DNA of 64,000 nt. It comes from Blasia pusilla. Taxonomy: Eukaryota. Position numbers and translations under genes: made by a program. Of this stretch, positions 1 to 64,000 are shown piece after piece. The notes below the pieces were generated by a model that was not told the origin of the DNA, made no database searches, and was given only the letters and a program-made list of their open reading frames with translations. Position 1 is the first letter of the stretch, and each line of letters begins with the position of its first letter. The DNA is taken from positions 16,802,001 through 16,866,000 of the forward strand of contig CM114271.1 of the NCBI GenBank assembly GCA_050084515.1, given 5' to 3'.

Positions 1-87
1 CTGTCAGTATATGTCTTGTTTCCTGAGTCGCTGCCGTTCCATTGCTTCTGTGGGATCAGTTTAATGACCTGGACTATCTGTGAAATT

Positions 88-285
88 GAGAATACACCAC
101 AATGTATTGTGCGGTTACCTTCAGGTGTTGACAAACTAATAGATTCCCAGTGCCGAGCTACTATTGGTATAGTTTCTATCTTAATCATGGTAAACGTAAG
201 CTTAACAAAGCAGGACAAAGCCGGTGGTTAGGCAGACGCCCCGTTGTTCGGGGTGTTGCTATGAATCCAGTTGATCGTCCTCATT
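88..285 (+). pseudogene. rpl2: Organelle-derived rpl2 fragment (NUMT, mitochondrial type), frameshifted
   Basis: Two overlapping frames give [28 protein letters not shown] / [35 protein letters not shown], the conserved C-terminal part of ribosomal protein L2 in its plant mitochondrial form. Only ~200 bp, 1-nt frameshift, no start. Confidence 0.85.
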
Positions 286-2074
286 GTGTCCTTCCAAACC
301 ACTCTAGAGCTGTGCAACTCCATGGCGTTGACTGTGTCATGGCTGTGTGATCAGTTTCATGGCCTTCATGCAGATATAATTGTAATTGTGGAATGAATTC
401 TCTTAGCGTGTATCTTGTTTCCTCACAGTCTATTCCATTCAATGGCTTTCACATTGCAACTGTGGCATCAGTTTCATGACCTTGACAACAATCTATGGGT
501 CACTTTGGAGAATGGAGAGGGTTGGAGGAAAGTTGATCTATTCCTCTTCCCTTCCCTTCCCTTATCTCATCTACATTGCTCCAAGAAAACTTTCTTCCCA
601 AACTCTTTTCACTACTCATATTGGAAATTTATCTTTGGCTATCTTTTGTGCCCTTACCTGATGAAAATTCAATATGAAAATATAATCCTTATGAGAATTG
701 AATATTGGAAGGAAAGTTTCTCAGTTTCTCTTTTCCCCTCCCTTATTGAAAATTCGACCGTCTCTCTAGCCTGTTAAAGGTAAATGCTTTACAAAGAAAC
801 TCTGAATTTCATTGAAAATTTATCCTTTTTTTCCTTTCCTATTGAAAAGTTCATCCTTATCTATCTTTCTTCGTCTGTTGAAAATCAAACACTTCAAAAT
901 AGAATACTTAATGAAGTCCTCTTCTTTCCCTCGTATATTGAAAATAAACACTTACAAAAAAAGCCCTTCCTCATGAAAACTTATCCTATCACGAAAATCT
1001 ATCTCGTCTTGTATTATACGAGGACTTCATAAAAAAATTTAAGGATTTCATTTTCAATAAGGGAAAGGAAGAGATAAATATTTAGAAAAGAGGAAAGTTT
1101 TACTTTTTGTAAGATTGTGTTTGCCTGAATAATAAAATAGAGAATAGAAAGAATGATCAATTTTTTTCTATGAATGGAGTGGGGAGATTTTCCAAATGAC
1201 AGACGAATGCTTATAAAATGGAATATTCGGCTAGATCTAATGAATAAAATTAAACTTCATTAACCACATAAAATGAACTTCTTTGTTGAATTGTGGAATG
1301 GTGAACGAAAATTTCACTCCATAATAACCAATTGTCATACATTCTTTCTACTAGAGTTGCGGAGGACTTGAAAAGAAGTTTTCTGAATTTAAAATCTAGG
1401 GTTATATCCATTATAATTCTTAGAACCAAGGATAAGATGGTCTTGTGCCACACAAATCTTGAAAAGAAGGTATTAATAATCATGCTTGGATGTGTTAACA
1501 TTGGTTAGCTGATTTGAGACTTGTGACAACAGGTACTTCTATATGGGGTTCTGAAATCCTAAAATCCATCTCACAAGTGGATACACTTATCTCCAAACTC
1601 AAGTAAACTTTGGTAGTTCAATGGAATTTTGTTTAGAGTGAAAAATAAAAAGTACCAGTTCTAGGTTCATGTGGCATACATGCACAACTCACTATTTAGG
1701 ATAAGATAATAGATATTTGTGTGGATCGTAAGTACCTTTTGTCCTTATCCATGTTAAGAGTGGAAGATCGGGTTCCCTTATTATTTATGTGCATATTCTC
1801 ATTCTTCCACTCCATGAAAAGTGATTTTTTTCTTGTGTATGTAAGTATCTGATATGGTTAGTAGTTGATATAAGACCAAAAATCCAAATAAAAATATAGC
1901 TGGTTAGATATGGTTGAACTTACTTGGAAATTACTCGTTAGATATTACTTGGAAATCACTCGTTATTGGTTGAACTTACTTGGAAATCTATCGTTGTGAT
2001 AATTTTATGGCAAGTTCCATATTAATTGTTTCATAATCGGGTCTCATCACTTATGCATGACATTATCACCAGGC

Positions 2075-2468
2075 CAAGGTTGCACAGAAACGGACAAGTC
2101 CATGGACATGTTGCTTGGGTATCCGTGGCCCGCATCTGAAACCATCCTTGATCCTGTCAGGCCCGCAACATAGACCCAGGCGAGCCGAGCCCGCACCCCT
2201 TTTGTGGCTCGTATGAAGTGTGTGGCATGCACACAGCCAGACGCGCAAGGCGAGCTGGGCTTCCATTAGGCAAGCTCAGGCCCGCGCCTCAAAATAGGTT
2301 CGGATTCCGCTCGTCCGGGTCTATGTGGCGGGCTTGGCAAGCTTAGGGCACGCTTGGGTGCAGACCACGGGTACCCGTGCCCGCACTGACGTGTCCGTCC
2401 CTACGATGGACATAAATCCGCGGACATGAACATGTCTACGGACACGGACTTTATCCATGTGCAACATA
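2075..2468. mobile_element. hAT-type MITE (CAAGGTTGCAC TIR family)
   Basis: Begins CAAGGTTGCACAG, ends TGTGCAACA; GC-rich island in AT-rich DNA; same termini as the copies at 5080 and 59516. No clear TSD here. Confidence 0.7.
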
Positions 2469-4302
2469 AGAAAATGAATAAATTTGCTTCTTAAGAAAAG
2501 TAATTTTTTGATAAGGATGTTTATAATTGAAATTTACTCAAGAGGGAATAATTTGTACTATTAAGAAGGGATGTATTCTTAATTTTTTATGAAGCTCTGC
2601 CATACATCACTTGAACAACAAGATATATTTCTAATGAAAGTTGCTAAAATAACATATCAAGTAGGTAATATAACAAGTTGAAAAATGGAACCATTTTGCA
2701 AAATTTAGTTTCAAAATCCCCATGACTTAATATCGTATGTATAAATTGGAGCTCACATAATTTTTCATATGACCAAAAAACATAAAACATCCAAAAAATA
2801 ATATTGTTTCTAATTTCCTTGATGTGGATATTAAAAAATTTCCTATATTTCAAAAATATGTTTAGGTGTTCAAAATCTCGAAGTTTTTAAATGTTTTTTT
2901 CCTCTTATTTTACATACCTAGCCATATTTGTGAGCACTTAGTATTTTAATATATGCGCCTATAAAGCACCTTGTCAAATTCTTGGGATTTTTGGACCTCC
3001 TCTTACAATGAATATATTAATGAAACCCGAAATATAACTATTAACATTCTAGCTCACATTGCTCTCTTTATATTATTTCATTAGCTTCTAAAAAAGAATT
3101 TCTTTTCTCCATCTCTTACTACATGTTGGCCCAAAATTATGACCTCATCCATTTGTGCTAAACATCGGAGGATGAATTTCACTTTCTCCTCATATGCTTC
3201 TTTTTAAATTTCATTTTTCTTTGTTACTTTCTCTTCAACTACTAATGTCCAACGTGTTTGTTCTTGATAAGATTTTTAATTTTTTCTTTTATTGATGGTG
3301 TATTTTGTTTTGGCAGATTTCCTTTATGCATGCTTCACAATTGACCTTTAAAAGAACATTCACTCATTACTGTGCCTTGGTATTACGACTCTATCTCCAA
3401 AAGGACTTAATTTTCTATATTTATCTTCTTGGGCTAGTTCTTTGGATACCATAAAGGTTGATTCTTTTATTGTGAAATATCAATTTTGTCTTAGTTTTCT
3501 TTATGCGATTTCCAATCATACGTATATTTTCTTTCATCTTATCGTAAATTCTCATTGTCTAAATACACTCTTAATGGGATTCACTTTTTTCCATACAGAT
3601 TCTATTATTATCTTGTGTCCTTCTCACAATTCCTTAATTTTCCTGTTATCTTGAATGTTATGACTATGTCCATTCTCTTGCTATAGATTGAGACAATCCA
3701 TCATTCTAAAGAACGTGACTATTTTTGTGTTTTTCTAAGCATTGAACCACAATGGAATACAAGTTGCAATTTTTTTCTTGCATCACTTGAGAGTTGCATC
3801 ACAAAAGAAGCATGGTAGCTATTCCAAGTTCCAACATAGTCGCAAAGTTCCAATATGGTATAGCCTAAAAAATCACTTCTGGACATCCACCGAATAAGTA
3901 TAATAGACCGAGTCATAATTTGTGGCTATGAGACTCTAGAGAGCTATAGATAGATAGTACTTTGTGATTGTAATATTGATTGTGATGTAACTATGGTGTA
4001 ATTGCAAGGATTCCACAAATGCAATTTTTTTATGATTTTCATAACTCTTGGAATGTGCATAGTAAGTTTGAGGGGAGAATATAAATTTAGAGCCTCCAAA
4101 TGCATTACAATTGCTATTTATGAAAGTGGGACTAAGGCTAATTAGAGAATATCAATTGACTAAAATTTTAGAGAGATAAAAGTAGCTAAAAGGTTAAAAT
4201 CGAATGAATTATATTATAAATTATTATAAATTTTTTTCTAAATAAGAAAATTTAATTTAAATAATATTTAAATAATAAATTATATATATTAAAGAGAATA
4301 CC

Positions 4303-4337
4303 CAAGGTTGCACATAGACAAAGTCCGTGTCCGTAGA
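4303..4337. repeat. Terminal fragment of the same MITE family
   Basis: CAAGGTTGCACATAGACAAAGTCCGTGTCCGTAGA is nearly the reverse complement of ~2435-2466. Confidence 0.6.
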
Positions 4338-4339
4338 AT

Positions 4340-6231
4340 CACTTATTATAGAAAACTTCTAAATAAGCATAATTGATGGAATATAATCTCTCTCTTTCTC
4401 TCTTCCCTCTCTCTCATACACAAATACTATGACATGCACCACCATGGAGAAATGTTTTTGCTAAGAGTGGGGGTTGGTCTCTTTCTCAATTGTATAAGGT
4501 ATATACAAATAATTGTGACTCTAACACTAACCATAATATCAAGTTATATTAAATGTGATTAACTAATCCTAGTTAATATAATTATTCTTAATTGACTAAC
4601 CAAGATTAAACTTTCCTATTTTGTGTGAGTACTAAATGTACGAGTTCATATGTCCGATGGACTTGACTATAACTCAATCTTCAATATTCTCCCTCAAGCT
4701 CATATCATTATCTTTAATGCCTTAATTGTTTCTAAATATTTCAAACTTATCTCAAGATAATGCCATTGTAAAGACATCAAAATTTTTCTAATTGTACATG
4801 TATGTGAGATTTATTTCTCCTACAAACACTTTCTCTTTGATAGAGTGGCAATGCAACTCTGTATGTTTTGTTCGAGCTTGAGACACAAAGTTATTAGCAA
4901 GCTTAATGCTTCTAATATTATTTATATATCTTATATTAGATAGTGAGTTACCAATACCAATCTCAACGAGTAATCAGTGAAGCCACATTGCCTCATATGT
5001 TATATTGCATGCTCCTTTCTCCTCAACTTTTGTTAAAGATAAAATAATTGTAGGTTGCTTCTTTGAAGCCCAACTTATACAAGGTTGTACAAAAACAATC
5101 ATGCCCAACTGTTCCCCTGCTCGGATTTTTTTGGTACCCTCGTTGGTATCCAAGTGGCCCGGGCGGGCGCCAGACTTAGGACGTGAGAACGAGTGCAGAC
5201 TTAGATGAAGGGAGGCGGGCAGGAATCGGCCTGCACGTAGCTAGCATACGCCCATGGAGAGTGGGTTCTAGCCCGCATAGAACGGACTGCGGGCCCGTGG
5301 AGGATGGACCGACTACGCGGGCCTTGAGCCCGCCCTACATGGGAAAATGCGAGCCAATGCGTGCTTAGGGTGGGCGGGTGAGGGCTAAAAAATGAGTGAC
5401 GGGTTCTTGGAGTGGGTGCAAGCTGGCCAAGCCGCGGTGTGTGATGTGGGCAGGGTGGGCCATGGGTACTTGCGCTTGTACCAACTTGTCTGTCCTTGGA
5501 CAAACATAAGTCTGCGGATGTGGACATGTTTGTGTGCAACCTTGAACTTATATCCAAGGAGGAAGGAATAACCTCCCAAGGTGAAGGAATAACCATATGT
5601 AGATTGTCTACCAGACATGTTTTCTTCTCGATCAATTTCTAGTGAATCTTTGCAATTGGAAACTCTAAGAAGGTTCAAATTTAAGTCCAAACTAAATAGA
5701 GAATTTCTCAGACCACATGATCCTTCTCACAACATCAAGGTAAGGTTTCTAAGATACTTAGATGAGCTATCTCTCTAAGCCAACTACTTAACTCAAGTCT
5801 AGCCTAGTTATAGTCAAATAGATTAAACTTCCAACCATACGCTTGTATATATTGGAATCTGCAAGCAACTCTCATTCATTTATTCTTTGCTTCATATTCT
5901 GGTCTGACAACGTAGAGATTGGATTACAAGCCGTCAAACTATATTTTCATACCATGTGAAAAATATATTGTCGATGTAATAACCATACGTTGTCTCCAAC
6001 CTTGATAAACTTAGTACCAAGGAAGTATTTGAGTTGAACTTCTCCTAAGTCTTTTCTAACAAATTCTACTTGTAACTTTGATTTGACTTGTTGTATCATA
6101 TCCTCAATATTCCTACTAATTAAGAAGTCATCAACATACAATGCAATGATAACCGTATGGCCTTGTCCTCTCAAAACATATAGTGAACAATCAGAATTAC
6201 AAATCCTAAAGCCAAGCTCTCATAGGACATA
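4340..6231 (-). mobile_element. Degenerate Ty1/Copia retrotransposon: RT C-terminus, RNase H, PPT and part of the 3' LTR
   Basis: Minus-strand IIALYVDDFLIS...KDLGEVQLKYFLG (5947-6174), WASKKQP near 5055-5075 and RTKHTELHCH near 4845-4875. PPT-like TTGAGGGAGAA followed by TATTGA at ~4681-4697. Left LTR boundary approximate. Confidence 0.8.
5080..5544. mobile_element. hAT-type MITE with 8-bp TSD, inserted in the Copia relic
   Basis: TIRs CAAGGTTGTAC...GTGCAACCTTG; flanked by AACTTATA at 5072-5079 and 5545-5552. Confidence 0.9.
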
Positions 6232-6777
6232 CTAGTATGCTGCCCATGCGATGCACGCCTGACACAATTTCCTCAATATAAGGGCCTTAAAAAATAGGTG
6301 TCAATAATAGTTTTTAAAACCTTAAAATTTGAAATTATATTTAATTTCAATTTTAAGTATAATTTCCACTTTTTAAAATCTTAAAAGAGTAAGAAAATTT
6401 CACTTTTAAATAATACTCATCTCCCCTAAATAATTTCACTCCTCCGTAAAAGTTTAAACAATAACTATTCTTTCCCTTCCACTCTTCCCACCAAAATAAT
6501 ATTCATTAACTAAATTCTTAGTCAATTTTTCAGTAACAAAATCAATTTTCTTTTCCATTCAGATTCATTTTCCTTTCCCAAAATACTACATGTGAATTAA
6601 TAAAAATAATAACATTATTTATTTCAAAAATTAAATGTAATTTCTATTTTCTAAAATCTTAGAAGAGTAATAACATTTTCTTCTTCTAAGTGGTTACAAT
6701 CCTCCATTCAAATTTAAATGATATTCCAATCCCCTAAGTAATTTTACCCTTCCATAAAATTGAAACAAAATCTACTC

Positions 6778-6824
6778 TGTCGTGCGCATACACATCGCTA
6801 CACAACATACATCGCTGTCACCGA
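6778..6824 (-). mobile_element. Terminal part of B repeat of an older, oppositely oriented copy of the Gypsy-DNMT family
   Basis: TGTCGTGCGCATACACATCGCTACACAACATACATCGCTGTCACCGA is the near-exact reverse complement of the B-repeat end at ~16257-16303. Confidence 0.8.
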
Positions 6825-7346
6825 TGTCACGACTGTTAGGATAGATTGGTGGGATCTAGCAGAGTGTCTGCACGAATAGTGGAGGACATGCCCAGGAGGT
6901 TGAGGATGACTTGTTGAGGCCCCGGGAAACCTGAGAGAGCAGGTTTTCCCTTCGTTTAGGCTCATTTGGAGCCATATAGAGAAACTTACTATTCGGGTAA
7001 GTTTCCATGTTGGAGATAGTTGACTTTCCACTTTGGGACATGGCCTTGGACCCGCTACAGCAGGTCAAGAGCCAAGGAGGTAACCTGCGAGCATAGGTTA
7101 TTGTTGAGAGGGCTTGGGAGAGGGAAGGGGTTATACGTCCAAGAGAGAGAGCTTGAGAGCTCATTCTCTTTTTGTTGAACCTCTTGGCATGAGGCGGCGG
7201 AGCTATGGTCCCTTGCCTTGTGAGTATAACCCAAGCCTCTCATTAGGAGAGTGGGTTTGGTTTGACATGAGAGAGAGTGCACATCTTTAAGAGCTATGGT
7301 GTGAGATGGTGTGAGATGATGTAGAGAGGGATTGGATCTTACTTTA
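6825..7346 (+). repeat. Terminal repeat A1
   Basis: Direct repeat of 16306-16818; similarity stops after TTGGATCTTACTTTA. Confidence 0.9.
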
Positions 7347-8799
7347 CAAAGAGAGAATGAGAGAATGAGAGAGTGAGAGAGCTTCATGGGGGAGCTCGCT
7401 AGTCACTCGCTGTTTTTGCAGGTTGGGGACCGTGTTCCCCATTCAGCGGCTCATGGGAGTGCTCACTGGAGCAAGGGCTGCTTTGATTATTCTTTACATT
7501 TGCCGATTTTTTGTGTGGAAGAGTGGCGCGCGGAAGCGCTGCCCAATTTCTTATAGGGATGGATTATGGGGGTGGGTTTCCCCATGTCGATGCTCTCGGG
7601 AGCACCATGTAGCTTGTTGATTTGTACTTTTACAGGTTTTATATTTTCGTTGGGAGAAATCAGCGCGGAAGCGTTGCCAAATTTTGTGTAGGAGAAAGAG
7701 ACATTGGGCTTTACAACATTCCCCTTCAATTTCTACTGGAATGTTTGATTCTAAATATTTTTTGATGTTGTTGTAGACCGTGAAGCTGTGCACGCTATGC
7801 AATAAACAATGCGAAATTTGGAGTTGCGAGCAAAAAGTAAGGGTCAATCTTGCAAAACTGCCATTGCTAGGTAATTTTTAGGGTTAAATTGTTCAAACCC
7901 TAAACCAGCCGCCACACCGGTGGTGGCCGTCGCCGTCAACAGTCTGCCGTTGACAGTCATGCGGCGGTGGCCGTCACCATCAATGGTCAATCGTCCGTTG
8001 TCTACCCTTTAGTTTCCATTGCCGCCATTACAGAGTGGAGGGTCTTCCACGACGTTCGTTGATTCTCTAACTTGCGTCGCCAACACGTTCTTTGTTTTGG
8101 CCGCCATCTTCATCGCAATTTCGTCATCAACCAGTGATGGCAGATGACCTCCAATTATGGTGTTTGAGTTTTGATTTCATGCTGCTATGTTGTGATTGGT
8201 AGCCGCTCGACGATGATCGAGTACCCGTCGCGGACGCCCGTAAGCCGCAACGCGCCCGCCGATTCTTTGCGCGTGCCGTGCGCTTTGTGGCGCACCGCAC
8301 CGTCTCGATCGCGGAACCGCTCCTTCACTAAGGAGCAGAGCATATGAATTTCTGATTGAGGAGGGTATGCCGCCGAGTGCCGCACTCCATTCTTGAGAGT
8401 GCCGTGCTGTTTGTAGCCGTTTTGTGCTGCCAGTGCCGCACCAGACCGCTCGACTTGCATGGCACATCGAGGAGGTTGAGTAGCATCAGTACGAGAGGAG
8501 TACGACTTGCTGATTGGAGGAGTTGTCTTCACAACCGAGTTGGGGTTGAGATTTGCAATTGCTGAGGAGCGACATCGATATGTGTTCAGGTTACCCATTA
8601 TGGTCCTTTACCCTGCACGTGTGAGGGATTATGGGATTTGGGTAGTTTATTTGGGGATATTGGGTTGTGTGGATGATGAGAGAATCATTCATGTATGTGG
8701 TTTAGGGTACATAGACCTGTGTGGGATGTCCGGAGTTGAGGGTAGGTTGTCGATGAGATGATAGCCTGGTCAATTTGCCGCACCACGCCGCCGGAGTGG

Positions 8800-10300
8800 C
8801 GCGAGGTTCTGAGGGTCTCCACGTGAGGGACCACCTCGACCTCCTTCTATGTCATCGTCAGACAAGGGGGAGGGTGTAAAGGAGTTTGTGAGCACATCGC
8901 CACATATTGTGAGTGGTCCTATCAGTTGGGCGTACGAGATGGACGACCGGGGTAGAGGACCGCGTAGGTTTTCAGGTGCACTAGGCACGATTGAGTTGCA
9001 CAATTTTATAGCAGAGTTTAGGAGTTGGTGCGACTCCTAAGTAGAGTTTAGGAGTTGGGCTAGGAACTCTAGAGAGTTTAACCCGTTTACAACATGGAAT
9101 GGTATGTTCCAGCATTTAGAGGGGGCGCCCATGGACGATTACGATGAGTTCTCTCAGAGATATGCACGTGAGATCGAGGCGTGGAGGCTCTACTATGACC
9201 CACATTATATGTCATGGACGAAGCTGTTCCTAGATGAGGAGGAGGAGTCAGGAAAGGCTATTTCCTCTTCCACTAGTGACGTTTTAGGAGGGATCACTCG
9301 CACTGGAGCAGTTGCACCGTCTAGTCGGGTTCGTCCCAAGTTCAACCATGTGGTTGAGTTCTTTGCTGAGTTGAGGGCGAGCTACGAGAGGGTACGGACG
9401 GAGAAGTTGCGGAGCATCTATGACTTCTAGAGGCCCCCAGGTGAGAGTTTGCGTGAGGCTTACACTCGCTTGCGCCGGTTGATCAACGTCACTCAGGGGG
9501 TGACATAGGCTCAGGCTATCCAGTCATGGTACGCGATGCTGGATCGGACCTTGCGGACACGGGTGCGAGAGTGGGTGCTTCTTATGAACACCTCCCCTAC
9601 GTTGAGAGATGTTTTTAGGACAGCGGAGAACATTGAGCGCAACATGGCGGAGGAGAGCGTAGCCACCATGGGTTCTGGGCGAGAGCAGTCACAATTGGCT
9701 GCACCACTTGTGCAGGAACGTGGACTCCGAGATAGGTCGACTGTGGCACCACGAGCTTAGGGAGGATACCGGGAGGCCGTGCCACAGAGATCTGCGTATG
9801 AAGACGCAGCCGCCTACTATTACTTGTTGGTCATGTGGTGGAGCCCATCATCAGCGTGATTGCACTCGTTAAGGTCATGGACGTGTGCCTCAGCATGGAG
9901 GAGGAGATGATGCTGCACCAGGAGGTTATCAATGTGACTATTTTCAGAGGTATGGTCAAACACGCGCCAGATGTTTCAATTTACATCCTGAGTTACGTCC
10001 GGACCGAGGGCCAGAGAGGGCACCAGCGCGAATAGCCGGTCCGGTTGGGCCTAGAGATCGTGCACCAGGTAGTCCCGTTGGGGGACGAGGAGCTGGAGTT
10101 GCACGACAGGATGGGGGAGCTGCCCGTGGAGGAGGTAGAGTACCACCACCTAGACGCGCCGAGGGAGATTCCGGAGGTGAGGCTGGGATGGCTGCTAAGA
10201 TATAGCAGCTACAGGAGCAGATTGCCGCTATGGCATTGAGGTTACCTGATGCCAGATCCGTGGAATCGACATCATATGGAGCATCCAGAGATATGGAGGA
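8800..10300 (+). pseudogene. gag: gag-like region with two zinc knuckles
   Basis: FSGALGTIELHNFIAEFRSWCDS, F(Q)RPPGESLREAYTRLRRLI, knuckle CWSCGGAHHQRDC (9825-9863) and a degenerate second knuckle CDYFQRYGQTRARC; same blocks at 50500-51570. Confidence 0.75.
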
Positions 10301-10859
10301 TCTTGGTTGGATGTGCAGGGTTGCCCAGATGGAGGCCGCCATAGTTGTGACGTGTGGAGCAGCCACAGAGTTGGATCCATAGCAAGGGGAAGCCAGAAAA
10401 TAGACTAGGCTTCCTCAGTCTTTCACGTTGTCCGAAGCGATGAGGACCCCATCGATGGGTCCTCATCAAAGTTCCTGGAGAGTTGATGATGTTGTTGGTG
10501 TGCAAGCACGGAGGGCGATGGGAGAAGCGAGTGCGATGACTCCTATTGTTGATGCTCAGGAGGGGCATGTGTCAAGCACGTTGTTGGGGATGGCCACCAT
10601 TATGTACCACACTCATTTATTTTCTGCTTCCGATGTTATGATGTTGGGGGGTACGCCCGCCGAGGCTTTTCGGCTGGCCGCTTCACTCTGTGAGCGCGGA
10701 GTTGGAGTTCCTGCATCACGTTCAGAGGTGATTGCAGAGGAGGTGATGGACCTGCCCTTGGAGCGGATGCTCGGGCCATCCACGTTAGATTCATGGTAGG
10801 CTGCGGCTGATAGGATGGCGGAGATGCCCACTAGACCCGTGATAGAGCGTGCCATGGCT

Positions 10860-11290
10860 TCTCTTGGTGTTGTGTTGCTGGATAACCGAGGAGAGGTCTT
10901 CCAGTTGGTGAGTCCCGGAGGTAGAGCTTTTAGTCCACAATGCGTCTTGTTGGATTCAGGAGCGCAACCCCGGATGTTGGGGAAAGCGTCATTCAGAGGA
11001 TTGGGCTTGACGAGAGCCGATGTGGAGCATTGTCCATTTCGGATATAGACATCCTTGGGTGGAGCGAGTATCACACAGTATATCACCCGACAGGAGGTCC
11101 TAGTGAGGATTTTCCTGGGACATCCTACAAATGAGTCCGTGGTGCGAGCCAAGGCGATAGAGACTAATGCAGAGTCCTACGACGTCTTGGTTGATGAAGT
11201 AGTGTTATACCCGATGGGGTTAGACCTAGATTATTGGGAGGAGTCAACGTCCTACAGACAAAGATGGTAGTCAGGTGATGGGCGCCCTAG
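10860..11290 (+). pseudogene. Retroviral-type aspartic protease
   Basis: VLLDSGAQP active-site motif; downstream YDVLV(GG)AVL-type motif is better preserved in the copy at ~52720. Confidence 0.8.
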
Positions 11291-11639
11291 CTCATTACCC
11301 GTTCCATTCACTGGTGGAGTCATCGAGCGACGGCAAGGAGAGGTGGCGACCTTAGTAGTGCCATCACTTGGCCTAGTGATTTGATTGAGGGACATGTCCA
11401 TATAGAGGATACTCCCGTTCTTGAAATTTTTATGGAGAGGAGTGTTATGGTAGTCGCATCATTCCCTGGAGGAGAGGTGCCGTTGTGGGGCTCGATTGAG
11501 GAGCTTCGACGATTGGCAGATGAGTACGTGCAGACCGCGTGGAGCGAGGCGTTTGCACCGAAGCGTGACGGGTCTGAGGAATCCAAGGTAGCAGGGAGTG
11601 CTACGATGACACCCTTGGATACCACACCCATTGTGTGGT

Positions 11640-12620
11640 GTATCCCGGAGGAGGGTATTCGAGTGTTAGATCTCTTTGGAGGGATTAGCACCGGGTTAGC
11701 TGTTATTTTACAGGCAGGAGTGCGAGTGTAGCAGTACCTGTACGTGGAGAGTGATGATGTTGCGAGGCGCGTCTCACTACGACTTGTGGCACAGTTATGC
11801 CCACGTTTTCTCAACTTATTGTCTGCGTTCGTGGTACAGGGATACCAGAGTTCCCTACAAAGGGATATTTCATTGTTGGGGGCGCAGGACTTAGAGCGGG
11901 TAGGGACCATTGATTTGGTCATTTCCGGTTGGCCATGTCAGGGCCAATCGAGTGCTGGACAAGGCAGCTGGTTGGCTGACACTCGGTCCACGTTGTTTTG
12001 GGAGATGTTGAGGGTCTTACGGCAGTTGCAGGAGCACCAGTCTCGTTCTCGAGCCTACATTCTGGAGAATGTGCTGATCTTAGGAGACTCCAGGTCACGG
12101 TGGTGACGAGTGCTCATCAGGTGCGTGCCTGAATCGGCCCAACAGTGTTCTTGGATGCGGCAAGTATAGGTTCTAGAGCCCATCGCCACGTCTATGGTGG
12201 ACCAACTTGGTGCCCCATGCGGTGTTATCGAGGGCGTATGTGAGAGTGGAGCGCCCCTCCCATTTGTTAGTGGATTCCATTCTGGATCCAGGTCGTCAAT
12301 CACAGGCAGTGAGGCACGATGATCGACCACCGTTGACTGTGGTCAACAAAGTAGGTAGGCCGGCCGCGAGCAACCTTGCCCACGTTTGTGAGTTTTCCCA
12401 CTTCCTATGCATACAAGGAGGCGGGTCCTGGCTTGGTTTGGGATGACCAGGTTCAGCGGTTGGTGGAGCCCAACGCCGATGAGAGAGAGCAAGCGATGGG
12501 ATTTCCCACAAGAGTGACGGCAGTACCGTCAGTGTGAGAGGCATCACGACGCCATGTCTTGGGTCAGGCGATGGACCTGAACTGCTTGACATGGATCCTC
12601 AGCTTAGGACTGGCTGAGTA
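11640..12620 (+). pseudogene. C5 cytosine DNA methyltransferase domain, DNMT3-like, inside the polyprotein
   Basis: Motif I IRVLDLFGGISTG, motif II YLYVESD, motif IV DLVISGWPCQGQS (Cys at 11936-11938), motif VI YILENV, motif VIII RAHRPRLWWTNL, motifs IX/X EREQAMGFP and RRHVLGQA, all in canonical order. Confidence 0.92.
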
Positions 12621-12959
12621 GCGCCATATGAGATCGCGACAGATCACAATGGTTGCGTTGGTGAGCCCCATGCCTACCAAGATGGTGGAGGCAGTGGCTG
12701 GGGGCAAGACTTGAGAAGATCTACACACCAGGGGAGATCGGGAGAGACACCCTTGGACTTCTTGGGATGTTTTGCTGGTACGTGAGGAGATGATAGCCAC
12801 AACATCGAGCGTGGTTCCGGGCATTGCACGTGGAGGAGATCAGAGTTTGCAGTTGACTGCAGGAGAGCGGCCGAGTGTTGTTGTTCGAGACGGGGTTGCA
12901 CCATAGCAACCACCGATACCTGCGCCAGAGATTCCTACCATAGTTACGATGGAGACTTG

Positions 12960-14310
12960 GGAACCACATATGGGCCCTAAGTTGACAGGAGGAGAGCGGC
13001 GCCGGATACATCAGTTCCTCAGGAGTTATAGAAGCTGCTGCGTTTAGCATGGAGGATTTGGGTATGCCAAAGGGACCGAGGATCCGCATTGAGTTGTCGA
13101 GTGATACGTCGATCTTCCGATGACCCTACAGGAACAGTGATATGGAGAGGGCTCTGATTTAGAGTAGGAGCAAGGACTTGGTCGGAGCAGGACTAGTGGA
13201 GATGTCGCATGGGGAGTATGCATCTGCCAGTGTCATGCCTGCCAAGAAGGATATGCATGGCAACTGGACAGATAGGTGGATGTGTGGGGATTACCAACCT
13301 ATCAATCGGTAGACGAAGCCCGATAGGTATGCCATGCCCACTCCTGAGGAGATCTTTGATGGGATTGGTCACGCAAAGGTCTTTAGATCATTGGATTTGC
13401 GAGCTGGATACCATCAGCTGCCACCAGATTGGAGGACAGGCAGAAGACGGCATTTGGGGGCATCGATCCTCACTGGAAGGATTGTTTGTACTAGTGACGG
13501 TTCTAACCATTTGGGTTAAAGAACGCCCCGACTGAGTTTCAAAGGGTCATGGATAGGATCTTGGCTAGTCTGGATTTTGCTAGATGTTATATTGATGACA
13601 TCGTAGTCTTTAGCGCCACGATTGAGGAGCATGAGTGACATCTACAGGAGGTGTTTCGACGATTGCAATTACATGGGCTAAAGCTACATCCAGGCAAGAG
13701 CAAGTTCTTCTACAACCAGATTGAGTACTTGGGTCATACAATATACCCAGGGGGCCTTGGTGTTCAGAAAACGAAGGTAGAGGCTATCTCAAGCATTCCA
13801 CGCCCTACAGATGTGATCCGTGTTCGCGCATTCATGGGATTGGCAAACTTGTATCGGCGGTAGGTCAAGGGATTCAGTTCAATTGCAAAGCCGCTAACCT
13901 TGCTGACCAAGGTGGATCACGAGTGGCACTAGGGGGATGAGCAAGAGCGAGCATTTCAGTTGCTCAAGGACAGGTTGACGTCCGCGCCCATCTTGAGGAG
14001 ACCGATCAGGGGGTGTCCTTTCCAGTTGCACGCACATTGGAGCGGTGCTCACCCAACATGATGATGAGGGTAGAGAGTTCGTGGTGGCTTACACTAGCCG
14101 CTCAAACAAAACTGCAGAGGCAAAGCACAACTCGTATGAGGGTGAGTGCTTGGCTGCAGTGTGGACTGTTGCGCATTTCAGGTGTTACTTATTCGGCAAT
14201 CCTTACCATCATCATTGATCATCAACCAGTGAAGTGGTTGTTGGAGTCCGATAAGCTTACAAGGAAGCTTGCGAGATGGGCTCTGTTGTTGCAGGAGTTT
14301 GATTTTTAGA
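12960..14310 (+). pseudogene. pol: Gypsy-type reverse transcriptase and RNase H
   Basis: MPTPEEIFD, SLDLRAGYHQL, PFGLKNAP, ARCYIDDIVVF, LKLHPGK, YLGHTI, IDHQPVKWL, KLARWALLLQEFDF. Confidence 0.95.
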
Positions 14311-14699
14311 TGGTACATAGACCTGGGACGCTCAACCAAGATGGAGATGGGTTGAGTTGTAACCCATGCCCGAGTCAGCGAGATGCGAAAGGAGCTCGAT
14401 GGCATGGAGAGAGTGATGAGGAGTCAGTGCTAGGATGGCACGCGTTAGCCTATTTAAGCATGTTGGATATGGAGAGCCAGAGTGTGGAGACTTCGATGGC
14501 GAGGTCTAGTGGAGAGTCCTTGGATCCCGAGGCCAGTGAGGAGACGACATGTGGCCGAGATATTTATGATGATGGAGTAGTCTTGGAGTACCTTCGTACT
14601 GGCAGCGTTGCGAGCACCGTGGGTGCTAGAGAGTGGGATCGGATCCTACAGCAGGCCAGACGGTTCCGTTGGGAGGGGACACATATTTTGAGGGTTTGG

Positions 14700-15850
14700 G
14701 AGGATGGTAGGGTACGCGTAGTGCCACATCCTTTGTAGAGAGCACGACTAGTGCAGCATGCCCACGAGGAGTTGAGTCACCTTGGGGTGAAGCGGACGTA
14801 CAACTTGCTCCAGATTCAGTATTGGTGGCGAGGCATGCAGACTGATGTTCAGCAGTTTGTTGCCAGGTGCATGGTGTGTGATCAAGTCCGAGCATCCTTC
14901 AATGCTCCGACTCTACAATTGCATCCATTACCAATCATAGGCTTAGGGTATGGATGGAGTTTGGATTTTGCAAGACCTTTGCCTTTAACGGAGCGTCACA
15001 GTCGTTATGTGTTGGTGATGGTCGAGCACTTCTCGAAGTGGATCGAGTTGGTTGCATTGCTTGAGAAAGCAAGTGAGGGAGAAGCTTTCGCCTTCCTTGA
15101 CACAGTGAGGGGTCATTATGGCGCACCGGCTGAGGTGTTGAAAGACTAGGGTACAAAGTTTCGCGGTGAGTTCCAGGCCTTCTGTGATCAGGCGCTGATC
15201 GGCCACCGCACGACTTCGCGAGATCATCCTGAGGCGGATGGATTAGTGGAGAGAGTTGTGCAGACGGTGAAGAGGGGCTTACGCAAGTATGGATTTCAGA
15301 GAGGTCACCTAGGAGATTGGGACCTCCAGTTTCCGTGGTTGGCGATAACATACAGATTCAGGAGGCAGGCATCCTTAGCGTCTTTTTCACCGTACTTGCT
15401 ACTTTATGGCTGAGAGCTAGATTTACTTGCAGCCATTCGTCGAGATGCTAGTGAGGTTCTGTACCTTGATGAACCAGATGTATGGATGCGAGCATGTTCT
15501 CACAAGGCTGAGTTGTTTTGGAGAGTGATGCCCATGGCGTTCGAGAACTTGGCGATAGCGCAACATCGGGATACGTTGAGGTATGCGACTATTCGGGGTG
15601 GTGGTTATTGACCAACTATCCGGAGGTTTCATCAGGGAGATTATGTCTACTTGCAGCACACGGCACCGACGACGTTGGATGTGACTGTAGGGCGCACTAT
15701 CTTGAGAGTGCGTGACGTTTTGCCATCCGGTGTTCTCTTCCTGGAGGGACGCGATGGTATGGTATGGAAGGACCATGTGCGTAATTGTGTGCCATGTCAC
15801 CTTCCTAACATTGATGGTACAGTAGATCCAAGCTCAACAGTAGTTCCTAC
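14700..15850 (+). pseudogene. DDE integrase with HHCC zinc finger
   Basis: HAHEELSHLG...CMVCDQ zinc finger; WSLDFARPLP, VMVEHFSKWIE, D*GTKF, HPEADGLVER core motifs. Confidence 0.92.
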
Positions 15851-15857
15851 AGGCTTG

Positions 15858-16002
15858 CGTTGTATGTAGTGTGGTTCTCCTCGTGGTACGGCCACGATGC
15901 TAGTCTATGATGGATATTTGAGAGGTTGGCATATGACATGTCTGATGCCACCTCTCACTAGGGTTCCTCCGGGACGATGGATATGTCCCAGATGTACATA
16001 GA
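15858..16002 (+). pseudogene. C-terminal PHD finger (degenerate in this copy)
   Basis: RCM*CGSPRGTATMLVYDGYLRGWHMTCLMPPLTRVPPGRWICPRC; the C4HC3 pattern is nearly intact in the copy at 47775-47925. Confidence 0.85.
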
Positions 16003-16187
16003 GGAGATACTAGGTAGGTTTTGATTCCGAATTTTTCTGTGACATGGATGACAGGAAGGCGATTAACGATGGGGCCACATGTGCACCCGGCCTTTCTGCT
16101 CTTAGCGTCTTAGAGATGTATGTCGTGGTAAGTAGGGATAGATGGCTATCTGGAGTTAGAGGTACCTAACCACCAACTAGGAGGGCG

Positions 16188-16946
16188 ATTGGATATATTT
16201 TGGTACTTCTCGCCTTAGTGTATGGATGCCATGAGTTAGCATGAGATCGTGTGTGTTCGATGACAGCGATATATGTTGTGTAGCGATGTGTATGCGCACG
16301 ACAGTTGTCACGACTATTAGGATAGATCGGTGGGATCTAGCAGAGCGTCTGCACAAGTAGAGGAGGTCAAGCCCAGGAGGTCGAGGATGACCTATTGAGG
16401 TCCCGGGAAACCTGAGAGAGCAGGTTTCCCCTTCGTTTTGGCTCATTTGGAGCCATATAGAGAAACTTACTATTTCAGGCAAGTTTCCATATTGGGGATA
16501 GTTGACTTTACCCTTTTGGAAGTGGCCTTTGACCCGCTAAAGAAGGTCAAGAGCCAAGGAGGTGACCTTCGAGCATAGGTTACCGTTGAGAGGGCTTGGG
16601 AGAGGGAAGGGGGTATACCTCCAAGACAGAGAGCTTGAGAGCTCATTTTCTCTTTGTTGAACCTCTTGGCATAAGGCGGCGGAGCTATGGTTCCTTGCCA
16701 TGTGAGTGTAACCCAATCTTCTCATTAGGAGAGTGGGTTTGGTTTGACATGAGAGAGAGTGTACATCTTTGAGAGCTATGGTGTGAGATGGTGTAGAGAG
16801 AGATTGGATCTTACTTTAATTGGAGATATTTTGGTACTTCTTGTCTCTGTGTATGGATGCCATGAGTTAGCATGGGATCGTGTGTGTTTGTGTATGTCGT
16901 CAATAACAACGATGTATGTTGTGTAGCAATGTGAATGCTCACGAAA
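16188..16946 (+). repeat. 3' terminal block B1-GT-A2-B2
   Basis: B1 16188-16303, spacer GT, A2 16306-16818, B2 16819-16946; purine tract AGGAGGG just upstream of B1. Confidence 0.9.
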
Positions 16947-16951
16947 ACTGA

Positions 16952-19360
16952 TATATAGTCTCATCGATAAACCATCCTCAACTCTAGACATCCCACACAG
17001 GTCTATGTCCCCTCAACCCATACGTCCACAATGCTCTCAGCATCAACATAAAACCCAATATCCCAAATAACTTCCCAATACTCAGAATTCCCTCACACGT
17101 GGAGGGTAAGAGATCAGAATGGGTAACCTGACAATAATGTCAATATCGCTCCTCGGCAATTGCAAATCTCGACCCCAACTCGGTCATGAAGACAACTCCT
17201 CCAATAAGAAACTCGTACTCCTCTCGTAATGACGTTGCTCAAACCTCCTCAATATGTGGTGTGGATCTAGCGGTATGGTGCGGCACTGGCGGCAGGGAAC
17301 GCTTACACAACAACACGACACTCGATAATGGGATGCGGGACTCCGCGGCATACCCTCCTCAATCAACAATACACACACTATGCTCCTTAGTGAAGGAGCG
17401 GCTCCGGGATTGAGATGGTGCGGTGCAGCCACGAGCGGCACGGCGCGGAAATTGGCAGCGCGTTGCGGCTACGAGGGTGACAACACGGTACTCGATCGTC
17501 CTCGAGCGGCTACCAATCACAACATAGCAGCATGAAATGAAAACTTAAAGACCATAACTTGAGATCACCTGCCATCTCTTATTGATGACAAACTTGCGAT
17601 GACGGTGGTGGCCAAAAATAACTACGTGGTGGCAACGCAAGTCAGAGAATCAACGGTCGTCGTGGAAGACCCTCTTGTCGTGTGCCTACTCTCCTTGAAC
17701 GTTAATCTTGTTTGTTGCGGAAGCGTGCGTTCAGTAGGTCACGCTCTCAACGCTGATTTGCATCCAAACACGCACTTTGGTTAGTTGGGTCTTGGATCAA
17801 TCAGCGGGGTTACTTTCCGAGTTCTCGTCTCGGACTCTCATCAAGCTCAACCTTCCTAGTTTCGCGGTTTACAACACGGGCAAATCTCGAAAGACTTGGG
17901 ACAGACTTTCTGGTCGGTTAAGGAACCTGAAACGGCGTTTCGCGCCTAGCGGTTCCAACTGTCCGATGGACATCCAATGAGTTCCTCACCAAGACTCGCA
18001 CGAAGTGAATCTCGGGTTGGAATCCAAGTGTGGCGTACAAAGTCCACTCCCTTGGATCAGGTTTGGGTTTCGGGTTTCCGTGCCAAACTCCCGTTCCATC
18101 CCGTGCCTCTGAAACGCCGTTTGGCGCCCAAAGTGGGGTTTCGTTTCCCGAGACATCTCGGAGAAGGTCCTCCCTTACTAGTACTTCTGGGGATCTCCGG
18201 GGGCCCCCTACATTTAGGGAAAAACACCCGGGCCTCTCCAATTGGCCCTCAACCCGATTGCTCTCTCAATCGTTTTTGGCCAATATCTCAGTATGTACTT
18301 ATGCGTTTGCTGAGATCTTTAGTGCGTTGGAAGCGTCTCAAGCTCAGCTTTCCAACGCGCTCTTATTTGTCCCGAACGCATCTTGGAGCTCAACGTTATG
18401 GTCCTAAACATAGACAGATTCTCCCAAACGTTAGTCGTGTTCCAAACTGGTTCTCACCTCTTTGGCAACCAACCTCCCAAGACTCAACTCATCTCAAGTC
18501 TTGGCTCGCGTTTGGTCTAGGTTTCCTGGTCGCGACCACTAACGCATGAAACGCACAACTCTGTTCCGCGTTTCGTCTCTTAGACTTTTCCAAGAGACTC
18601 TTCCAAACGCCTCTCCAAAGCGCAAACCTCGCAGCGTGAGTTCCTTTGAGTTCTGATGTTTCGCTTGGCGCCTATTTGGTGTTGTTTGGTTATGAGGGTC
18701 GTGACACCTCCACTCCGTAATGGCGGCAATGGCAACCAAGGGTGGACAACAGCCGAACGCGGCTCTGAGCAGCGCTAGGCAACGGTGGCGGCCGACGATG
18801 GACAGTTGACCATTGATGGTGATGGTTGGCCATCAACGGCATACCGTTGATGGTGACTATGACAAGGACGGCCGCCGCCGGCACGTTGGCTGGTTTAGGG
18901 TTTGAAAATTTTTACCCTAAAAATCGCCTAGCAATGGCAGTTTTGCAAGATTAACCACGACGTTTTGCTCGCAAATCTAGATTGTGCACCGTCTATTGCA
19001 GGACTATAGTTCCGCCGCCTCATGCCAAGAGGTTCAACAAAGAGAGAATGAGCTCTCAAGCTCTCTCTCCTTAAGGTATATCCCTCCCCTCTCCCAAGCT
19101 CTCTCCATGATAACCTATGCTCCCAAGTCACCTCCTTGGCTCTAGACCTAATTTAGAAGGTCAAGAACTACTTAACAAAAATAGAAAGTCGATCATATAT
19201 TCAAAACGGTACTTATTTAAAATGGTAAGTTCCTCAATATGATTCCAAATGAGCCGAAATGAAGGGGAAACCTACTCTCTCAAGTTTTTCGGAGCCTCAA
19301 TATATCATCCTCAACCTACGGAATGTGTTCTCCACTACTCGCGAAGGCACTATACTAGAC
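16952..19360 (-). mobile_element. 5' part (partial A repeat and 5' UTR) of an older, internally deleted copy of the Gypsy-DNMT family
   Basis: ~16960-17675 and 18707-19000 match the reverse complement of ~7795-8760; ~19003-19360 match the reverse complement of A. Confidence 0.85.
17676..18706. mobile_element. Solo LTR of a second family (~1 kb)
   Basis: TGTCG...GTGACA termini; flanks CCTCT/CCTCC; the host 5' UTR continues on both sides; homologous to 45175-46080 and 61821-62453. Confidence 0.85.
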
Positions 19361-19514
19361 ATGAAAAATCCTTCTCCATTAAAATTTATTCTCCTTTTCC
19401 ATCCATTATGAATTGAGGCACAAATTCTAAAATTTGGGTTATTTATCGTAATTATTCCACTTTATTAATATTTATTATCATCCATTATTAAAAATAAGGA
19501 AACCACTTTATTAT

Positions 19515-20495
19515 AAAATAAACCTCAAAAGAGGACAAAGAAAGGTAATAACAAGTCAAAAGAGGAGTAAAAAAATGCATGAAAGAATGCAAAAAGAAAA
19601 TGGCAACAAGCCCACGTAAACACCGGCTCAACGAGCAACACGATTGATTGCTTGAAACAAATCTGACAAGAACACGAGTGGTTGGTCAGACGTGAATGGA
19701 CGACGAGGCGAGCGACCTCCCACCACCTCCGCACGACGTATTAATGCCAAGGCTTGTGCACGTTGTAAGGCCACTGAGATGCATTGCCTAAAATAAATAG
19801 TAAGTACCGAGAGAGAAGGACTACGGGAAGGGGCAAGGTGATGATTCTTGAGGGAGTGGTGAGCACATGTTTTCAGGAAAGTATCGAAAGATACATGTAA
19901 ATGACCGAATACTTCCACTGCAAACGGAATAAATCCGTCAGTCGCATGTCTCACATCATAACTTAACTCCTTGATTCTTGTTGCAGCTTCGGCCGCCAAA
20001 CCTTTGGTATGTGCAGCTCTACACACCAAGTCAGAACGTGTTGGATCAGCAACCACCACATCACATAGTGTCCGGAATCCACCTCGAGACATAACAAGAT
20101 CCACTCTCCGACGAGAGGTTGCTTGTGTGGTTGAAGGTAGGACGTGGAGTTGCTCTTGCCCAACGGTATATCCTATCGTACGAGCCACCGATGCTACCGC
20201 CTCTCTAATGACATCATGTGTGGCCGTTCGTTCTCCACCATGTGCACATCGGAGAATATGGATACCCTTGGCATCAATAGGATCCCCGCATACACAATTT
20301 GGCACACCTAAGAGAGAAGGATGGGGAAGTCCAAAACGTAACCGCAAAGCTGTCGAGAATATACTTCGAGGAAGACGAAATGGAAGAATAAGAGGATTTG
20401 CAGTAAGCCATGCTCCCGCTCCGGTACCAGGACATGAACGTAGACGAGCTCGATTAGCGTCGGAGGATGCCTCTGAGAGAATGCTGGAAAAGTTG
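19515..20495 (-). mobile_element. 5'-truncated non-LTR retrotransposon with restriction-like endonuclease (CRE-like)
   Basis: Uninterrupted frame: RARLRS...AGAWLTANP...ALRLRFGLP, CCHC knuckle CVCG...HILRC, THD, RVDLV...CDVVV, KELSY, FIPFAVEVFG, SVALQRAQA; T-rich 3' UTR. Confidence 0.85.
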
Positions 20496-22294
20496 ATTAT
20501 ATTAAATAAATATTTAATTGATTAATACAAGTTACTTTCTATTCCACTCAAATCCCTATCCGTTTCCTCTATCCCTATCTATTTCTACCCTTCTAATATG
20601 GTTCAAACAAAAAAATTCAACATATTGCCTATTTTGTCCTATTATCTCATTATCTTGTCGTCTTATGCATATGTAATCTTGGCATACCATACCAAACTTC
20701 TGGAGCTTGCGTGACCAGTTCCTTCCCATCTTACGAACCCGACCTTCTTGACTCTTCTGAAAAATCTTGGTTGCGGCCCTTATTTAAGGTCTCGCTGATA
20801 GTTCTCTCTATCTTGGCCATGTAAGGATGGTAGATCTCCCCCACCCCCCTTCCCTAGTTGCACATAATGAGGTAGGGCAATAGAGAAGCTTAGCAAAAAA
20901 TGATAACCTAATTTTGAATCTGAAACTTAAATGGGCTTACACTCTACGGACCATGTGGTGAAGAAGGTCGAGGGAACCTGTAAAGAATGGAGATGTAAAA
21001 ATGTCCCCCTCTGCATTCAGATGAAGGGTTCACAATCGGGTGGTTTCTAAATATCTTCCCAACCTATCCAAGAAACTAAAACTAGTGAAGGCAGATTGGC
21101 ATGAACAATACTCAAAAGTCGAAGGAAACACACACATCGGCCTCTAGAGTGCACATCAAGCTCATAAAGTGAGCACGACATGCGAACTCAAGTTTTCAGC
21201 AAAATAGAGCGGGACCAACCAGCCTCCTCCGCAACTACATTCACGATGAAGGAAGTGCGGCAAGAAATGTAATATACTCGAGTTAAGGGGGACTTTGCAA
21301 AGAGAGATTTGGAGGGTACAACTAACACAATCGCAAATCCAGCGATGAAGATAGGCGGGTTTAGCGAAGCTGCAATTGCATAGCTACTGGTGTTACAAAA
21401 GAAACGTGACACTCATTGTAATAGCAAAAATCCAACGATATGAGCTCATAGATGCAACGCACTAAAGCAAGAACTAAAGTAGCTCCTCAACCACTTGCCT
21501 CAACCAGTATTCAAATGATGTAAAGCTAACTAAAGGGCGAAAATGCACTATAGCCGTGGCTACCCCACGGGCCCATCTATGAGAGAACGTCAGGAATCCA
21601 ATCTACATTGTCACACGAGGAGTGCAATGTGCAGGACTCCAAAGCATCACAACCAAGTGAGCGATTCTCTTTGCAGCGAGTTAGAAAGAGAATCAAGGGA
21701 ATTCAACGCACAATGCAGAGACTCTATCGAGTCCGGACAAGTAGCGTAGAGATACTATTGAGTCCCGACGAGTCGTGAGTCCCGACGAGTCGTCAAACAC
21801 TGTTGGTGAGACATTATAGACTCTTCCCTGGTCGTGTTGTGGCCTTCAGGTTTTGTCTTTGAGCGGATGGGATCTCTCGTTTTTATCGAAGTGCATCTTT
21901 CTTCAACACAACAACTCAGGCAGAGGCTTGCAAATGTGAGAGTATCCGCCCTCCCCCTCCCTCCGAGGCCTCAGCGGCCAAGCCCTAGTACATGCGTCCC
22001 TGCGCGGCTTGCCCTAGGACGTGCGGAGGAGATACCTCCTCCCCAACATAGCCTCGAGAGTAATGGCTGGAGGCTGTGATTCCGGCCCTTGGATTCCAGT
22101 TCGGGAAAAATCCGACGCGTGGACGTTGCCAGAAGCTGCGCGATCTGAGATAGGCCGCAACTACCCGGCCGTATCCCACGTGGAATCAGTAAAAAGCTGA
22201 CGGCTACCCACCGGGACGATCCAAATCCGGAGGCGGTCTCCTCAAGGTGGGAAATGAAGCCCACTACTCCTTCCCGCTCTCGATAATTTTCGTT

Positions 22295-22342
22295 CTGAAC
22301 CGACTAGCTATACTCTTATAAGAGTATAGCTAGTCGGTTCAG
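22295..22342. repeat. Perfect 48-bp palindrome
   Basis: CTGAACCGACTAGCTATACTCTTA|TAAGAGTATAGCTAGTCGGTTCAG, no spacer. Confidence 0.95.
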
Positions 22343-22686
22343 GACCTCCGAGACAGTTTCTTCTTACATAACCTTTTTCATTTAATGAGTGAATAAAGGG
22401 AAGATAAATCAGTTACTTTTGACATAATTATTATTCATTTACTGAGTGAATGAAGGAAAGATCAATAATTTATTTTCTGACATAATTATTATAGCCTTAT
22501 GGATGTAAGAGCTTTTAACGACACGCATAAAGACTTTTCTGGTCTTACCTCCGGAGCGTAGTTTGTAGCCACCGTTTACTGACTTGTTCAGCGATTTCAA
22601 ATTCTTGATCTTCGTAAGCGGATACGGTTTCACGCTCGGTGAGCTTATCCAACATGGAGTCGAGCGATTAATCTTTGGGCTACAGC

Positions 22687-22744
22687 GTGAGTAGTGCGGA
22701 TACCCTCACTGCTATGCTACAGTGAGGATATCCGCACTACTCAC
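22687..22744. repeat. Inverted repeat with 25-bp arms (one mismatch) and 8-nt loop
   Basis: GTGAGTAGTGCGGATACCCTCACTG-CTATGCTA-CAGTGAGGATATCCGCACTACTCAC. Confidence 0.9.
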
Positions 22745-25700
22745 CTACAAGATCATGTGAACGAGGGGTGACGGAGATGAGGATTATCAGGTGGCGAAGG
22801 GATGCGACCTTCGGAATCTAGATGCGCCTTCCCCTGACTTCTTCTTCGTCTTCTTGCATTTGAGGTCGTCAATGATGCGCATGGCGATGGGATTTGAGGC
22901 CAAAATTGATTTTCGGCCGGACTTGGAAATCGACGGTTGGTAAGGGTGGTGAGGTTTCGCGAATCGGAACGCTACGAGCCAGCGATTGTTGCAGTGGATG
23001 GCCATCGCGATGGAGGAGAGTCTTTGAGGGGCTGTATGGGAAGGATTTGAATGAGAGCAGTTCCAATCGAGCTCTCTCCAGCCATGCCTCGAATCAACGA
23101 ATTGTGCGTGAAATCGAGGATCTGCGGCCGCAACCACGATATACCGAGCGAGAGTTCATGGGACTCGTCCACGACGCCCGACTATCGGGTACCCGCCAGT
23201 GCGTTGTGCAGAATCTTTGGAGCCATTAAGGACACGAAGTCGCACAGAGATGCGCCAGATGCAATGAAGTTCGAGGATTGGAATGCATCCTACAGCCAGT
23301 CAAAGCCAGGGAAATCCAAATCACCGCCTGCGGACATGGGAAACTGGAACGCGACCACGCAACCAACGTACACCGTAGCCACTAGCACGCACACCCTTTT
23401 CGGAAACATCCGCCATCCAAAATACGTTCCTCCGTCGGGGTCTAAGAACAGGGGTGTGAGTGCAGGGCAGCGCGCATCTCCCAAAAAAGTGAGATTCAAG
23501 AAAACATAACAGATGTCCAAGCTCAGATTTGGTAAGATCTCACTGAAGAAATGAAAACTGGAGTTTAAGTGCTAGTTCTAACTTCTCAGTGTTCGTAATT
23601 TGTATGCGTCCAGACCTAGCTAGTCAGCGTCGTGCGTACGGAGGCATTTTATGACGCGGAGCAATTGCTGTGATCTTGCCTCTTATCTTAGGAGTTAGAT
23701 CCTCTACGGAGCAACGAGTGTATGGGAGGCTCCTCAATCCAGACGATCAATCCTTGTACAGAAGGATTAGGTTGGTCGTCTTCCAAGTATTAGATCTAGT
23801 CCTGCAGGCAAGCTCTCAAATACTGGTGTCCATAAAACTGGGAGCTCTTGAATCAGAGTTCACCAGGGAACTTTGACACTTTGGGGAGACGATTTTTCAG
23901 GTGGAGAGTTTGATTTGACATCTTGATAGTTCAGATGAATAAGCAATGCATATAGATTCGAGAGGAACGAATTCCGAACCGAATCTCACATAGAAAATTG
24001 ATTCCAGAATCGACTGCAAAATGATGGCCTGGTATGGTAAACTGACTAGTTTCGTTGAAGCTGAACAGGCTTGGAATCCGACCACGCGCTGCACATGGTG
24101 GGGAACTAACAAATGCAATCAATTTCAAAACATCAAGGATCCCAAAAATCTGCCAAGAGTACCAACAGACAAGTATGTGAATGTTCGGGCTTTATACATG
24201 CAACCCCGGAAGCGATGCTTGCCTAAAAAAGTCCCCCTTGAACGGTCTCGAGAAATAAAGCCAAAACGTCGTAAACCATTGCCACCTCCTACAGTCCTAG
24301 CAACACCATGCTCATGCCAGAAAGAGGAACGACGCCAGGACCTAAGTTGCTCTTGCGTCTTTGCCACGTTGCTCTGCTTGGGATCGCAGGCTCAGAGTTG
24401 ATATACATCCGTGGATTTACATTGCTGGAAATATGAACACCTCCAATTATAGCCTCTGACTATAAACTCGGAGCCTTTCCACGTCAAGCCCGATCTCGAG
24501 AGCCATATGCATACAAGTCCCGCTGAAATTGGTCCGCGCATGCTACAAATGGCGCTCCGGAATGAAGGTGACAAACCACCGCCAGGGATTATTCTTGCGA
24601 CTCACTCCGATCCGATCGGAGTTCCTTCTCGCCACGATCATGGAGTGCTCGATTGCAAGCAGACGAGCTACGGCCAGCCGCACCTCTTATCGTGTACGTG
24701 CATCAATCTATCGACACAAATCTTTACAGACAGCCGGTTGATCAAGAAATGTAAAACGTGCACCAGTGACCATTCGACGCCTGCCCCGAGAGACTAATTG
24801 CCAGAGGATTTGACAGCTTGGGACGGGGATCCTTCCACGGCTGTTAATATCAAAGATGTGAAACAAATGTGTAATATAGAGTTCCATCTCCAGCTCTCTA
24901 GATCGACGATGAGCCGCAATCTCGGACCGACAAAAACTCAGAAATTTGTGAGGCGACTCGAGCTTCAATTCAGATGTCTATTTCCCGCGGATGCGCTCAA
25001 TCCTCTACATCACGGTCCACCAATCTCTGGCCTGTTCGTCATTATCACTACGTTCTGGAAATAGACCCGCACATGCCATTGAACATAGAATATATTAATG
25101 TCATAGAGACCGACTGAACAACATTCGACTGCGGTATCCAATGCCGGGGCTTTACTTTTAGTGCGTTTTACTCGTTACAATCTCAATAATCTTGCGAAGC
25201 TCCTACTCCTTACATCTGAGTAAGAGATGCGCATATTGTGTCACACGTTCAAATTTCAATCAGAAACTCAGAGATCCCGTTGATGTGGTGTAATTCGTGG
25301 AAGTCTTTTCTATTGTGCCAAGACCTACCCTAATCTTTACGGTTGAAAGAGTTGTGCAGAGCCCTTAGTTTTCATCGCACGCTTCAATGTTATTCAGCAT
25401 TCCTTGCGCTCATATTGAACTGGAGTAATTTGTGGAATTCTGTATTTATTCGCTTAAAGTGCATGAACTTGGTATGCATCGTGTCACTTCTGCAGCTCGT
25501 CTGAAATTGTGGATCATGAGATGTGAACCCATGTGACAGTTTCTTCTCCGCTAACCTTCGTACAATTGGATTTTATGCATACATTACTTCTCATTAATTT
25601 CCATATTTCCTATTCGTACATAATCCAGGTAATGGAGGTTTGAACCCTCTTCCCAGATTGGAGTGCGGCGAAAAGAACGGTCTTCCCATATATACGCTTC

Positions 25701-28059
25701 CCATCCTTGAGCTACGGAGGCGTTCCCATAGCCTACGAAGAAATCGTCAAATCTACACATGAAAGCCATAAAAGTCTTTATTATAGAGTGAGTGCCCCCT
25801 CACAAAGGTGAACGGTGCAAAGAGCATTCTATTTTTTCAAAAGCTTCGTAAAGTAAGTAAACGTCTAATCATGCACTCCACTATTGAATATCCACTCCGC
25901 TTAGTAAGCTAGACCTTAACGAGCCACAGCCGCTAACATACATGTAAATTTTTTTATAATACCGGTACACGGTATTATAAAAATCACACGGTATTACAGT
26001 GTAGTGTGATGGTAAATATTAATTAAAATATCTGAACAAATGCATGGTGCTTGAATTATCATAGTTTTTATGAATAAATTTATTTCAAATAGAAGTTTTT
26101 GTTCATTTATATTATCATAGGAGAATGCATTTCATTTAAAAACTTGGCATTATGGACAAAGATCATATTTTTTATAGATAAAATTTAGAAGAGGATTTCA
26201 CCATTTTGCAGATTAATTAAGTGAAATTAATGTAAACACATAGTTGGCACGGGCCTACGCTGTGAAAACATCCTCCATGGATGTTTAAATTTCTATTAGA
26301 TTAAACATAAATTAAGAAAAATTGAGAATAATAAAATAAATTGGCGGTAAAAGTGAGATAATGGGACACGAATGTGTGAAAAAAAAAATTTAAATGTATT
26401 TGTAGCATAGATTCAGAAGTGGGAATCCGAAGGCGCAAGAGAATTGTCCAGAGCATTCCACGAACTGATCACCTCTACTGCTGATCGTCGGACTCGTAAA
26501 TACCACTACTCCACACCGAATCCACAACCAAGAAACGAATCCCTGTCAGACGCTTCTGATGACTGTTGGACAAACAACTGTTGCACCACCTTCCGAAAGA
26601 AGAAAGAATCCCTGCGCGTTTTTCTTCCCTGGAAGATTCACATCTCTCTAGAAAGTCGATCAGATTGATTGCGCCATGCGGCCCAGCAGCACGTCCGCGA
26701 ACCTCGCTTCAGGATCTCGGCCGCTCAGTATGGTTGTCCGGGGCGTGCGCGTTGATCAATCGATGGGCGCTCATCGTGAGGCTGAAGCTCTTGAGAATGG
26801 CTCTCTGGTGGATCACGGGATTGCAGAGGCTTTTCAAGTGGTCAAATACGACGCGTCTCAAACACAAATCTTCACCGGCAGACACCCACCGTCTCTCGAT
26901 TTCTCTTCAATCTCTCAGATTTTTTGCTTCAGATTCTCTCCTGTCCTTCAATTCGTCTTCATAAGGTTCAACCCCCACTGATATCAACGATTAATAACAG
27001 TACGAATGGAAGGAAACGATTGATAGTATTACGAATGAGACAAGGAATGATAAACAAGTAACGATACGACTAATCTAAGGAAAGAAGGCATTGCGATAAC
27101 ATAAGATTTAAACCAGCGGAATATTACTCAGTTCACGTGATGCTAAACAAACATCACATGATGGTGTTCTGGAGTGGATTTCAAATATTAGTAAGAATGA
27201 AGTCAGAAACATTTGTGGTGTTATGACACCTAGCCAATCGGCAGAAACAATTGATTTTTAGAACAATATAGAATAAACATTCAAACGTGAAAGGGAACTT
27301 TAATTCGAACTAGGACGGTAAATTGATCTCCCGGTGCATGCGCCATGACACGTAATAACTCGAGTGGTGAGCAGGGTTCGGGAGTTTTTCCACGGAACCG
27401 GGTATTTGCCGGTATGTCATAACGGTAAAACCGGATTCCGGGAGTCTTTCCATGGGAACCGGATTTTTCGGCTCTCCCCTCAAGGAATCATAAATTAAGA
27501 ACTATACGTTAACCACGCGTACAAAAATGGTACGCGTGGTTAACTACGGTTGGTCGATGAATGAAAGAATGCGCGGCGAAATTTCAGCCGCCTAACTTCA
27601 CTAGAGGAATTGAATTTTCCCCCGGATCGCCACAATATTCACACTTAGATCCGATTGGGGGACCAGTGCGACCCGGTGCAATCACTGTTCGACAGGGAAT
27701 CCTAAAAGCCACACGTCCAGTTCTCCCTACGTAGTACATCCCGACTACTTTCGGGAGTCAAGCCAAGACGAGATTTTGCACCACCGAGCACACCCTACCC
27801 TATCTACTTCATCCTAGCATGACCGAGTTGCTCAGAGTAAATTTTAATTTAAGCTGACGATGGATCCTGAATGATCGACTTAACACGTGTGACGCGTGCC
27901 TACCTCTGGATCTAGAACGCTAGCTAGTCTTTTTCCCGCGGATCCGAAGCGGAATTTTGTTTGCCTAAAGCGGAACTCTACAAAGGTAGACTTTTTTCTG
28001 CGGATCTGGTGTAGCCTATGCTGGAGATCGATTAGCTAGACCTAAACCGGACACGGAGG

Positions 28060-31000
28060 CTAGAAGAGTATGGGTATGATGGGATCGAAAGGCCCAACGA
28101 AAATGGGACTGGTGACGGTGTGGACGGCGAACTCATCGGTCCACGTGATGGATCCGAAGCTTTCAGTGTCTGGAAATAGAACTTCCATGGACACGTTGAA
28201 CGAGAGGCGCTCGTTGACTCGAGTGAAATTCAACGTGGAAGGGGTGACGGTGATGAAAACTCCATCCGGCGAGTTCACGGTCACCTCGTAGTTGGAGATC
28301 GCGGGGCCGACGTTCGTGACTGTTCGAATCACGCTGGGCGTAGCCTTGGCGAGTGTGCTCAACCCAATCGATGGGTAGTTCAGCTCCTGGGGGCCCGTTA
28401 GTTTTTCGGGGCATGAACGCCAGCGGTTTTGGCTCGTGATTGCTCGGAATTGATCGTCCGTGTAATTCAGGTTACACAGAAAGATCGCATAGTCTTCGCC
28501 CTCCAGATCGTAAACCAGGCCGGGGTCCACGGCGCCCAGCACGTTTATGTATCCCGATCCCCAGTCGAAGACGTCACCGGCGCTCAAAGGAGTCGCTGCA
28601 AAACCACGGCCAATTTATGCGATAGTCCTCGGGTCAGCTAATGGCAAAAGCATCTTCTCAACTATACATCACATGATACCGGCAAAAGGAATGTTGTTGT
28701 AATGGGAATGCAAGCTTCTCGTCATTTAATCAAAGCGCTTCCGAGATATTGTGTGAAAATTCTGAGGACTCCTAAGGAACCGATCCTCACGACGAGACCC
28801 TGCAATATCTCAATCACACGTTCGTTTATGCATCAATCGGTCGGTAGTGTAGTGATTGAAACTTGTTCCCACCTCGTCGAATTTCTGCGAAGAGTGTGAC
28901 CGACTAATCACGGATTGCCGTTATTGGCAAACGAGTTTCGAAGTTTCATTATTTGTTTTTATTTCAGGTCTTCGAGAATGAGGTTTGGAGTCAAAAGCTG
29001 TCCTGCGAATGAGTGCGAGTCGCAACTTTTTTAATGTGAGAGACAGTACTGTACCCGTGGTCATGATAGCAGACTTGATCGCTGCCGGACTCCAATCTCT
29101 ATGCTTGGCCTTTACGATCGCTGCCGCCCCGCTCGCATGTGGGCAGGCCATCGATGTGCCGGAAATCACAGTGTATTTGGTGGTGCGAGTACCTTCGGGT
29201 GTCAGCACGCCTTCGAACTCTGTCCAAGCTCCCAAGATGTCCACCCCAGGTGCAGCGATATCGGGCTATACATGCAACCATGTTCAACATTTTCTAAACG
29301 TGAAAAGGGGCAGTTTAGTCCTGCGAATGTCTGCGTTTAATAATAATTAAACGTAGACATTCGCAGATTCATATGGCATTGCGCGCGCGTCGCTGTAACT
29401 GATCGACCAAACTTCACGATCTACTGCCTGAAAAACGGGATCGGGTGTTAGCAAGGATTGAAATAAATACCTTGAGAAGAGCAAATGAGACGTAATAGGG
29501 ACCGCGCGACGAAAATTCTGCTACCACCGGACCGTCACTCTCTTTCAGAATCGTTTTGGTCCTTCTAATGGTCGCAGTGGGAGTAGTGTTCGAGCTGTGA
29601 TGACAATAGGGAAGCACGGGTATGAGTATTCGATCGTAATCTTCAATAATCTCAGCTGCGGGAAACGATGAAAAAAACAATACATTCTGTGCGCTCTCAA
29701 TTCGTATGCTCGTGTAAACCGTGCATATCTCGGAAATGTGTGTGTTCGGGGCCACACCTTCGGCAGTTTGAGAGGTAGTAATCCAACGCTGTCCTTTCCG
29801 CAACGCCAGCCGTCGGAATGGGAGACACATATTGCTCCCATCGGAATGAATATGGGTAACGTGCTGTGCTGGAGAATCCGGAATCAATCAGAATGAGACC
29901 ACTTCCGTTGGCATCTTTCACTGTTTGATCTGCTGAAAAGGGAACCAACGATCCATTTGGGCTCGGGTAAACGTTTGCGTCATAACAGATCACTATCTTC
30001 CCCGCCGCTTTCTTGCTGTCGAGTGAGCCTGGTACGCAGTAACTGCAAGAGGTGGAAATCAGACAGTGAGCAAACGCGCGATCGAGTGCGCACTGTTTTC
30101 CTTGCTAGGTACACGACGCCCGTACGCCTGCCCTCAACCACGGAACCCATCAATCAGCCTAAAATGGGTTCTGTGTGAATCTGCAGTTGACATTTCTACA
30201 GATGAACACACACTGTCTAGAAGAACCATATTAGATCGATGATGGTGAGGCACTCAACCACTTACTCTGTAAAATTTGCCCCATCTGCTGGAATCTCAGT
30301 TGCATCCACAATTGGCAGCGACTTCTCCTCGAAGTCGAATTGCTTTACACCTCCCCCCTGCTCGCGCGCACGGATTCAATTAGAAAACGAGGTAGCGTCA
30401 TCGGACCTGCATTCGAAAATAGAGCGATGGTGTCTACCTGTAGATCGAAAGATCTCGGTATTAATAGCTTATGGCGCGCGGCGCTATGAACCGATCATGG
30501 ATCGATGCAGCAGAACAGGCGCTGCTTTGAACCTTGAGATCCTGGTACGTGCATCGATGTCCTCAACCGCGGCGGTGGCGATGAGATCCAGTTCAAAGAA
30601 CCGTGAAAGAGGAGCAGGCGCGGCACCCGCACATGGCGCCGTGAGAGAATCGGAAGCAAACGCAATGAATTTAAACACGTTCTGTACACTGTAAGGTCGA
30701 AAGTCATGTGAGAATCGAGCAGCTACTGACCTGGATGATGGTGCCATCCCCTAGTTCTATTTCGGCGACGAATTCTCGATCCATGGTACTTGCTGCGACA
30801 GTGAGAATCCAAGGTGCACCGTTGTTGAGTGTTCCAAATGCAGGCCCGTCATTCCCGGCAGAGGCCGAAAAGAGGATGCCTTTAAGAGCTGCGTGGTAAG
30901 CTCCGATTGCGATCATGTCATTGTAGTAATCCGGTTGCCCTCCACCTCCGATGCTGAAGGAGATGATGTCCACTCCGTCGTGGACTGCCTGGTCGATCGC

Positions 31001-33293
31001 AGCTAGTAGGTCTGCTTCCGCACCTATTCCCTCCCAAATCGCCTTGTAGACGGCGATTCTCGCGGCGGGTGCTCCGCCGGAGGCGGTACCCCGGGCGAGT
31101 CCAAAGAAGCTCGCATTGGCAACCCTTGCACCCGCAGCAGTGGACGCACAAAACGTGCCGTGGCCTAGTGTGTCCCGGGCGGAACGTAAGCCGATATTCC
31201 CACGAGGGAACTCGGGATTGCTCTCAAACGCTTTGCTGAACCATCGCGCACCTATGATCTTCCTGTAGGCATTTCAAGTAACAAGGAACGTAAGGGGTCG
31301 AGGACGTCGGAATTCGAGATCGGTCCTATCAGTTTCACTCACGAATTCACTGAAGACGACGAGTTTGGAAACTTTGAATTGTGCGCACATGTCTGCTAAA
31401 TCACACAGCGTCGCGCATGTTGCGAACAGTTCTTACTTGTTGCAGTGCTTGCGAGGATCAAATTGCTCTCCCTTGATGCATTTGCCCTTCCATCTCTTAG
31501 GAATGCAGGAGAGTCCTTCATCATTGAAGCTTTCAGACTCGGGCCAGATGCCTGATGCACAGGCGCACACATTTCGTATTCCTCAATCTCCGGTGCAAGA
31601 AAGAAAGAAAGAATGAGCAATAAAATGACGCTCCCTAGACAGATATCTAGAACGATGAATCAGAAACATGTTGCCTACCCAATCAATCAGACCATGATCT
31701 ACATAAATCATGTCAACGCTCCGGAGCCCTTGGCCACCAGTTACAATGCAGTCACCTTGATGAAACTGTGTGCTCTCTTTTGTTGGTTAATTTTAAGAAT
31801 CCAATTTGGAAACCGTGTCTATAGCGTGCTAGCAAATAGAATGGCAAAATACCCGAGTCAATGAGACCGATTATGACGTCTTCCCCGAATGAAGTGTTTG
31901 GCCAAATCCCAGAATTCGGGTTTAACCCAAGGGATGTCCAAGTCCTCGTGGTTTTGGTTTTCAAATACCGACTTGGCCCAATAGATATAACTTCTGGCAG
32001 TTCTGCAAGCCATGATTACATACGTAAGAGACTCAGAGAGAAATCCGGATTTATGGTCATGACCAATGTCGACATGATGAAATGCCAATCTTGCAACAAA
32101 GCAGAGTGATTTGAACGCCTGTGGGGGATATTCAATAGATTCTTTCGCTTTTATTCTTATTGTAGAAGATCCGGATTCGGACTGACGATTAAACTCCAAG
32201 AAAAAGAAACTACAACACACTAGTGCATTCGATTATTGTTATTCGCTAGACGGCTCCCCAGAGTAACATTGTAGAGAAATTACTAATTCCAGAGATATCG
32301 ATTCCAGACTATGCTCGCGGTGCGCGAGAGAATCAATGATTGCGCGAATGAAAGAGGAGAATTTTCCAACTTACTGCCGAGGACCTCTGCTTGAGTAGGT
32401 GTGAGCAAAGCTGAGAATCCGCTGAAGCCATGCTTGTAATGGTACAAGACACTGTCCAAAATTTTCTGGTTGCTGCATTTTGCCATACACCATAGCCAGT
32501 CAGCCTCAGCTATGAAATGAGGACCCTCTCGAGCAGTCGATTTTATGACTTCCTCGCCATCCGACTCTCGAAGTTTTCATGCTCAAAGAGTTGTGTTATT
32601 TCTCATTTCTTTTTAGCCTCACTCCATCGAGCGGTCATTGATGATTACAAGAAAACCCAAGCAAATTTGCAGTACTTGTGCAACCCTAAACCCTAAACCG
32701 TGAAAAGCTCTGAACGGGCTGCTCAAGATTCCTCCATGGCCAGGTGGTGGCGAATTCGTTAGACTCGTCTTTCGAGATCGGGAGACTTGTTTCTGGATGG
32801 ATTTCGAAGGAGTCTTTACCTCTCAAAGACATGTGACAAGACATGGTGGTGAGCCGAGTGCGTGGCTTCAATGCTCGGATGGTTGTTTGCACCCATATAG
32901 GCAATATACACCTGCGAGAAACATCTGAAGATTTAAGACGAGAGTATTTGGACACATCCACACTAAAGCTCCAGAATGCGCTGAATTCGAAGTCCTCATG
33001 CATGTACCCTATCTCAATCTAGCCTCCGCGCAAAGTTCTAGGCCATGCTCCTCAGGATATACCGCAAGTGCATATCAATTAATGGTGATGATCTCGGAGC
33101 TTTCTATGTAAGCGGATACACGAGAGCCGTGATGATCACAGGTTATGACCGCGCTAAGACCTGGAGGCTGGAAAGAAAATTTCACTACCTTAGCTTGTTG
33201 CGCGTCTGCACCATCGGCATGGTAGAATGCGAATTGGGAAAGCGCTCCTAGAAGCAGAAACAATGCAAGCGGTTGAGGCATCCGGATCTTCAT
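28060..33293 (-). CDS. Subtilisin-like serine protease (plant S8 subtilase), ~11-12 exons
   Basis: Signal-peptide exon [23 protein letters not shown]...AK|gt (~33189-33293); I9 prodomain VYIAYMG (~32820-32911) and [12 protein letters not shown]; catalytic D in [17 protein letters not shown] in [26 protein letters not shown] in [11 protein letters not shown]-terminal Fn3-like LNYPSI...RTVTNVG. GT-AG introns; internal exon boundaries approximate. Confidence 0.92.
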
Positions 33294-34344
33294 GTTCGAA
33301 GTCTGAAACCTTTGCGAATTCCACACTTGCGACTGAGCCTGCCACAATTAATGTCGAAATATAATCCGTACACACAGCTATGGAATTCTCACTATGAAGC
33401 CAACGCTACCCGCTAATGGCAGCCTGACTCGAGTCCACTCACTCGATCCGAGTTCCGAAACAATGATTCTAGTAATTCCGTTTCTACGTACGCTACGATA
33501 CTCCCGTTGTGGATCAAATATCATCTGCAGCTAGAATCGTCTCTGTCTGAGTCCAGATCGCTCGACTGAAATGTATTAACGTATCAATATTTAGTTTCTC
33601 CTGTAGAATATGCTGAGCTGACCCATCGGTCCTCTACGCAAGGAAGTCTGAAGCTGGCTACGTTGATCGAGAGCATGAATGGAGATTGGTTTTTCCCTAC
33701 GCTTGGGCCGGATCGAAGACGTCTGAAAGCGTCAGAAATCCTCGACACGTTCAAACTACCTCTTGACCTGCCTAAGCCAATTGTCCTCCTACCATCGATA
33801 TCTGTGCTAGGGGCTGAGGTTTCTTATATACAGGAATGTTTTCGGAGACACGTAAGATAGCGCCAGCTGTGATACGGCCTTTACGCATGCGTTGGGTTAG
33901 AGCTGACTGAGTATTACTAAGGTTAAGGTAATTCAGGTGCTGCGGGTCGGCTCAAGGGGGGGGGTCCTTGATTGAGCGACTACGTCACAAGGCTCGGACA
34001 GTACCGGCATCCTTTGTAAAGGCTGCCGGCAGAAATGAAGATTTTCCGACGAGCAGCTTTTAGGCCCGGGGACAAAACCGGAGAGGGAAGAGGTAGCGCC
34101 GGCAGGGAGATGCCTGAAGTCTTGAACGCCGGCCAGATTGACGAAGCCGGTTGGACTTTCCCGGCAGTGTAACCGGGATGTATTCAAACTGCCAGGCATT
34201 TTCCGACCGGAGGAAGGAGGTGCCGGGGCCCGACAGGTGTCAAGAGGGTAGTGGACAAGGGGGGGAGTGTGCAGGTTCATCCGGCCGTCCCTTCTAAGTG
34301 CGGATGATAGGAATCATCGGACGGCGGTGGGAACCGGGACTTGC

Positions 34345-35110
34345 GAGTCGGGGAGAGGGAGGCAGGGAGTAGGGTCGAGCCCGGTCGACCGTGTTCGTCT
34401 CATTTGCAAATGAGACCGTGTTCGACTTTTGCAGCAAATTCTGCTGAGCCTGCTCTCTCCTCCCTGGTTGCTCTCTGCCCGTGGCCGCGTGACTTGCGTC
34501 TGTGCTTTCTCGTGCAGCCTGCTGTCAAATGCTCGCAAATCGCCGCCTTGGCGCCATGCCCGCACAAATGCGCTCAAATCGTCGCTTTGGCGCCTAGGGA
34601 TCGGACTCATCGGAGCTTCAGCCTTCTCAGCATTGCGGCAAAGACAGACAAGCACCCTCATCGGCTCATCCTCGATTCCTCATCGTGCTCTCTGTCTCAG
34701 ACGCTGCCACAGTTCGGTGACCTTCGGAAGTTCGGATGCTGGTACTGTCCGAGCCTTGGTCGTGAGAGAGGGAGGCAGGGGAGTAGGGGTCGAGCCCGGT
34801 CGACCGTGCTCGAGGCATTTGCCGCATTTGCAACCTTATGATGTTTTGCAGCAAATTCTGCTCTCTCCTCCCTGGCTGCTCTCTCCCCGTGGCCGCGTGA
34901 CCCGCGTCTGTGCTTTCTCTTGCAGTCTGTGCTTTCTCTTGCAGCCCTGCTTGTCTGCTCGTCGTCGCCTTGGGCGCCTAGGGATCAGACTCATCGGAGC
35001 TTCAGCCTTCTCGTTAATCTCTCGGCATTGCGGCAAAGACAGACAAGCACCCTCATCGGCTCATCCTCATCGCGCTCTCTGTCTCAGACGCTGCCACAGT
35101 TCGGTGACCT
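34345..35110 (+). repeat. ~380-bp tandem duplication inside the hAT element
   Basis: GAGAGGGAGGCAGGGAGTAGGGTCGAGCCCGGTCGACCGTG...CCACAGTTCGGTGACCTTC at ~34350-34725 and ~34765-35112; partial third copy ~35223-35310. Confidence 0.85.
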
Positions 35111-35908
35111 TCAGTCCAGTCTGGTCCGGAAGCACAACTCACCCGGCGCGAAAAGAGAATAAAGGCCTCACCGTACCTCTTCGGCATCCTCATCAGGGCT
35201 CGGACAGTAATTTTTAGAAGATTAGTTTTTTACATTTAGATCAGGGGAGTAGGGGTCGATTGTGCTCGAGGCATTTTATGAGTTGCAACTCATTTCTGCT
35301 CTCTCCTCCCTGAATCCTGAATGGTCGTGGCCGCATATTTGCTTACTCTCTGCTTGTCTTGGGCGCCTTGTTGCTTGATTGCTCAGTTCTTATTATGTTA
35401 AGCTCAATCTTTGTATTGCTCTCGCTGCTCGATCGCTAATTCACCTTTGCTCCATCTTTTTGTGATTGTAAAGCTTGCCAGCCACCGCACCGTAGGTGAA
35501 AAAAAGTGGAAGAAATCGGACGAAATCGGCTGTCTCATCAACTTCCGGGAGTTGGACAGGCGAGTGTAACTCACTCAGAGTCTCAGACGCTCATCCAAGC
35601 CTCATCCCTGCTATTAGGACTCAGGTTTTGGGACTCGGGAGAGAGTTGGGAGACCACACTTGCATTCTCCTCCTAATCGCCACTCGCTTATTTTCCTGTA
35701 TTCTCTCAGGAGTTAGGGAGTTGGGGCCCGAGGGAGTAGGGGTCAGGGACTTGGGTTTTCGTTGCACTCTTGTATCTCTCTCTCTCTCGCTCTTTGTTGA
35801 AGTTTTGGGAGCCTTTCATTGGTTCTGTAACTTCTATAAACCCTTGAAACCGTTTTAGCCTAAACCCTTTACAAAGGGTTTCAAAGTAGTGAACTCTCAA
35901 AGTTCCTT

Positions 35909-38150
35909 ATGGAGGATATTTCAGCCAACAATGCATATAGGGGTAAGAGACAAAAATCCCTTACTGATATGGGGTTTATGAAGAGGACTGTTAGTGAACC
36001 AGCAGTAGAGACCAACTCATGTGAGGAGATAGATTCTCCTTTAGATCTTGCCTCTTCAAAGATAGAAGAGAACAACAGGCTTTGGAAAGACTCTTGGTAT
36101 CAAGCTTTTGAATGGATTCAATTTGAGCCTCACACGGGGAGGGTATTTTGTAAAGTGTGCAAGGACTCAGGAGGGAAATCTGTATTTGCCACATCCGGAG
36201 CCATCAATGTGAAGATTTCTGCCTTCACAGACCATGGTAAATCCAAGGAACATAAAAAACTGGCTTGGGCTCAGTATAGTGGTAGAAAAACTCTACAGAA
36301 AGCTATTGCAAGCACCAATAGAAACTGTGATTTAGCGGTGCTTAATCTTTTTCGAGGAGCATACTTCATGGCTAAGTATAATATTGCATTTTCCTCATTC
36401 CCTGGTCTCTGTACATTACTCAAATCTGGATCTATGATGCTCACAAAATCGATGTATCAGGATGACAAGACATGTGCACATAAGATAACATGTATTAGTT
36501 TGGTAATTCAAAGATTGCTTCTAGCTAGGGTTAGACTTAGTCCTTTTACGGAATAATGGTAGATGAATCCCGACATATCGATGCAGGACACCTCGTTGCC
36601 TTTGTCACTTACCTTGATGAAGGTCAAGTGTGCACCTCCTTCTTAGGATTGATCAAGGTTGAGAACAAGGATGCCGAGTCCATTTCAGATTGTTTAGTAT
36701 CCTTACTTAGGGAATGGGAATTGAATTTTGAGAAGATGGTTGGTTTTGGGTCTGATGGGGCCAACACTATGGTAGGTAGTAGGAATGGGGTAAGTGCCGT
36801 TTGAAGAGGAATGTTAACCCTTACATGACAAGCGTCCATTGTGTGGCACACCGGACAAACTTAGTTGCTCTTGCAACAGCAAAGAGCCTAGGGTGCAAGG
36901 AACTTAGTGATGAGGTTGATAACATTTTGAATTCTGTTGCATTTTATTTCAAGAAGAGTTCTAAGAGGAAGTCTGGTCTCTCTTCTCTACAAGAGGAGCT
37001 ACGATTCTAGGAAAGTCATGAAACGGTATCGGAAGGTCGGATGGCTTAGCGGTGGCAAGCCGTTACCTCTTTATGTGATAGTTTAGAATCGGTCATGGTC
37101 TACTTTCTGCTTTGTGAACCGAGGGAAGATGATGGAGTAGCTTCACATCTTCTAAAGAGGTTAAAGTCCTTCAAAATGATTTACATTTTATACTTTTGGT
37201 GACATCCTTCATTCTATGGCAATGTTGAGCAAGTTATTCGAGATGAAGTTTGTTGATATATCTAGCGTTGCTTCTATTGTTGAGACCGAGATAGCACATG
37301 TTAGAATGAATTATGTACATGAAAGTGTAGATATGAATGCCTATCTCATTTCTCGATCTAGTGGTTTTCATCTCCTTCCGAACTATGGTCCTAGTGATGG
37401 ATATCTAGCGCTTGCAATCAGAGATAAGGGTTCTTTCTTTCATTCAATCCAAATGGATAGGGATGTGACAGAAAGGATTTAGAAGAAGCTTTTTTTTCGG
37501 AGGAATTTTCTTTGAGGCCATATGTGTAGCTTTGCAAGAAAGGTTTGAAGACAATAACATCATTGGAGGTTTTAAGATCCTCAATCCATCCCAAATGCCT
37601 TCTACCATATCTAGTTTAAGAGATTGGGGTGTGAGAGACTTGGAAATGTTGAGCTCTTTCTATGGACACGAAAAAACCTTGTATGGCGGGGTGAAAAAGC
37701 CTATTCTAGATGGTGCACCCTCAAGAATGAATTCTTGGCCTTCAAGATTCGAGGCCATGACAGAATGGAAGGAGAAGTCCTTCAAGGACTTATGGTGTAT
37801 GGTAAGTGGTAGTCCGATCCTGAAGGCTAAGTATGCTAATCTCTGTATTTTAGGTGATATAGCTAGAGTCCAATGTGTATCAACAAACATCATGTGAGAG
37901 AGCTTTTAGCATTCAGAATGTCATTAAGAATAGGTTAAGAAATAGCTTAACCTCTTATCACTTGGAAGCTTTCTTTGAGGGTTAATATGGAGGGTCCAAA
38001 GAGAATTTTGATGTGGATAAGGTCCTCATTTCTGCTATGGACACATGGAAACAATCAAAGGAATACAGATTTGTATATGCTAATCCAGAGTTGTACATTG
38101 TTCCTCCCGTTGAACTTGAAGCTGCTGAGGAAGGTGAGCTTAACCCTGAC
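35909..38150 (+). pseudogene. hAT transposase (ZNF862-like), multiply frameshifted
   Basis: N-terminal zinc finger FEWI...VFCKVC...HGKSKEH; MVDES, FGSDGANTMVG, HCVAHRTNL, RWLS, and VSTxxCERAFS dimerisation motif, spread across several frames. Confidence 0.9.
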
Positions 38151-39052
38151 CTTTCATCCTAGTTTCTCTATGACTTCATTTCATTTTGCAAATGCTTTTA
38201 CTAGTTATTTATTTTCTGTAGTCAAACCCCTCCTACAAAGAAAGTTCATTTTATGAATACTCCTTGTAGGAAGGGTTCTTAGCACCTCTGGCCCCCAACT
38301 GGTAGGGGGAATTCTGGTTCAACTCCAGCCAGAGGTAATGAGGAGGTGAGCTGAGAAGGCTAAGAAGGGTTTTTAGTACCTCTGGCCCCCAATTGGGAGG
38401 GGGAATTCTGATTCAACTCTAGCCAGAGGTAAAAAAATGAGGAGGTGAGTTGAGAAGGCTACCGGAGACTTTCATAATAACCAGAACTAAACTGAAAGGT
38501 AGAAAATATGACAGCAAAAAACTGGCATGCCATTTCCAAGCCCATAAGAAAACTGGTGATTCAAATTACATGCAAGAAATAGCCTGAAAAGGGAAAAAAT
38601 GTTGGGCAAAAACCTGACAAGGTAAAAACTCTTAGGGGGTTGGCTTGTGCATATTTCAGAAAACCTAAATGATTCAAATAGTCCCGGTAAAAAACTGACA
38701 TACTAAAAATAACTGTCCGAGCCCTGCTACGTCATGCCGATCGATCCGATGATTCTGATCTCGCGGTTCTCGAGGCCCGGGCCGCGGAGGTCCCAGTCAA
38801 AAGGAGCGCGCTGAGCGGCTGAGATGGACCGGAACGTTATCCGTACTTGCGAGGACGGACGACTTAGTCTGAAGTGCATCTTCATTGTCTGAAGTCTACG
38901 ACGAGAAAGAAAGTCAGGACATGACCGGAAGCATGTGTATAGTATCCCCCCCGAAGGACGGTCGGAATACACGTTATCCTCTATAAATAAAGGAGAGGCG
39001 CGAAGAATAGCGAAGTCCCCATACAAGTCTCCGACTCTCCGCTGTCACGCCA

Positions 39053-39199
39053 ATATACTTGGCGTCAGAACTGGTCCAAGGTGCCAAACTGGATAGTAAG
39101 GAGTATGTTCTCCTTACTATCCAGTTTGGCACCTTGGACCAGTTCTGACGCCAAGTATATATGAGAATATATACTTGGCGTCAGAACTGGTCCAAGGTG
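39053..39199. repeat. Perfect 51-bp inverted repeat plus a third 31-bp copy
   Basis: Arms 39053-39103 and 39110-39160 with loop TATGTT; 39169-39199 repeats the start of the left arm. Confidence 0.95.
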
Positions 39200-41356
39200 A
39201 ATAGACTTGTATGGGAATGAGATAATACGCCGTATCATACTTTAGATCGGGGAGCTTTTACTGGTAATACTGTTTTCTGTACATTCCCCGTTTTCTAAGT
39301 AATTCTGGCTTTCCGAACCAGTTTCAAATCCGAAAATGGGATGCATTTTAGGGTCATTTTCCTATGTAATTTCATTATGAAATTTCTATGATTAAAAGAA
39401 GAAATTTTAAAATAAAAATTTTAATATTAAAAGAAGACGGAGTTTGAGAACATTTAGGTTATTTTTTAGTGACACGTGTACAAGAAGAATTAAAAAGTGA
39501 TACCTATTTTCATAAGATTTTTTATCTCCGGACAAGATGCTAGTAGGAATTTACGATGATTATTACCTCATCCAAGATTAGATGTTGTGTTCTTGGAAAA
39601 CTAATGTGAGGCCATTTCAGGGCTAGGGGATATTAGAAATTAATTATCAATCAAGAGAATATGTAATAGAAAAATAGAGGGTAGGTAAATTATCTCTTAT
39701 TGGAGTAGAGAAGATATGTGATAAAATAAGAGCTTGGAATTCCAAATATATGATCACATTCATGGTACTTTTTCGGAAGGTGTCATAAGTTTATGGACTA
39801 AACTCCACGGTTTGAGCCTAAGTAAATATTGTTGGAGTAAAAAAATTGGCTTTGAAATTTTGGAGTTCCAATTATGTGGTCATATTTCTTGAAAATTTCT
39901 TGGATTACACTACCAAGTTTTTGCCCCCAAGTTCATGTTCTTTTTTATATGTAGGCTAGAGCAAATTGAAAAAACTTTCGTAAGGGAAGATTTCTCATGT
40001 CTTGCATGCTTCGGAAGAGTTTGGGTTTAAGTTTATGATTATGTACCTCAAAATATATTTTAGAGTGGAAGGTCATACTATTGTTAGTGTGTTGTCATAG
40101 TTTGATTATAATTTGATTAACGATGGGTTGTTGTATATGGCATGTATCAAGACTTGGAGAAAAATTTTAACTTGAAAAATAGAGTTATAAGTTGGATTTC
40201 AAAAAAACAATTAATTGATATGAATTCATTGATTACTTGTTGAGATTGGTAATATTTATTTCAGACATGTTATACGTAAATAATATCAAGAACATTAAAT
40301 TAAATTTCGTGCTCAAACAAAGAATATAGAGATGCGTTTTTACTTTATTCATTTGGATAGTAGGTGATTAGAGGAAAGATTAATTTTGTGTTCGTAGATA
40401 GAAATAAACAAATTCTATTGCTTGTAAAGATAATATAAATAAGAAGTGGAGTTTGGATGATTTAGATACATTCAAACATTCTAATCACACAAACTATTAC
40501 AATTGGTATTAAAAAGAAATAGATTTATTTGATCAAGATTAATCCATTAACGAAATTAACTTATGGTAACAAGGATTAGTTAATCACCATTAATTTGACT
40601 AGAGACTATGATTAGTAATTATTTTTCATGCCTTATTTATTAGAAAAGGGACAGATCTCCATTTATTCTATGATCTATCATATATTTTTCAATTTATTCT
40701 TTCCATAAAATTGTACTTTCTTAGAGTCTTCCCAATTCATATTTTTGATAAGCATATGTATCCTCCTTATATTGAATGTGTCTAATCCCAAATATCATCG
40801 GATCCTTTGTTCATGTTATTGTGATGTTTTGTTATTTCTCTCGCCTGAGAGAGAGTTTCTATTCTACGTCCTTCACGAGTAGAATAGAAAGGAGTTCAAG
40901 GAAACCATTGGTAACAAGCCTATAGGAAGATATGGAGGAAGGATCATAGAATTGCAATTGCAATTTTGTGTGCAACGTGATTATTCACTCAACACTGCCA
41001 ACTAGTTTCAAATATTCCCGATTCACACTTCTATGCCCGTAGGACAACAAGAGGACACACAAATTTTATTTTCTTGCTACAATTTTTGTTCAGTTGCCAC
41101 TTAAAAAAAAAAATGTCAGCTAAAGAATATTCTTCAATAATAATATAAATTATTCAAAAAGTTATTAGATATGGTTTAAAAGTAGAATGTTATCATTCTC
41201 AGACTTAACTTATGAAATAAAAAATCTGTTAAAATTATTGGAAAAATGAGAAGTACGTGCATTATTGCGATCTCATTGATGAGTATTGCTCCGGATAAGA
41301 AGTAACGGTATTTTAAAACGGATAATCGGAGGCAGGCTCTCCTGCAGACGGAGCGA

Positions 41357-42183
41357 TTAATAATCTCTCAGCTTCGCCGGTTCTCCTATGTTGAAAGGAT
41401 CGTAGGAGGTGATAGCAGCCTCGCCACCGTCCACCAGTAGGTTCTGACCGGAGATGTATGCGGCATCATCGCTGCACAAAAACAGAGCGGCGTTGGCAAC
41501 GTCTCCTACGTTGCAGCTCCGACCTTTGAGGTTGGAGACCTTCGCAAACAGCTCGGCCAGACGCGGTAAATCAAGTCCAGCATACGATGGGCTCAAAGTC
41601 TGGGCCAGCGCGAGTGTCATGTCCGTGGGTACAGTGATCGGAGAGATGCAGTTAACACGTATTCCGTGTTTTCCCAAATGGAACGCCCCGGCTTGCGTGA
41701 GGCCCGGGTGATTCATCTTGTTGAGATTGTAGATGAGCGAAACGATGTTGCCGGTGCGCACAGATGCGAAGCTCGCGGTGTTGAGAATGACACCCGTTTT
41801 CGCAGGCACCATAACTCTAGCGGCATGCTTCATTCCCAAGAGGACTCCGCGCACATTGATGGCCGTGCACCGGTCGTAAGTATCCATGTCTAGGGTCCAG
41901 AAATTCTCTAAAGAAGGATACACCGCCGCGTTGTTGTGCATGATGTCCAGCTTGCCGAATTCCCTCACGGCGAAGTCCACTGTCGAGGAGATGTCCTCCT
42001 CTTTGGTGACGTCGCAGTGTCGGTAAATTGCGTTTTGGCCGATTTCTCGCGCTGTCTTTTCGCCTTGCTCGTCCCTGACGTCCGTGACGATCACTTGCGC
42101 TCCGTGTGCTGCGAACAGCTTAGCCGTGGCCGTTCCGATCGCCCCCGCTCCTCCTGATATGATTGCCACCTTGTCGTCCAGCC
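41357..42183 (-). CDS. Short-chain dehydrogenase/reductase (ABA2/tasselseed2/secoisolariciresinol dehydrogenase-like); main exon, short first exon unresolved
   Basis: After an AG acceptor: LDDKVAIISGGAGAIG, HCDVT, GKLDIMHNNAA, NTAS, YNLNK (YxxxK), GIRVNCISP, DVANAALFLCSD, YISGQNLLVDGG. Confidence 0.9.
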
Positions 42184-44490
42184 TGGTCGATTTAGATTTT
42201 CGTCAGTTTTGTGTGAAGTTCTCTAAATGCCATTCAAGCTCACTTTGCTGAACAAATGGAGGAAAAGGGATAGCGATGTAAGTTCTCATCGAGTAGTGTC
42301 TGTCATAGCCTTGCTTGCCACCACAGACTGTAGATTGGGATGGGCTGTAGAGAGAGGAAGAAGGTACCATATGAGACGATGGAGACATATAATGTGAGTG
42401 CTGAAAAGGTGTTGGTGCGGAGGTTCGAGTGTCAGTCGGGAACACAAATTACATTACTACTTACTAGTGCAGTGAAGCTAGGCTAGAGAGAAAGAGAGAG
42501 AGACAATACTCATCAAGTAGTGCTTGCGGCCATAGACTCCTTACGTTGGTTGGCTCTCTATGGATGCAGCATCGGGACTTCCCGGTGCTGCATTCCGGCC
42601 CAAGTAGCCCTGGTATGATCATGAAGAGAGAATATGAAATCATATGAAGCTTACTTCCTTTGTAGAGCAGATTCTGGAGAGGTTACAGTAGACATCTCTC
42701 GTTTCATACCGGTGATTGCAACTCCTTGCTTCCTGGTCTGCCCCCAAGTTTGCGTTGCCCTGCGCAAACACGAATTTGGACGTTTGGAAGGTTCATTTGA
42801 TATGGACGATGTTTCGAAATCACTGGAGTGTCTGATTAGATTGCGTCATTCAAATTCTCAGTTCAAAACTCCGGAAGAATAGATAGGAAAGCGTATATCT
42901 GGTAAGAACATTGCATTCCACATCGCAAGCTGCTCTTGGCTAGCACATGACAATTCCACCTCGCAAGAGGTGGAATTGTCTCCGACCCTAATCCGGTGCC
43001 GAACCACCTGCGCCTAAGGCCTAATCTACGCGGCCTTAAACGCATGGCCGCGGCTATCTATGGCTTTCGCTCTGTTCAACACAATCTCCGCACAGTAATT
43101 CCATTCCAGCATGTATAATTATCTTGAAGTGTAGATAATGGTGGGACATGGAAGTGTTTTTCTCGCATGAGCGGACAGACATAAGTCAATCAAAGATACA
43201 TCTCCTGCAGATTGTAGAGACGACTTCCGGGTATGGTTGGCTCATCTTACAACATCCGGGAGCTGAGCACTCGAATGCGTTGTGAGCTACATTTGTTTCA
43301 AGATTCATCCACATGATCGGTTTCATCGACAATCACCCTTGCTTACTACGACAAACTAGTTCAAGGATCTTTACATTCCGACGACATCCGTATCTGCGAT
43401 CTCTCGTGCGTCTTTGACAGGTCACTGCGTTTATCATTGATCCCTTCCATTCTAAAACCCGACGTGCATAAGGAGCTCCGGTCAGGTTGCTGGGAAGAAT
43501 CAGAGTTTCCAAGGGTAAATTCGCCAACGAGTTGGTATCCGTAAATCGATTCAGTCTACGCACGCGCAAGTATGAATCTCAGATAAATCGCAAGAGAAGC
43601 CAACTATAATTTGTATCAATAACCGCTTACCGCACAAGTAGATGACGAATGGATGCAGCCATTGCGCTGTAATACTAACTGTATATGAGGCGGACTCCGC
43701 GGGCACCTCTCGCAGATGTGTGCAGGACAGGACGTGAACTGTCGCACGACGAAGAGGGAAGTAGACCGAACTGTCTCGAAGGCTTCGATGCTGTTGCTGT
43801 CACTGTGAATCCTCCCCTTTATAGAGGAAGTACCCGCCTTTCGATCCCGAAGAAATAACCCACTTGCAGCCTTTGCGCGAGCAAAACCAAAGAACTCCTG
43901 CCGAAGCCATAAGAAGCCTTTTATGCACGTCTGTAATTATTTACAAAACAGGGGACTAGAGTACGAGAGAAAGTGGGTACGCTGAGGTCACAACCAGCCC
44001 GGAACAGGAAGAGGTGACGTCCCTTTCCAGCTGGAATGCATGAATAAAACCTTTATCACATGAGATGGGGGATTCCGTACTTTATCACATGAGATGGGAT
44101 TCCATACGAAATAAAAAAAAATCATGAATTCTTTCATATGAATATTTATATGTGAATTTACATCCAAAACATGTGTGTAAGTGATTTGTGATTAACAAAA
44201 ATAATTATGGGAGTTAAATTAATTATAATGTAATCTTTGAATTATAGTAGCATGATGTAAGGAGTTATGAAATATTAGGATTTCGTCCTTCTCATCTACA
44301 AATTATCTGGTTATGGTTAAAATATGGCATGAATATTTTTAGGGCAATTCCACTTTACGTGAATGTAGATACTTAATTCAAATTTGGAATTTTGACTCAA
44401 TTTTTTATTTTAATTCCCTCTTCCCCAAAAAAAGACTCAACTGTTGAAGAGTTACAAGTAAGTTTTTTTTGTGAATTTACAAGTAAGTTT

Positions 44491-44728
44491 TATGTTCACA
44501 GACATGCCCGACCCTCATCGAGCTCGCCTTGATCCCGCCGTGTAGACCCGGGATGACGGAGCCCGCACCGGTTGCGTGGCCTGCCGCAGGCCCTGTTGGG
44601 CCACGCAACGAGTGCTGGCTCTGTCAGCCTAGGTCTACGCGACGGGCTCTCATGGGTTGAGGGTACTCAGGCCCGTAGTGCCACACAGACATGTCCGCGG
44701 ACACAGACTTTGTCTCTGTGCAACCATG
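44491..44728. mobile_element. hAT-type MITE, degenerate left end
   Basis: Ends GGACACAGACTTTGTCTCTGTGCAACCATG; interior resembles 59516-59757. Confidence 0.7.
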
Positions 44729-44946
44729 TTTATTACTGTAAGTATGGAATTCTACATTTAGGGTGGCTTTAAAATGATTTTTTTTAATGCAAGAACTATT
44801 TGTAAGAAAATACTACAAATATGAGTTTTACAAAGTAAAAATATTTCCATATGCATTCAAATTTCTTACATTAGTACATGCAATAATGGGTGGATTAGTG
44901 GTAGAGATTCCATTATGGGATTAGAAGTGTAGGTTCTAATCCTACC

Positions 44947-45174
44947 CATGGTTGCACGGAAACAGAAAAGTCTGTCCATGGGAAGGACATGTCCGGACAA
45001 GCCCAACAGGTCTCCGACCTACACCCGACCTACACATGAGATGGAGGGAAGGTAAGAGGGATCCGGATGGAGGGTGCGGCATATGGATGGAGATATTGGA
45101 TGTAGGTATGGACAGATGGATAGAGGATGAGGTATATGGATGGGACAAAAATATTTTATCATTATGTCCATACC
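44947..45174. mobile_element. MITE-family left end, followed by a solo LTR
   Basis: CATGGTTGCACGGAAACAG TIR; right boundary uncertain. Confidence 0.55.
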
Positions 45175-46080
45175 TGTCGCACCCCTACTCTCCTTGAACG
45201 TCAATCTTTAGTATTGCGGAAGCGTACGTTCAGTAGGTCACGAACTCATCGCCGATTTGCACCCAAACACGCACTCTCGTTAGTCGGGTCAGGTATGAGT
45301 CGGAACAGACTTCCTGGTTAGTCCAGGGATCTGAAACGGCACTTGCGCGCCTAGCCATCCCAAATGTTCAACGGTCCTCGGATGTGTTCTGAACCGAGAC
45401 CCAAGTAATTGAGTCGCGGGGTGGAATCCAAGAGGGATGTCTAAAATCGCCTCAATGGATGGTGCAGGTTTTCCAACCCAACCCCCAAACTCGCGTTCCG
45501 TTCCATGCCCTTGAGCCGCCCCGCGGCGCCCAAAGTGGGGTTTGGGTTCCAAGCACTCTCGGAAACCTTCTTTCTTACTAGTACTTCTGGGATTCTCCAA
45601 TAACCCCTCCCCTTTGGGAAAAGAGGGTCGGGCCCTTCATTGTGGCCCTCAACCCGACTCCACTTACAATCGTTTTCGGGTTGTATCTCGGCCGCTGCTT
45701 ATGCGTTTGCAGCAATCTTTAGTGCGTTTGGACCAACTCTCCATAAGCTTTCCAACGCACCCTTATTTGTTCCAAATGCATCTCGGCGCTAAAAGTTATG
45801 GCCATAAATACAGTCAGAAACTCTCAAACGCTAGTGGCGTTCCAAATCCGGATCTTTCCTTTGGCAACCCACTTCCGAGACTCGACTTCTTTCAAGTCTC
45901 ATTCCGCGTTTGGTCCAGGTTTCTCAGTCGCGACCATAACATCTGAAACGCGACTCCTTGCTCGCGTCTCGTCTCTTGTCTCCTCTTTGAGACAACTCCA
46001 ACGCGCAAACCATCTTAGCGTGAGCCCGCTAATGTTCCGATGTTCCGCTTGGCACTTGTTTGGTCATGAGGGTCGCGAAA
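45175..46080. mobile_element. Solo LTR of the second family with 5-bp TSD
   Basis: TGTCGC...GTCGCGA(A)A; ATACC on both sides (45170-45174, 46081-46085). Confidence 0.88.
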
Positions 46081-46843
46081 ATACCATTGAATCACTTGCC
46101 ATATCATCTACATGAGATGGCAGTCATGATAATATGACTCATATTTTCATGAATTATATCAGCCAACTATCCTAGTCATCGGATCCATTTGGAAAATATA
46201 ACTTGGCTTTTGTGTTTTTACAAGTAACTAGTCATTTTCAATCATGGATGGTGACATATGAATTATACATTATCAAATTCTAATCATAAAACCAAGGATT
46301 TCTTCTAGTGTTTGCAAGTTCTCTATGGGAATGATTTTGCATAAACCAAAGTTTTGATTATTTTTCTCAAATTTTTCTGTGAATTCAATCCCAAATCTTA
46401 TGTTGGATGTCTCATCATTGATATTAATGACATATTTTTCTTACCTACATGGAAATCGAGAACTTGAATATTCCATAAGCTGTCCCAAATTATTACATTT
46501 CATATCCAATATTATACCAAAAATGTTTTTGGGTGATTATGGATCTCCATAATTCCAAATAATTACTCATAAATCACTCAAAAAATAGATTTAGAGTTCT
46601 CAATTTTTTCACTCGTAAAATTATAGTGGTTTTTTTTGCTTGCAAATTAGTTAATTTTTTCTCCTTTCTCACTCACTTTGGATTCATTTTTTGGTCTAGA
46701 AAACACATTTTCATCAGGAGTTTGACTCATACTAGTTTTTTCTTAGATATGGATTTTTTTTCCTCCTTCCTTTCTTATATTTTAGAATGAATAATTTTGG
46801 AAAGAAAACATGTAATACTGTAAACTTCACTCATGAACATATC

Positions 46844-49230
46844 TGTCATGCGCATACACATCGCTGTCACCGAACACACACATAAACACACACGATCCCA
46901 TGCTAACTCATGGCATCCAAACAACGAGATGAGGAGTCCTAAATATCTCCAATTAAATTAAGTAGATCTCACATCAATGTATCACACCAAACTCTCCATG
47001 GTGTGCACTCTCTCTCATGTCAAAGCAAACCCACTCTCCTAATGAGAGGCTTGGCTTACACACACAAGGCAAACAAGACCATAACACTGCCGCCTCATGC
47101 CAAGAGGTTCAACAAAGAGAGAATGAGCTCTCAAGCTCTCTCTCTTGGAGGTATATCCCCTTCCCTCTCCCGAGCTCTCTCGTCGGTAAGCTATGCTCGT
47201 AGGTCACCTTCTTGGATCTTGACATACTGTAGCGGGTCAAGAGCCACTTCCCAAAGTAGAAAGTCAACTATACTCCAAATGGAAACTTAACCGAAATAGT
47301 AAGTTTCTCTATATGGCTCCAAATGAACCGTAACGAAGGAAAAACTTGCTCTCTTAAGTTACTCGTGGTCCAACAGGTGATCCTCGACCTCCTGAGGCTG
47401 CCCTCCAGTATCTCCAAAGACGCTCTACAAGATCTCTCCGATCTATCCTAAAAGACATGACAACCGTCGTACCCATACACATAGCTACACAACATACATT
47501 GTTGTCACCGAACACACACATAAATACACACGATCCCATGCTAACTCATGGCATCCAAACAACGAGACGAGGAATACCAAAATATCTCCAATCGTTCCCC
47601 CCTAGATGATGGTTAGGTCCCTCTAACTCCAGATAGCCATATATCCCTACCTACCATGACATACATCTCTCGGACGCTAAGAGCAAAAAGTCCGGGTGCT
47701 CATGTGGCCCCATCGTTAGTCGCCTTCTTATCATCCTGGTCACAGACACAAGTTAGAATCTAGAACTACCTATTCTATGTATATCTGGGACACATCCATT
47801 GTCCCTGAAGAACACTAGTGAGAGGTGGCGTCAGACATGCCATATGCCATCCTCTTGGACATCCATCACAAACTAGCATAGTGGCTGCACCACGGGCGAA
47901 ATCGCACAACATACATCGGAAGCGTGCACAAACTACTACTAAGCTTGGATCAACTGTATCTTCAATGTTAGGAAGGTGATAGGGCGCATAGTTACGCACA
48001 TGATCCTCCCAAACCATACCATCGCGTCCCTCCAATATATAAGAGAACACCACATGGTAAAACCTCACGCACTCTCAAGATGGTGCGCCTTGCAGTCCCA
48101 TCCAACGTCGTGGGTGCCGTCTGTTGCAAGTTGACATAGTCTCCTTGATGAAATTTCCGGATAGAAGGTCGATAACCACCTCCTCGAATACTTGCATACC
48201 TCAACGTATCCTGATTTTGTGCAATCGCCAAGTTCTCAAACACCATGGGCATCACTCTCCGAAATAACTCATCCCTTTGAGAACATGCTCGCATCCATAC
48301 ATTAGGGTCATCAAGGTTCAACACAAACATCTCGACGAATGGCCGCAGGTAAATATGGCTCTCAGTCATAAAGTAGCAAGTACGGTGAGAAAGACGCTAA
48401 GGATACCTACTTGCTGAATGTGTATCCCATCGCCAACCACGATAATTTGAGGTCCGAATCTCCTAGGTGACCTCTCTGCAAGCCAAACTTGCGTAATCCT
48501 CTCTTCAACTTCTGCACAACCCTCTCCGCTAGTCCATCCGTCTTAGGATGATCTCGCAAAGTGGTGTAGTGTTCAATCAGCGCTTGATCACACAAGGCCT
48601 CAAATTAAACTCCCCGCGAAACTCCGTACCTTGGTCTGTCAACACCTCAAGTGGTAAGCTCTAATGACTCAACACTCAATCCAGGAAGGCATACGCTACT
48701 TCCTCACTCGCTTTGTCAAGAAATGCAACCAAGTCTATCCACTTCGAGAAATGCTCGACCATCACCAACACATAACAACTATGGCGCTCTGTCAAAGATA
48801 ACGGTCTTGCAAAATCCAAACTCCATCTATAACCTAAACCCATGATCAAAAGTGGATGCAATTGTGGAGTCGGAGCATGGAACAATGCTCAGACCCGATC
48901 ATAAACCATGCACCTAGTAACAAACTGCTGAATGTTAGTCTACATGCCTTGCCATCATAACTGTATCTAGAGCAAGCCATATGTCCGCTTCACTCCAAAA
49001 TGACCCAACTTCTTGTGGGCATGACGCACCAAATGTGCTCTCTGTGAAGGACGAGGCACTACACGTACTCTACCATCCTCCCAAACTCGCAACACATGTA
49101 TCCCCTCACACTAGAATTGTCTAGTTTGCTGTAGGATCCGATCCCTCTCTTTAGCACCCACTATGCTCGCGATGCTGCCAGTATGCATGTACTCCAAGAC
49201 TACTCCATCGTCATGAATATCTCGACCACT
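46844..49230 (-). mobile_element. 3' part of a Gypsy-DNMT copy: integrase, PHD finger, B1-A2-B2
   Basis: Reverse complement of ~14550-16946; PHD RCMLCDFARGAATMLVCDGCPRGWHMACLTPPLTSVLQGQWMCPR at 47775-47925; B copies at ~46844-46952 and ~47465-47592. Confidence 0.9.
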
Positions 49231-52200
49231 TGTTATCACCGTCATAATCATCGTCAACGGTCCGCCGTCGACGGTCAACCGTCACCGTCAATGGTCAACA
49301 ATCACCTTCACCGGTCAACCGTCACCATCAGCGGTCAACCATCACCGTCAAAGGTCCACCGTCCGTTGTCCACCCTTTGGTTGCCATTGCCGCCATTATG
49401 GAGTGGAGGGTCTTCCACGACGTTCGTTGATTCTCTGACTTGCGTCGCCACCACGTACTTTGTTTTGGCCGCCACCGTCATCAAAGTTTCGTCGTCATCC
49501 AGTGATGGCAGATGACCTCTAGTTATGGTGTTTGAGTTTTCATTTCATGCTGCTATGTTGTGATTGGTAGCCACTCGACGACGATCGAGTACCGTGCCGT
49601 GACGCCCGTAGCCGCAACGCACCGCCGATTGCCGCGCCGTGCCGCTCGTGGCCGCACCGCACCGTCTCGATTGCGGAGCCGCAACATCATTATGGAGTAG
49701 ATTATGGGTTTATTGTTGATTGAAGAGGGTATGCCGCCGAGTGCCGCATCCACCATCGAGGGCCATGCTGTTTGTAGCCGTTCCGTGCCGCCTGCAACGG
49801 CGCACCGTTCCGCAGGAACGGCACTGTCTATCGAGGAGTTTTGAGCAGCGTCAGTACGGGAGGAGTATGATTTGCTGATTGGAGGAGTTGTCTCCATGAC
49901 CGAGTTGGGGTTGAGATTTGCAGTTGCTGAGGAGCGACATCGACATGTGTTCAAGTTACCCATTCTGGTCCTTTACCCTGCACGTATGAGGGATTCTGGG
50001 ATTTGGGTAGTTTATTTGGGGATATTGGCTGTGTGGATGCTGAGAGCATCATTTATGTATGTGATTTAGGGGACATAGACATGTGTGGGATGTCCGGAGT
50101 TGAGGGTAGGTTGTCGATGAGATGATAACCCGGTCGATTTGCCGCACCATGCCGCCTATTGCCGCACGCTACATGTCTAGGGGAGGGAGAGTGTAGATCG
50201 AGTGCCGCATGTTTGGGATGAGTGATTGAGGGATTACTTGCAAGGCAAGAGTGATCGGGTGAGAAGGGCACAAGGGTCATCACGGCATCCGTTCGGGACT
50301 TTGAGAGGCAAGGTGGTGAACCCGAGAGTAGCTCTAGAGGTTTTACGTGGAGTGCGTGAGGTTCCCAAGGGTCTTCACTTCAGGGACCACCTTGACCTCC
50401 TTCTGTGTCATCCTCAGACGAGGGGGAGGGTGTAGAGGAATTTGCGAGCACATCGCCACACATTGTGAGTGGTCCTACCAATTGGGCGTACGAGATGGAC
50501 GACCGAGGTAGAGGACCGCGTAGATTTTCAGGTGCAGTAGGTACGATTGAGTTGCACGATTTCATAGCAGAGTTTAGGAGGTAGTGCGACTCCCAGCGGG
50601 CCAGGAACTCTAGAGAGTTCAACCCGTTTACAGCATGGAACGGTATGTTCCAGCATTTAGAGGGGGCACCCATGGACGATGAACATGAGTTTTCCCACAT
50701 ATATGCCCAGGAGATTGAGGCATTGCGACTCTACTACGACCCACACTATGTGTCATGGACGGAGCCGTTCCCAGATGAGGAAGAGGAGTCAAGAGAGGCT
50801 ACTTCCTCTTCCACCAGTGATGTTTTAGGAGGGGTCTCTCGCACTGGAGCAGTTGCACCTTCTAGTCGGGTTCGTCCCAGGTTCAACCCCGTGGTTGAGT
50901 TCTTTGCTGAGTTGAGGGCGAGCTACCAAGGGGTACGGACGGAAAAGTTGCGTAGCATCCACAACTTCCAGAGGCGCCCGGGTGAGAGTTTACGTGAGGC
51001 TTACACTCACTTGCGCCGGTTGATCAACGTCACTCAGGGGGTGACAGAGGCTCAGGCTATCCAGTCATGGTACGTGATGCTGGACCAGACCCTACGGCCA
51101 TAGGTGCGGGAAGGGGTGCTTCTTATGAACACCTCCCCTACGTTGAGAAATGTTTTTAGGACCTCCGAGAACATTGAGCGCAACATGGCGGAGGAGAGCG
51201 TAGCCACCATGGGTTCTGGGCGGGAGCAGTCGCGATTGGCTGTACCATATGTGCAGCAATGTGGACTCCGAGATAGGTCGACAATGGCACCATGAGCTCA
51301 GGGAGGATACCGGAAGGCCGTGCCACAAAGACCTACGCCTTCTAATGCGGCTCAGTAGGAGCCATCTACTATTACTTGTTGGTCATGTGGTGGAGCCCAT
51401 CATCAACGCGATTGCACTCGTTAGGGTCATGGACGTGTGCCTCAGCATGGAGGAGGAGATGGTGCTGCACCAGGAGGTTATCAGTGTGACTATTTTCAGA
51501 GGTATGGTCAAACACGCGCCAGGTGTTTCAGTTTACATCCTGAGTTACGTCCGGACCGAGGGCCGGTGAGGGCACCAGAGCGAGTAGTCGGTCCGGATGG
51601 GCCTAGAGATCGTGTACCAGGTGGTCCCGTTGGGGGACGAGGAGCTGGAGTTGCCCGACAGGGTGGTGGAGCTGCTCGTGGAGGAGGTAGGGTACCACCA
51701 CCTAGACGCGTCGAGGGAGACGCCGGACGTGAGGCTGGTATGGCTGCTCAGATTCAGCAGCTATAGGAGCAGATTGCCGCTATGGCATTGAGGTTACCCG
51801 ATGCCGGATCCGTGGCATCGACATCATATGGAGCAGCCAGAGATCTGGAGGATCCTGGTTGGATGTGCAGGGTTGCCCAGATGGAGGCCGTCGCTGTTGT
51901 GATGCATGGAGCAGCCGCAGAGTTGGATCCACATCTAGGGGAAGCCAGAAAATAGACTAGGCTTCCTCAGTATTTCACGTTGTCCGAAGCGATGAGGACC
52001 CCATCGATGGGTCCTCATCAAAGTTCCTGGAGAGGTGGTGATGTTGTTGGTGTGTAGGCACGGAGGGTGATGGGAGAAGCGAGTGCGACAACCCCTATTG
52101 TTGATGCTCAAGAGGGGCATGTGTCGAGCACGTTGTTGGGGGCGGCCACCGTTGTGTGCCGCACTCCTTTATTTTCTGCTTCCGATGTTATTGGGGGGTA

Positions 52201-55200
52201 TGCCCGCTGAGGCTTTTTGGCTGGCCGCTTCACTATGTGAACGCGGAGTTGGAGTTCTTGCATCACGTTCAGAGGTGATTGCAGAGGAGATGATGGACCT
52301 GCCCTTGGAGCGGATGCTCGGGCCGTCCACGTCAGATTCATGGCAGGCTGCGGCTGCTAGAATGGCGGAGATGCCCGCTAGACCCGCGATAGAGCGTGCC
52401 ATGGCTTCTCCTGGTGTTGTGTTGCTGGATAACCGAGGAGAAGTCTTCCAGTTAGTGAGTCATGGAGGTAGAGCTTTTAGTCCGCAGCGTGTCTTGTTGG
52501 ATTCAGGAGCGCAACCCCTGATGTTGGGGAAAGCATCATTCAGAGGATTGGGCTTGACGAGAGCCAATGTGGAGCGTTTTCCATTCCGGATACAGACATC
52601 CTTGGGTGGAGCAAGTACCACACAGTATCTCACCCGACAAGAGGTCATGGTGAGGATTCGCCCGGAACATCCTACTGATGAGTTTGTGGTGCGCGCAAGG
52701 CAATAGTGACTGATGCAGAGTCCTACGACGTCTTGGTTGGTGGAGCAGTGTTATACCCGATGGGGTTTTCCTCGGATTACTGGGAGGAGTCAGCGTCCTA
52801 CAGACCAAGATGGCAGTCAGGTGATGGGCGCCTTAGCTCATTACCAGTTCGTGAACTTGCAATGATCGAGCAACGGCCAAGAGAGATGGCGACCTTAGCA
52901 ACATTTAGCAGTGCCATCACTTGGCCTAGTGATTTGATTGAGGGACATGTCCATGCAGAGGATACTCCCGTTCCTGACATTTCTATGGAGAGGAGTGTTA
53001 TGGTAGGTGCATCATTTCGTGGAGGAGAGGTGCCGATGTGGGGCTCGACTGAGGAGCTTCGACGATTGGCAGATGAGCACGTGCAGACCGCGTGGAGCGA
53101 GGCGTGACGGGTCTGAGGAATCCGAGGTAGTAGGGAGTGCTACGATGATACCATTGGATACCACACCCATTGTGTGGTGTATCCCGAAGGAGGGTATTCG
53201 AGTGTTAGATCTCTTTGGAGGGATTAGCACGGGGTTAGCTGCTGTTTTGCAGGCATGAGTGCGAGTACAGCAGTACCTGTATGTGGAGAGTGATGATGTT
53301 GCGAGGCGCGTCTCACTACGACATGTGGCGCAGTTATGCCAACGTTTTCCCGACTTATTGTCTGCGTCTGTAGTACAGGGGTATCACAGTTCCCTACCGA
53401 GGGATAGGGAACTCTATTTTGTTGTTGGGGGCGCAAGACTTAGAGCGGGTAGGGATCATTGATTTGGTCATTTCCAGTTGGCCATGTTAGGGCCAATCGA
53501 GTGCTGGATGAGGCAGCGGGTTAGTTGACACTCGGTCCAGGTTGTTTTGGGAGATGTTGAGGGTCTTACGGCAGTTGTAGGAGCACCGGTCTCATTCTCT
53601 AGCCTACATTCTTGGGAATGTGCCGATCTTAGGAGACTCCTAGTCACGGGTGGTGACGAGTGCTGATCAGGTGCATGCCTGGATTGGCCCAACACTATTC
53701 TTGGATGCGGCAAGTGTAGGTTCTAGAGCCCATCGCCCGCGTCTATGGTGGACCAACTTGGTGCCCCATACGGTGTTACGGAGGGCGTATGCGAGAGTGG
53801 AGCGCCCCTCCCATTTGTTAGTGGATTCCATTCTGGATCCTGGTCATCGATCACAGGCAGTGAGGCACGATGATAAAACCACCATTGACTGTGGTCAACA
53901 GGGTAGGCAGGCCGCGGGCAGCCTTGCCCACGTTTGTGAGTTTTCCCGCTTCCTATGCATACAAGGAGGCCGGTCCTGGCTTGGTTTGGGATGACCAGGT
54001 TCAGCGGTTGGTGGAGCCCAACGCCGACGAGAGAGAGCAAGCGATGGGATTTCCCACAAGAGTGACGGCAGTCCCGTCAGTGTTAGAGGCATCACGACGC
54101 CATGTCTTGGGTCAGGCGATGGACCTGAACTGCTTGACATGGATCCTCAACTTGGGCGTGGCTGATCAACGTCATATGAGATTGTGACAGATCACAACGG
54201 TTGCGTTGGTGAGCCCAATGCCTACCGCGACGGTGGAGGCAATGGTTGGGGACGAGACCTGAAGAGATCTACGCACCAGGGCAGATCGGGAGAGACACCC
54301 TTGGACTTCTTGGGATGTTTTGTAGGTACGCCAGGAGATGATAGCCACAGCATCGAGCTTGGTTTTGGGCACTGCACGTGGAGGAGATCAGAGTTTGTAG
54401 TTGGCTGGAGGAGAGCGGCCGAGTGATGTTGTTCGAGACGAGGTTGCAACATAGCAACTACCGATACTCGTGTCGAAGAGTCCTACCGTAGTTATGATGG
54501 ATTCTTGGGAGCCAGATATGGGCCCTAAGTTGACAAGAGGAGAGCGGCGCCAAATACATTAGTTCCTCAAGAGTTATAGGAGCTGCTTTGCATTTCGCAT
54601 GGAGGATTTGGGTACGCTGAAGGGATCAAGGATCCGCATTGAGTTGTCGAGTGATACGCCGATCTTCCGACGACCCTACACGTACAGTGATATGGAGAAG
54701 GCTCTGATTCAGAGTAGGAGCGAGGACTAGTGGAGATGTTGCATGGGGAGTATGCATCTACCACTGTCATGCCCGCCAAGAAGGATGTGCGTGGCAACAA
54801 GACGGATAGGCGGATGTGTGGGGATTATCGACCTATCAATCGGCAGACGAAGTCCGATAGGTATGCCATGCCCACTCCTGAGGAGATCTTTGATGCGATT
54901 GGTCACGCAAAGGTCTTTAGTTCATTAGATTTGCGAGCTAGATACCATCAGCTGCCTATCAGATTGGAGGACAGGCAGAAGACGGCATTTTGGGGCATCG
55001 ATCCTCGCGGGAAGGATTGTTTGTACCTGTGGCGGTTCTTACCATTTGGGTTAAAGAACGTCCCGGTTGAGTTTCAGAGGGTCATGGATAGGATCTTGGC
55101 TGGTCTGGATTTTGCTAGGTGTTATATTGATGACATCGTAGTCTTTAGCGCCACGATTGAGGAGCATGAGTGACATCTAGAGGAGGTGTTTCGACGATTG

Positions 55201-56020
55201 CAATTACATGGGCTGAAGCTACATCCAGGCAAGTGCAAGTTCTTCTACGACCAGATTGAGAACTTGGGTCATACGATATACCCAGAGGGCCTGGATGTTC
55301 AGCAGACGAAGGTAGAGGCTATGTCACGCATTCCACGCCCTACAGATGTGAGCCGTGTTCGCGCATTCATGCGATTGGCGAACTTCTATCGGCGATACGT
55401 CAAGGGATTCAGTTCGATTGCAAAGCGGCTGACCTTGCTGACCAAGGTGGATCAGGAGTGGCACTAGGGGGATGAGCACGAGCCAGCATTTCAGTTGCTC
55501 AAGGACAGTTTGACGTCCGCGCCCATCTTGAGGAGATCGATGAGGGGGCGTCCTTTCCAGTTGCACACAGATTGGAGCATGTTGGGGCTTGGAGCGGTGC
55601 TCACCCAGCATGATGATGAGGGTACAGAGTTCGTGGTGGCTTACGCTAGCCACTCAAACAACGCTGCAGAGGCGAAGTACAGCTCGTATGAGGATGAGTG
55701 CTTGGCTACGGTGTGGGCTGTCGCGCATTTTAGGTGTTACTTATTTGGAAACCCCTTTACCATCATCACTGATCATCAACCACTCAAGTGGTTGATGGAG
55801 TCCGACAAGCTTACAGGGAAGCTTGCGAGATGGGCTCTGTTGTTGCAGGAGTATGATTTTCAGGTGGTACATAGACCTGGGACGCTCAACCAGGATGCAG
55901 ATGGGTTGAGTCATAACCCATGCCCGAGTCAGCGAGATACGACTGGAGCTCGATGGCATGGAGAGAGGGATGAGGAGTTGGTGCCAAGATGACACGCGTC
56001 AGCCTATTTAGGCATGTTGG
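49231..56020 (+). mobile_element. Internal part of a Gypsy-DNMT copy: 5' UTR, gag, PR, DNMT (~53170-54180), RT, RNase H; both ends missing
   Basis: Colinear with ~7920-14465; IRVLDLFGGISTG, WPC*G, RAHRPRLWWTNL, EREQAMGFP, ARCYIDDIVVF, LHTDWS, TDHQPLKWL. Confidence 0.92.
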
Positions 56021-56389
56021 TCCACACATTAGGATCTTGACAGATTACTCCAGGTAGATCCGACTCCCGACCATAAAACAAGAGCGTGAGAAAGACGCTA
56101 AGAATTCTTGGCTCCTGAATCTGTATCCCATTGCCAACCACGGTAACTCAATGTCCCAATCTCCTAAGTGACCTCTCTGCAAGCCATACTTGTGTAAACC
56201 TTTCTTCACCGTTTGCACAAGCCTCTCCGCTAGTCCGTTCGCCTTATGATGATCTTGTGAAGAGGTGCGACGGTCGAATAGTGCATGATCACACAAGGCC
56301 TCAAACTCCCCATAAAACTCAATACTCTAGTCTGTCAACACCTCAACTGGTATGCCATAATTACTCCGCAGTCGATCTAGGAAGACATA

Positions 56390-56954
56390 TCTCATGCCTA
56401 TTAGGATAGATTGACGAGATCTAGAAGAGTACCTTCAGAGATATTAGAGGATAGCCTCAAGAGGTTGAGGATGTCCTGCTGAGGGCACGGGAAATTTGAG
56501 AGAGCAGTTTTCCCCTTTTTTTTGGCTCATTTGGAGTCATATTGAGGAATTTACTATTTCGAGTAAGTTGCCATTTTTTACTTTCCACTTTTGGAAGTGA
56601 CCCTTGATCCGCTATAGGAGGTCAAGAGCCAAAGAGGTGACCTACGAGCATAGGTTACTGTAGAGAGAGATTTGGAGAGGGAAGGGGCTATACCTCTAAA
56701 AGAGAGCTTGAGAGCTAATTCTTTGTTGAACCTCTTGGCATGAGGCGACGGAGCTATGGTCCTCCTTGACTTGTATGTGTAACCCAAGCCTCTCATGAGG
56801 AGACTGGGTTTGGTTTAGGGTTGAGAGAGAGAGATATTTTTGTACTTCTCATCTCATTGTGTGGATTCCATGAGCTAGCATGGGATTGTATGTGTTTGTG
56901 TGTATGGTAGATGACAACGATGAATGTTGTGCAGCGATGTGTATGCGCACGACA
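56390..56954 (+). mobile_element. Isolated A-B unit (solo-LTR equivalent) of the Gypsy-DNMT family
   Basis: T(C)TCATGCCTATTAGGATAG...GTGTATGCGCACGACA; matches 16306-16946 with a deletion at the A/B boundary; no TSD found. Confidence 0.82.
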
Positions 56955-59515
56955 TAATCCATATCAAAAAATTAAGGTTCAAGCTGTCCAAAGCTTGACC
57001 AAAGACATGACGTCATGATGCCTATGATAGTTTCGGTATTTTTGTCACTCCTAAGGGAAATCCCATCACTCGCTCTCATTCATCGGCGTTCATAGTTTGA
57101 GACATAGCTCCACCAACGACTATGTATGGTCATCCCAAACCAAGCCAAGACCAACCTTCTTGTATGTATAGGAAGCAGGAAACTCACAAAAGTGGGAAAG
57201 GTTGACCGTGGCATGCTAATCCTGTTGACAACAATCAATGGAGGTCAATCATCATACCTCACTGCCTGTGATCGACGACCCACATCCATAATAGAATCCA
57301 CCAAGAAATGGGAGGGGCGATCCACTCTCGCATATGCCTTCTACTAAACCTCGTTTGGCACCAAGTTGGTCTACCATAGACCTAGGCAATGTGCTCATAA
57401 ACCTACACTCACCACATCCATAAACACTGTTGGGCCAATCCATGCACACAATTGATGAGCACTTATCACTACCCGTGACCTCGAATTGCCAAAAATCAGA
57501 ATGTTCTTCAGGATGTAAGCTAAAGAACAGGATTGTTGCTTGTGCAGATATTGCAAGATCCTCATCATCTCCCAAAACAACCTCGAACGAGTGTGAGCCA
57601 ACCTACTACCTCGTCCAACACTTGACAGGCCCTGATATGGCTAACCAAAAATGACCAAATCAATGGTCCCTACTCTTTCCAAGTCTTGTGTCCCCAATAA
57701 TGAAATGTCTGTCGGTAGAGAACTTTAATACCCCTATATGGCAGACGTAGATAAGAATTCCGGAAAACTTAGGCATAACTCTGCCACATATCCTAGTGAA
57801 ATGCACCTTAAAATCTCATCAATCTTAGGATACAAATATTTCTGCACGTGTACTCCTCCCTGCAAAATAACAACCAACCCAGTGCTGATCCCTCTAAAGA
57901 GATCCAACGCTTGAATACTCTCCTCAATGAGGCACCACACAATGGGTATGGTGTCCAAGGATGTCACTGTAAAACTCCTAGCTATCTCGGGTTCCTTTGA
58001 GCCATCACGCTCTACGCCATCTGCACGTGCTCATGGACCAAGTGTCGAAACTCCCCACTCACGCCCCATACGGCATCTCTCCTCCACAGAATAATGCGAC
58101 TAACATGAAACTCCTCTCCGTGGAAGTGTCAAGCATGGGCGTGTCCTTTGCATGGACATACCCTTCAATCAAATCATCAAGCCAAGTGATGGCGCTACTA
58201 AATGTTGCTAACATCGTCATATCTCCTAGCCATCGCTCAATCATTCCACGTGTGAATCCAACAGATAATGAACCAAGTCGCACATCCCCTGGTTGCCATT
58301 CTGGTCTCTAGGAGGCTAACTCCTGCCAGTAATCCAAGGAAAATCCCATCGGGTACAAGATTGCTCCTCCATCGAAGACATCATAGGACTTGGCATCGGT
58401 CACTATTTCCTTGGCTTGCACCATAGACTCATCAGACGAATGGCATGGGCGAATCCTCACCACGACCTCATGGCAGGTAAGAAACTGCATCGTACTCGCT
58501 CCATCCAAGGATATCTATATCATGAATGGAAAACCCTCCACATCGGCCCTTGTCATGCTCAATCTTGTAAATGCTGAATCTAACAAGACACACTGCGGAC
58601 AAAACACTCTACCTCTTGGAATTACCAAATGGAATACCTCTTTTGGGTTATCTAGCGAAACAACTCCTTGGGAAACCATGGCATGCTCTATCACAAGTCT
58701 TGCAAGAATCTCCGCCATCCTAGGAGTGCCAACCTACCATGAATCTGAGGTGGACGGCCCAAGCATAGGCTCTAGGGGCATCTCTATCACCTCCTCTACA
58801 ATCACCTCTGAACGTTACATAGAGATATCAACTCCACGCTCATAGAGCGTAGCAGCTAGACAAAAAACCTTGGTGAGCGTGTCTGCCTACATCATAACAT
58901 CAAAAGAAAAACCATGGGGTGCGGTACATCGTAATGGCCTCCCGTAACAATGTACTCGACATATGCTCCACTTGAGAATTTGCAATAGGGGTCATTATAC
59001 TCACTTCTCCCCTTGCCCTCTTTGCATGCATACCAAGAACATCGACTCTTTGGGAACTCTGATCAGGATCCATCGATGGGGTCCTCATCACCTTGAACAA
59101 TGTGGACAATTGAAGAAGCCTCATTTTTTTCCTGGATTCTCCTCATTGTGGATCCAACTTTGCAGCGGATCCAACTCTACAATCGCTCCTTGCGTAACTA
59201 CGGCAGCTGCCTCCATTTTTGCAACCCCGCACATCCAACCAAGATCCTCCATGTCTCTGGCTGCTCCATATGACGTCGATGCCACTCATCCAGCATCGGG
59301 TAACTTCAATGCCAAAGCGGCAATCAAACATCTCTCAACGTAGGTGAGGTGCGCATAAGAAGTATCGCATTCCTCACCTGTTTCCGTAGGTCTTGTTCCA
59401 ACATCACGTACCATGCTTGGATAGCTTGGGCCTCTATCATCCCCGAAGTGACACTTATCAACCAATGCAAGCAAGTGAATTCCTCACACAAACTCTCACT
59501 CATGCACCTATGGAA

Positions 59516-59757
59516 CAAGGTTGCACGAGAACGGACATGCCCAACCCGCACACAAGCCCACCCTAAGCCCGTCGCGTAGACCGGGGCTCATGGAGCTCAC
59601 ACCTGTTGCGTGGCTCGCGGCAAGCCCTCAACTAGGCCGACCCTAGTTCGGGCTCTGGGTCAGCTCGGATGCGGGCCGCGGGTACCCGCGCCCGCACGGA
59701 TATATCCATCCATAGGAAGGACATAAGTCCGTGGGACTTTTTCTGTGTGCAACCCTT
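59516..59757. mobile_element. hAT-type MITE with 8-bp TSD, inserted in gag
   Basis: CAAGGTTGCAC...GTGCAACCCTT; CTATGGAA at 59508-59515 and 59758-59765. Confidence 0.9.
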
Positions 59758-61820
59758 CTATGGAAGTCGTTGATGCTCCGCAACTTCTCAGTCCGTACCC
59801 CTTGGTAGTTCCTTTGCAACTCCACAAAGAACTCAATCACGGGGTTGAACCTGTGACGAACCCAACAGGACGATGTAGTTGCTTCATTATGATTCACCCC
59901 TCCTAGCACATCACTAGTACCAAAAGAAGTAGCCTCTCTTAGGTTGTCCTCGTCATCTGGAGATGGCTCAATCTATTACACATAATGTGGGTCATAGTTG
60001 AGTCTCCAAGTTATAATCTCATGGGTATACCTCTAGGAAAACTCATCATAATCATCCATGGGTGCCCCCTCTAAGTGTTGGAACATGTCATTCCATGTTG
60101 TAAATGGGTCAAACTCTCTAGAGTTCATAGCCTGTTGTGAATCACACTAACTCCTAAACTCCGTAATGAAGTCATGCAACTCTATCGTGTCTACCACTCT
60201 CGGAAACCTAAGAGATCCTCTACCCTGGTCGTCCATCTCGTAGGTACGCCCAAGCGGTAGGGTTACTTAATGGGTGTGGTGAATCACTAAAAAACTCCTC
60301 GACGTCCTCCCCCTCGTCTGAGGAAAATATAGAAGGAGGTCGAGATGGTCCTTCACATAGAGACCCTCGAAACCTTGGGCCACTTCGCGTAAATCCTCTA
60401 GAGCTACTCTAAGATCCACCACCTTTCCTCCCAAAGTCCTGGAAAGACGTTGTAATGACCCTCGAGTACCTCTCATGCGATCACTCTCAATCTCATCAGT
60501 AATCCCTCAATCACTCAACCCAAAAGTACGGAACTTAATCTATACTCCCTCTCACTTGACGTGTATTGTGCGGCAACAGGCGGCGTGGTACAACAAATCA
60601 CTATTATCATATCATCTCATCGACAGAACATAACCTCAACTCTAGACATCCCACACAAGTCTATGTCCCCAAAACCCATACATCAATGATGCTTTCAGCA
60701 TTTGCACAAGATCCAATATCCCAGATAACTGCCCAATACCTAGAGTTTGCTCACACGTGTAGGGAAAAATATCAGAATGGATAACTTGAACAAATTGCAA
60801 ATTGTAATAATTGTGTTCAATAATTGCAAATTTTGACCCCAAGTTGGTTATGAAGAAACACTCCTCCAATTAGCAAGTTGTACTTCCCTGATACTGATGA
60901 TGCTTAAATCTCCTCCATGTGCGGTGTGGATCCAACGGTATTGGCGGCACGGAACGGCTACAAATGACACGGCACTTGGTGATGAGATGCGACACACCTT
61001 GGCATACCCTCCTCTATTAATTAGTAATAGGTTTGGTTTGACATAAGAGAGAATGCACACCATGGAGAGCTTGGTTTTGTGCTCAATTATGCTAATGCCT
61101 TTTTTGGACCTGCTCGTCTCTACCGCGTTCCATCAACGACGGATACTCTAGCCGCGTCGGGAGCCGCCGACTGCCCTCGGATGTGTTCCCTCCTTACTAC
61201 TATTTGCGGCTGCTCATGCGACTTCCGGCCGTGAGTACCGCCTGGCCTGTCTAGGCAATATTTTTTTGGATCCGGCCCCGTGCCTCTTGGCCCACCTTGA
61301 GCTGCTGCCAGCCGCTATTCCCCATTGGCGAGATCACGGCTGCGCCGCTCTGGGCCTTGCACTACTATTTTTTTGGGGGAAGTCAACCGTCCTTGCCGCT
61401 ACCGTAAATAAGGCCGCGACCAACGGCTCCAACCGGTTGTGTCTTCCTACGCTGCTATTGTTGGCGCACCAATCCTACTAACTTTGCCCGCCTGTGACTT
61501 CGAGCCCTTGCGGTGCTTGGAAGCTACCACGTAGCTACGCAACACCATTCGCGATTGCTAGTCGAGTTATAACCAATAGGCGTCGTGACTACGTAGCCAA
61601 TAGCTACTATGCACGTCCAGCCGGGCTGCATTGCATAGCCGTCGACCTTCCATCCGACTCTGTCCGGCTCTGTACGACGGCGCCAATGACCGTCTTCTGC
61701 TATTTGCTACCCCGTTTGAAATTGGACGGTGAGACTTGGGGGCCATTGATTTTTATTTTGAGCCGCCGTCACACTGTTCTTGCCGTACTCATCCTGGAAA
61801 TTTTCTTCATCGACCAGTTA

Positions 61821-62453
61821 TGTCGCGACCCTCATAACCAAACAACACCAAATAGGCGCCAAGCGGAACATCAGAACTGAAGTGGACTCATGCTGCGATG
61901 TTTGCGCTTTGGAGAGGCATTTGGAAAGGTCTCTTGGAAAGGTCTAAAAGACAAAATGCAGAATGGAGTTGTGCGTTTTATGCATTAGTGTTCACGACCA
62001 GGAAACCTAGACCAAACGCGAGCCAAGACTTGAGAAGAGTTGAGTCTTGGAAGGTTGGTTGCCAAAGAGGTCAGAACCAATTTTGGAACACAACTAGCGT
62101 TTGGGGAATTTGGCTGTGTTTTAGACCATAACATTTAGCCCCAAGATTGGTTCAAGACAAACAAGAGCTCGTTGGAAAGCTTATCTTGAGACGTTTCCAA
62201 CGCACTAAAGATCTTAGCAAACACATAAGTACAGACTAAGATATTGGCTGAAAACAACTGTGAGAGCAATCGGGTTGAGGGCCAATTGGAGAGGCCTGGG
62301 TATCTTTCCATAAATCTAGGGAACCCCGGAGATCCCCATAAGTACTAGTAAGGAAGGAGTCTCACCAAGATATCTTGGAACATGAATCCCCACTTTGAGC
62401 ACCAAATGGCGTCTCAGAGGCACGGGATGAAACGGGAGTTTGGCGTTGGAACT
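61821..62453. mobile_element. Partial LTR of the second family, inverted relative to 17676-18706
   Basis: TGTCGCGACCCTCATAACCAAAC... is the reverse complement of ~18075-18706; cut off by the Gypsy-DNMT B2 end. Confidence 0.85.
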
Positions 62454-64000
62454 TGTCGTACGCATACACATTGCTCCACAACATACATCGCTGTCACCGA
62501 GCACACACACAACCACGCATGATCCCATGCTAACTCATGGCATTCAAACAACGAGACAAGAAGTACCAAAATATTTCCAATAAAATAAGATCAAATCTCT
62601 CTCTCAACACTATAGTTCTCACATGTGTGCACTCTCACATGTGTCTCTCAATATCAAACCGAACCCACTCTGCTAATGAGAGGCTTGGGTTACACACACA
62701 AGACAAGCAAGACCATAACTCCGCCGCCTCATGCCAAGCGGTTCAACAAAAAAAGAATGAGCTCTTAAGCTCTCTCTCCTTGAGGTATACCCCTCCCCTC
62801 TCCCAAGCTCTCTCCATGGTAACCTATGCTCCCAAGTCACCTCCTTGGCTCTTGACCTGATGTAGGAGGTCAAGGGCTAATAACCAAAAATAGAAAGTTG
62901 ATCACATACTCAAAATGGTACTTACCTAAAATAGTAAGTTCCTCAATATGGCTCCAAATGAGCCGAAACGAAGGGAAAACCTACTCTCTCAAGTTTCCCG
63001 ATGCCTCGATAGGTCATCCTCAACCTACTGAGCCTGTCCTCCGCTGCTCATGAAGGCGCTTTACTAGATCCCACCGATCTATCCTAAGAGACGTGATAGT
63101 TATCGTGCGCATACACATCGCTATACAACATACATTGCTATCATCGAACACACACACAACCACGCATGATCCCATGCTAACTCATGGCATCCAGACAACG
63201 AGACAAGAAGTACCAAAATATCTCCAATCGCCCCCCTAGCTGGTGGTTAGGTCCCTCTAACTCCAGATAGCCATCTATCCCTACCTATCATGACATACAT
63301 CTCTCGGACGCTAAGAGCAAGAAGGCCGGGTGGTCATGTGGCCCCATTGTTAGTCGCCTTCTTATCATCCATGTCATAGACACAAGTCAGAATGTAGAAC
63401 TACCTACTCTATGTACATATGTGACACATCCATCGTCCTTGAGGAACCCTAGTGAGAGGTGGCGTCAAACATGCCATATGCCATCCTCACGAACACCCAT
63501 CAAAGACTAGCATAGTGGCTGCACCACGAGCGGAACCACACAACATACATCGCAAGCCTACACAAACTATTGCTAAGCTCGGATCAACTGTACCGTCAAT
63601 GTTTGGAAGATGACATGGCGCACAGTTACGCACATGGTCCTTCCAAACCATACCATCGTGTCCCTCCAATAAGAGAACACTGGATGGCAAAACCTCATGC
63701 ACTCTCAAGATGGTGCGCCCTGCAGTCACAACCAACGTCGTGGATGCCATCTGCTGCAAGTAGATATAATATCCGTGATGAAACCTCCAGATAGTAGGTC
63801 GATAACCACCTCCACGAATAGTCGCATACCTCAACGTATCCTGATGTTGCACAATCGCCAAGTTTTCAAACGCCATGGGCATCACTCTCCAAAACAACTC
63901 AGCCCTCTCAAAATATGCTCACATCCATACATTAGGGTCATCAAGGTTCAACACCTCACCAGTATCTCGACGAATGGTCGTAGGTAAATTTGGCTCTCGG
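62454..64000 (-). mobile_element. 3' end of another Gypsy-DNMT copy (integrase C-terminus, PHD, B1-A2-B2), runs off the window
   Basis: B copies at ~62454-62581 and ~63102-63228; RCMLCGSARGAATMLVFDGC PHD start; purine tract AGGGGGG upstream of B1. Confidence 0.9.

Follow-up and report, generated by a model that had tools for sequence, protein, structure and literature searches.

Organization of the DNMT-bearing copies

The window, by which we mean the whole 64,000-nucleotide stretch of Blasia pusilla DNA that was analyzed, contains three copies of a retroelement sequence carrying a cytosine methyltransferase (DNMT) domain, along with parts of further copies. Copy 1 is the only one in the window with both ends. 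It begins with an inverted terminal motif, a long repeat and a leader, continues with gag, protease (PR), DNMT, reverse transcriptase (RT), RNase H (RH) and integrase (IN) regions, and finishes with a short, a long and a second short repeat. We delimited it by self-BLAST, repeat alignment, a search for the terminal motif and tblastn of protein relatives. Its features are:

6779–16945, plus strand: copy 1, 10,167 bp
6779–6803, minus strand: 25-base terminal motif, an exact inverted copy of 16278–16302; the motif also ends each short repeat
6825–7346, plus strand: 5' long repeat, 89.5% identical over 523 bases to 16306–16818; equivalent to repeat A of the published A-coding-B-A-B layout
7347–8953, plus strand: leader from the 5' repeat to gag, parts of which recur in the same order in a minus-strand partial copy (19359–16959)
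8954–9685, plus strand: gag-like region (tblastn with P0002 residues 9–249, 50.6% identity, E = 1.3e-64)
9825–9863, plus strand: CCHC zinc knuckle CWSCGGAHHQRDC, read in the ORF at 9663–9872
10572–11309, plus strand: protease-like region (tblastn with P0017 residues 27–270), with D-S-G at 10953–10961 (VLLDSGAQP)
11630–12606, plus strand: DNMT domain, HMM positions 2–326, frames 2>1>0>1; 3 stops and 3 frame changes; PCQ and ENV kept, motifs I to X in normal order
12943–14043, plus strand: reverse transcriptase (tblastn with P0017 residues 691–1006, 68–72% identity; RVT_1 at 13639–13863, E = 4.8e-5, below the cut-off)
14024–14693, plus strand: RNase H (RT_RNaseH, E = 9.9e-7; tblastn)
14739–15413, plus strand: integrase, H2C2 zinc finger and DDE core (Integrase_H2C2, E = 1.6e-16; rve, E = 0.0016, below the cut-off; tblastn with P0030 residues 1106–1240, 68%)
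16188–16302, plus strand: first short repeat, 80% identical to 16819–16944
16306–16818, plus strand: 3' long repeat (self-BLAST)
16819–16945, plus strand: second short repeat and 3' end of the element (self-BLAST, repeat alignment, terminal motif search)

When 10 relatives were compared with copy 1 by tblastn, they gave one colinear order: gag, CCHC-PR, DNMT, RT, RH, IN. This agrees with the initial annotation of the sequence, which had placed a methyltransferase between the protease and RT of a Ty3/Gypsy element. The order PR-RT-RNaseH-IN with a DDE integrase is that of classical Ty3/Gypsy elements. The ends differ from the classical arrangement of two direct LTRs bounding the element, in that the repeats of copy 1 are split and accompanied by the 25-base inverted terminal motif. 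Pfam detected no gag or protease family in the window's own ORFs, no family after the integrase in the window, and no chromodomain in the window or in relatives P0100 and P0360. Pfam zf-CCHC was found at the position matching the zinc knuckle in P0100, P0360 and P0361, and a copy 2 ORF (52071–52706) matched P0331, which bears Asp_protease_2, at 40% (E = 3e-21). Judged by tblastn, nine breaks interrupt the reading frame of copy 1 from 8954 to 14693, and its integrase contains a single in-frame stop (15147–15149).

Within the window, the 25-base motif has seven matches at up to 4 mismatches, each of them ending a short repeat or lying at the 5' end of copy 1. The short-long-short triplet is present at all three complete 3' ends (copy 1 and the copies ending at 46843 and 62454); the 5' end is represented by one copy. 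No target-site duplication was seen at the ends of copy 1 (6779 and 16945), but this carries no information, since a further repeat copy forms the 3' flank. The element was not assigned to the DIRS class: Integrase_H2C2 and rve are present, and PF00589 is absent from the window ORFs and from close relatives.

The other copies and their parts are:

49339–56020, plus strand: copy 2 (self-BLAST), without a 5' repeat and with its 3' side rearranged
53169–54154, plus strand: DNMT domain of copy 2, frames 0>1>2; 5 stops and 2 frame changes; PC-stop and GNV
56986–61017, minus strand: copy 3, comprising leader, gag, PR and DNMT (self-BLAST); about 27% diverged from copies 1 and 2, ending abruptly after the DNMT domain
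56953–57943, minus strand: DNMT domain of copy 3 (HMM mapping); 12 stops and 2 frame changes; PYQ and KNI
46843–49233, minus strand: 3' part of a further copy, integrase to short-long-short repeats, 81.6% identical to 14547–16915
62454–63998, minus strand: 3' part of a further copy, 82.7% identical to 15412–16947, which may continue past the end of the window
16959–19359, minus strand: 5' part of a further copy, long repeat and leader (self-BLAST), adjoining the 3' end of copy 1 and split by another repeat at 17685–18706

The last of these matches copy 1 in three blocks by self-BLAST (6855–7211 with 19359–19001, 7798–8002 with 19000–18794, and 8038–8758 with 17674–16959). We considered the third, a 720-base inverted match, as a pair of terminal inverted repeats and dropped that reading, since neither of the remaining two 3' ends has this sequence after it; the match represents the leader of the opposite-oriented partial copy.

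Homology among the copies extends far beyond the methyltransferase. By self-BLAST, copy 1 (8793–14466) and copy 2 (50349–56020) are 88.9% identical over 5731 bases, and copy 1 (10220–12576) and copy 3 (59325–56986) are 73% identical. The DNMT domain was thus replicated together with the element, as had been proposed. Intact ORFs in copy 2 cover RT (54718–55173; RVT_1, E = 1.3e-17) and RNase H (55468–55992; RT_RNaseH, E = 1.4e-37). No intact copy lies within the 64-kb window.

The methyltransferase domain and its affinity

A Pfam search of the window ORFs detected the proposed methyltransferase as a PF00145 match at 11732–12106 on the plus strand (E = 3.6e-11; 43.5 bits against a cut-off of 22). 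To map the whole domain, we built an HMM from relatives and ran it on all three copies; it found a complete domain in each, between the protease-like region and RT. The initial annotation had described the domain at the same position and strand in three copies, and its coordinates are correct to within about 15 bases. Stops in each domain were counted from read-through translation rows and frame changes were taken from the HMM mapping. All three DNMT-bearing copies are dead, each broken by stops and frameshifts, as had been claimed.

The motifs of C5-methyltransferases were located as LDLFGGISTG, GWPCQ, ILENV, SRAHRPRLWWTNL, EREQAMGFP and LGQAMD. SRAHRPRLWWTNL is uninterrupted in copy 2 and spans a frame change in copy 1. 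The reported states of motif IV (PCQ in copy 1, PC-stop in copy 2, PYQ in copy 3) were all found, and ENV is retained only in copy 1, with GNV in copy 2 and KNI in copy 3. Motifs I, IV, VI, VIII and X follow one another in that sequence. Their order is unpermuted, as previously noted, because HMM positions increase along the DNA in the mapped copies.

Comparison with solved structures placed the predicted enzyme with DNMT3, the type suggested at the outset. The DNMT fragment from the window matched DNMT3A best (E = 1.2e-7), ahead of tobacco DRM (1.9e-4) and HhaI (2.2e-3). A profile of 19 family sequences gave DNMT3A (E = 1.9e-26), DNMT3B (3e-23), DRM (3.4e-12) and HhaI (2.8e-8); the tRNA enzyme DNMT2 reached only 4e-4, and DNMT1 was absent among the 54 matches of this profile to solved structures. 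These E-values exclude chance as the source of the match. A search of the ESM Atlas with a 124-amino-acid fragment was uninformative, as it matched nothing beyond generic PF00145 clusters from phages and bacteria. Several other identities were rejected. A DRM enzyme has a permuted order (VI–X before I–V), which differs from the order here; a host DNMT3 gene does not fit a domain that is flanked by protease and RT, multi-copy and without introns; and contamination with bacterial Dcm was also discarded as the source.

Selection, decay and transcription of the family

We estimated dN/dS for the DNMT domain in the three copy pairs and obtained 0.45 (CI 0.27–0.72), 0.32 (0.24–0.46) and 0.36 (0.25–0.50), values that mix selected change with neutral change after insertion. 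The initial annotation had named a dN/dS near 1 as the mark of a neutral passenger, and all upper 95% limits are below 1. The corresponding values between copies were 0.26–0.36 for gag and 0.44–0.61 for CCHC-PR. Because its dN/dS is as low as that of gag and PR, the DNMT domain was not a neutral passenger, and purifying selection acted on it while the family spread.

Changes specific to copy 1 are predominantly C>T or G>A (80/150), and its change rates are 12.8% at CG, 13.0% at CHG and 3.6% at CHH. This mutation pattern suggests that the copies were silenced by host CG and CHG methylation after insertion and then decayed by deamination.

Expressed copies, which the initial annotation had proposed to look for, appear to exist among sibling copies. 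Three RNA runs with the same species label contained 197, 231 and 231 reads on the family, and 186, 221 and 217 of these, respectively, were 95–99% alike. In one run (X20), 27 of 30 bins had the first mate on the minus strand. Assuming a stranded library, siblings 95–99% alike are apparently transcribed at a low level and in the sense direction.

Relatives in other streptophytes

Thirty protein relatives were matched, 21 of them from Marchantia polymorpha, two from Calypogeia fissa and two from Sphagnum. Those of these three genera are deposited as hypothetical proteins (for example Mp_4g09160, Mp_6g11220 and MARPO_0091s0058 of Marchantia polymorpha). Proteins of Marchantia polymorpha, Calypogeia fissa and Sphagnum fallax/troendelagicum belong to the same family, with colinear gag-PR-DNMT-RT-RH-IN; identity to the window is 50–60% in the DNMT fragment, and in RT it is 68–72% by tblastn and 80% over 235 tree columns. 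They differ from the window family in being from other species and sub-lineages, and they carry no functional name. Pfam gave the order DNMT, RVT_1, RNase H in Marchantia P0017 and P0025. P0100 is a single ORF of 2188 amino acids with zf-CCHC, Asp_protease_2, DNA_methylase, RVT_1, RNase H, Integrase_H2C2 and rve. In intact relatives (P0017, P0100) the methyltransferase is therefore in frame with PR and RT, a point on which the initial proposal hinged.

The DNMT domain also follows PR in Closterium spp. and Mesostigma viride. Motifs I, IV, VI, VIII and X are conserved across Marchantia, Calypogeia, Sphagnum and Closterium members; within the bryophyte clade, catalytic motifs are kept in 14–18 of 18 sequences per position, and the catalytic Cys in 15 of 18. 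Further DNMT-bearing matches were a DIRS-type (P0352) and a Copia-type (P0353) protein.

The trees were unrooted, as neither host DNMT3 and DRM sequences nor RTs of Gypsy elements lacking a DNMT were among their rows. In DNMT trees (FastTree, IQ-TREE), the three copies from the window group as a single clade (support 100), nested in a 21-row clade (support 100) with Marchantia, Calypogeia and Sphagnum. The RT-RNaseH tree separates the window row and all eight rows with DNMT upstream of RT from 43 rows with DNMT downstream of RNase H (SH-aLRT 99). P0105 of Mesostigma and another protein, P0057, have the PR-DNMT order, yet the DNMT tree places them, on weak branches, close to the group with the other architecture.

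The initial annotation had implied novelty, describing such elements as no standard feature of land-plant Gypsy lineages. This part was not supported as stated: relatives from Marchantia, Calypogeia and Sphagnum are deposited, and a Klebsormidium nitens case is published (PMC5890265). Because the bryophyte relatives were already deposited, the family is a fixture in the genomes of some land plants at least. Our literature search, which did not extend to the supplements of PMC5890265 (these perhaps cover bryophytes), found no paper on a PR-DNMT-RT Gypsy family in land plants.

Interpretation

We conclude that the window copies probably represent a decayed Ty3/Gypsy-type family whose single gag-pol polyprotein carried a DNMT3-type de novo methyltransferase domain between PR and RT, and which belongs to the Gypsy-DNMT3 kind of streptophytes, of which KnitGypsy-Dnmt3 was the first to be described (probability about 0.8). 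In active elements, the methyltransferase would be produced within Pol. It may then methylate the new cDNA of the element itself, or its fresh insertion, and the copy would thereby enter the genome bearing host-like methylation. We offer this role tentatively, at a little short of even odds; the study of K. nitens and Symbiodinium (PMC5890265) had proposed it as well.

A selected methyltransferase might instead act on another target, either RNA or host chromatin in trans, where it could dampen defences or limit its own copy number. The sequence gives no pointer to the substrate, and RNA methylation was raised for a LINE-borne DNMT in the same study (PMC5890265, cited in part). We consider a different target unlikely, as the nearest solved relatives, DNMT3A and DNMT3B, are DNA enzymes, the tRNA enzyme DNMT2 matched only at E = 4e-4, and the SymbioDIRS-Dnmt3 domains are reported there to have methylated CG in yeast DNA.

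It is less probable still that a bryophyte or streptophyte Gypsy lineage gained a DNMT3 domain separately from the K. nitens element and resembles it by convergence. Capture of DNMTs by retroelements does recur, in DIRS, LINE and Gypsy elements (PMC5890265) and in additional cases (10.64898/2026.05.21.726589), each source being cited from part of its text. We ourselves found two insertion sites in Gypsy elements, PR-DNMT-RT and RT-RH-DNMT-IN, besides the DIRS-type and Copia-type proteins, and the K. nitens element is known here by description rather than by sequence comparison. Against separate gains, both the unusual split repeats and the Gypsy domains are also described for K. nitens, and two further streptophyte algae, Closterium and Mesostigma, have the PR-DNMT order. 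One old streptophyte lineage therefore fits better than repeated capture at the same site.

We regard as very improbable that the domain was captured once and then carried as a relic without function for the element. All three window copies are broken, and the K. nitens domain is reported to have shown no activity in yeast, a result from which its authors drew no conclusion (PMC5890265, in the part cited). However, dN/dS of 0.32–0.45, with upper limits of 0.46–0.72, indicates a domain as constrained as gag and PR, its motifs are conserved from Marchantia to Closterium, and relatives have intact long ORFs. Finally, although the region is a nest of rearranged repeats, the chance that a host DNMT3 fragment or another element was nested in one Gypsy copy, or that the region was misassembled, is negligible: the domain has the same place and strand in all three copies covering it, one of them 27% diverged, the order is identical in proteins of five other genera, and 113,254 contig pieces of one DNA run align on copy 1. 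Multiple copies and cross-species colinearity likewise led us to reject a nested host-gene fragment.

Gypsy elements with the PR-DNMT-RT architecture occur in liverworts and peat moss as well as in Mesostigma and Closterium, and the literature adds Klebsormidium. The window locus and its relatives extend the Gypsy-DNMT3 kind to land plants (liverworts and Sphagnum) and to two more streptophyte algae, a spread that favors a lasting, selected association over an oddity confined to a single alga. The odds appear evenly balanced that this is an ancient streptophyte-wide family that has retained a selected DNMT3-type methyltransferase since before plants moved onto land and that a liverwort transcribes to this day. 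Land plants would then contain retrotransposons that are themselves writers of cytosine methylation, which we found described in no paper, and Marchantia polymorpha, with its many copies, would offer a tractable model in which to test what a DNMT encoded by a transposon does. Transposons are the usual targets of cytosine methylation, and elements that carry a writer enzyme invert this picture. To our knowledge, published DNMT-carrying elements are limited to a few algal cases. The window copies themselves are dead and add no function to the host.

Comparison with known systems

The catalytic domain resembles those of host DNMT3 and DRM enzymes, DNMT3A and DNMT3B being the best solved matches. 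Host DNMT3 proteins have N-terminal regulatory domains, PWWP/ADD in animals and a DUF in land plants (PMC12344493), whereas the transposon domain has neither PWWP nor ADD and is flanked by protease and RT. Host DNMT3 is also a single- or low-copy gene, in contrast to the multi-copy, intronless domain embedded in a transposon described here. The motifs of DRM are permuted and those of the window domain are not.

Gypsy elements with the order RT-RNaseH-DNMT-IN(-PHD), such as QJQ45_005505 of Haematococcus lacustris, likewise encode a Gypsy polyprotein with a related DNMT (30–45% identity). They differ in having the DNMT after RNase H, in many cases with a PHD finger, and in branching as a clade of their own in the DNMT tree as well as in the RT tree.

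The initial annotation was correct that DNMT-carrying retrotransposons have been reported in dinoflagellates and Klebsormidium; these are SymbioDIRS-Dnmt3 and KnitGypsy-Dnmt3 (de Mendoza et al. 2018, PMC5890265, on part of which the following statements rest). Like the window family, SymbioDIRS-Dnmt3 of Symbiodinium has split direct repeats and a Pol that includes a DNMT3-type domain, but it is of the DIRS class, with a tyrosine recombinase and a dinoflagellate host, whereas the window family has a DDE integrase. Its domains carried out de novo CG methylation of DNA in yeast, and its acquisition was judged independent by the authors (PMC5890265).

KnitGypsy-Dnmt3 of Klebsormidium nitens is a Gypsy element whose Pol includes a DNMT3 domain and whose repeat layout is odd. 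In the only direct test published for a Gypsy-borne DNMT, this domain gave no methylation in yeast, from which the authors drew no conclusion. Its host is a charophyte alga and that of the window family is Blasia pusilla; the window copies, unlike KnitGypsy-Dnmt3, are all dead, and the DNMT dN/dS reported for K. nitens is <0.2 compared to 0.32–0.45 here, which indicates weaker constraint in our family. The putative kinship between the two is drawn from architecture and repeat layout as described for K. nitens. Both have an unpermuted DNMT3-type domain in a Gypsy Pol, without introns, and both show conserved catalytic residues, purifying selection on the DNMT and copies silenced by the host, as the mutation pattern suggests for the window family. 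They also have in common DIRS-like split direct repeats: the A-coding-B-A-B layout with Gypsy-typical domain composition given for KnitGypsy-Dnmt3 (legend of Fig. 4c, PMC5890265) is that of copy 1, with its long (6825–7346 and 16306–16818) and short (16188–16302 and 16819–16945) repeats.

A DNMT3-type methyltransferase domain in three copies of a Gypsy element

A complete C5-cytosine methyltransferase domain (DNMT) lies within 11640-12620 of the window, where an open piece (11732-12106) matched Pfam PF00145 (E = 3.6e-11). We used an HMM made from relatives to map the full domain in the three copies of the family: copy 1 (6779-16945, plus strand), copy 2 (49339-56020, plus strand) and copy 3 (56986-61017, minus strand).

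DNMT domains located by HMM mapping
11630-12606, plus strand: copy 1
53169-54154, plus strand: copy 2
57943-56953, minus strand: copy 3

HMM positions 2 to ~326 ascend along the DNA, and the motif order is therefore normal. The motifs quoted in the initial annotation are visible in three-frame translations and in read-through rows. For motif IV, copy 1 has PCQ, copy 2 PC-stop and copy 3 PYQ, and ENV is intact in copy 1 only. In the domains of copies 1, 2 and 3, respectively, there are 3, 5 and 12 stops, and the reading frame changes 3, 2 and 2 times. Self-comparison of the window showed that all three are embedded in long homologous blocks: 8793-14466 of copy 1 is 88.9% identical to 50349-56020 of copy 2, and 10220-12576 of copy 1 is 73% identical to 59325-56986 of copy 3.

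The best matches of the window fragment among solved structures were catalytic-domain chains of DNMT3A, DNMT3B and DNMT3C (E = 1.2e-7 to 1.8e-6), followed by tobacco DRM (1.9e-4) and M.HhaI (2.2e-3). The gap between DNMT3 and DRM or HhaI was wider with a 19-member family profile (DNMT3A, 1.9e-26; DNMT3B, 3e-23; DRM, 3.4e-12; HhaI, 2.8e-8; DNMT2, 4e-4), and DNMT1 was absent from the 54 profile matches to solved structures. The initial description of the domain as DNMT3-like and not permuted thus agrees with both the top-ranking structures, DNMT3A and DNMT3B, and the ascending HMM positions.

Codon-wise Nei-Gojobori estimates of dN/dS were made from the three-copy alignment, read in the copy-1 frames and with gapped and stop codons left out. 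For the DNMT, the three pairs gave 0.45 (95% bootstrap 0.27-0.72), 0.32 (0.24-0.46) and 0.36 (0.25-0.50), and the same estimate gave 0.26-0.36 for gag and 0.44-0.61 for CCHC-PR; these values are too high for active elements, because the copies have also decayed neutrally since insertion. At each position, 14-18 of the 18 sequences in the bryophyte clade retain the catalytic motifs, which are also kept in Closterium and other groups. The analysis as a whole shows that the family encoded a DNMT3-type enzyme in its polyprotein and that this enzyme was kept under selection.

Anatomy of the element

The anatomy of copy 1 was determined by tblastn with ten related proteins as queries.

Coding regions of copy 1
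8954-9685, plus strand: gag
9825-11309, plus strand: CCHC knuckle and protease-like region
11351-12771 (domain proper 11630-12606), plus strand: DNMT
12943-14043, plus strand: RT
14024-14693, plus strand: RNase H
14739-15413, plus strand: integrase

There are nine frame changes among the HSPs between 8954 and 14693. Of the copy 1 domains, Pfam confirmed RNase H and the integrase zinc finger, and RVT_1 and the rve integrase core scored under the cut-off; in copy 2, still-open ORFs clearly matched RVT_1 at E = 1.3e-17 and RNase H at E = 1.4e-37. Pfam did not recognize the gag and protease of the window. We call the latter region protease-like because of its VLLDSGAQP motif, its 47% identity to a Marchantia protein, and its alignment (40% identity, E = 3e-21) to P0331, a protein carrying Asp_protease_2. 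The sense strand is strongly richer in G than in C (31.0% and 20.4% in copy 1), with a GC skew of about +0.2 across the plus-strand copies (6779-16945, 49339-56020) and a negative skew across minus-strand copies (56986-61017).

Among the window copies, both ends are present in copy 1 only. Its start, at 6779, is a 25-base motif that is an exact inverted copy of 16278-16302.

Repeats of copy 1
6825-7346 and 16306-16818: long repeat, 89.5% identity
16188-16302 and 16819-16945: short repeat, flanking the second long repeat

These positions give the layout long repeat, coding region, short-long-short, and the two other complete 3' ends (47592-46843 and 63228-62454) have the same triplet. A 720-base inverted match at 16959-17674 was considered as part of copy 1 and rejected; it is the leader of an oppositely oriented partial copy starting at 19359. 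Separately, an unrelated repeat of ~1 kb (17685-18706, 45184-46078 and 62444-61821; 70-87% alike between copies) adjoins or interrupts three element copies in varying orientation, and its 199-aa ORF (17950-18549) had no Pfam match.

Relatives and phylogeny

A word-based search for longer proteins gave 30 matches (38-61% identity), including 21 from Marchantia polymorpha, two from Calypogeia fissa and two from Sphagnum. Two single Marchantia gene models, P0017 and P0025, encode the DNMT followed by RVT_1 and RNase H (Pfam). An exhaustive HMMER search recovered 1397 proteins with E ≤ 0.001, of which 241 had E ≤ 1e-10. Labeling by BLAST with gag, PR, RT, RH and IN pieces revealed two architectures among the matches listed, PR-DNMT-RT-RH-IN and RT-RH-DNMT-IN. 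Among members with the DNMT after PR, cluster look-ups named Closterium spp. and Mesostigma viride. In the related protein P0100 the fusion is intact and in frame: a single ORF of 2188 aa encodes zf-CCHC, Asp_protease_2, DNA_methylase, RVT_1, RNase H, Integrase_H2C2 and rve.

The RT-RH-DNMT-IN proteins (P0055, P0091, P0098, P0136, P0142, P0312-P0351) form a second, larger Gypsy polyprotein group, with a related DNMT between RNase H and integrase and often a C-terminal PHD finger; its one named member belongs to the chlorophyte Haematococcus lacustris. We found this architecture described nowhere in the literature examined. In motif IV, 8 of the 9 rows in the Closterium clade have glutamate in place of the PCQ proline (GWECQ). 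Glutamate is also the most frequent residue at this place in the RT-RH-DNMT-IN group (13/28), and the cysteine is invariant in both groups. Precomputed Pfam lists give P0352 as DIRS type (RVT_1, DNA_methylase and Phage_integrase) and P0353 as having a Copia-type RT (PF07727), with a weak DNMT-profile match (E = 9e-24). P0028 (Marchantia Mp_7g09570), a 612-aa gene model with a PHD-type annotation and pieces matching the PR, DNMT and integrase regions of the element, could reflect a chimeric gene model or the domestication of a fragment.

The DNMT tree (84 rows) excluded matches with <80% HMM coverage or in more than two pieces. All three window copies group together (support 100), nested in a 21-row clade (100) that holds all Marchantia rows, Calypogeia, Sphagnum and four other rows; FastTree and IQ-TREE (LG+G4) both recovered these groupings. 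Among the PR-DNMT-RT rows, Closterium has a separate, supported clade. Support for deep branches is weak (54); P0105 (from Mesostigma) and P0057 are placed near the other architecture group. In the RT-RNaseH tree (52 rows), a branch with SH-aLRT 99 separates window copy 2 and all eight rows with the DNMT upstream of RT from the 43 rows with the DNMT downstream of RNase H. The RT-RH-DNMT-IN group is a separate clade in both trees. The position of the DNMT therefore tracks element lineage. Because the trees hold no host DNMT3 or DNMT-less Gypsy, they are unrooted and acquisitions are not countable from them.

Expression and decay

We compared reads from three RNA runs, which carry the same species label as the best-matching DNA runs, with copy 1. 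The runs gave 197, 231 and 231 reads, of which only 11, 10 and 14 were ≥99% identical to copy 1 and the remainder 95-99% alike, so the RNA comes mostly from sibling copies. DNMT bins were covered. In run X20, 27 of 30 bins had the first mate on the minus strand (two ties, one opposite), which suggests sense transcription of sibling copies, provided that the libraries were stranded in the usual way.

The family is abundant, as 113,254 contig pieces of one DNA run match copy 1. Of the 68 variable places listed, 46 are A or T in copy 1 and G or C in the other contigs. When copy-1-specific changes were polarized by the third copy, 80 of 150 were C>T or G>A, and the rates of change were 12.8% at CG, 13.0% at CHG and 3.6% at CHH. 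This pattern is as expected of a plant-type methylated, silenced repeat.

Other features of the window

A subtilase host gene with introns (28060-31273, minus strand; Peptidase_S8 and fn3_6 exons) lies between repeat nests. An intronless short-chain dehydrogenase gene (41357-42202, minus strand; 281 aa) is secoisolariciresinol or zerumbone synthase-like; its best four matches are from liverworts (two Riccia, two Marchantia; 54-58% identity), with Calypogeia sixth, and its CpG observed/expected ratio is 1.15, compared with 0.57-0.78 in repeats and background. From these matches, the host is probably a different liverwort. The ORF at 35864-36556 (plus strand) encodes a zinc finger of the zf-C17orf113 type (E = 1.1e-11), which is common in genes that are domesticated or derive from transposases; another ORF lies at 37469-37897. 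A tandem duplication of ~370-390 bases (76% alike) lies at 34353-35112, in a GC-rich stretch.

Comparison with known elements

The enzyme may methylate the element's own cDNA or a new insertion, a role that we infer at slightly less than even odds and that de Mendoza et al. 2018 (PMC5890265) also propose. The initial annotation suggests in addition that the enzyme would have been cleaved from the polyprotein and packaged. According to PMC5890265, DNMT3 domains of SymbioDIRS-Dnmt3, a Symbiodinium DIRS element, produced CG methylation in yeast, and that of KnitGypsy-Dnmt3, a Gypsy element of Klebsormidium nitens, produced none, a result the authors called inconclusive. Among later texts, PMC12344493 describes DNMT3 members embedded in retrotransposons, naming Copia and DIRS, and 10.64898/2026.05.21.726589 names "streptophytes (Gypsy-DNMT3)". 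A full-text literature search found no paper on elements of this kind in liverworts, mosses, Closterium or Mesostigma. The window copies are dead; what is useful is that the family extends to land plants and is present in many copies in a model liverwort. The Fig. 4c legend of PMC5890265 gives KnitGypsy-Dnmt3 DIRS-like repeats (A-coding-B-A-B) with Gypsy domains, the same repeat layout and kind of domains as copy 1. The Gypsy-DNMT3 kind is already known, and the window locus joins that kind as a candidate member of the K. nitens lineage.

Follow-up and report, generated by a model that had tools for sequence, protein, structure and literature searches.

An integrase-terminal PHD finger and a DNMT3-like methylase on one split-repeat Gypsy-type retrotransposon of Blasia pusilla, set apart by a conserved in-frame stop

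A 64,000-nucleotide stretch of the Blasia pusilla genome (GCA_050084515.1, contig CM114271.1, positions 16,802,001 to 16,866,000, forward strand; hereafter the window) contains copies of a retrotransposon that encodes both a PHD finger, placed behind the integrase, and a DNMT3-like cytosine methyltransferase. This raises the question of whether the putative chromatin reader and the putative DNA-methylation writer work as one coupled unit, as the ADD domain and the methylase do in animal DNMT3, or whether the two domains do different jobs on the same element.

The PHD finger of the copy from which this question arose (the focal copy, minus strand) reads CMLC-x11-CDGC-x4-HMAC-x14-CPRY and is the sole match to the C4HC3 pattern in all six frames of the 64-kb window. 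Against the PF00628 profile, whose curated cut-off is 24 bits, it scores 40.1 bits (E 3.8e-10), in agreement with the motif and spacing of the original prediction. The two further PHDs named there are likewise present, in copy 1 (25.3 bits, scored on the stop-free part only) and in copy 3 (22.4 bits, on a 25-aa piece). All three are damaged: the focal PHD has its eighth ligand changed from Cys to Tyr and a frameshift just upstream, that of copy 1 has one stop and two Cys-to-Tyr changes, and that of copy 3 has one stop and a Cys-to-Phe change.

Integrase sequence precedes the PHD in all three window copies. The expectation that the two would prove to be in frame was borne out by two natural genomic copies in which the integrase core (rve) and the PHD share a single stop-free frame, of 407 and 390 aa. 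The predicted structure of one stop-free copy comprises a zinc finger, the catalytic core, a long helix and an SH3-like barrel, followed by the PHD, and in fold comparisons it matches the integrases of the foamy virus PFV and of Ty3. Among the best 120 of 300 integrase homologs, which range from Volvocales and Haematococcus to Coleochaete, 119 match PF00628; no chromodomain family was found in these 120 proteins or in the frames of the window. Sphagnum relatives also occur among the homologs of the element. Behind the PHD of 15 long-tailed relatives no chromodomain was found at E<=1; a second reader at this place was considered and set aside, the tails giving weak Tudor-like and methyltransferase-like hints. 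The PHD is thus the normal last domain of this family's integrase and, taken alone, an ordinary domain in a known setting. The proposal that it stands in place of a chromodomain holds for its position only, after the SH3-like integrase tail.

The element, ~10.2 kb long, is a retrotransposon of the Ty3/Gypsy type whose terminal repeats are split. It encodes Gag, protease and the DNMT3-like domain, then a conserved in-frame TAG, then reverse transcriptase (RT), RNase H, integrase and PHD. The order PR-RT-RH-INT with a DDE integrase is that of Ty3/Gypsy elements, whereas two equal LTRs and, by eye, a primer-binding site behind the first, which also define the group, were not found. The integrase catalytic residues are well kept, with the first Asp in 35/35 and the Glu in 34/36 scored copies. 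Searching the genome (390 Mb, 26 contigs) returned 9,578 first-look candidates for the PHD region and 9,756 for the methylase, figures that are not copy numbers, and 150 candidates were scored for each region. The family makes up 13% of the DNA in twenty 10-kb stretches sampled at round coordinates. In 17 of the 20 PHD-led loci, chosen as the longest open frames among the 150 PHD matches, a methylase lies upstream on the same strand. Every copy that we examined is broken, and no intact one was found among them.

The window holds several such copies in different states of decay (Table 1). Aligned with a 10,181-bp copy, the focal copy matches positions 7776-10150 at 83% identity; it starts after RNase H and lacks methylase and RT, and its rve match falls within 48679-48888. 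In copy 1, which is full-length, the two A repeats are 89% identical, and a clean target duplication is absent. The diverged Gag-PR-DNMT fragment at 56986-61020 was considered as the missing 5' half of the focal copy and rejected, its likeness being 74% against 83% and RT-RH missing from it.

Table 1. Pieces of the element family in the window (positions counted from its first nucleotide).
Feature	Position	Strand	Evidence or remark
PHD of focal copy	47781..47915	-	PF00628, pattern, translation; eighth ligand Cys>Tyr
Focal copy, 5'-truncated: RNaseH-integrase tether, integrase, PHD, B-A-B	46844..49233	-	alignment
Repeat B, first copy, after purine-rich tract	47466..47592	-	
Repeat A, 3' copy, begins TGTCA	46954..47462	-	
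Repeat B, terminal; ends GACA, the element 3' end	46844..46953	-	
Copy 1, full-length, decayed: A-gag-PR-DNMT-(TAG)-RT-RH-INT-PHD-B-A-B	6825..16946	+	
DNMT3-like cytosine methyltransferase core, copy 1, broken	11732..12443	+	PF00145 E 3.6e-11 (11732-12103)
In-frame TAG with CARYYA-type context, methylase/RT boundary, copy 1	12904..12912	+	
RT and RNase H, copy 1, frame shared with integrase and PHD, decay stops	13197..14306	+	
Integrase zinc finger and core, copy 1	14739..15410	+	PF17921 E 1.6e-16; rve E 0.0016
PHD, copy 1, one stop, two ligands lost	15861..15998	+	
Copy 3, 3' part: integrase tail, PHD (63412-63549), B-A-B; exceeds window	62454..64000	-	
Copy 4: gag-PR-DNMT-TAG (54452-54454)-RT-RH, inverted integrase piece (56019-56389), A-B end; no PHD	49302..56954	+	
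Gag-PR-DNMT fragment, same kind, more diverged (74%)	56986..61020	-	
5' fragment of another copy (repeat A and leader), unrelated repeat inserted	16959..19359	-	

The ends of the element follow an A(~513)-coding-B(~128)-A-B plan in 16 of 24 stretches, with B alone in three, A alone in two and neither in three; the same ends occur in three metagenome loci (L167, L188 and L221). The termini are TG..CA. Of 16 copies examined for target duplications, 15 had both ends, and these show a 4-bp duplication that is exact in 12 and agrees at three of four positions in two. Because of these termini and duplications, we conclude that the DDE integrase did the inserting. The NCGN target preference described for Phygy (PMC6317226) was seen in 0/14 duplications, and no tyrosine recombinase was matched in the 144 stop-free frames examined. 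By eye, no tRNA primer site is evident after the first repeat A, where the sequence is purine-rich and has no TGG start. Integration of circles cut at either B/A junction was rejected, since 0/25 junction loci are permuted. One of the 25 junction loci carries an extra A-B unit. Identity between the two A repeats runs from 88.9 to 98.4% in 14 copies; mobilization of defective copies in trans was also rejected, as this range, set against a between-copy median of 92.8%, fits decay after insertion.

The methylase finds its best PDB matches in DNMT3A, DNMT3B and DNMT3C (DNMT3A, E 5e-8), with M.HhaI and DRM2 ranking behind, and its motifs stand in canonical, unrearranged order. Together with the 17 linked loci, these matches uphold the claim that the PHD-bearing element encodes a DNMT3-like domain. 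The catalytic Cys is kept in 29/29 copies and the Glu in 28/29. In copies not selected on the methylase, its dN/dS is 0.55 [0.47-0.70], which overlaps the neutral range of 0.59-0.75 and is not clearly below it. Marchantia methylases (55-65%) are its closest named relatives, and Sphagnum is the closest named relative in the integrase tree (SH-aLRT 99; a quick tree with a midpoint root and SH-aLRT support only). These kinships agree with a bryophyte host, and a subtilase of plant type likewise points to a land plant. In a chlorophyte-type sister group, which includes proteins of Pleodorina, Volvox and Haematococcus, the methylase has its place after RNase H and before integrase. The position of the methylase thus shifts among clades, while the PHD stays at the integrase tail.

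In 10 copies picked independently of the PHD, the dN/dS of the PHD is 0.40 [0.21-0.67], compared with 0.82-0.96 in neutral simulations and 0.82 in the adjoining linker; the integrase core gives 0.30 against a neutral 0.51-0.62. While the family was active, purifying selection acted on the PHD. Across 63 homologs, six of the eight ligand columns are invariant and the other two are kept in 62/63 and 59/63; the eighth ligand is Cys in 31/39 family copies and 59/63 homologs. All eight ligands without a stop are retained by 22/39 copies, and by 3/10 unbiased ones.

We take the H3K4me3 aromatic cage to include a Trp two residues before the His ligand, and this position is Gly in 38/39 family copies and 113/117 homologs (117 of 133 proteins were used, the 16 outside the pattern being left out). 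The best 60 of 62 PDB matches to the PHD are led by CHD4, PHF12, KDM5 PHD1, KMT2D, AIRE and PHF21A, with DPF3, BAZ2 and UHRF1 also prominent, and ING, BPTF and TAF3 have no entry among these 60. The leading matches we take to be mostly readers of unmodified H3, in part after 10.1101/715474. When residues are mapped onto KDM5A (10.1101/715474), the equivalents of D312, W335 and L309 are kept in 39/39 copies and that of P331 in 33/39, and the Arg2-binding Asp is present in 112/117 homologs. The equivalents of the K4-contacting acids D292 and E305 are Ala in the family, and D315 is lost as well; an acid directly before the first Cys is found in 71/117 homologs. The family PHD has a net charge of +3 to +7; among the long-tailed relatives the median is -4. 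In a complex prediction run without an alignment, one natural PHD of the family (63 aa) paired with residues 2-33 of the host H3 tail scored 0.31, under the mark of 0.34, and we give this no weight either way. The PHD lacks an H3K4me3 cage, and its Ala1 pocket and Arg2-binding Asp resemble those of unmodified-H3 readers. Our prediction is that it reads the H3 N-terminus and is blind to H3K4me3; given the lost K4 acids and the basic charge, its binding to H3 may be weak or indifferent to K4.

The same positive charge and missing acids would also suit a PHD kept for a non-histone role, as a basic zinc module that contacts DNA or the nucleosome surface or stabilizes the integration complex. Such a role would agree, too, with the insertion sites, which show no excess in the family's own copies (7/62 3' flanks against 76/660 random pieces). 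We nevertheless regard it as unlikely, because the Ala1 pocket and Arg2-binding Asp are preserved throughout the 39 copies and the Asp in nearly all homologs, most homologs retain the acid before the first Cys, and the closest solved relatives are readers of the H3 tail. Insertions into other repeats are more frequent than expected (16/55 3' flanks against 83/584; locus-bootstrap P about 0.04), an excess that could reflect selection after insertion; the flank sample comes mostly from one contig. On chromatin targeting, the flanks give a weak and mixed signal.

The relation between PHD and methylase turns on the stop codon between them. At the methylase/RT boundary the same codon position is a stop in 27/28 copies (the next commonest stop is shared by 8/34), and a CARYYA hexamer lies directly 3' of it in 25/28. 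The exact context was matched 1,657 times in the genome; of the first 100 matches, 95 have TAG, two TAA and three a sense codon. Elsewhere, in Gag, protease and methylase and from RT to PHD, the copies were found to have no further stop in common, and the frequent frameshift bins near the ends of the reference frames are read as private to the copies concerned. The metagenome locus L155 shows the same arrangement, with a single TAG in CARYYA context between a Gag-PR-DNMT frame of 1369 aa and an RT-PHD frame of 1047 aa. In addition, 13 of 26 methylase homologs, Marchantia Mp_8g17980 and Mp_4g09160 among them, are Gag-PR-DNMT proteins that end 286-397 aa past the catalytic motif, compared with 314 in the family. 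The stop is not universal among relatives: six proteins, judged at the protein level, continue from methylase into RT (P0199, of 2811 aa, P0025, P0027, P0131, P0223 and P0231), and in the metagenome loci L187-L189 the frame stays open over the 843-999 nt that precede RT. In 6/30 RT-bearing metagenome loci, most of them decayed, it is the first in-frame stop there, and in five of these six the context is CAACCC, not strict CARYYA.

The sequence CAR YYA is the readthrough signal of tobacco mosaic virus (PMC2754532), and retroelements are held to a Gag:Pol rule of ~20:1 (PMC2194720). By analogy, the conserved TAG is probably leaky. The view that reader and writer sit on one polyprotein consequently needs amending: they do share an element and a frame, but the TAG splits the methylase from RT-PHD, and the focal copy has no methylase.

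It may also be that the stop is a true one. RT-integrase-PHD would then come from a shorter RNA of its own or from re-initiation, and methylase and PHD would never be joined in one chain. There is precedent in Candida Tca2, whose in-frame stop in a readthrough-like context proved to have a junction promoter (PMC2194720). Three RNA runs from one study, carrying the same species label, each placed 4,903-5,404 reads on an 8.4-kb internal stretch of the element; the reads are 86% alike to it and come strongly from one strand, in counts made without a DNA or host-gene control, and this strand is sense on the assumption of a standard library. Because few reads are 99% alike, many copies contribute RNA. 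The family is still transcribed on one strand, and depth climbs toward the PHD end, from about 10-75 on the Gag-methylase side to about 70-240 on the RT-PHD side, as a second transcript would lead one to expect. This rise is gradual, however, and a 3' bias or unequal likeness along the element may account for it; near the stop, neither a well-supported splice joint nor an abrupt RNA start was found in these runs, and frame and CAR(YY) context are preserved across distant relatives. We consider a true stop improbable on this evidence. It would concern expression only and is compatible with the same PHD role.

A third possibility, which we think quite improbable, is the one with which the locus was first read: the PHD would direct the methylase in cis, much as the ADD domain does in animal DNMT3, and one protein would both pick and mark chromatin. 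PHD and methylase do lie on one element in most loci, a readthrough product would contain both until cleavage, some relatives have a single open frame, and the chlorophyte-type sister group has its methylase on the integrase side of the stop position. Against this, here the conserved stop separates the two, RT, RNase H and integrase put about 1,000 residues between them, a protease is encoded, and among clades the methylase changes place whereas the PHD is fixed. The original prediction of an ADD-like guide in an uninterrupted polyprotein is thus not supported. That the PHD is a captured host exon, a functionless passenger, is hardly credible: the incomplete ligand sets of many copies might suggest it, but this loss fits decay after insertion, dN/dS lies below neutral, and the fusion is fixed over the whole span from chlorophytes through Coleochaete and Sphagnum to the Blasia pusilla genome.

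The explanation that we favor as a whole, at a probability of about 0.55, is that the PHD rides on a scarce integrase while the methylase is made at Gag level, the two serving separate functions. Low-frequency readthrough of the TAG in its CARYYA context would yield Gag-PR-DNMT in excess, with RT-INT-PHD only in the minor product. Protease cleavage would then leave the PHD on the integrase and release the methylase as a separate, abundant particle protein, most likely acting on the element's own cDNA. With its Ala1 pocket and Arg2-binding Asp, the PHD would hold the free N-terminus of H3 and in this way tether the integration complex to nucleosomes, and blindness to H3K4me3 would give a modest insertion bias away from active promoters. 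Since the conserved stop splits the methylase from the PHD, reader and writer most likely do different jobs, as two functions on one element rather than a coupled unit of the ADD-DNMT3 kind.

A wider joint reading, possible but doubtful in our estimate, combines split-repeat replication free of a tRNA primer, a capsid-level methylase that pre-marks the cDNA, and a PHD that lands the element in H3K4-unmethylated chromatin. The internal B/A junction would hold both integrase attachment ends two bases apart. A green-lineage Gypsy clade that includes bryophytes, Marchantia among them, would then combine split repeats, a leaky amber codon and a PHD-integrase.

PHD fingers occur in other retrotransposons, REM1 carrying one, with a chromodomain, in a separate antisense ORF. 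They have been called widespread (PMC6673714; 10.1101/2021.11.30.470311), REM1 and CR1-like LINEs being counted among the bearers in works cited by PMC6673714 and PMC9940879. Gypsy-7a_cRei of Chlamydomonas is active, has a PHD in its Gag-Pol and inserts intergenically 2.6-fold over chance (PMC9940879). As in our family, its PHD is an accessory domain, with a proposed part in guiding where the element inserts; Gypsy-7a_cRei differs in that no methylase is listed and the figure legend puts the PHD before INT, whereas here the PHD is the terminal domain of the integrase. Chromoviruses (REXdb clades, PMC6317226) also have a chromatin reader at the integrase C-terminus, but the present family has no chromodomain or evident tRNA primer site, and its repeats are split. 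From DIRS and Ngaro elements it differs in its DDE integrase, its 4-bp duplications and its lack of a tyrosine recombinase. We therefore describe it as working like a chromovirus with a different reader, and file it neither there nor with DIRS.

The family is probably kin to KnitGypsy-Dnmt3, a Gypsy element that de Mendoza et al. (2018, PMC5890265) described from Klebsormidium nitens. That element, too, carries a DNMT3-like domain, and its A-coding-B-A-B repeats resemble those of DIRS elements. The two share the Gypsy domain set, the unrearranged DNMT3-like domain and the A-coding-B-A-B ends; they differ in that the KnitGypsy-Dnmt3 methylase lies in the Pol ORF, whereas here the conserved stop places it on the Gag side, and in that this family has a land-plant host, of whose sampled DNA it occupies ~13%. 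The text of PMC5890265 makes no mention of a PHD, readthrough or target duplications for KnitGypsy-Dnmt3, and no K. nitens protein was among the homologs returned. That paper proposes cDNA methylation for DIRS-borne DNMT3, and reports that the KnitGypsy-Dnmt3 methylase was inactive in yeast, a result its authors call inconclusive. EpiLTRs, LTR elements that join a reader to DNA methyltransferases and have been termed an epigenetic toolkit (10.64898/2026.05.21.726589), pair a chromodomain with DAM and a DNMT4-related DNMT, in contrast to the PHD and DNMT3-like domain here; no DAM was found in the family. As in MuLV, SIRE1, Tca2 and TMV, an in-frame stop with a CAR-YYA signal would set the amount of downstream protein (PMC2194720, PMC2754532), with the difference that the stop here follows protease and methylase, so that an enzyme falls on the abundant side.

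PHD-bearing and DNMT3-bearing Gypsy elements are thus known, each published separately; the conserved stop, the end anatomy and the land-plant range we did not find in print. The family is not described in the text available from PMC12344493, PMC6317226 and PMC11982613, and in the literature searched, which excluded subscription journals, Repbase, Dfam and theses, neither the pairing of PHD and DNMT3 nor the leaky stop nor members from bryophytes were the subject of a paper. Transposon methylases have been stated to be absent from land plants such as tracheophytes (PMC6338049).

The role of retrotransposon-borne cytosine methylases is an open question (PMC5890265), and in the literature consulted PHD-directed integration is proposed rather than demonstrated. 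The conserved stop bears on both, as it predicts abundant methylase in the particle and scarce PHD-integrase at the target. The Gag-PR-DNMT proteins among Marchantia gene models make both questions accessible in a plant for which genetics and chromatin maps exist, and they imply that some bryophyte genes annotated as "DNA methyltransferase" are in fact ORF1s of transposons. If the joint reading is true, this retroelement would pre-mark itself and choose chromatin in which the mark persists, and in hosts where it came to fill about a tenth of the genome, the methylome could have been shaped by its abundant methylase.

The ends of the element contain an internal B|A junction, the boundary between its terminal repeat units, which consists of the right end joined to the left end with two bases between them. 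Inspection of the element sequence by eye revealed no evident tRNA primer site downstream of the first repeat A. Two loci carrying copies of the element, L019 and L138, represent end variants: in one, 135 bp of A precede the first B, and the other contains an additional A-B unit. These variants are possible traces of template switching.

The window also contains other repeats and host genes (see table). The zf-C17orf113 and DUF4371 matches probably mark a remnant of a hAT-like DNA transposon. A second repeat family, present in three copies, lacks any Pfam match; ~10 bp lie between the start of one of its copies and the 3′ end of the element's copy 3.

Features in the window outside the element's coding region
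Feature	Position	Strand	Remarks
Ribosomal protein L2, C-terminal pieces	1-347	+	two frames
Copia-type RT fragment	5950-6219	-	
Internal B|A junction	16294-16315, 47453-47475		259 exact matches in genome
Second repeat family	17898-18706, 45302-46078, 61821-62444		69-87% alike
Plant-type subtilase (host)	28063-32576	-	domain matches I9, S8, fn3_6; several frames
zf-C17orf113 and DUF4371 matches	35864-36801	+	
Short-chain dehydrogenase (host)	41360-42202	-	single open frame, 281 aa

A chlorophyte-type sister group, comprising proteins P0044, P0059, P0097, P0120 and P0204 and the metagenome locus L204 (1368-11405), shows the domain order RT-RH-DNMT-INT-PHD. Its members bear an extra ~300-aa tail beyond the PHD finger, with a weak Tudor-like match (PF21743, E 0.007-0.25) and weak methyltransferase-like hints. 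L204 carries a TAG ahead of RT, without the readthrough-type hexamer CARYYA. In the literature passages that we consulted, we met no description of chlorophyte Gypsy elements with cytosine methylases. A further protein of the same retrotransposon clade as the element, P0178, is labeled as an “uncultured cyanobacterium” protein; its source is probably algal or plant DNA inside a metagenome bin.

Six Marchantia gene models (Mp_8g17980, Mp_4g09160, Mp_Vg00370, Mp_Vg00540, Mp_5g06330 and Mp_5g06860), which the annotation lists as hypothetical genes, as CCHC genes or as DNA methyltransferase genes, look like Gag-PR-DNMT ORF1s of the same kind of element. Several members of this Gag-PR-DNMT-like cluster reside on the Marchantia V chromosome.
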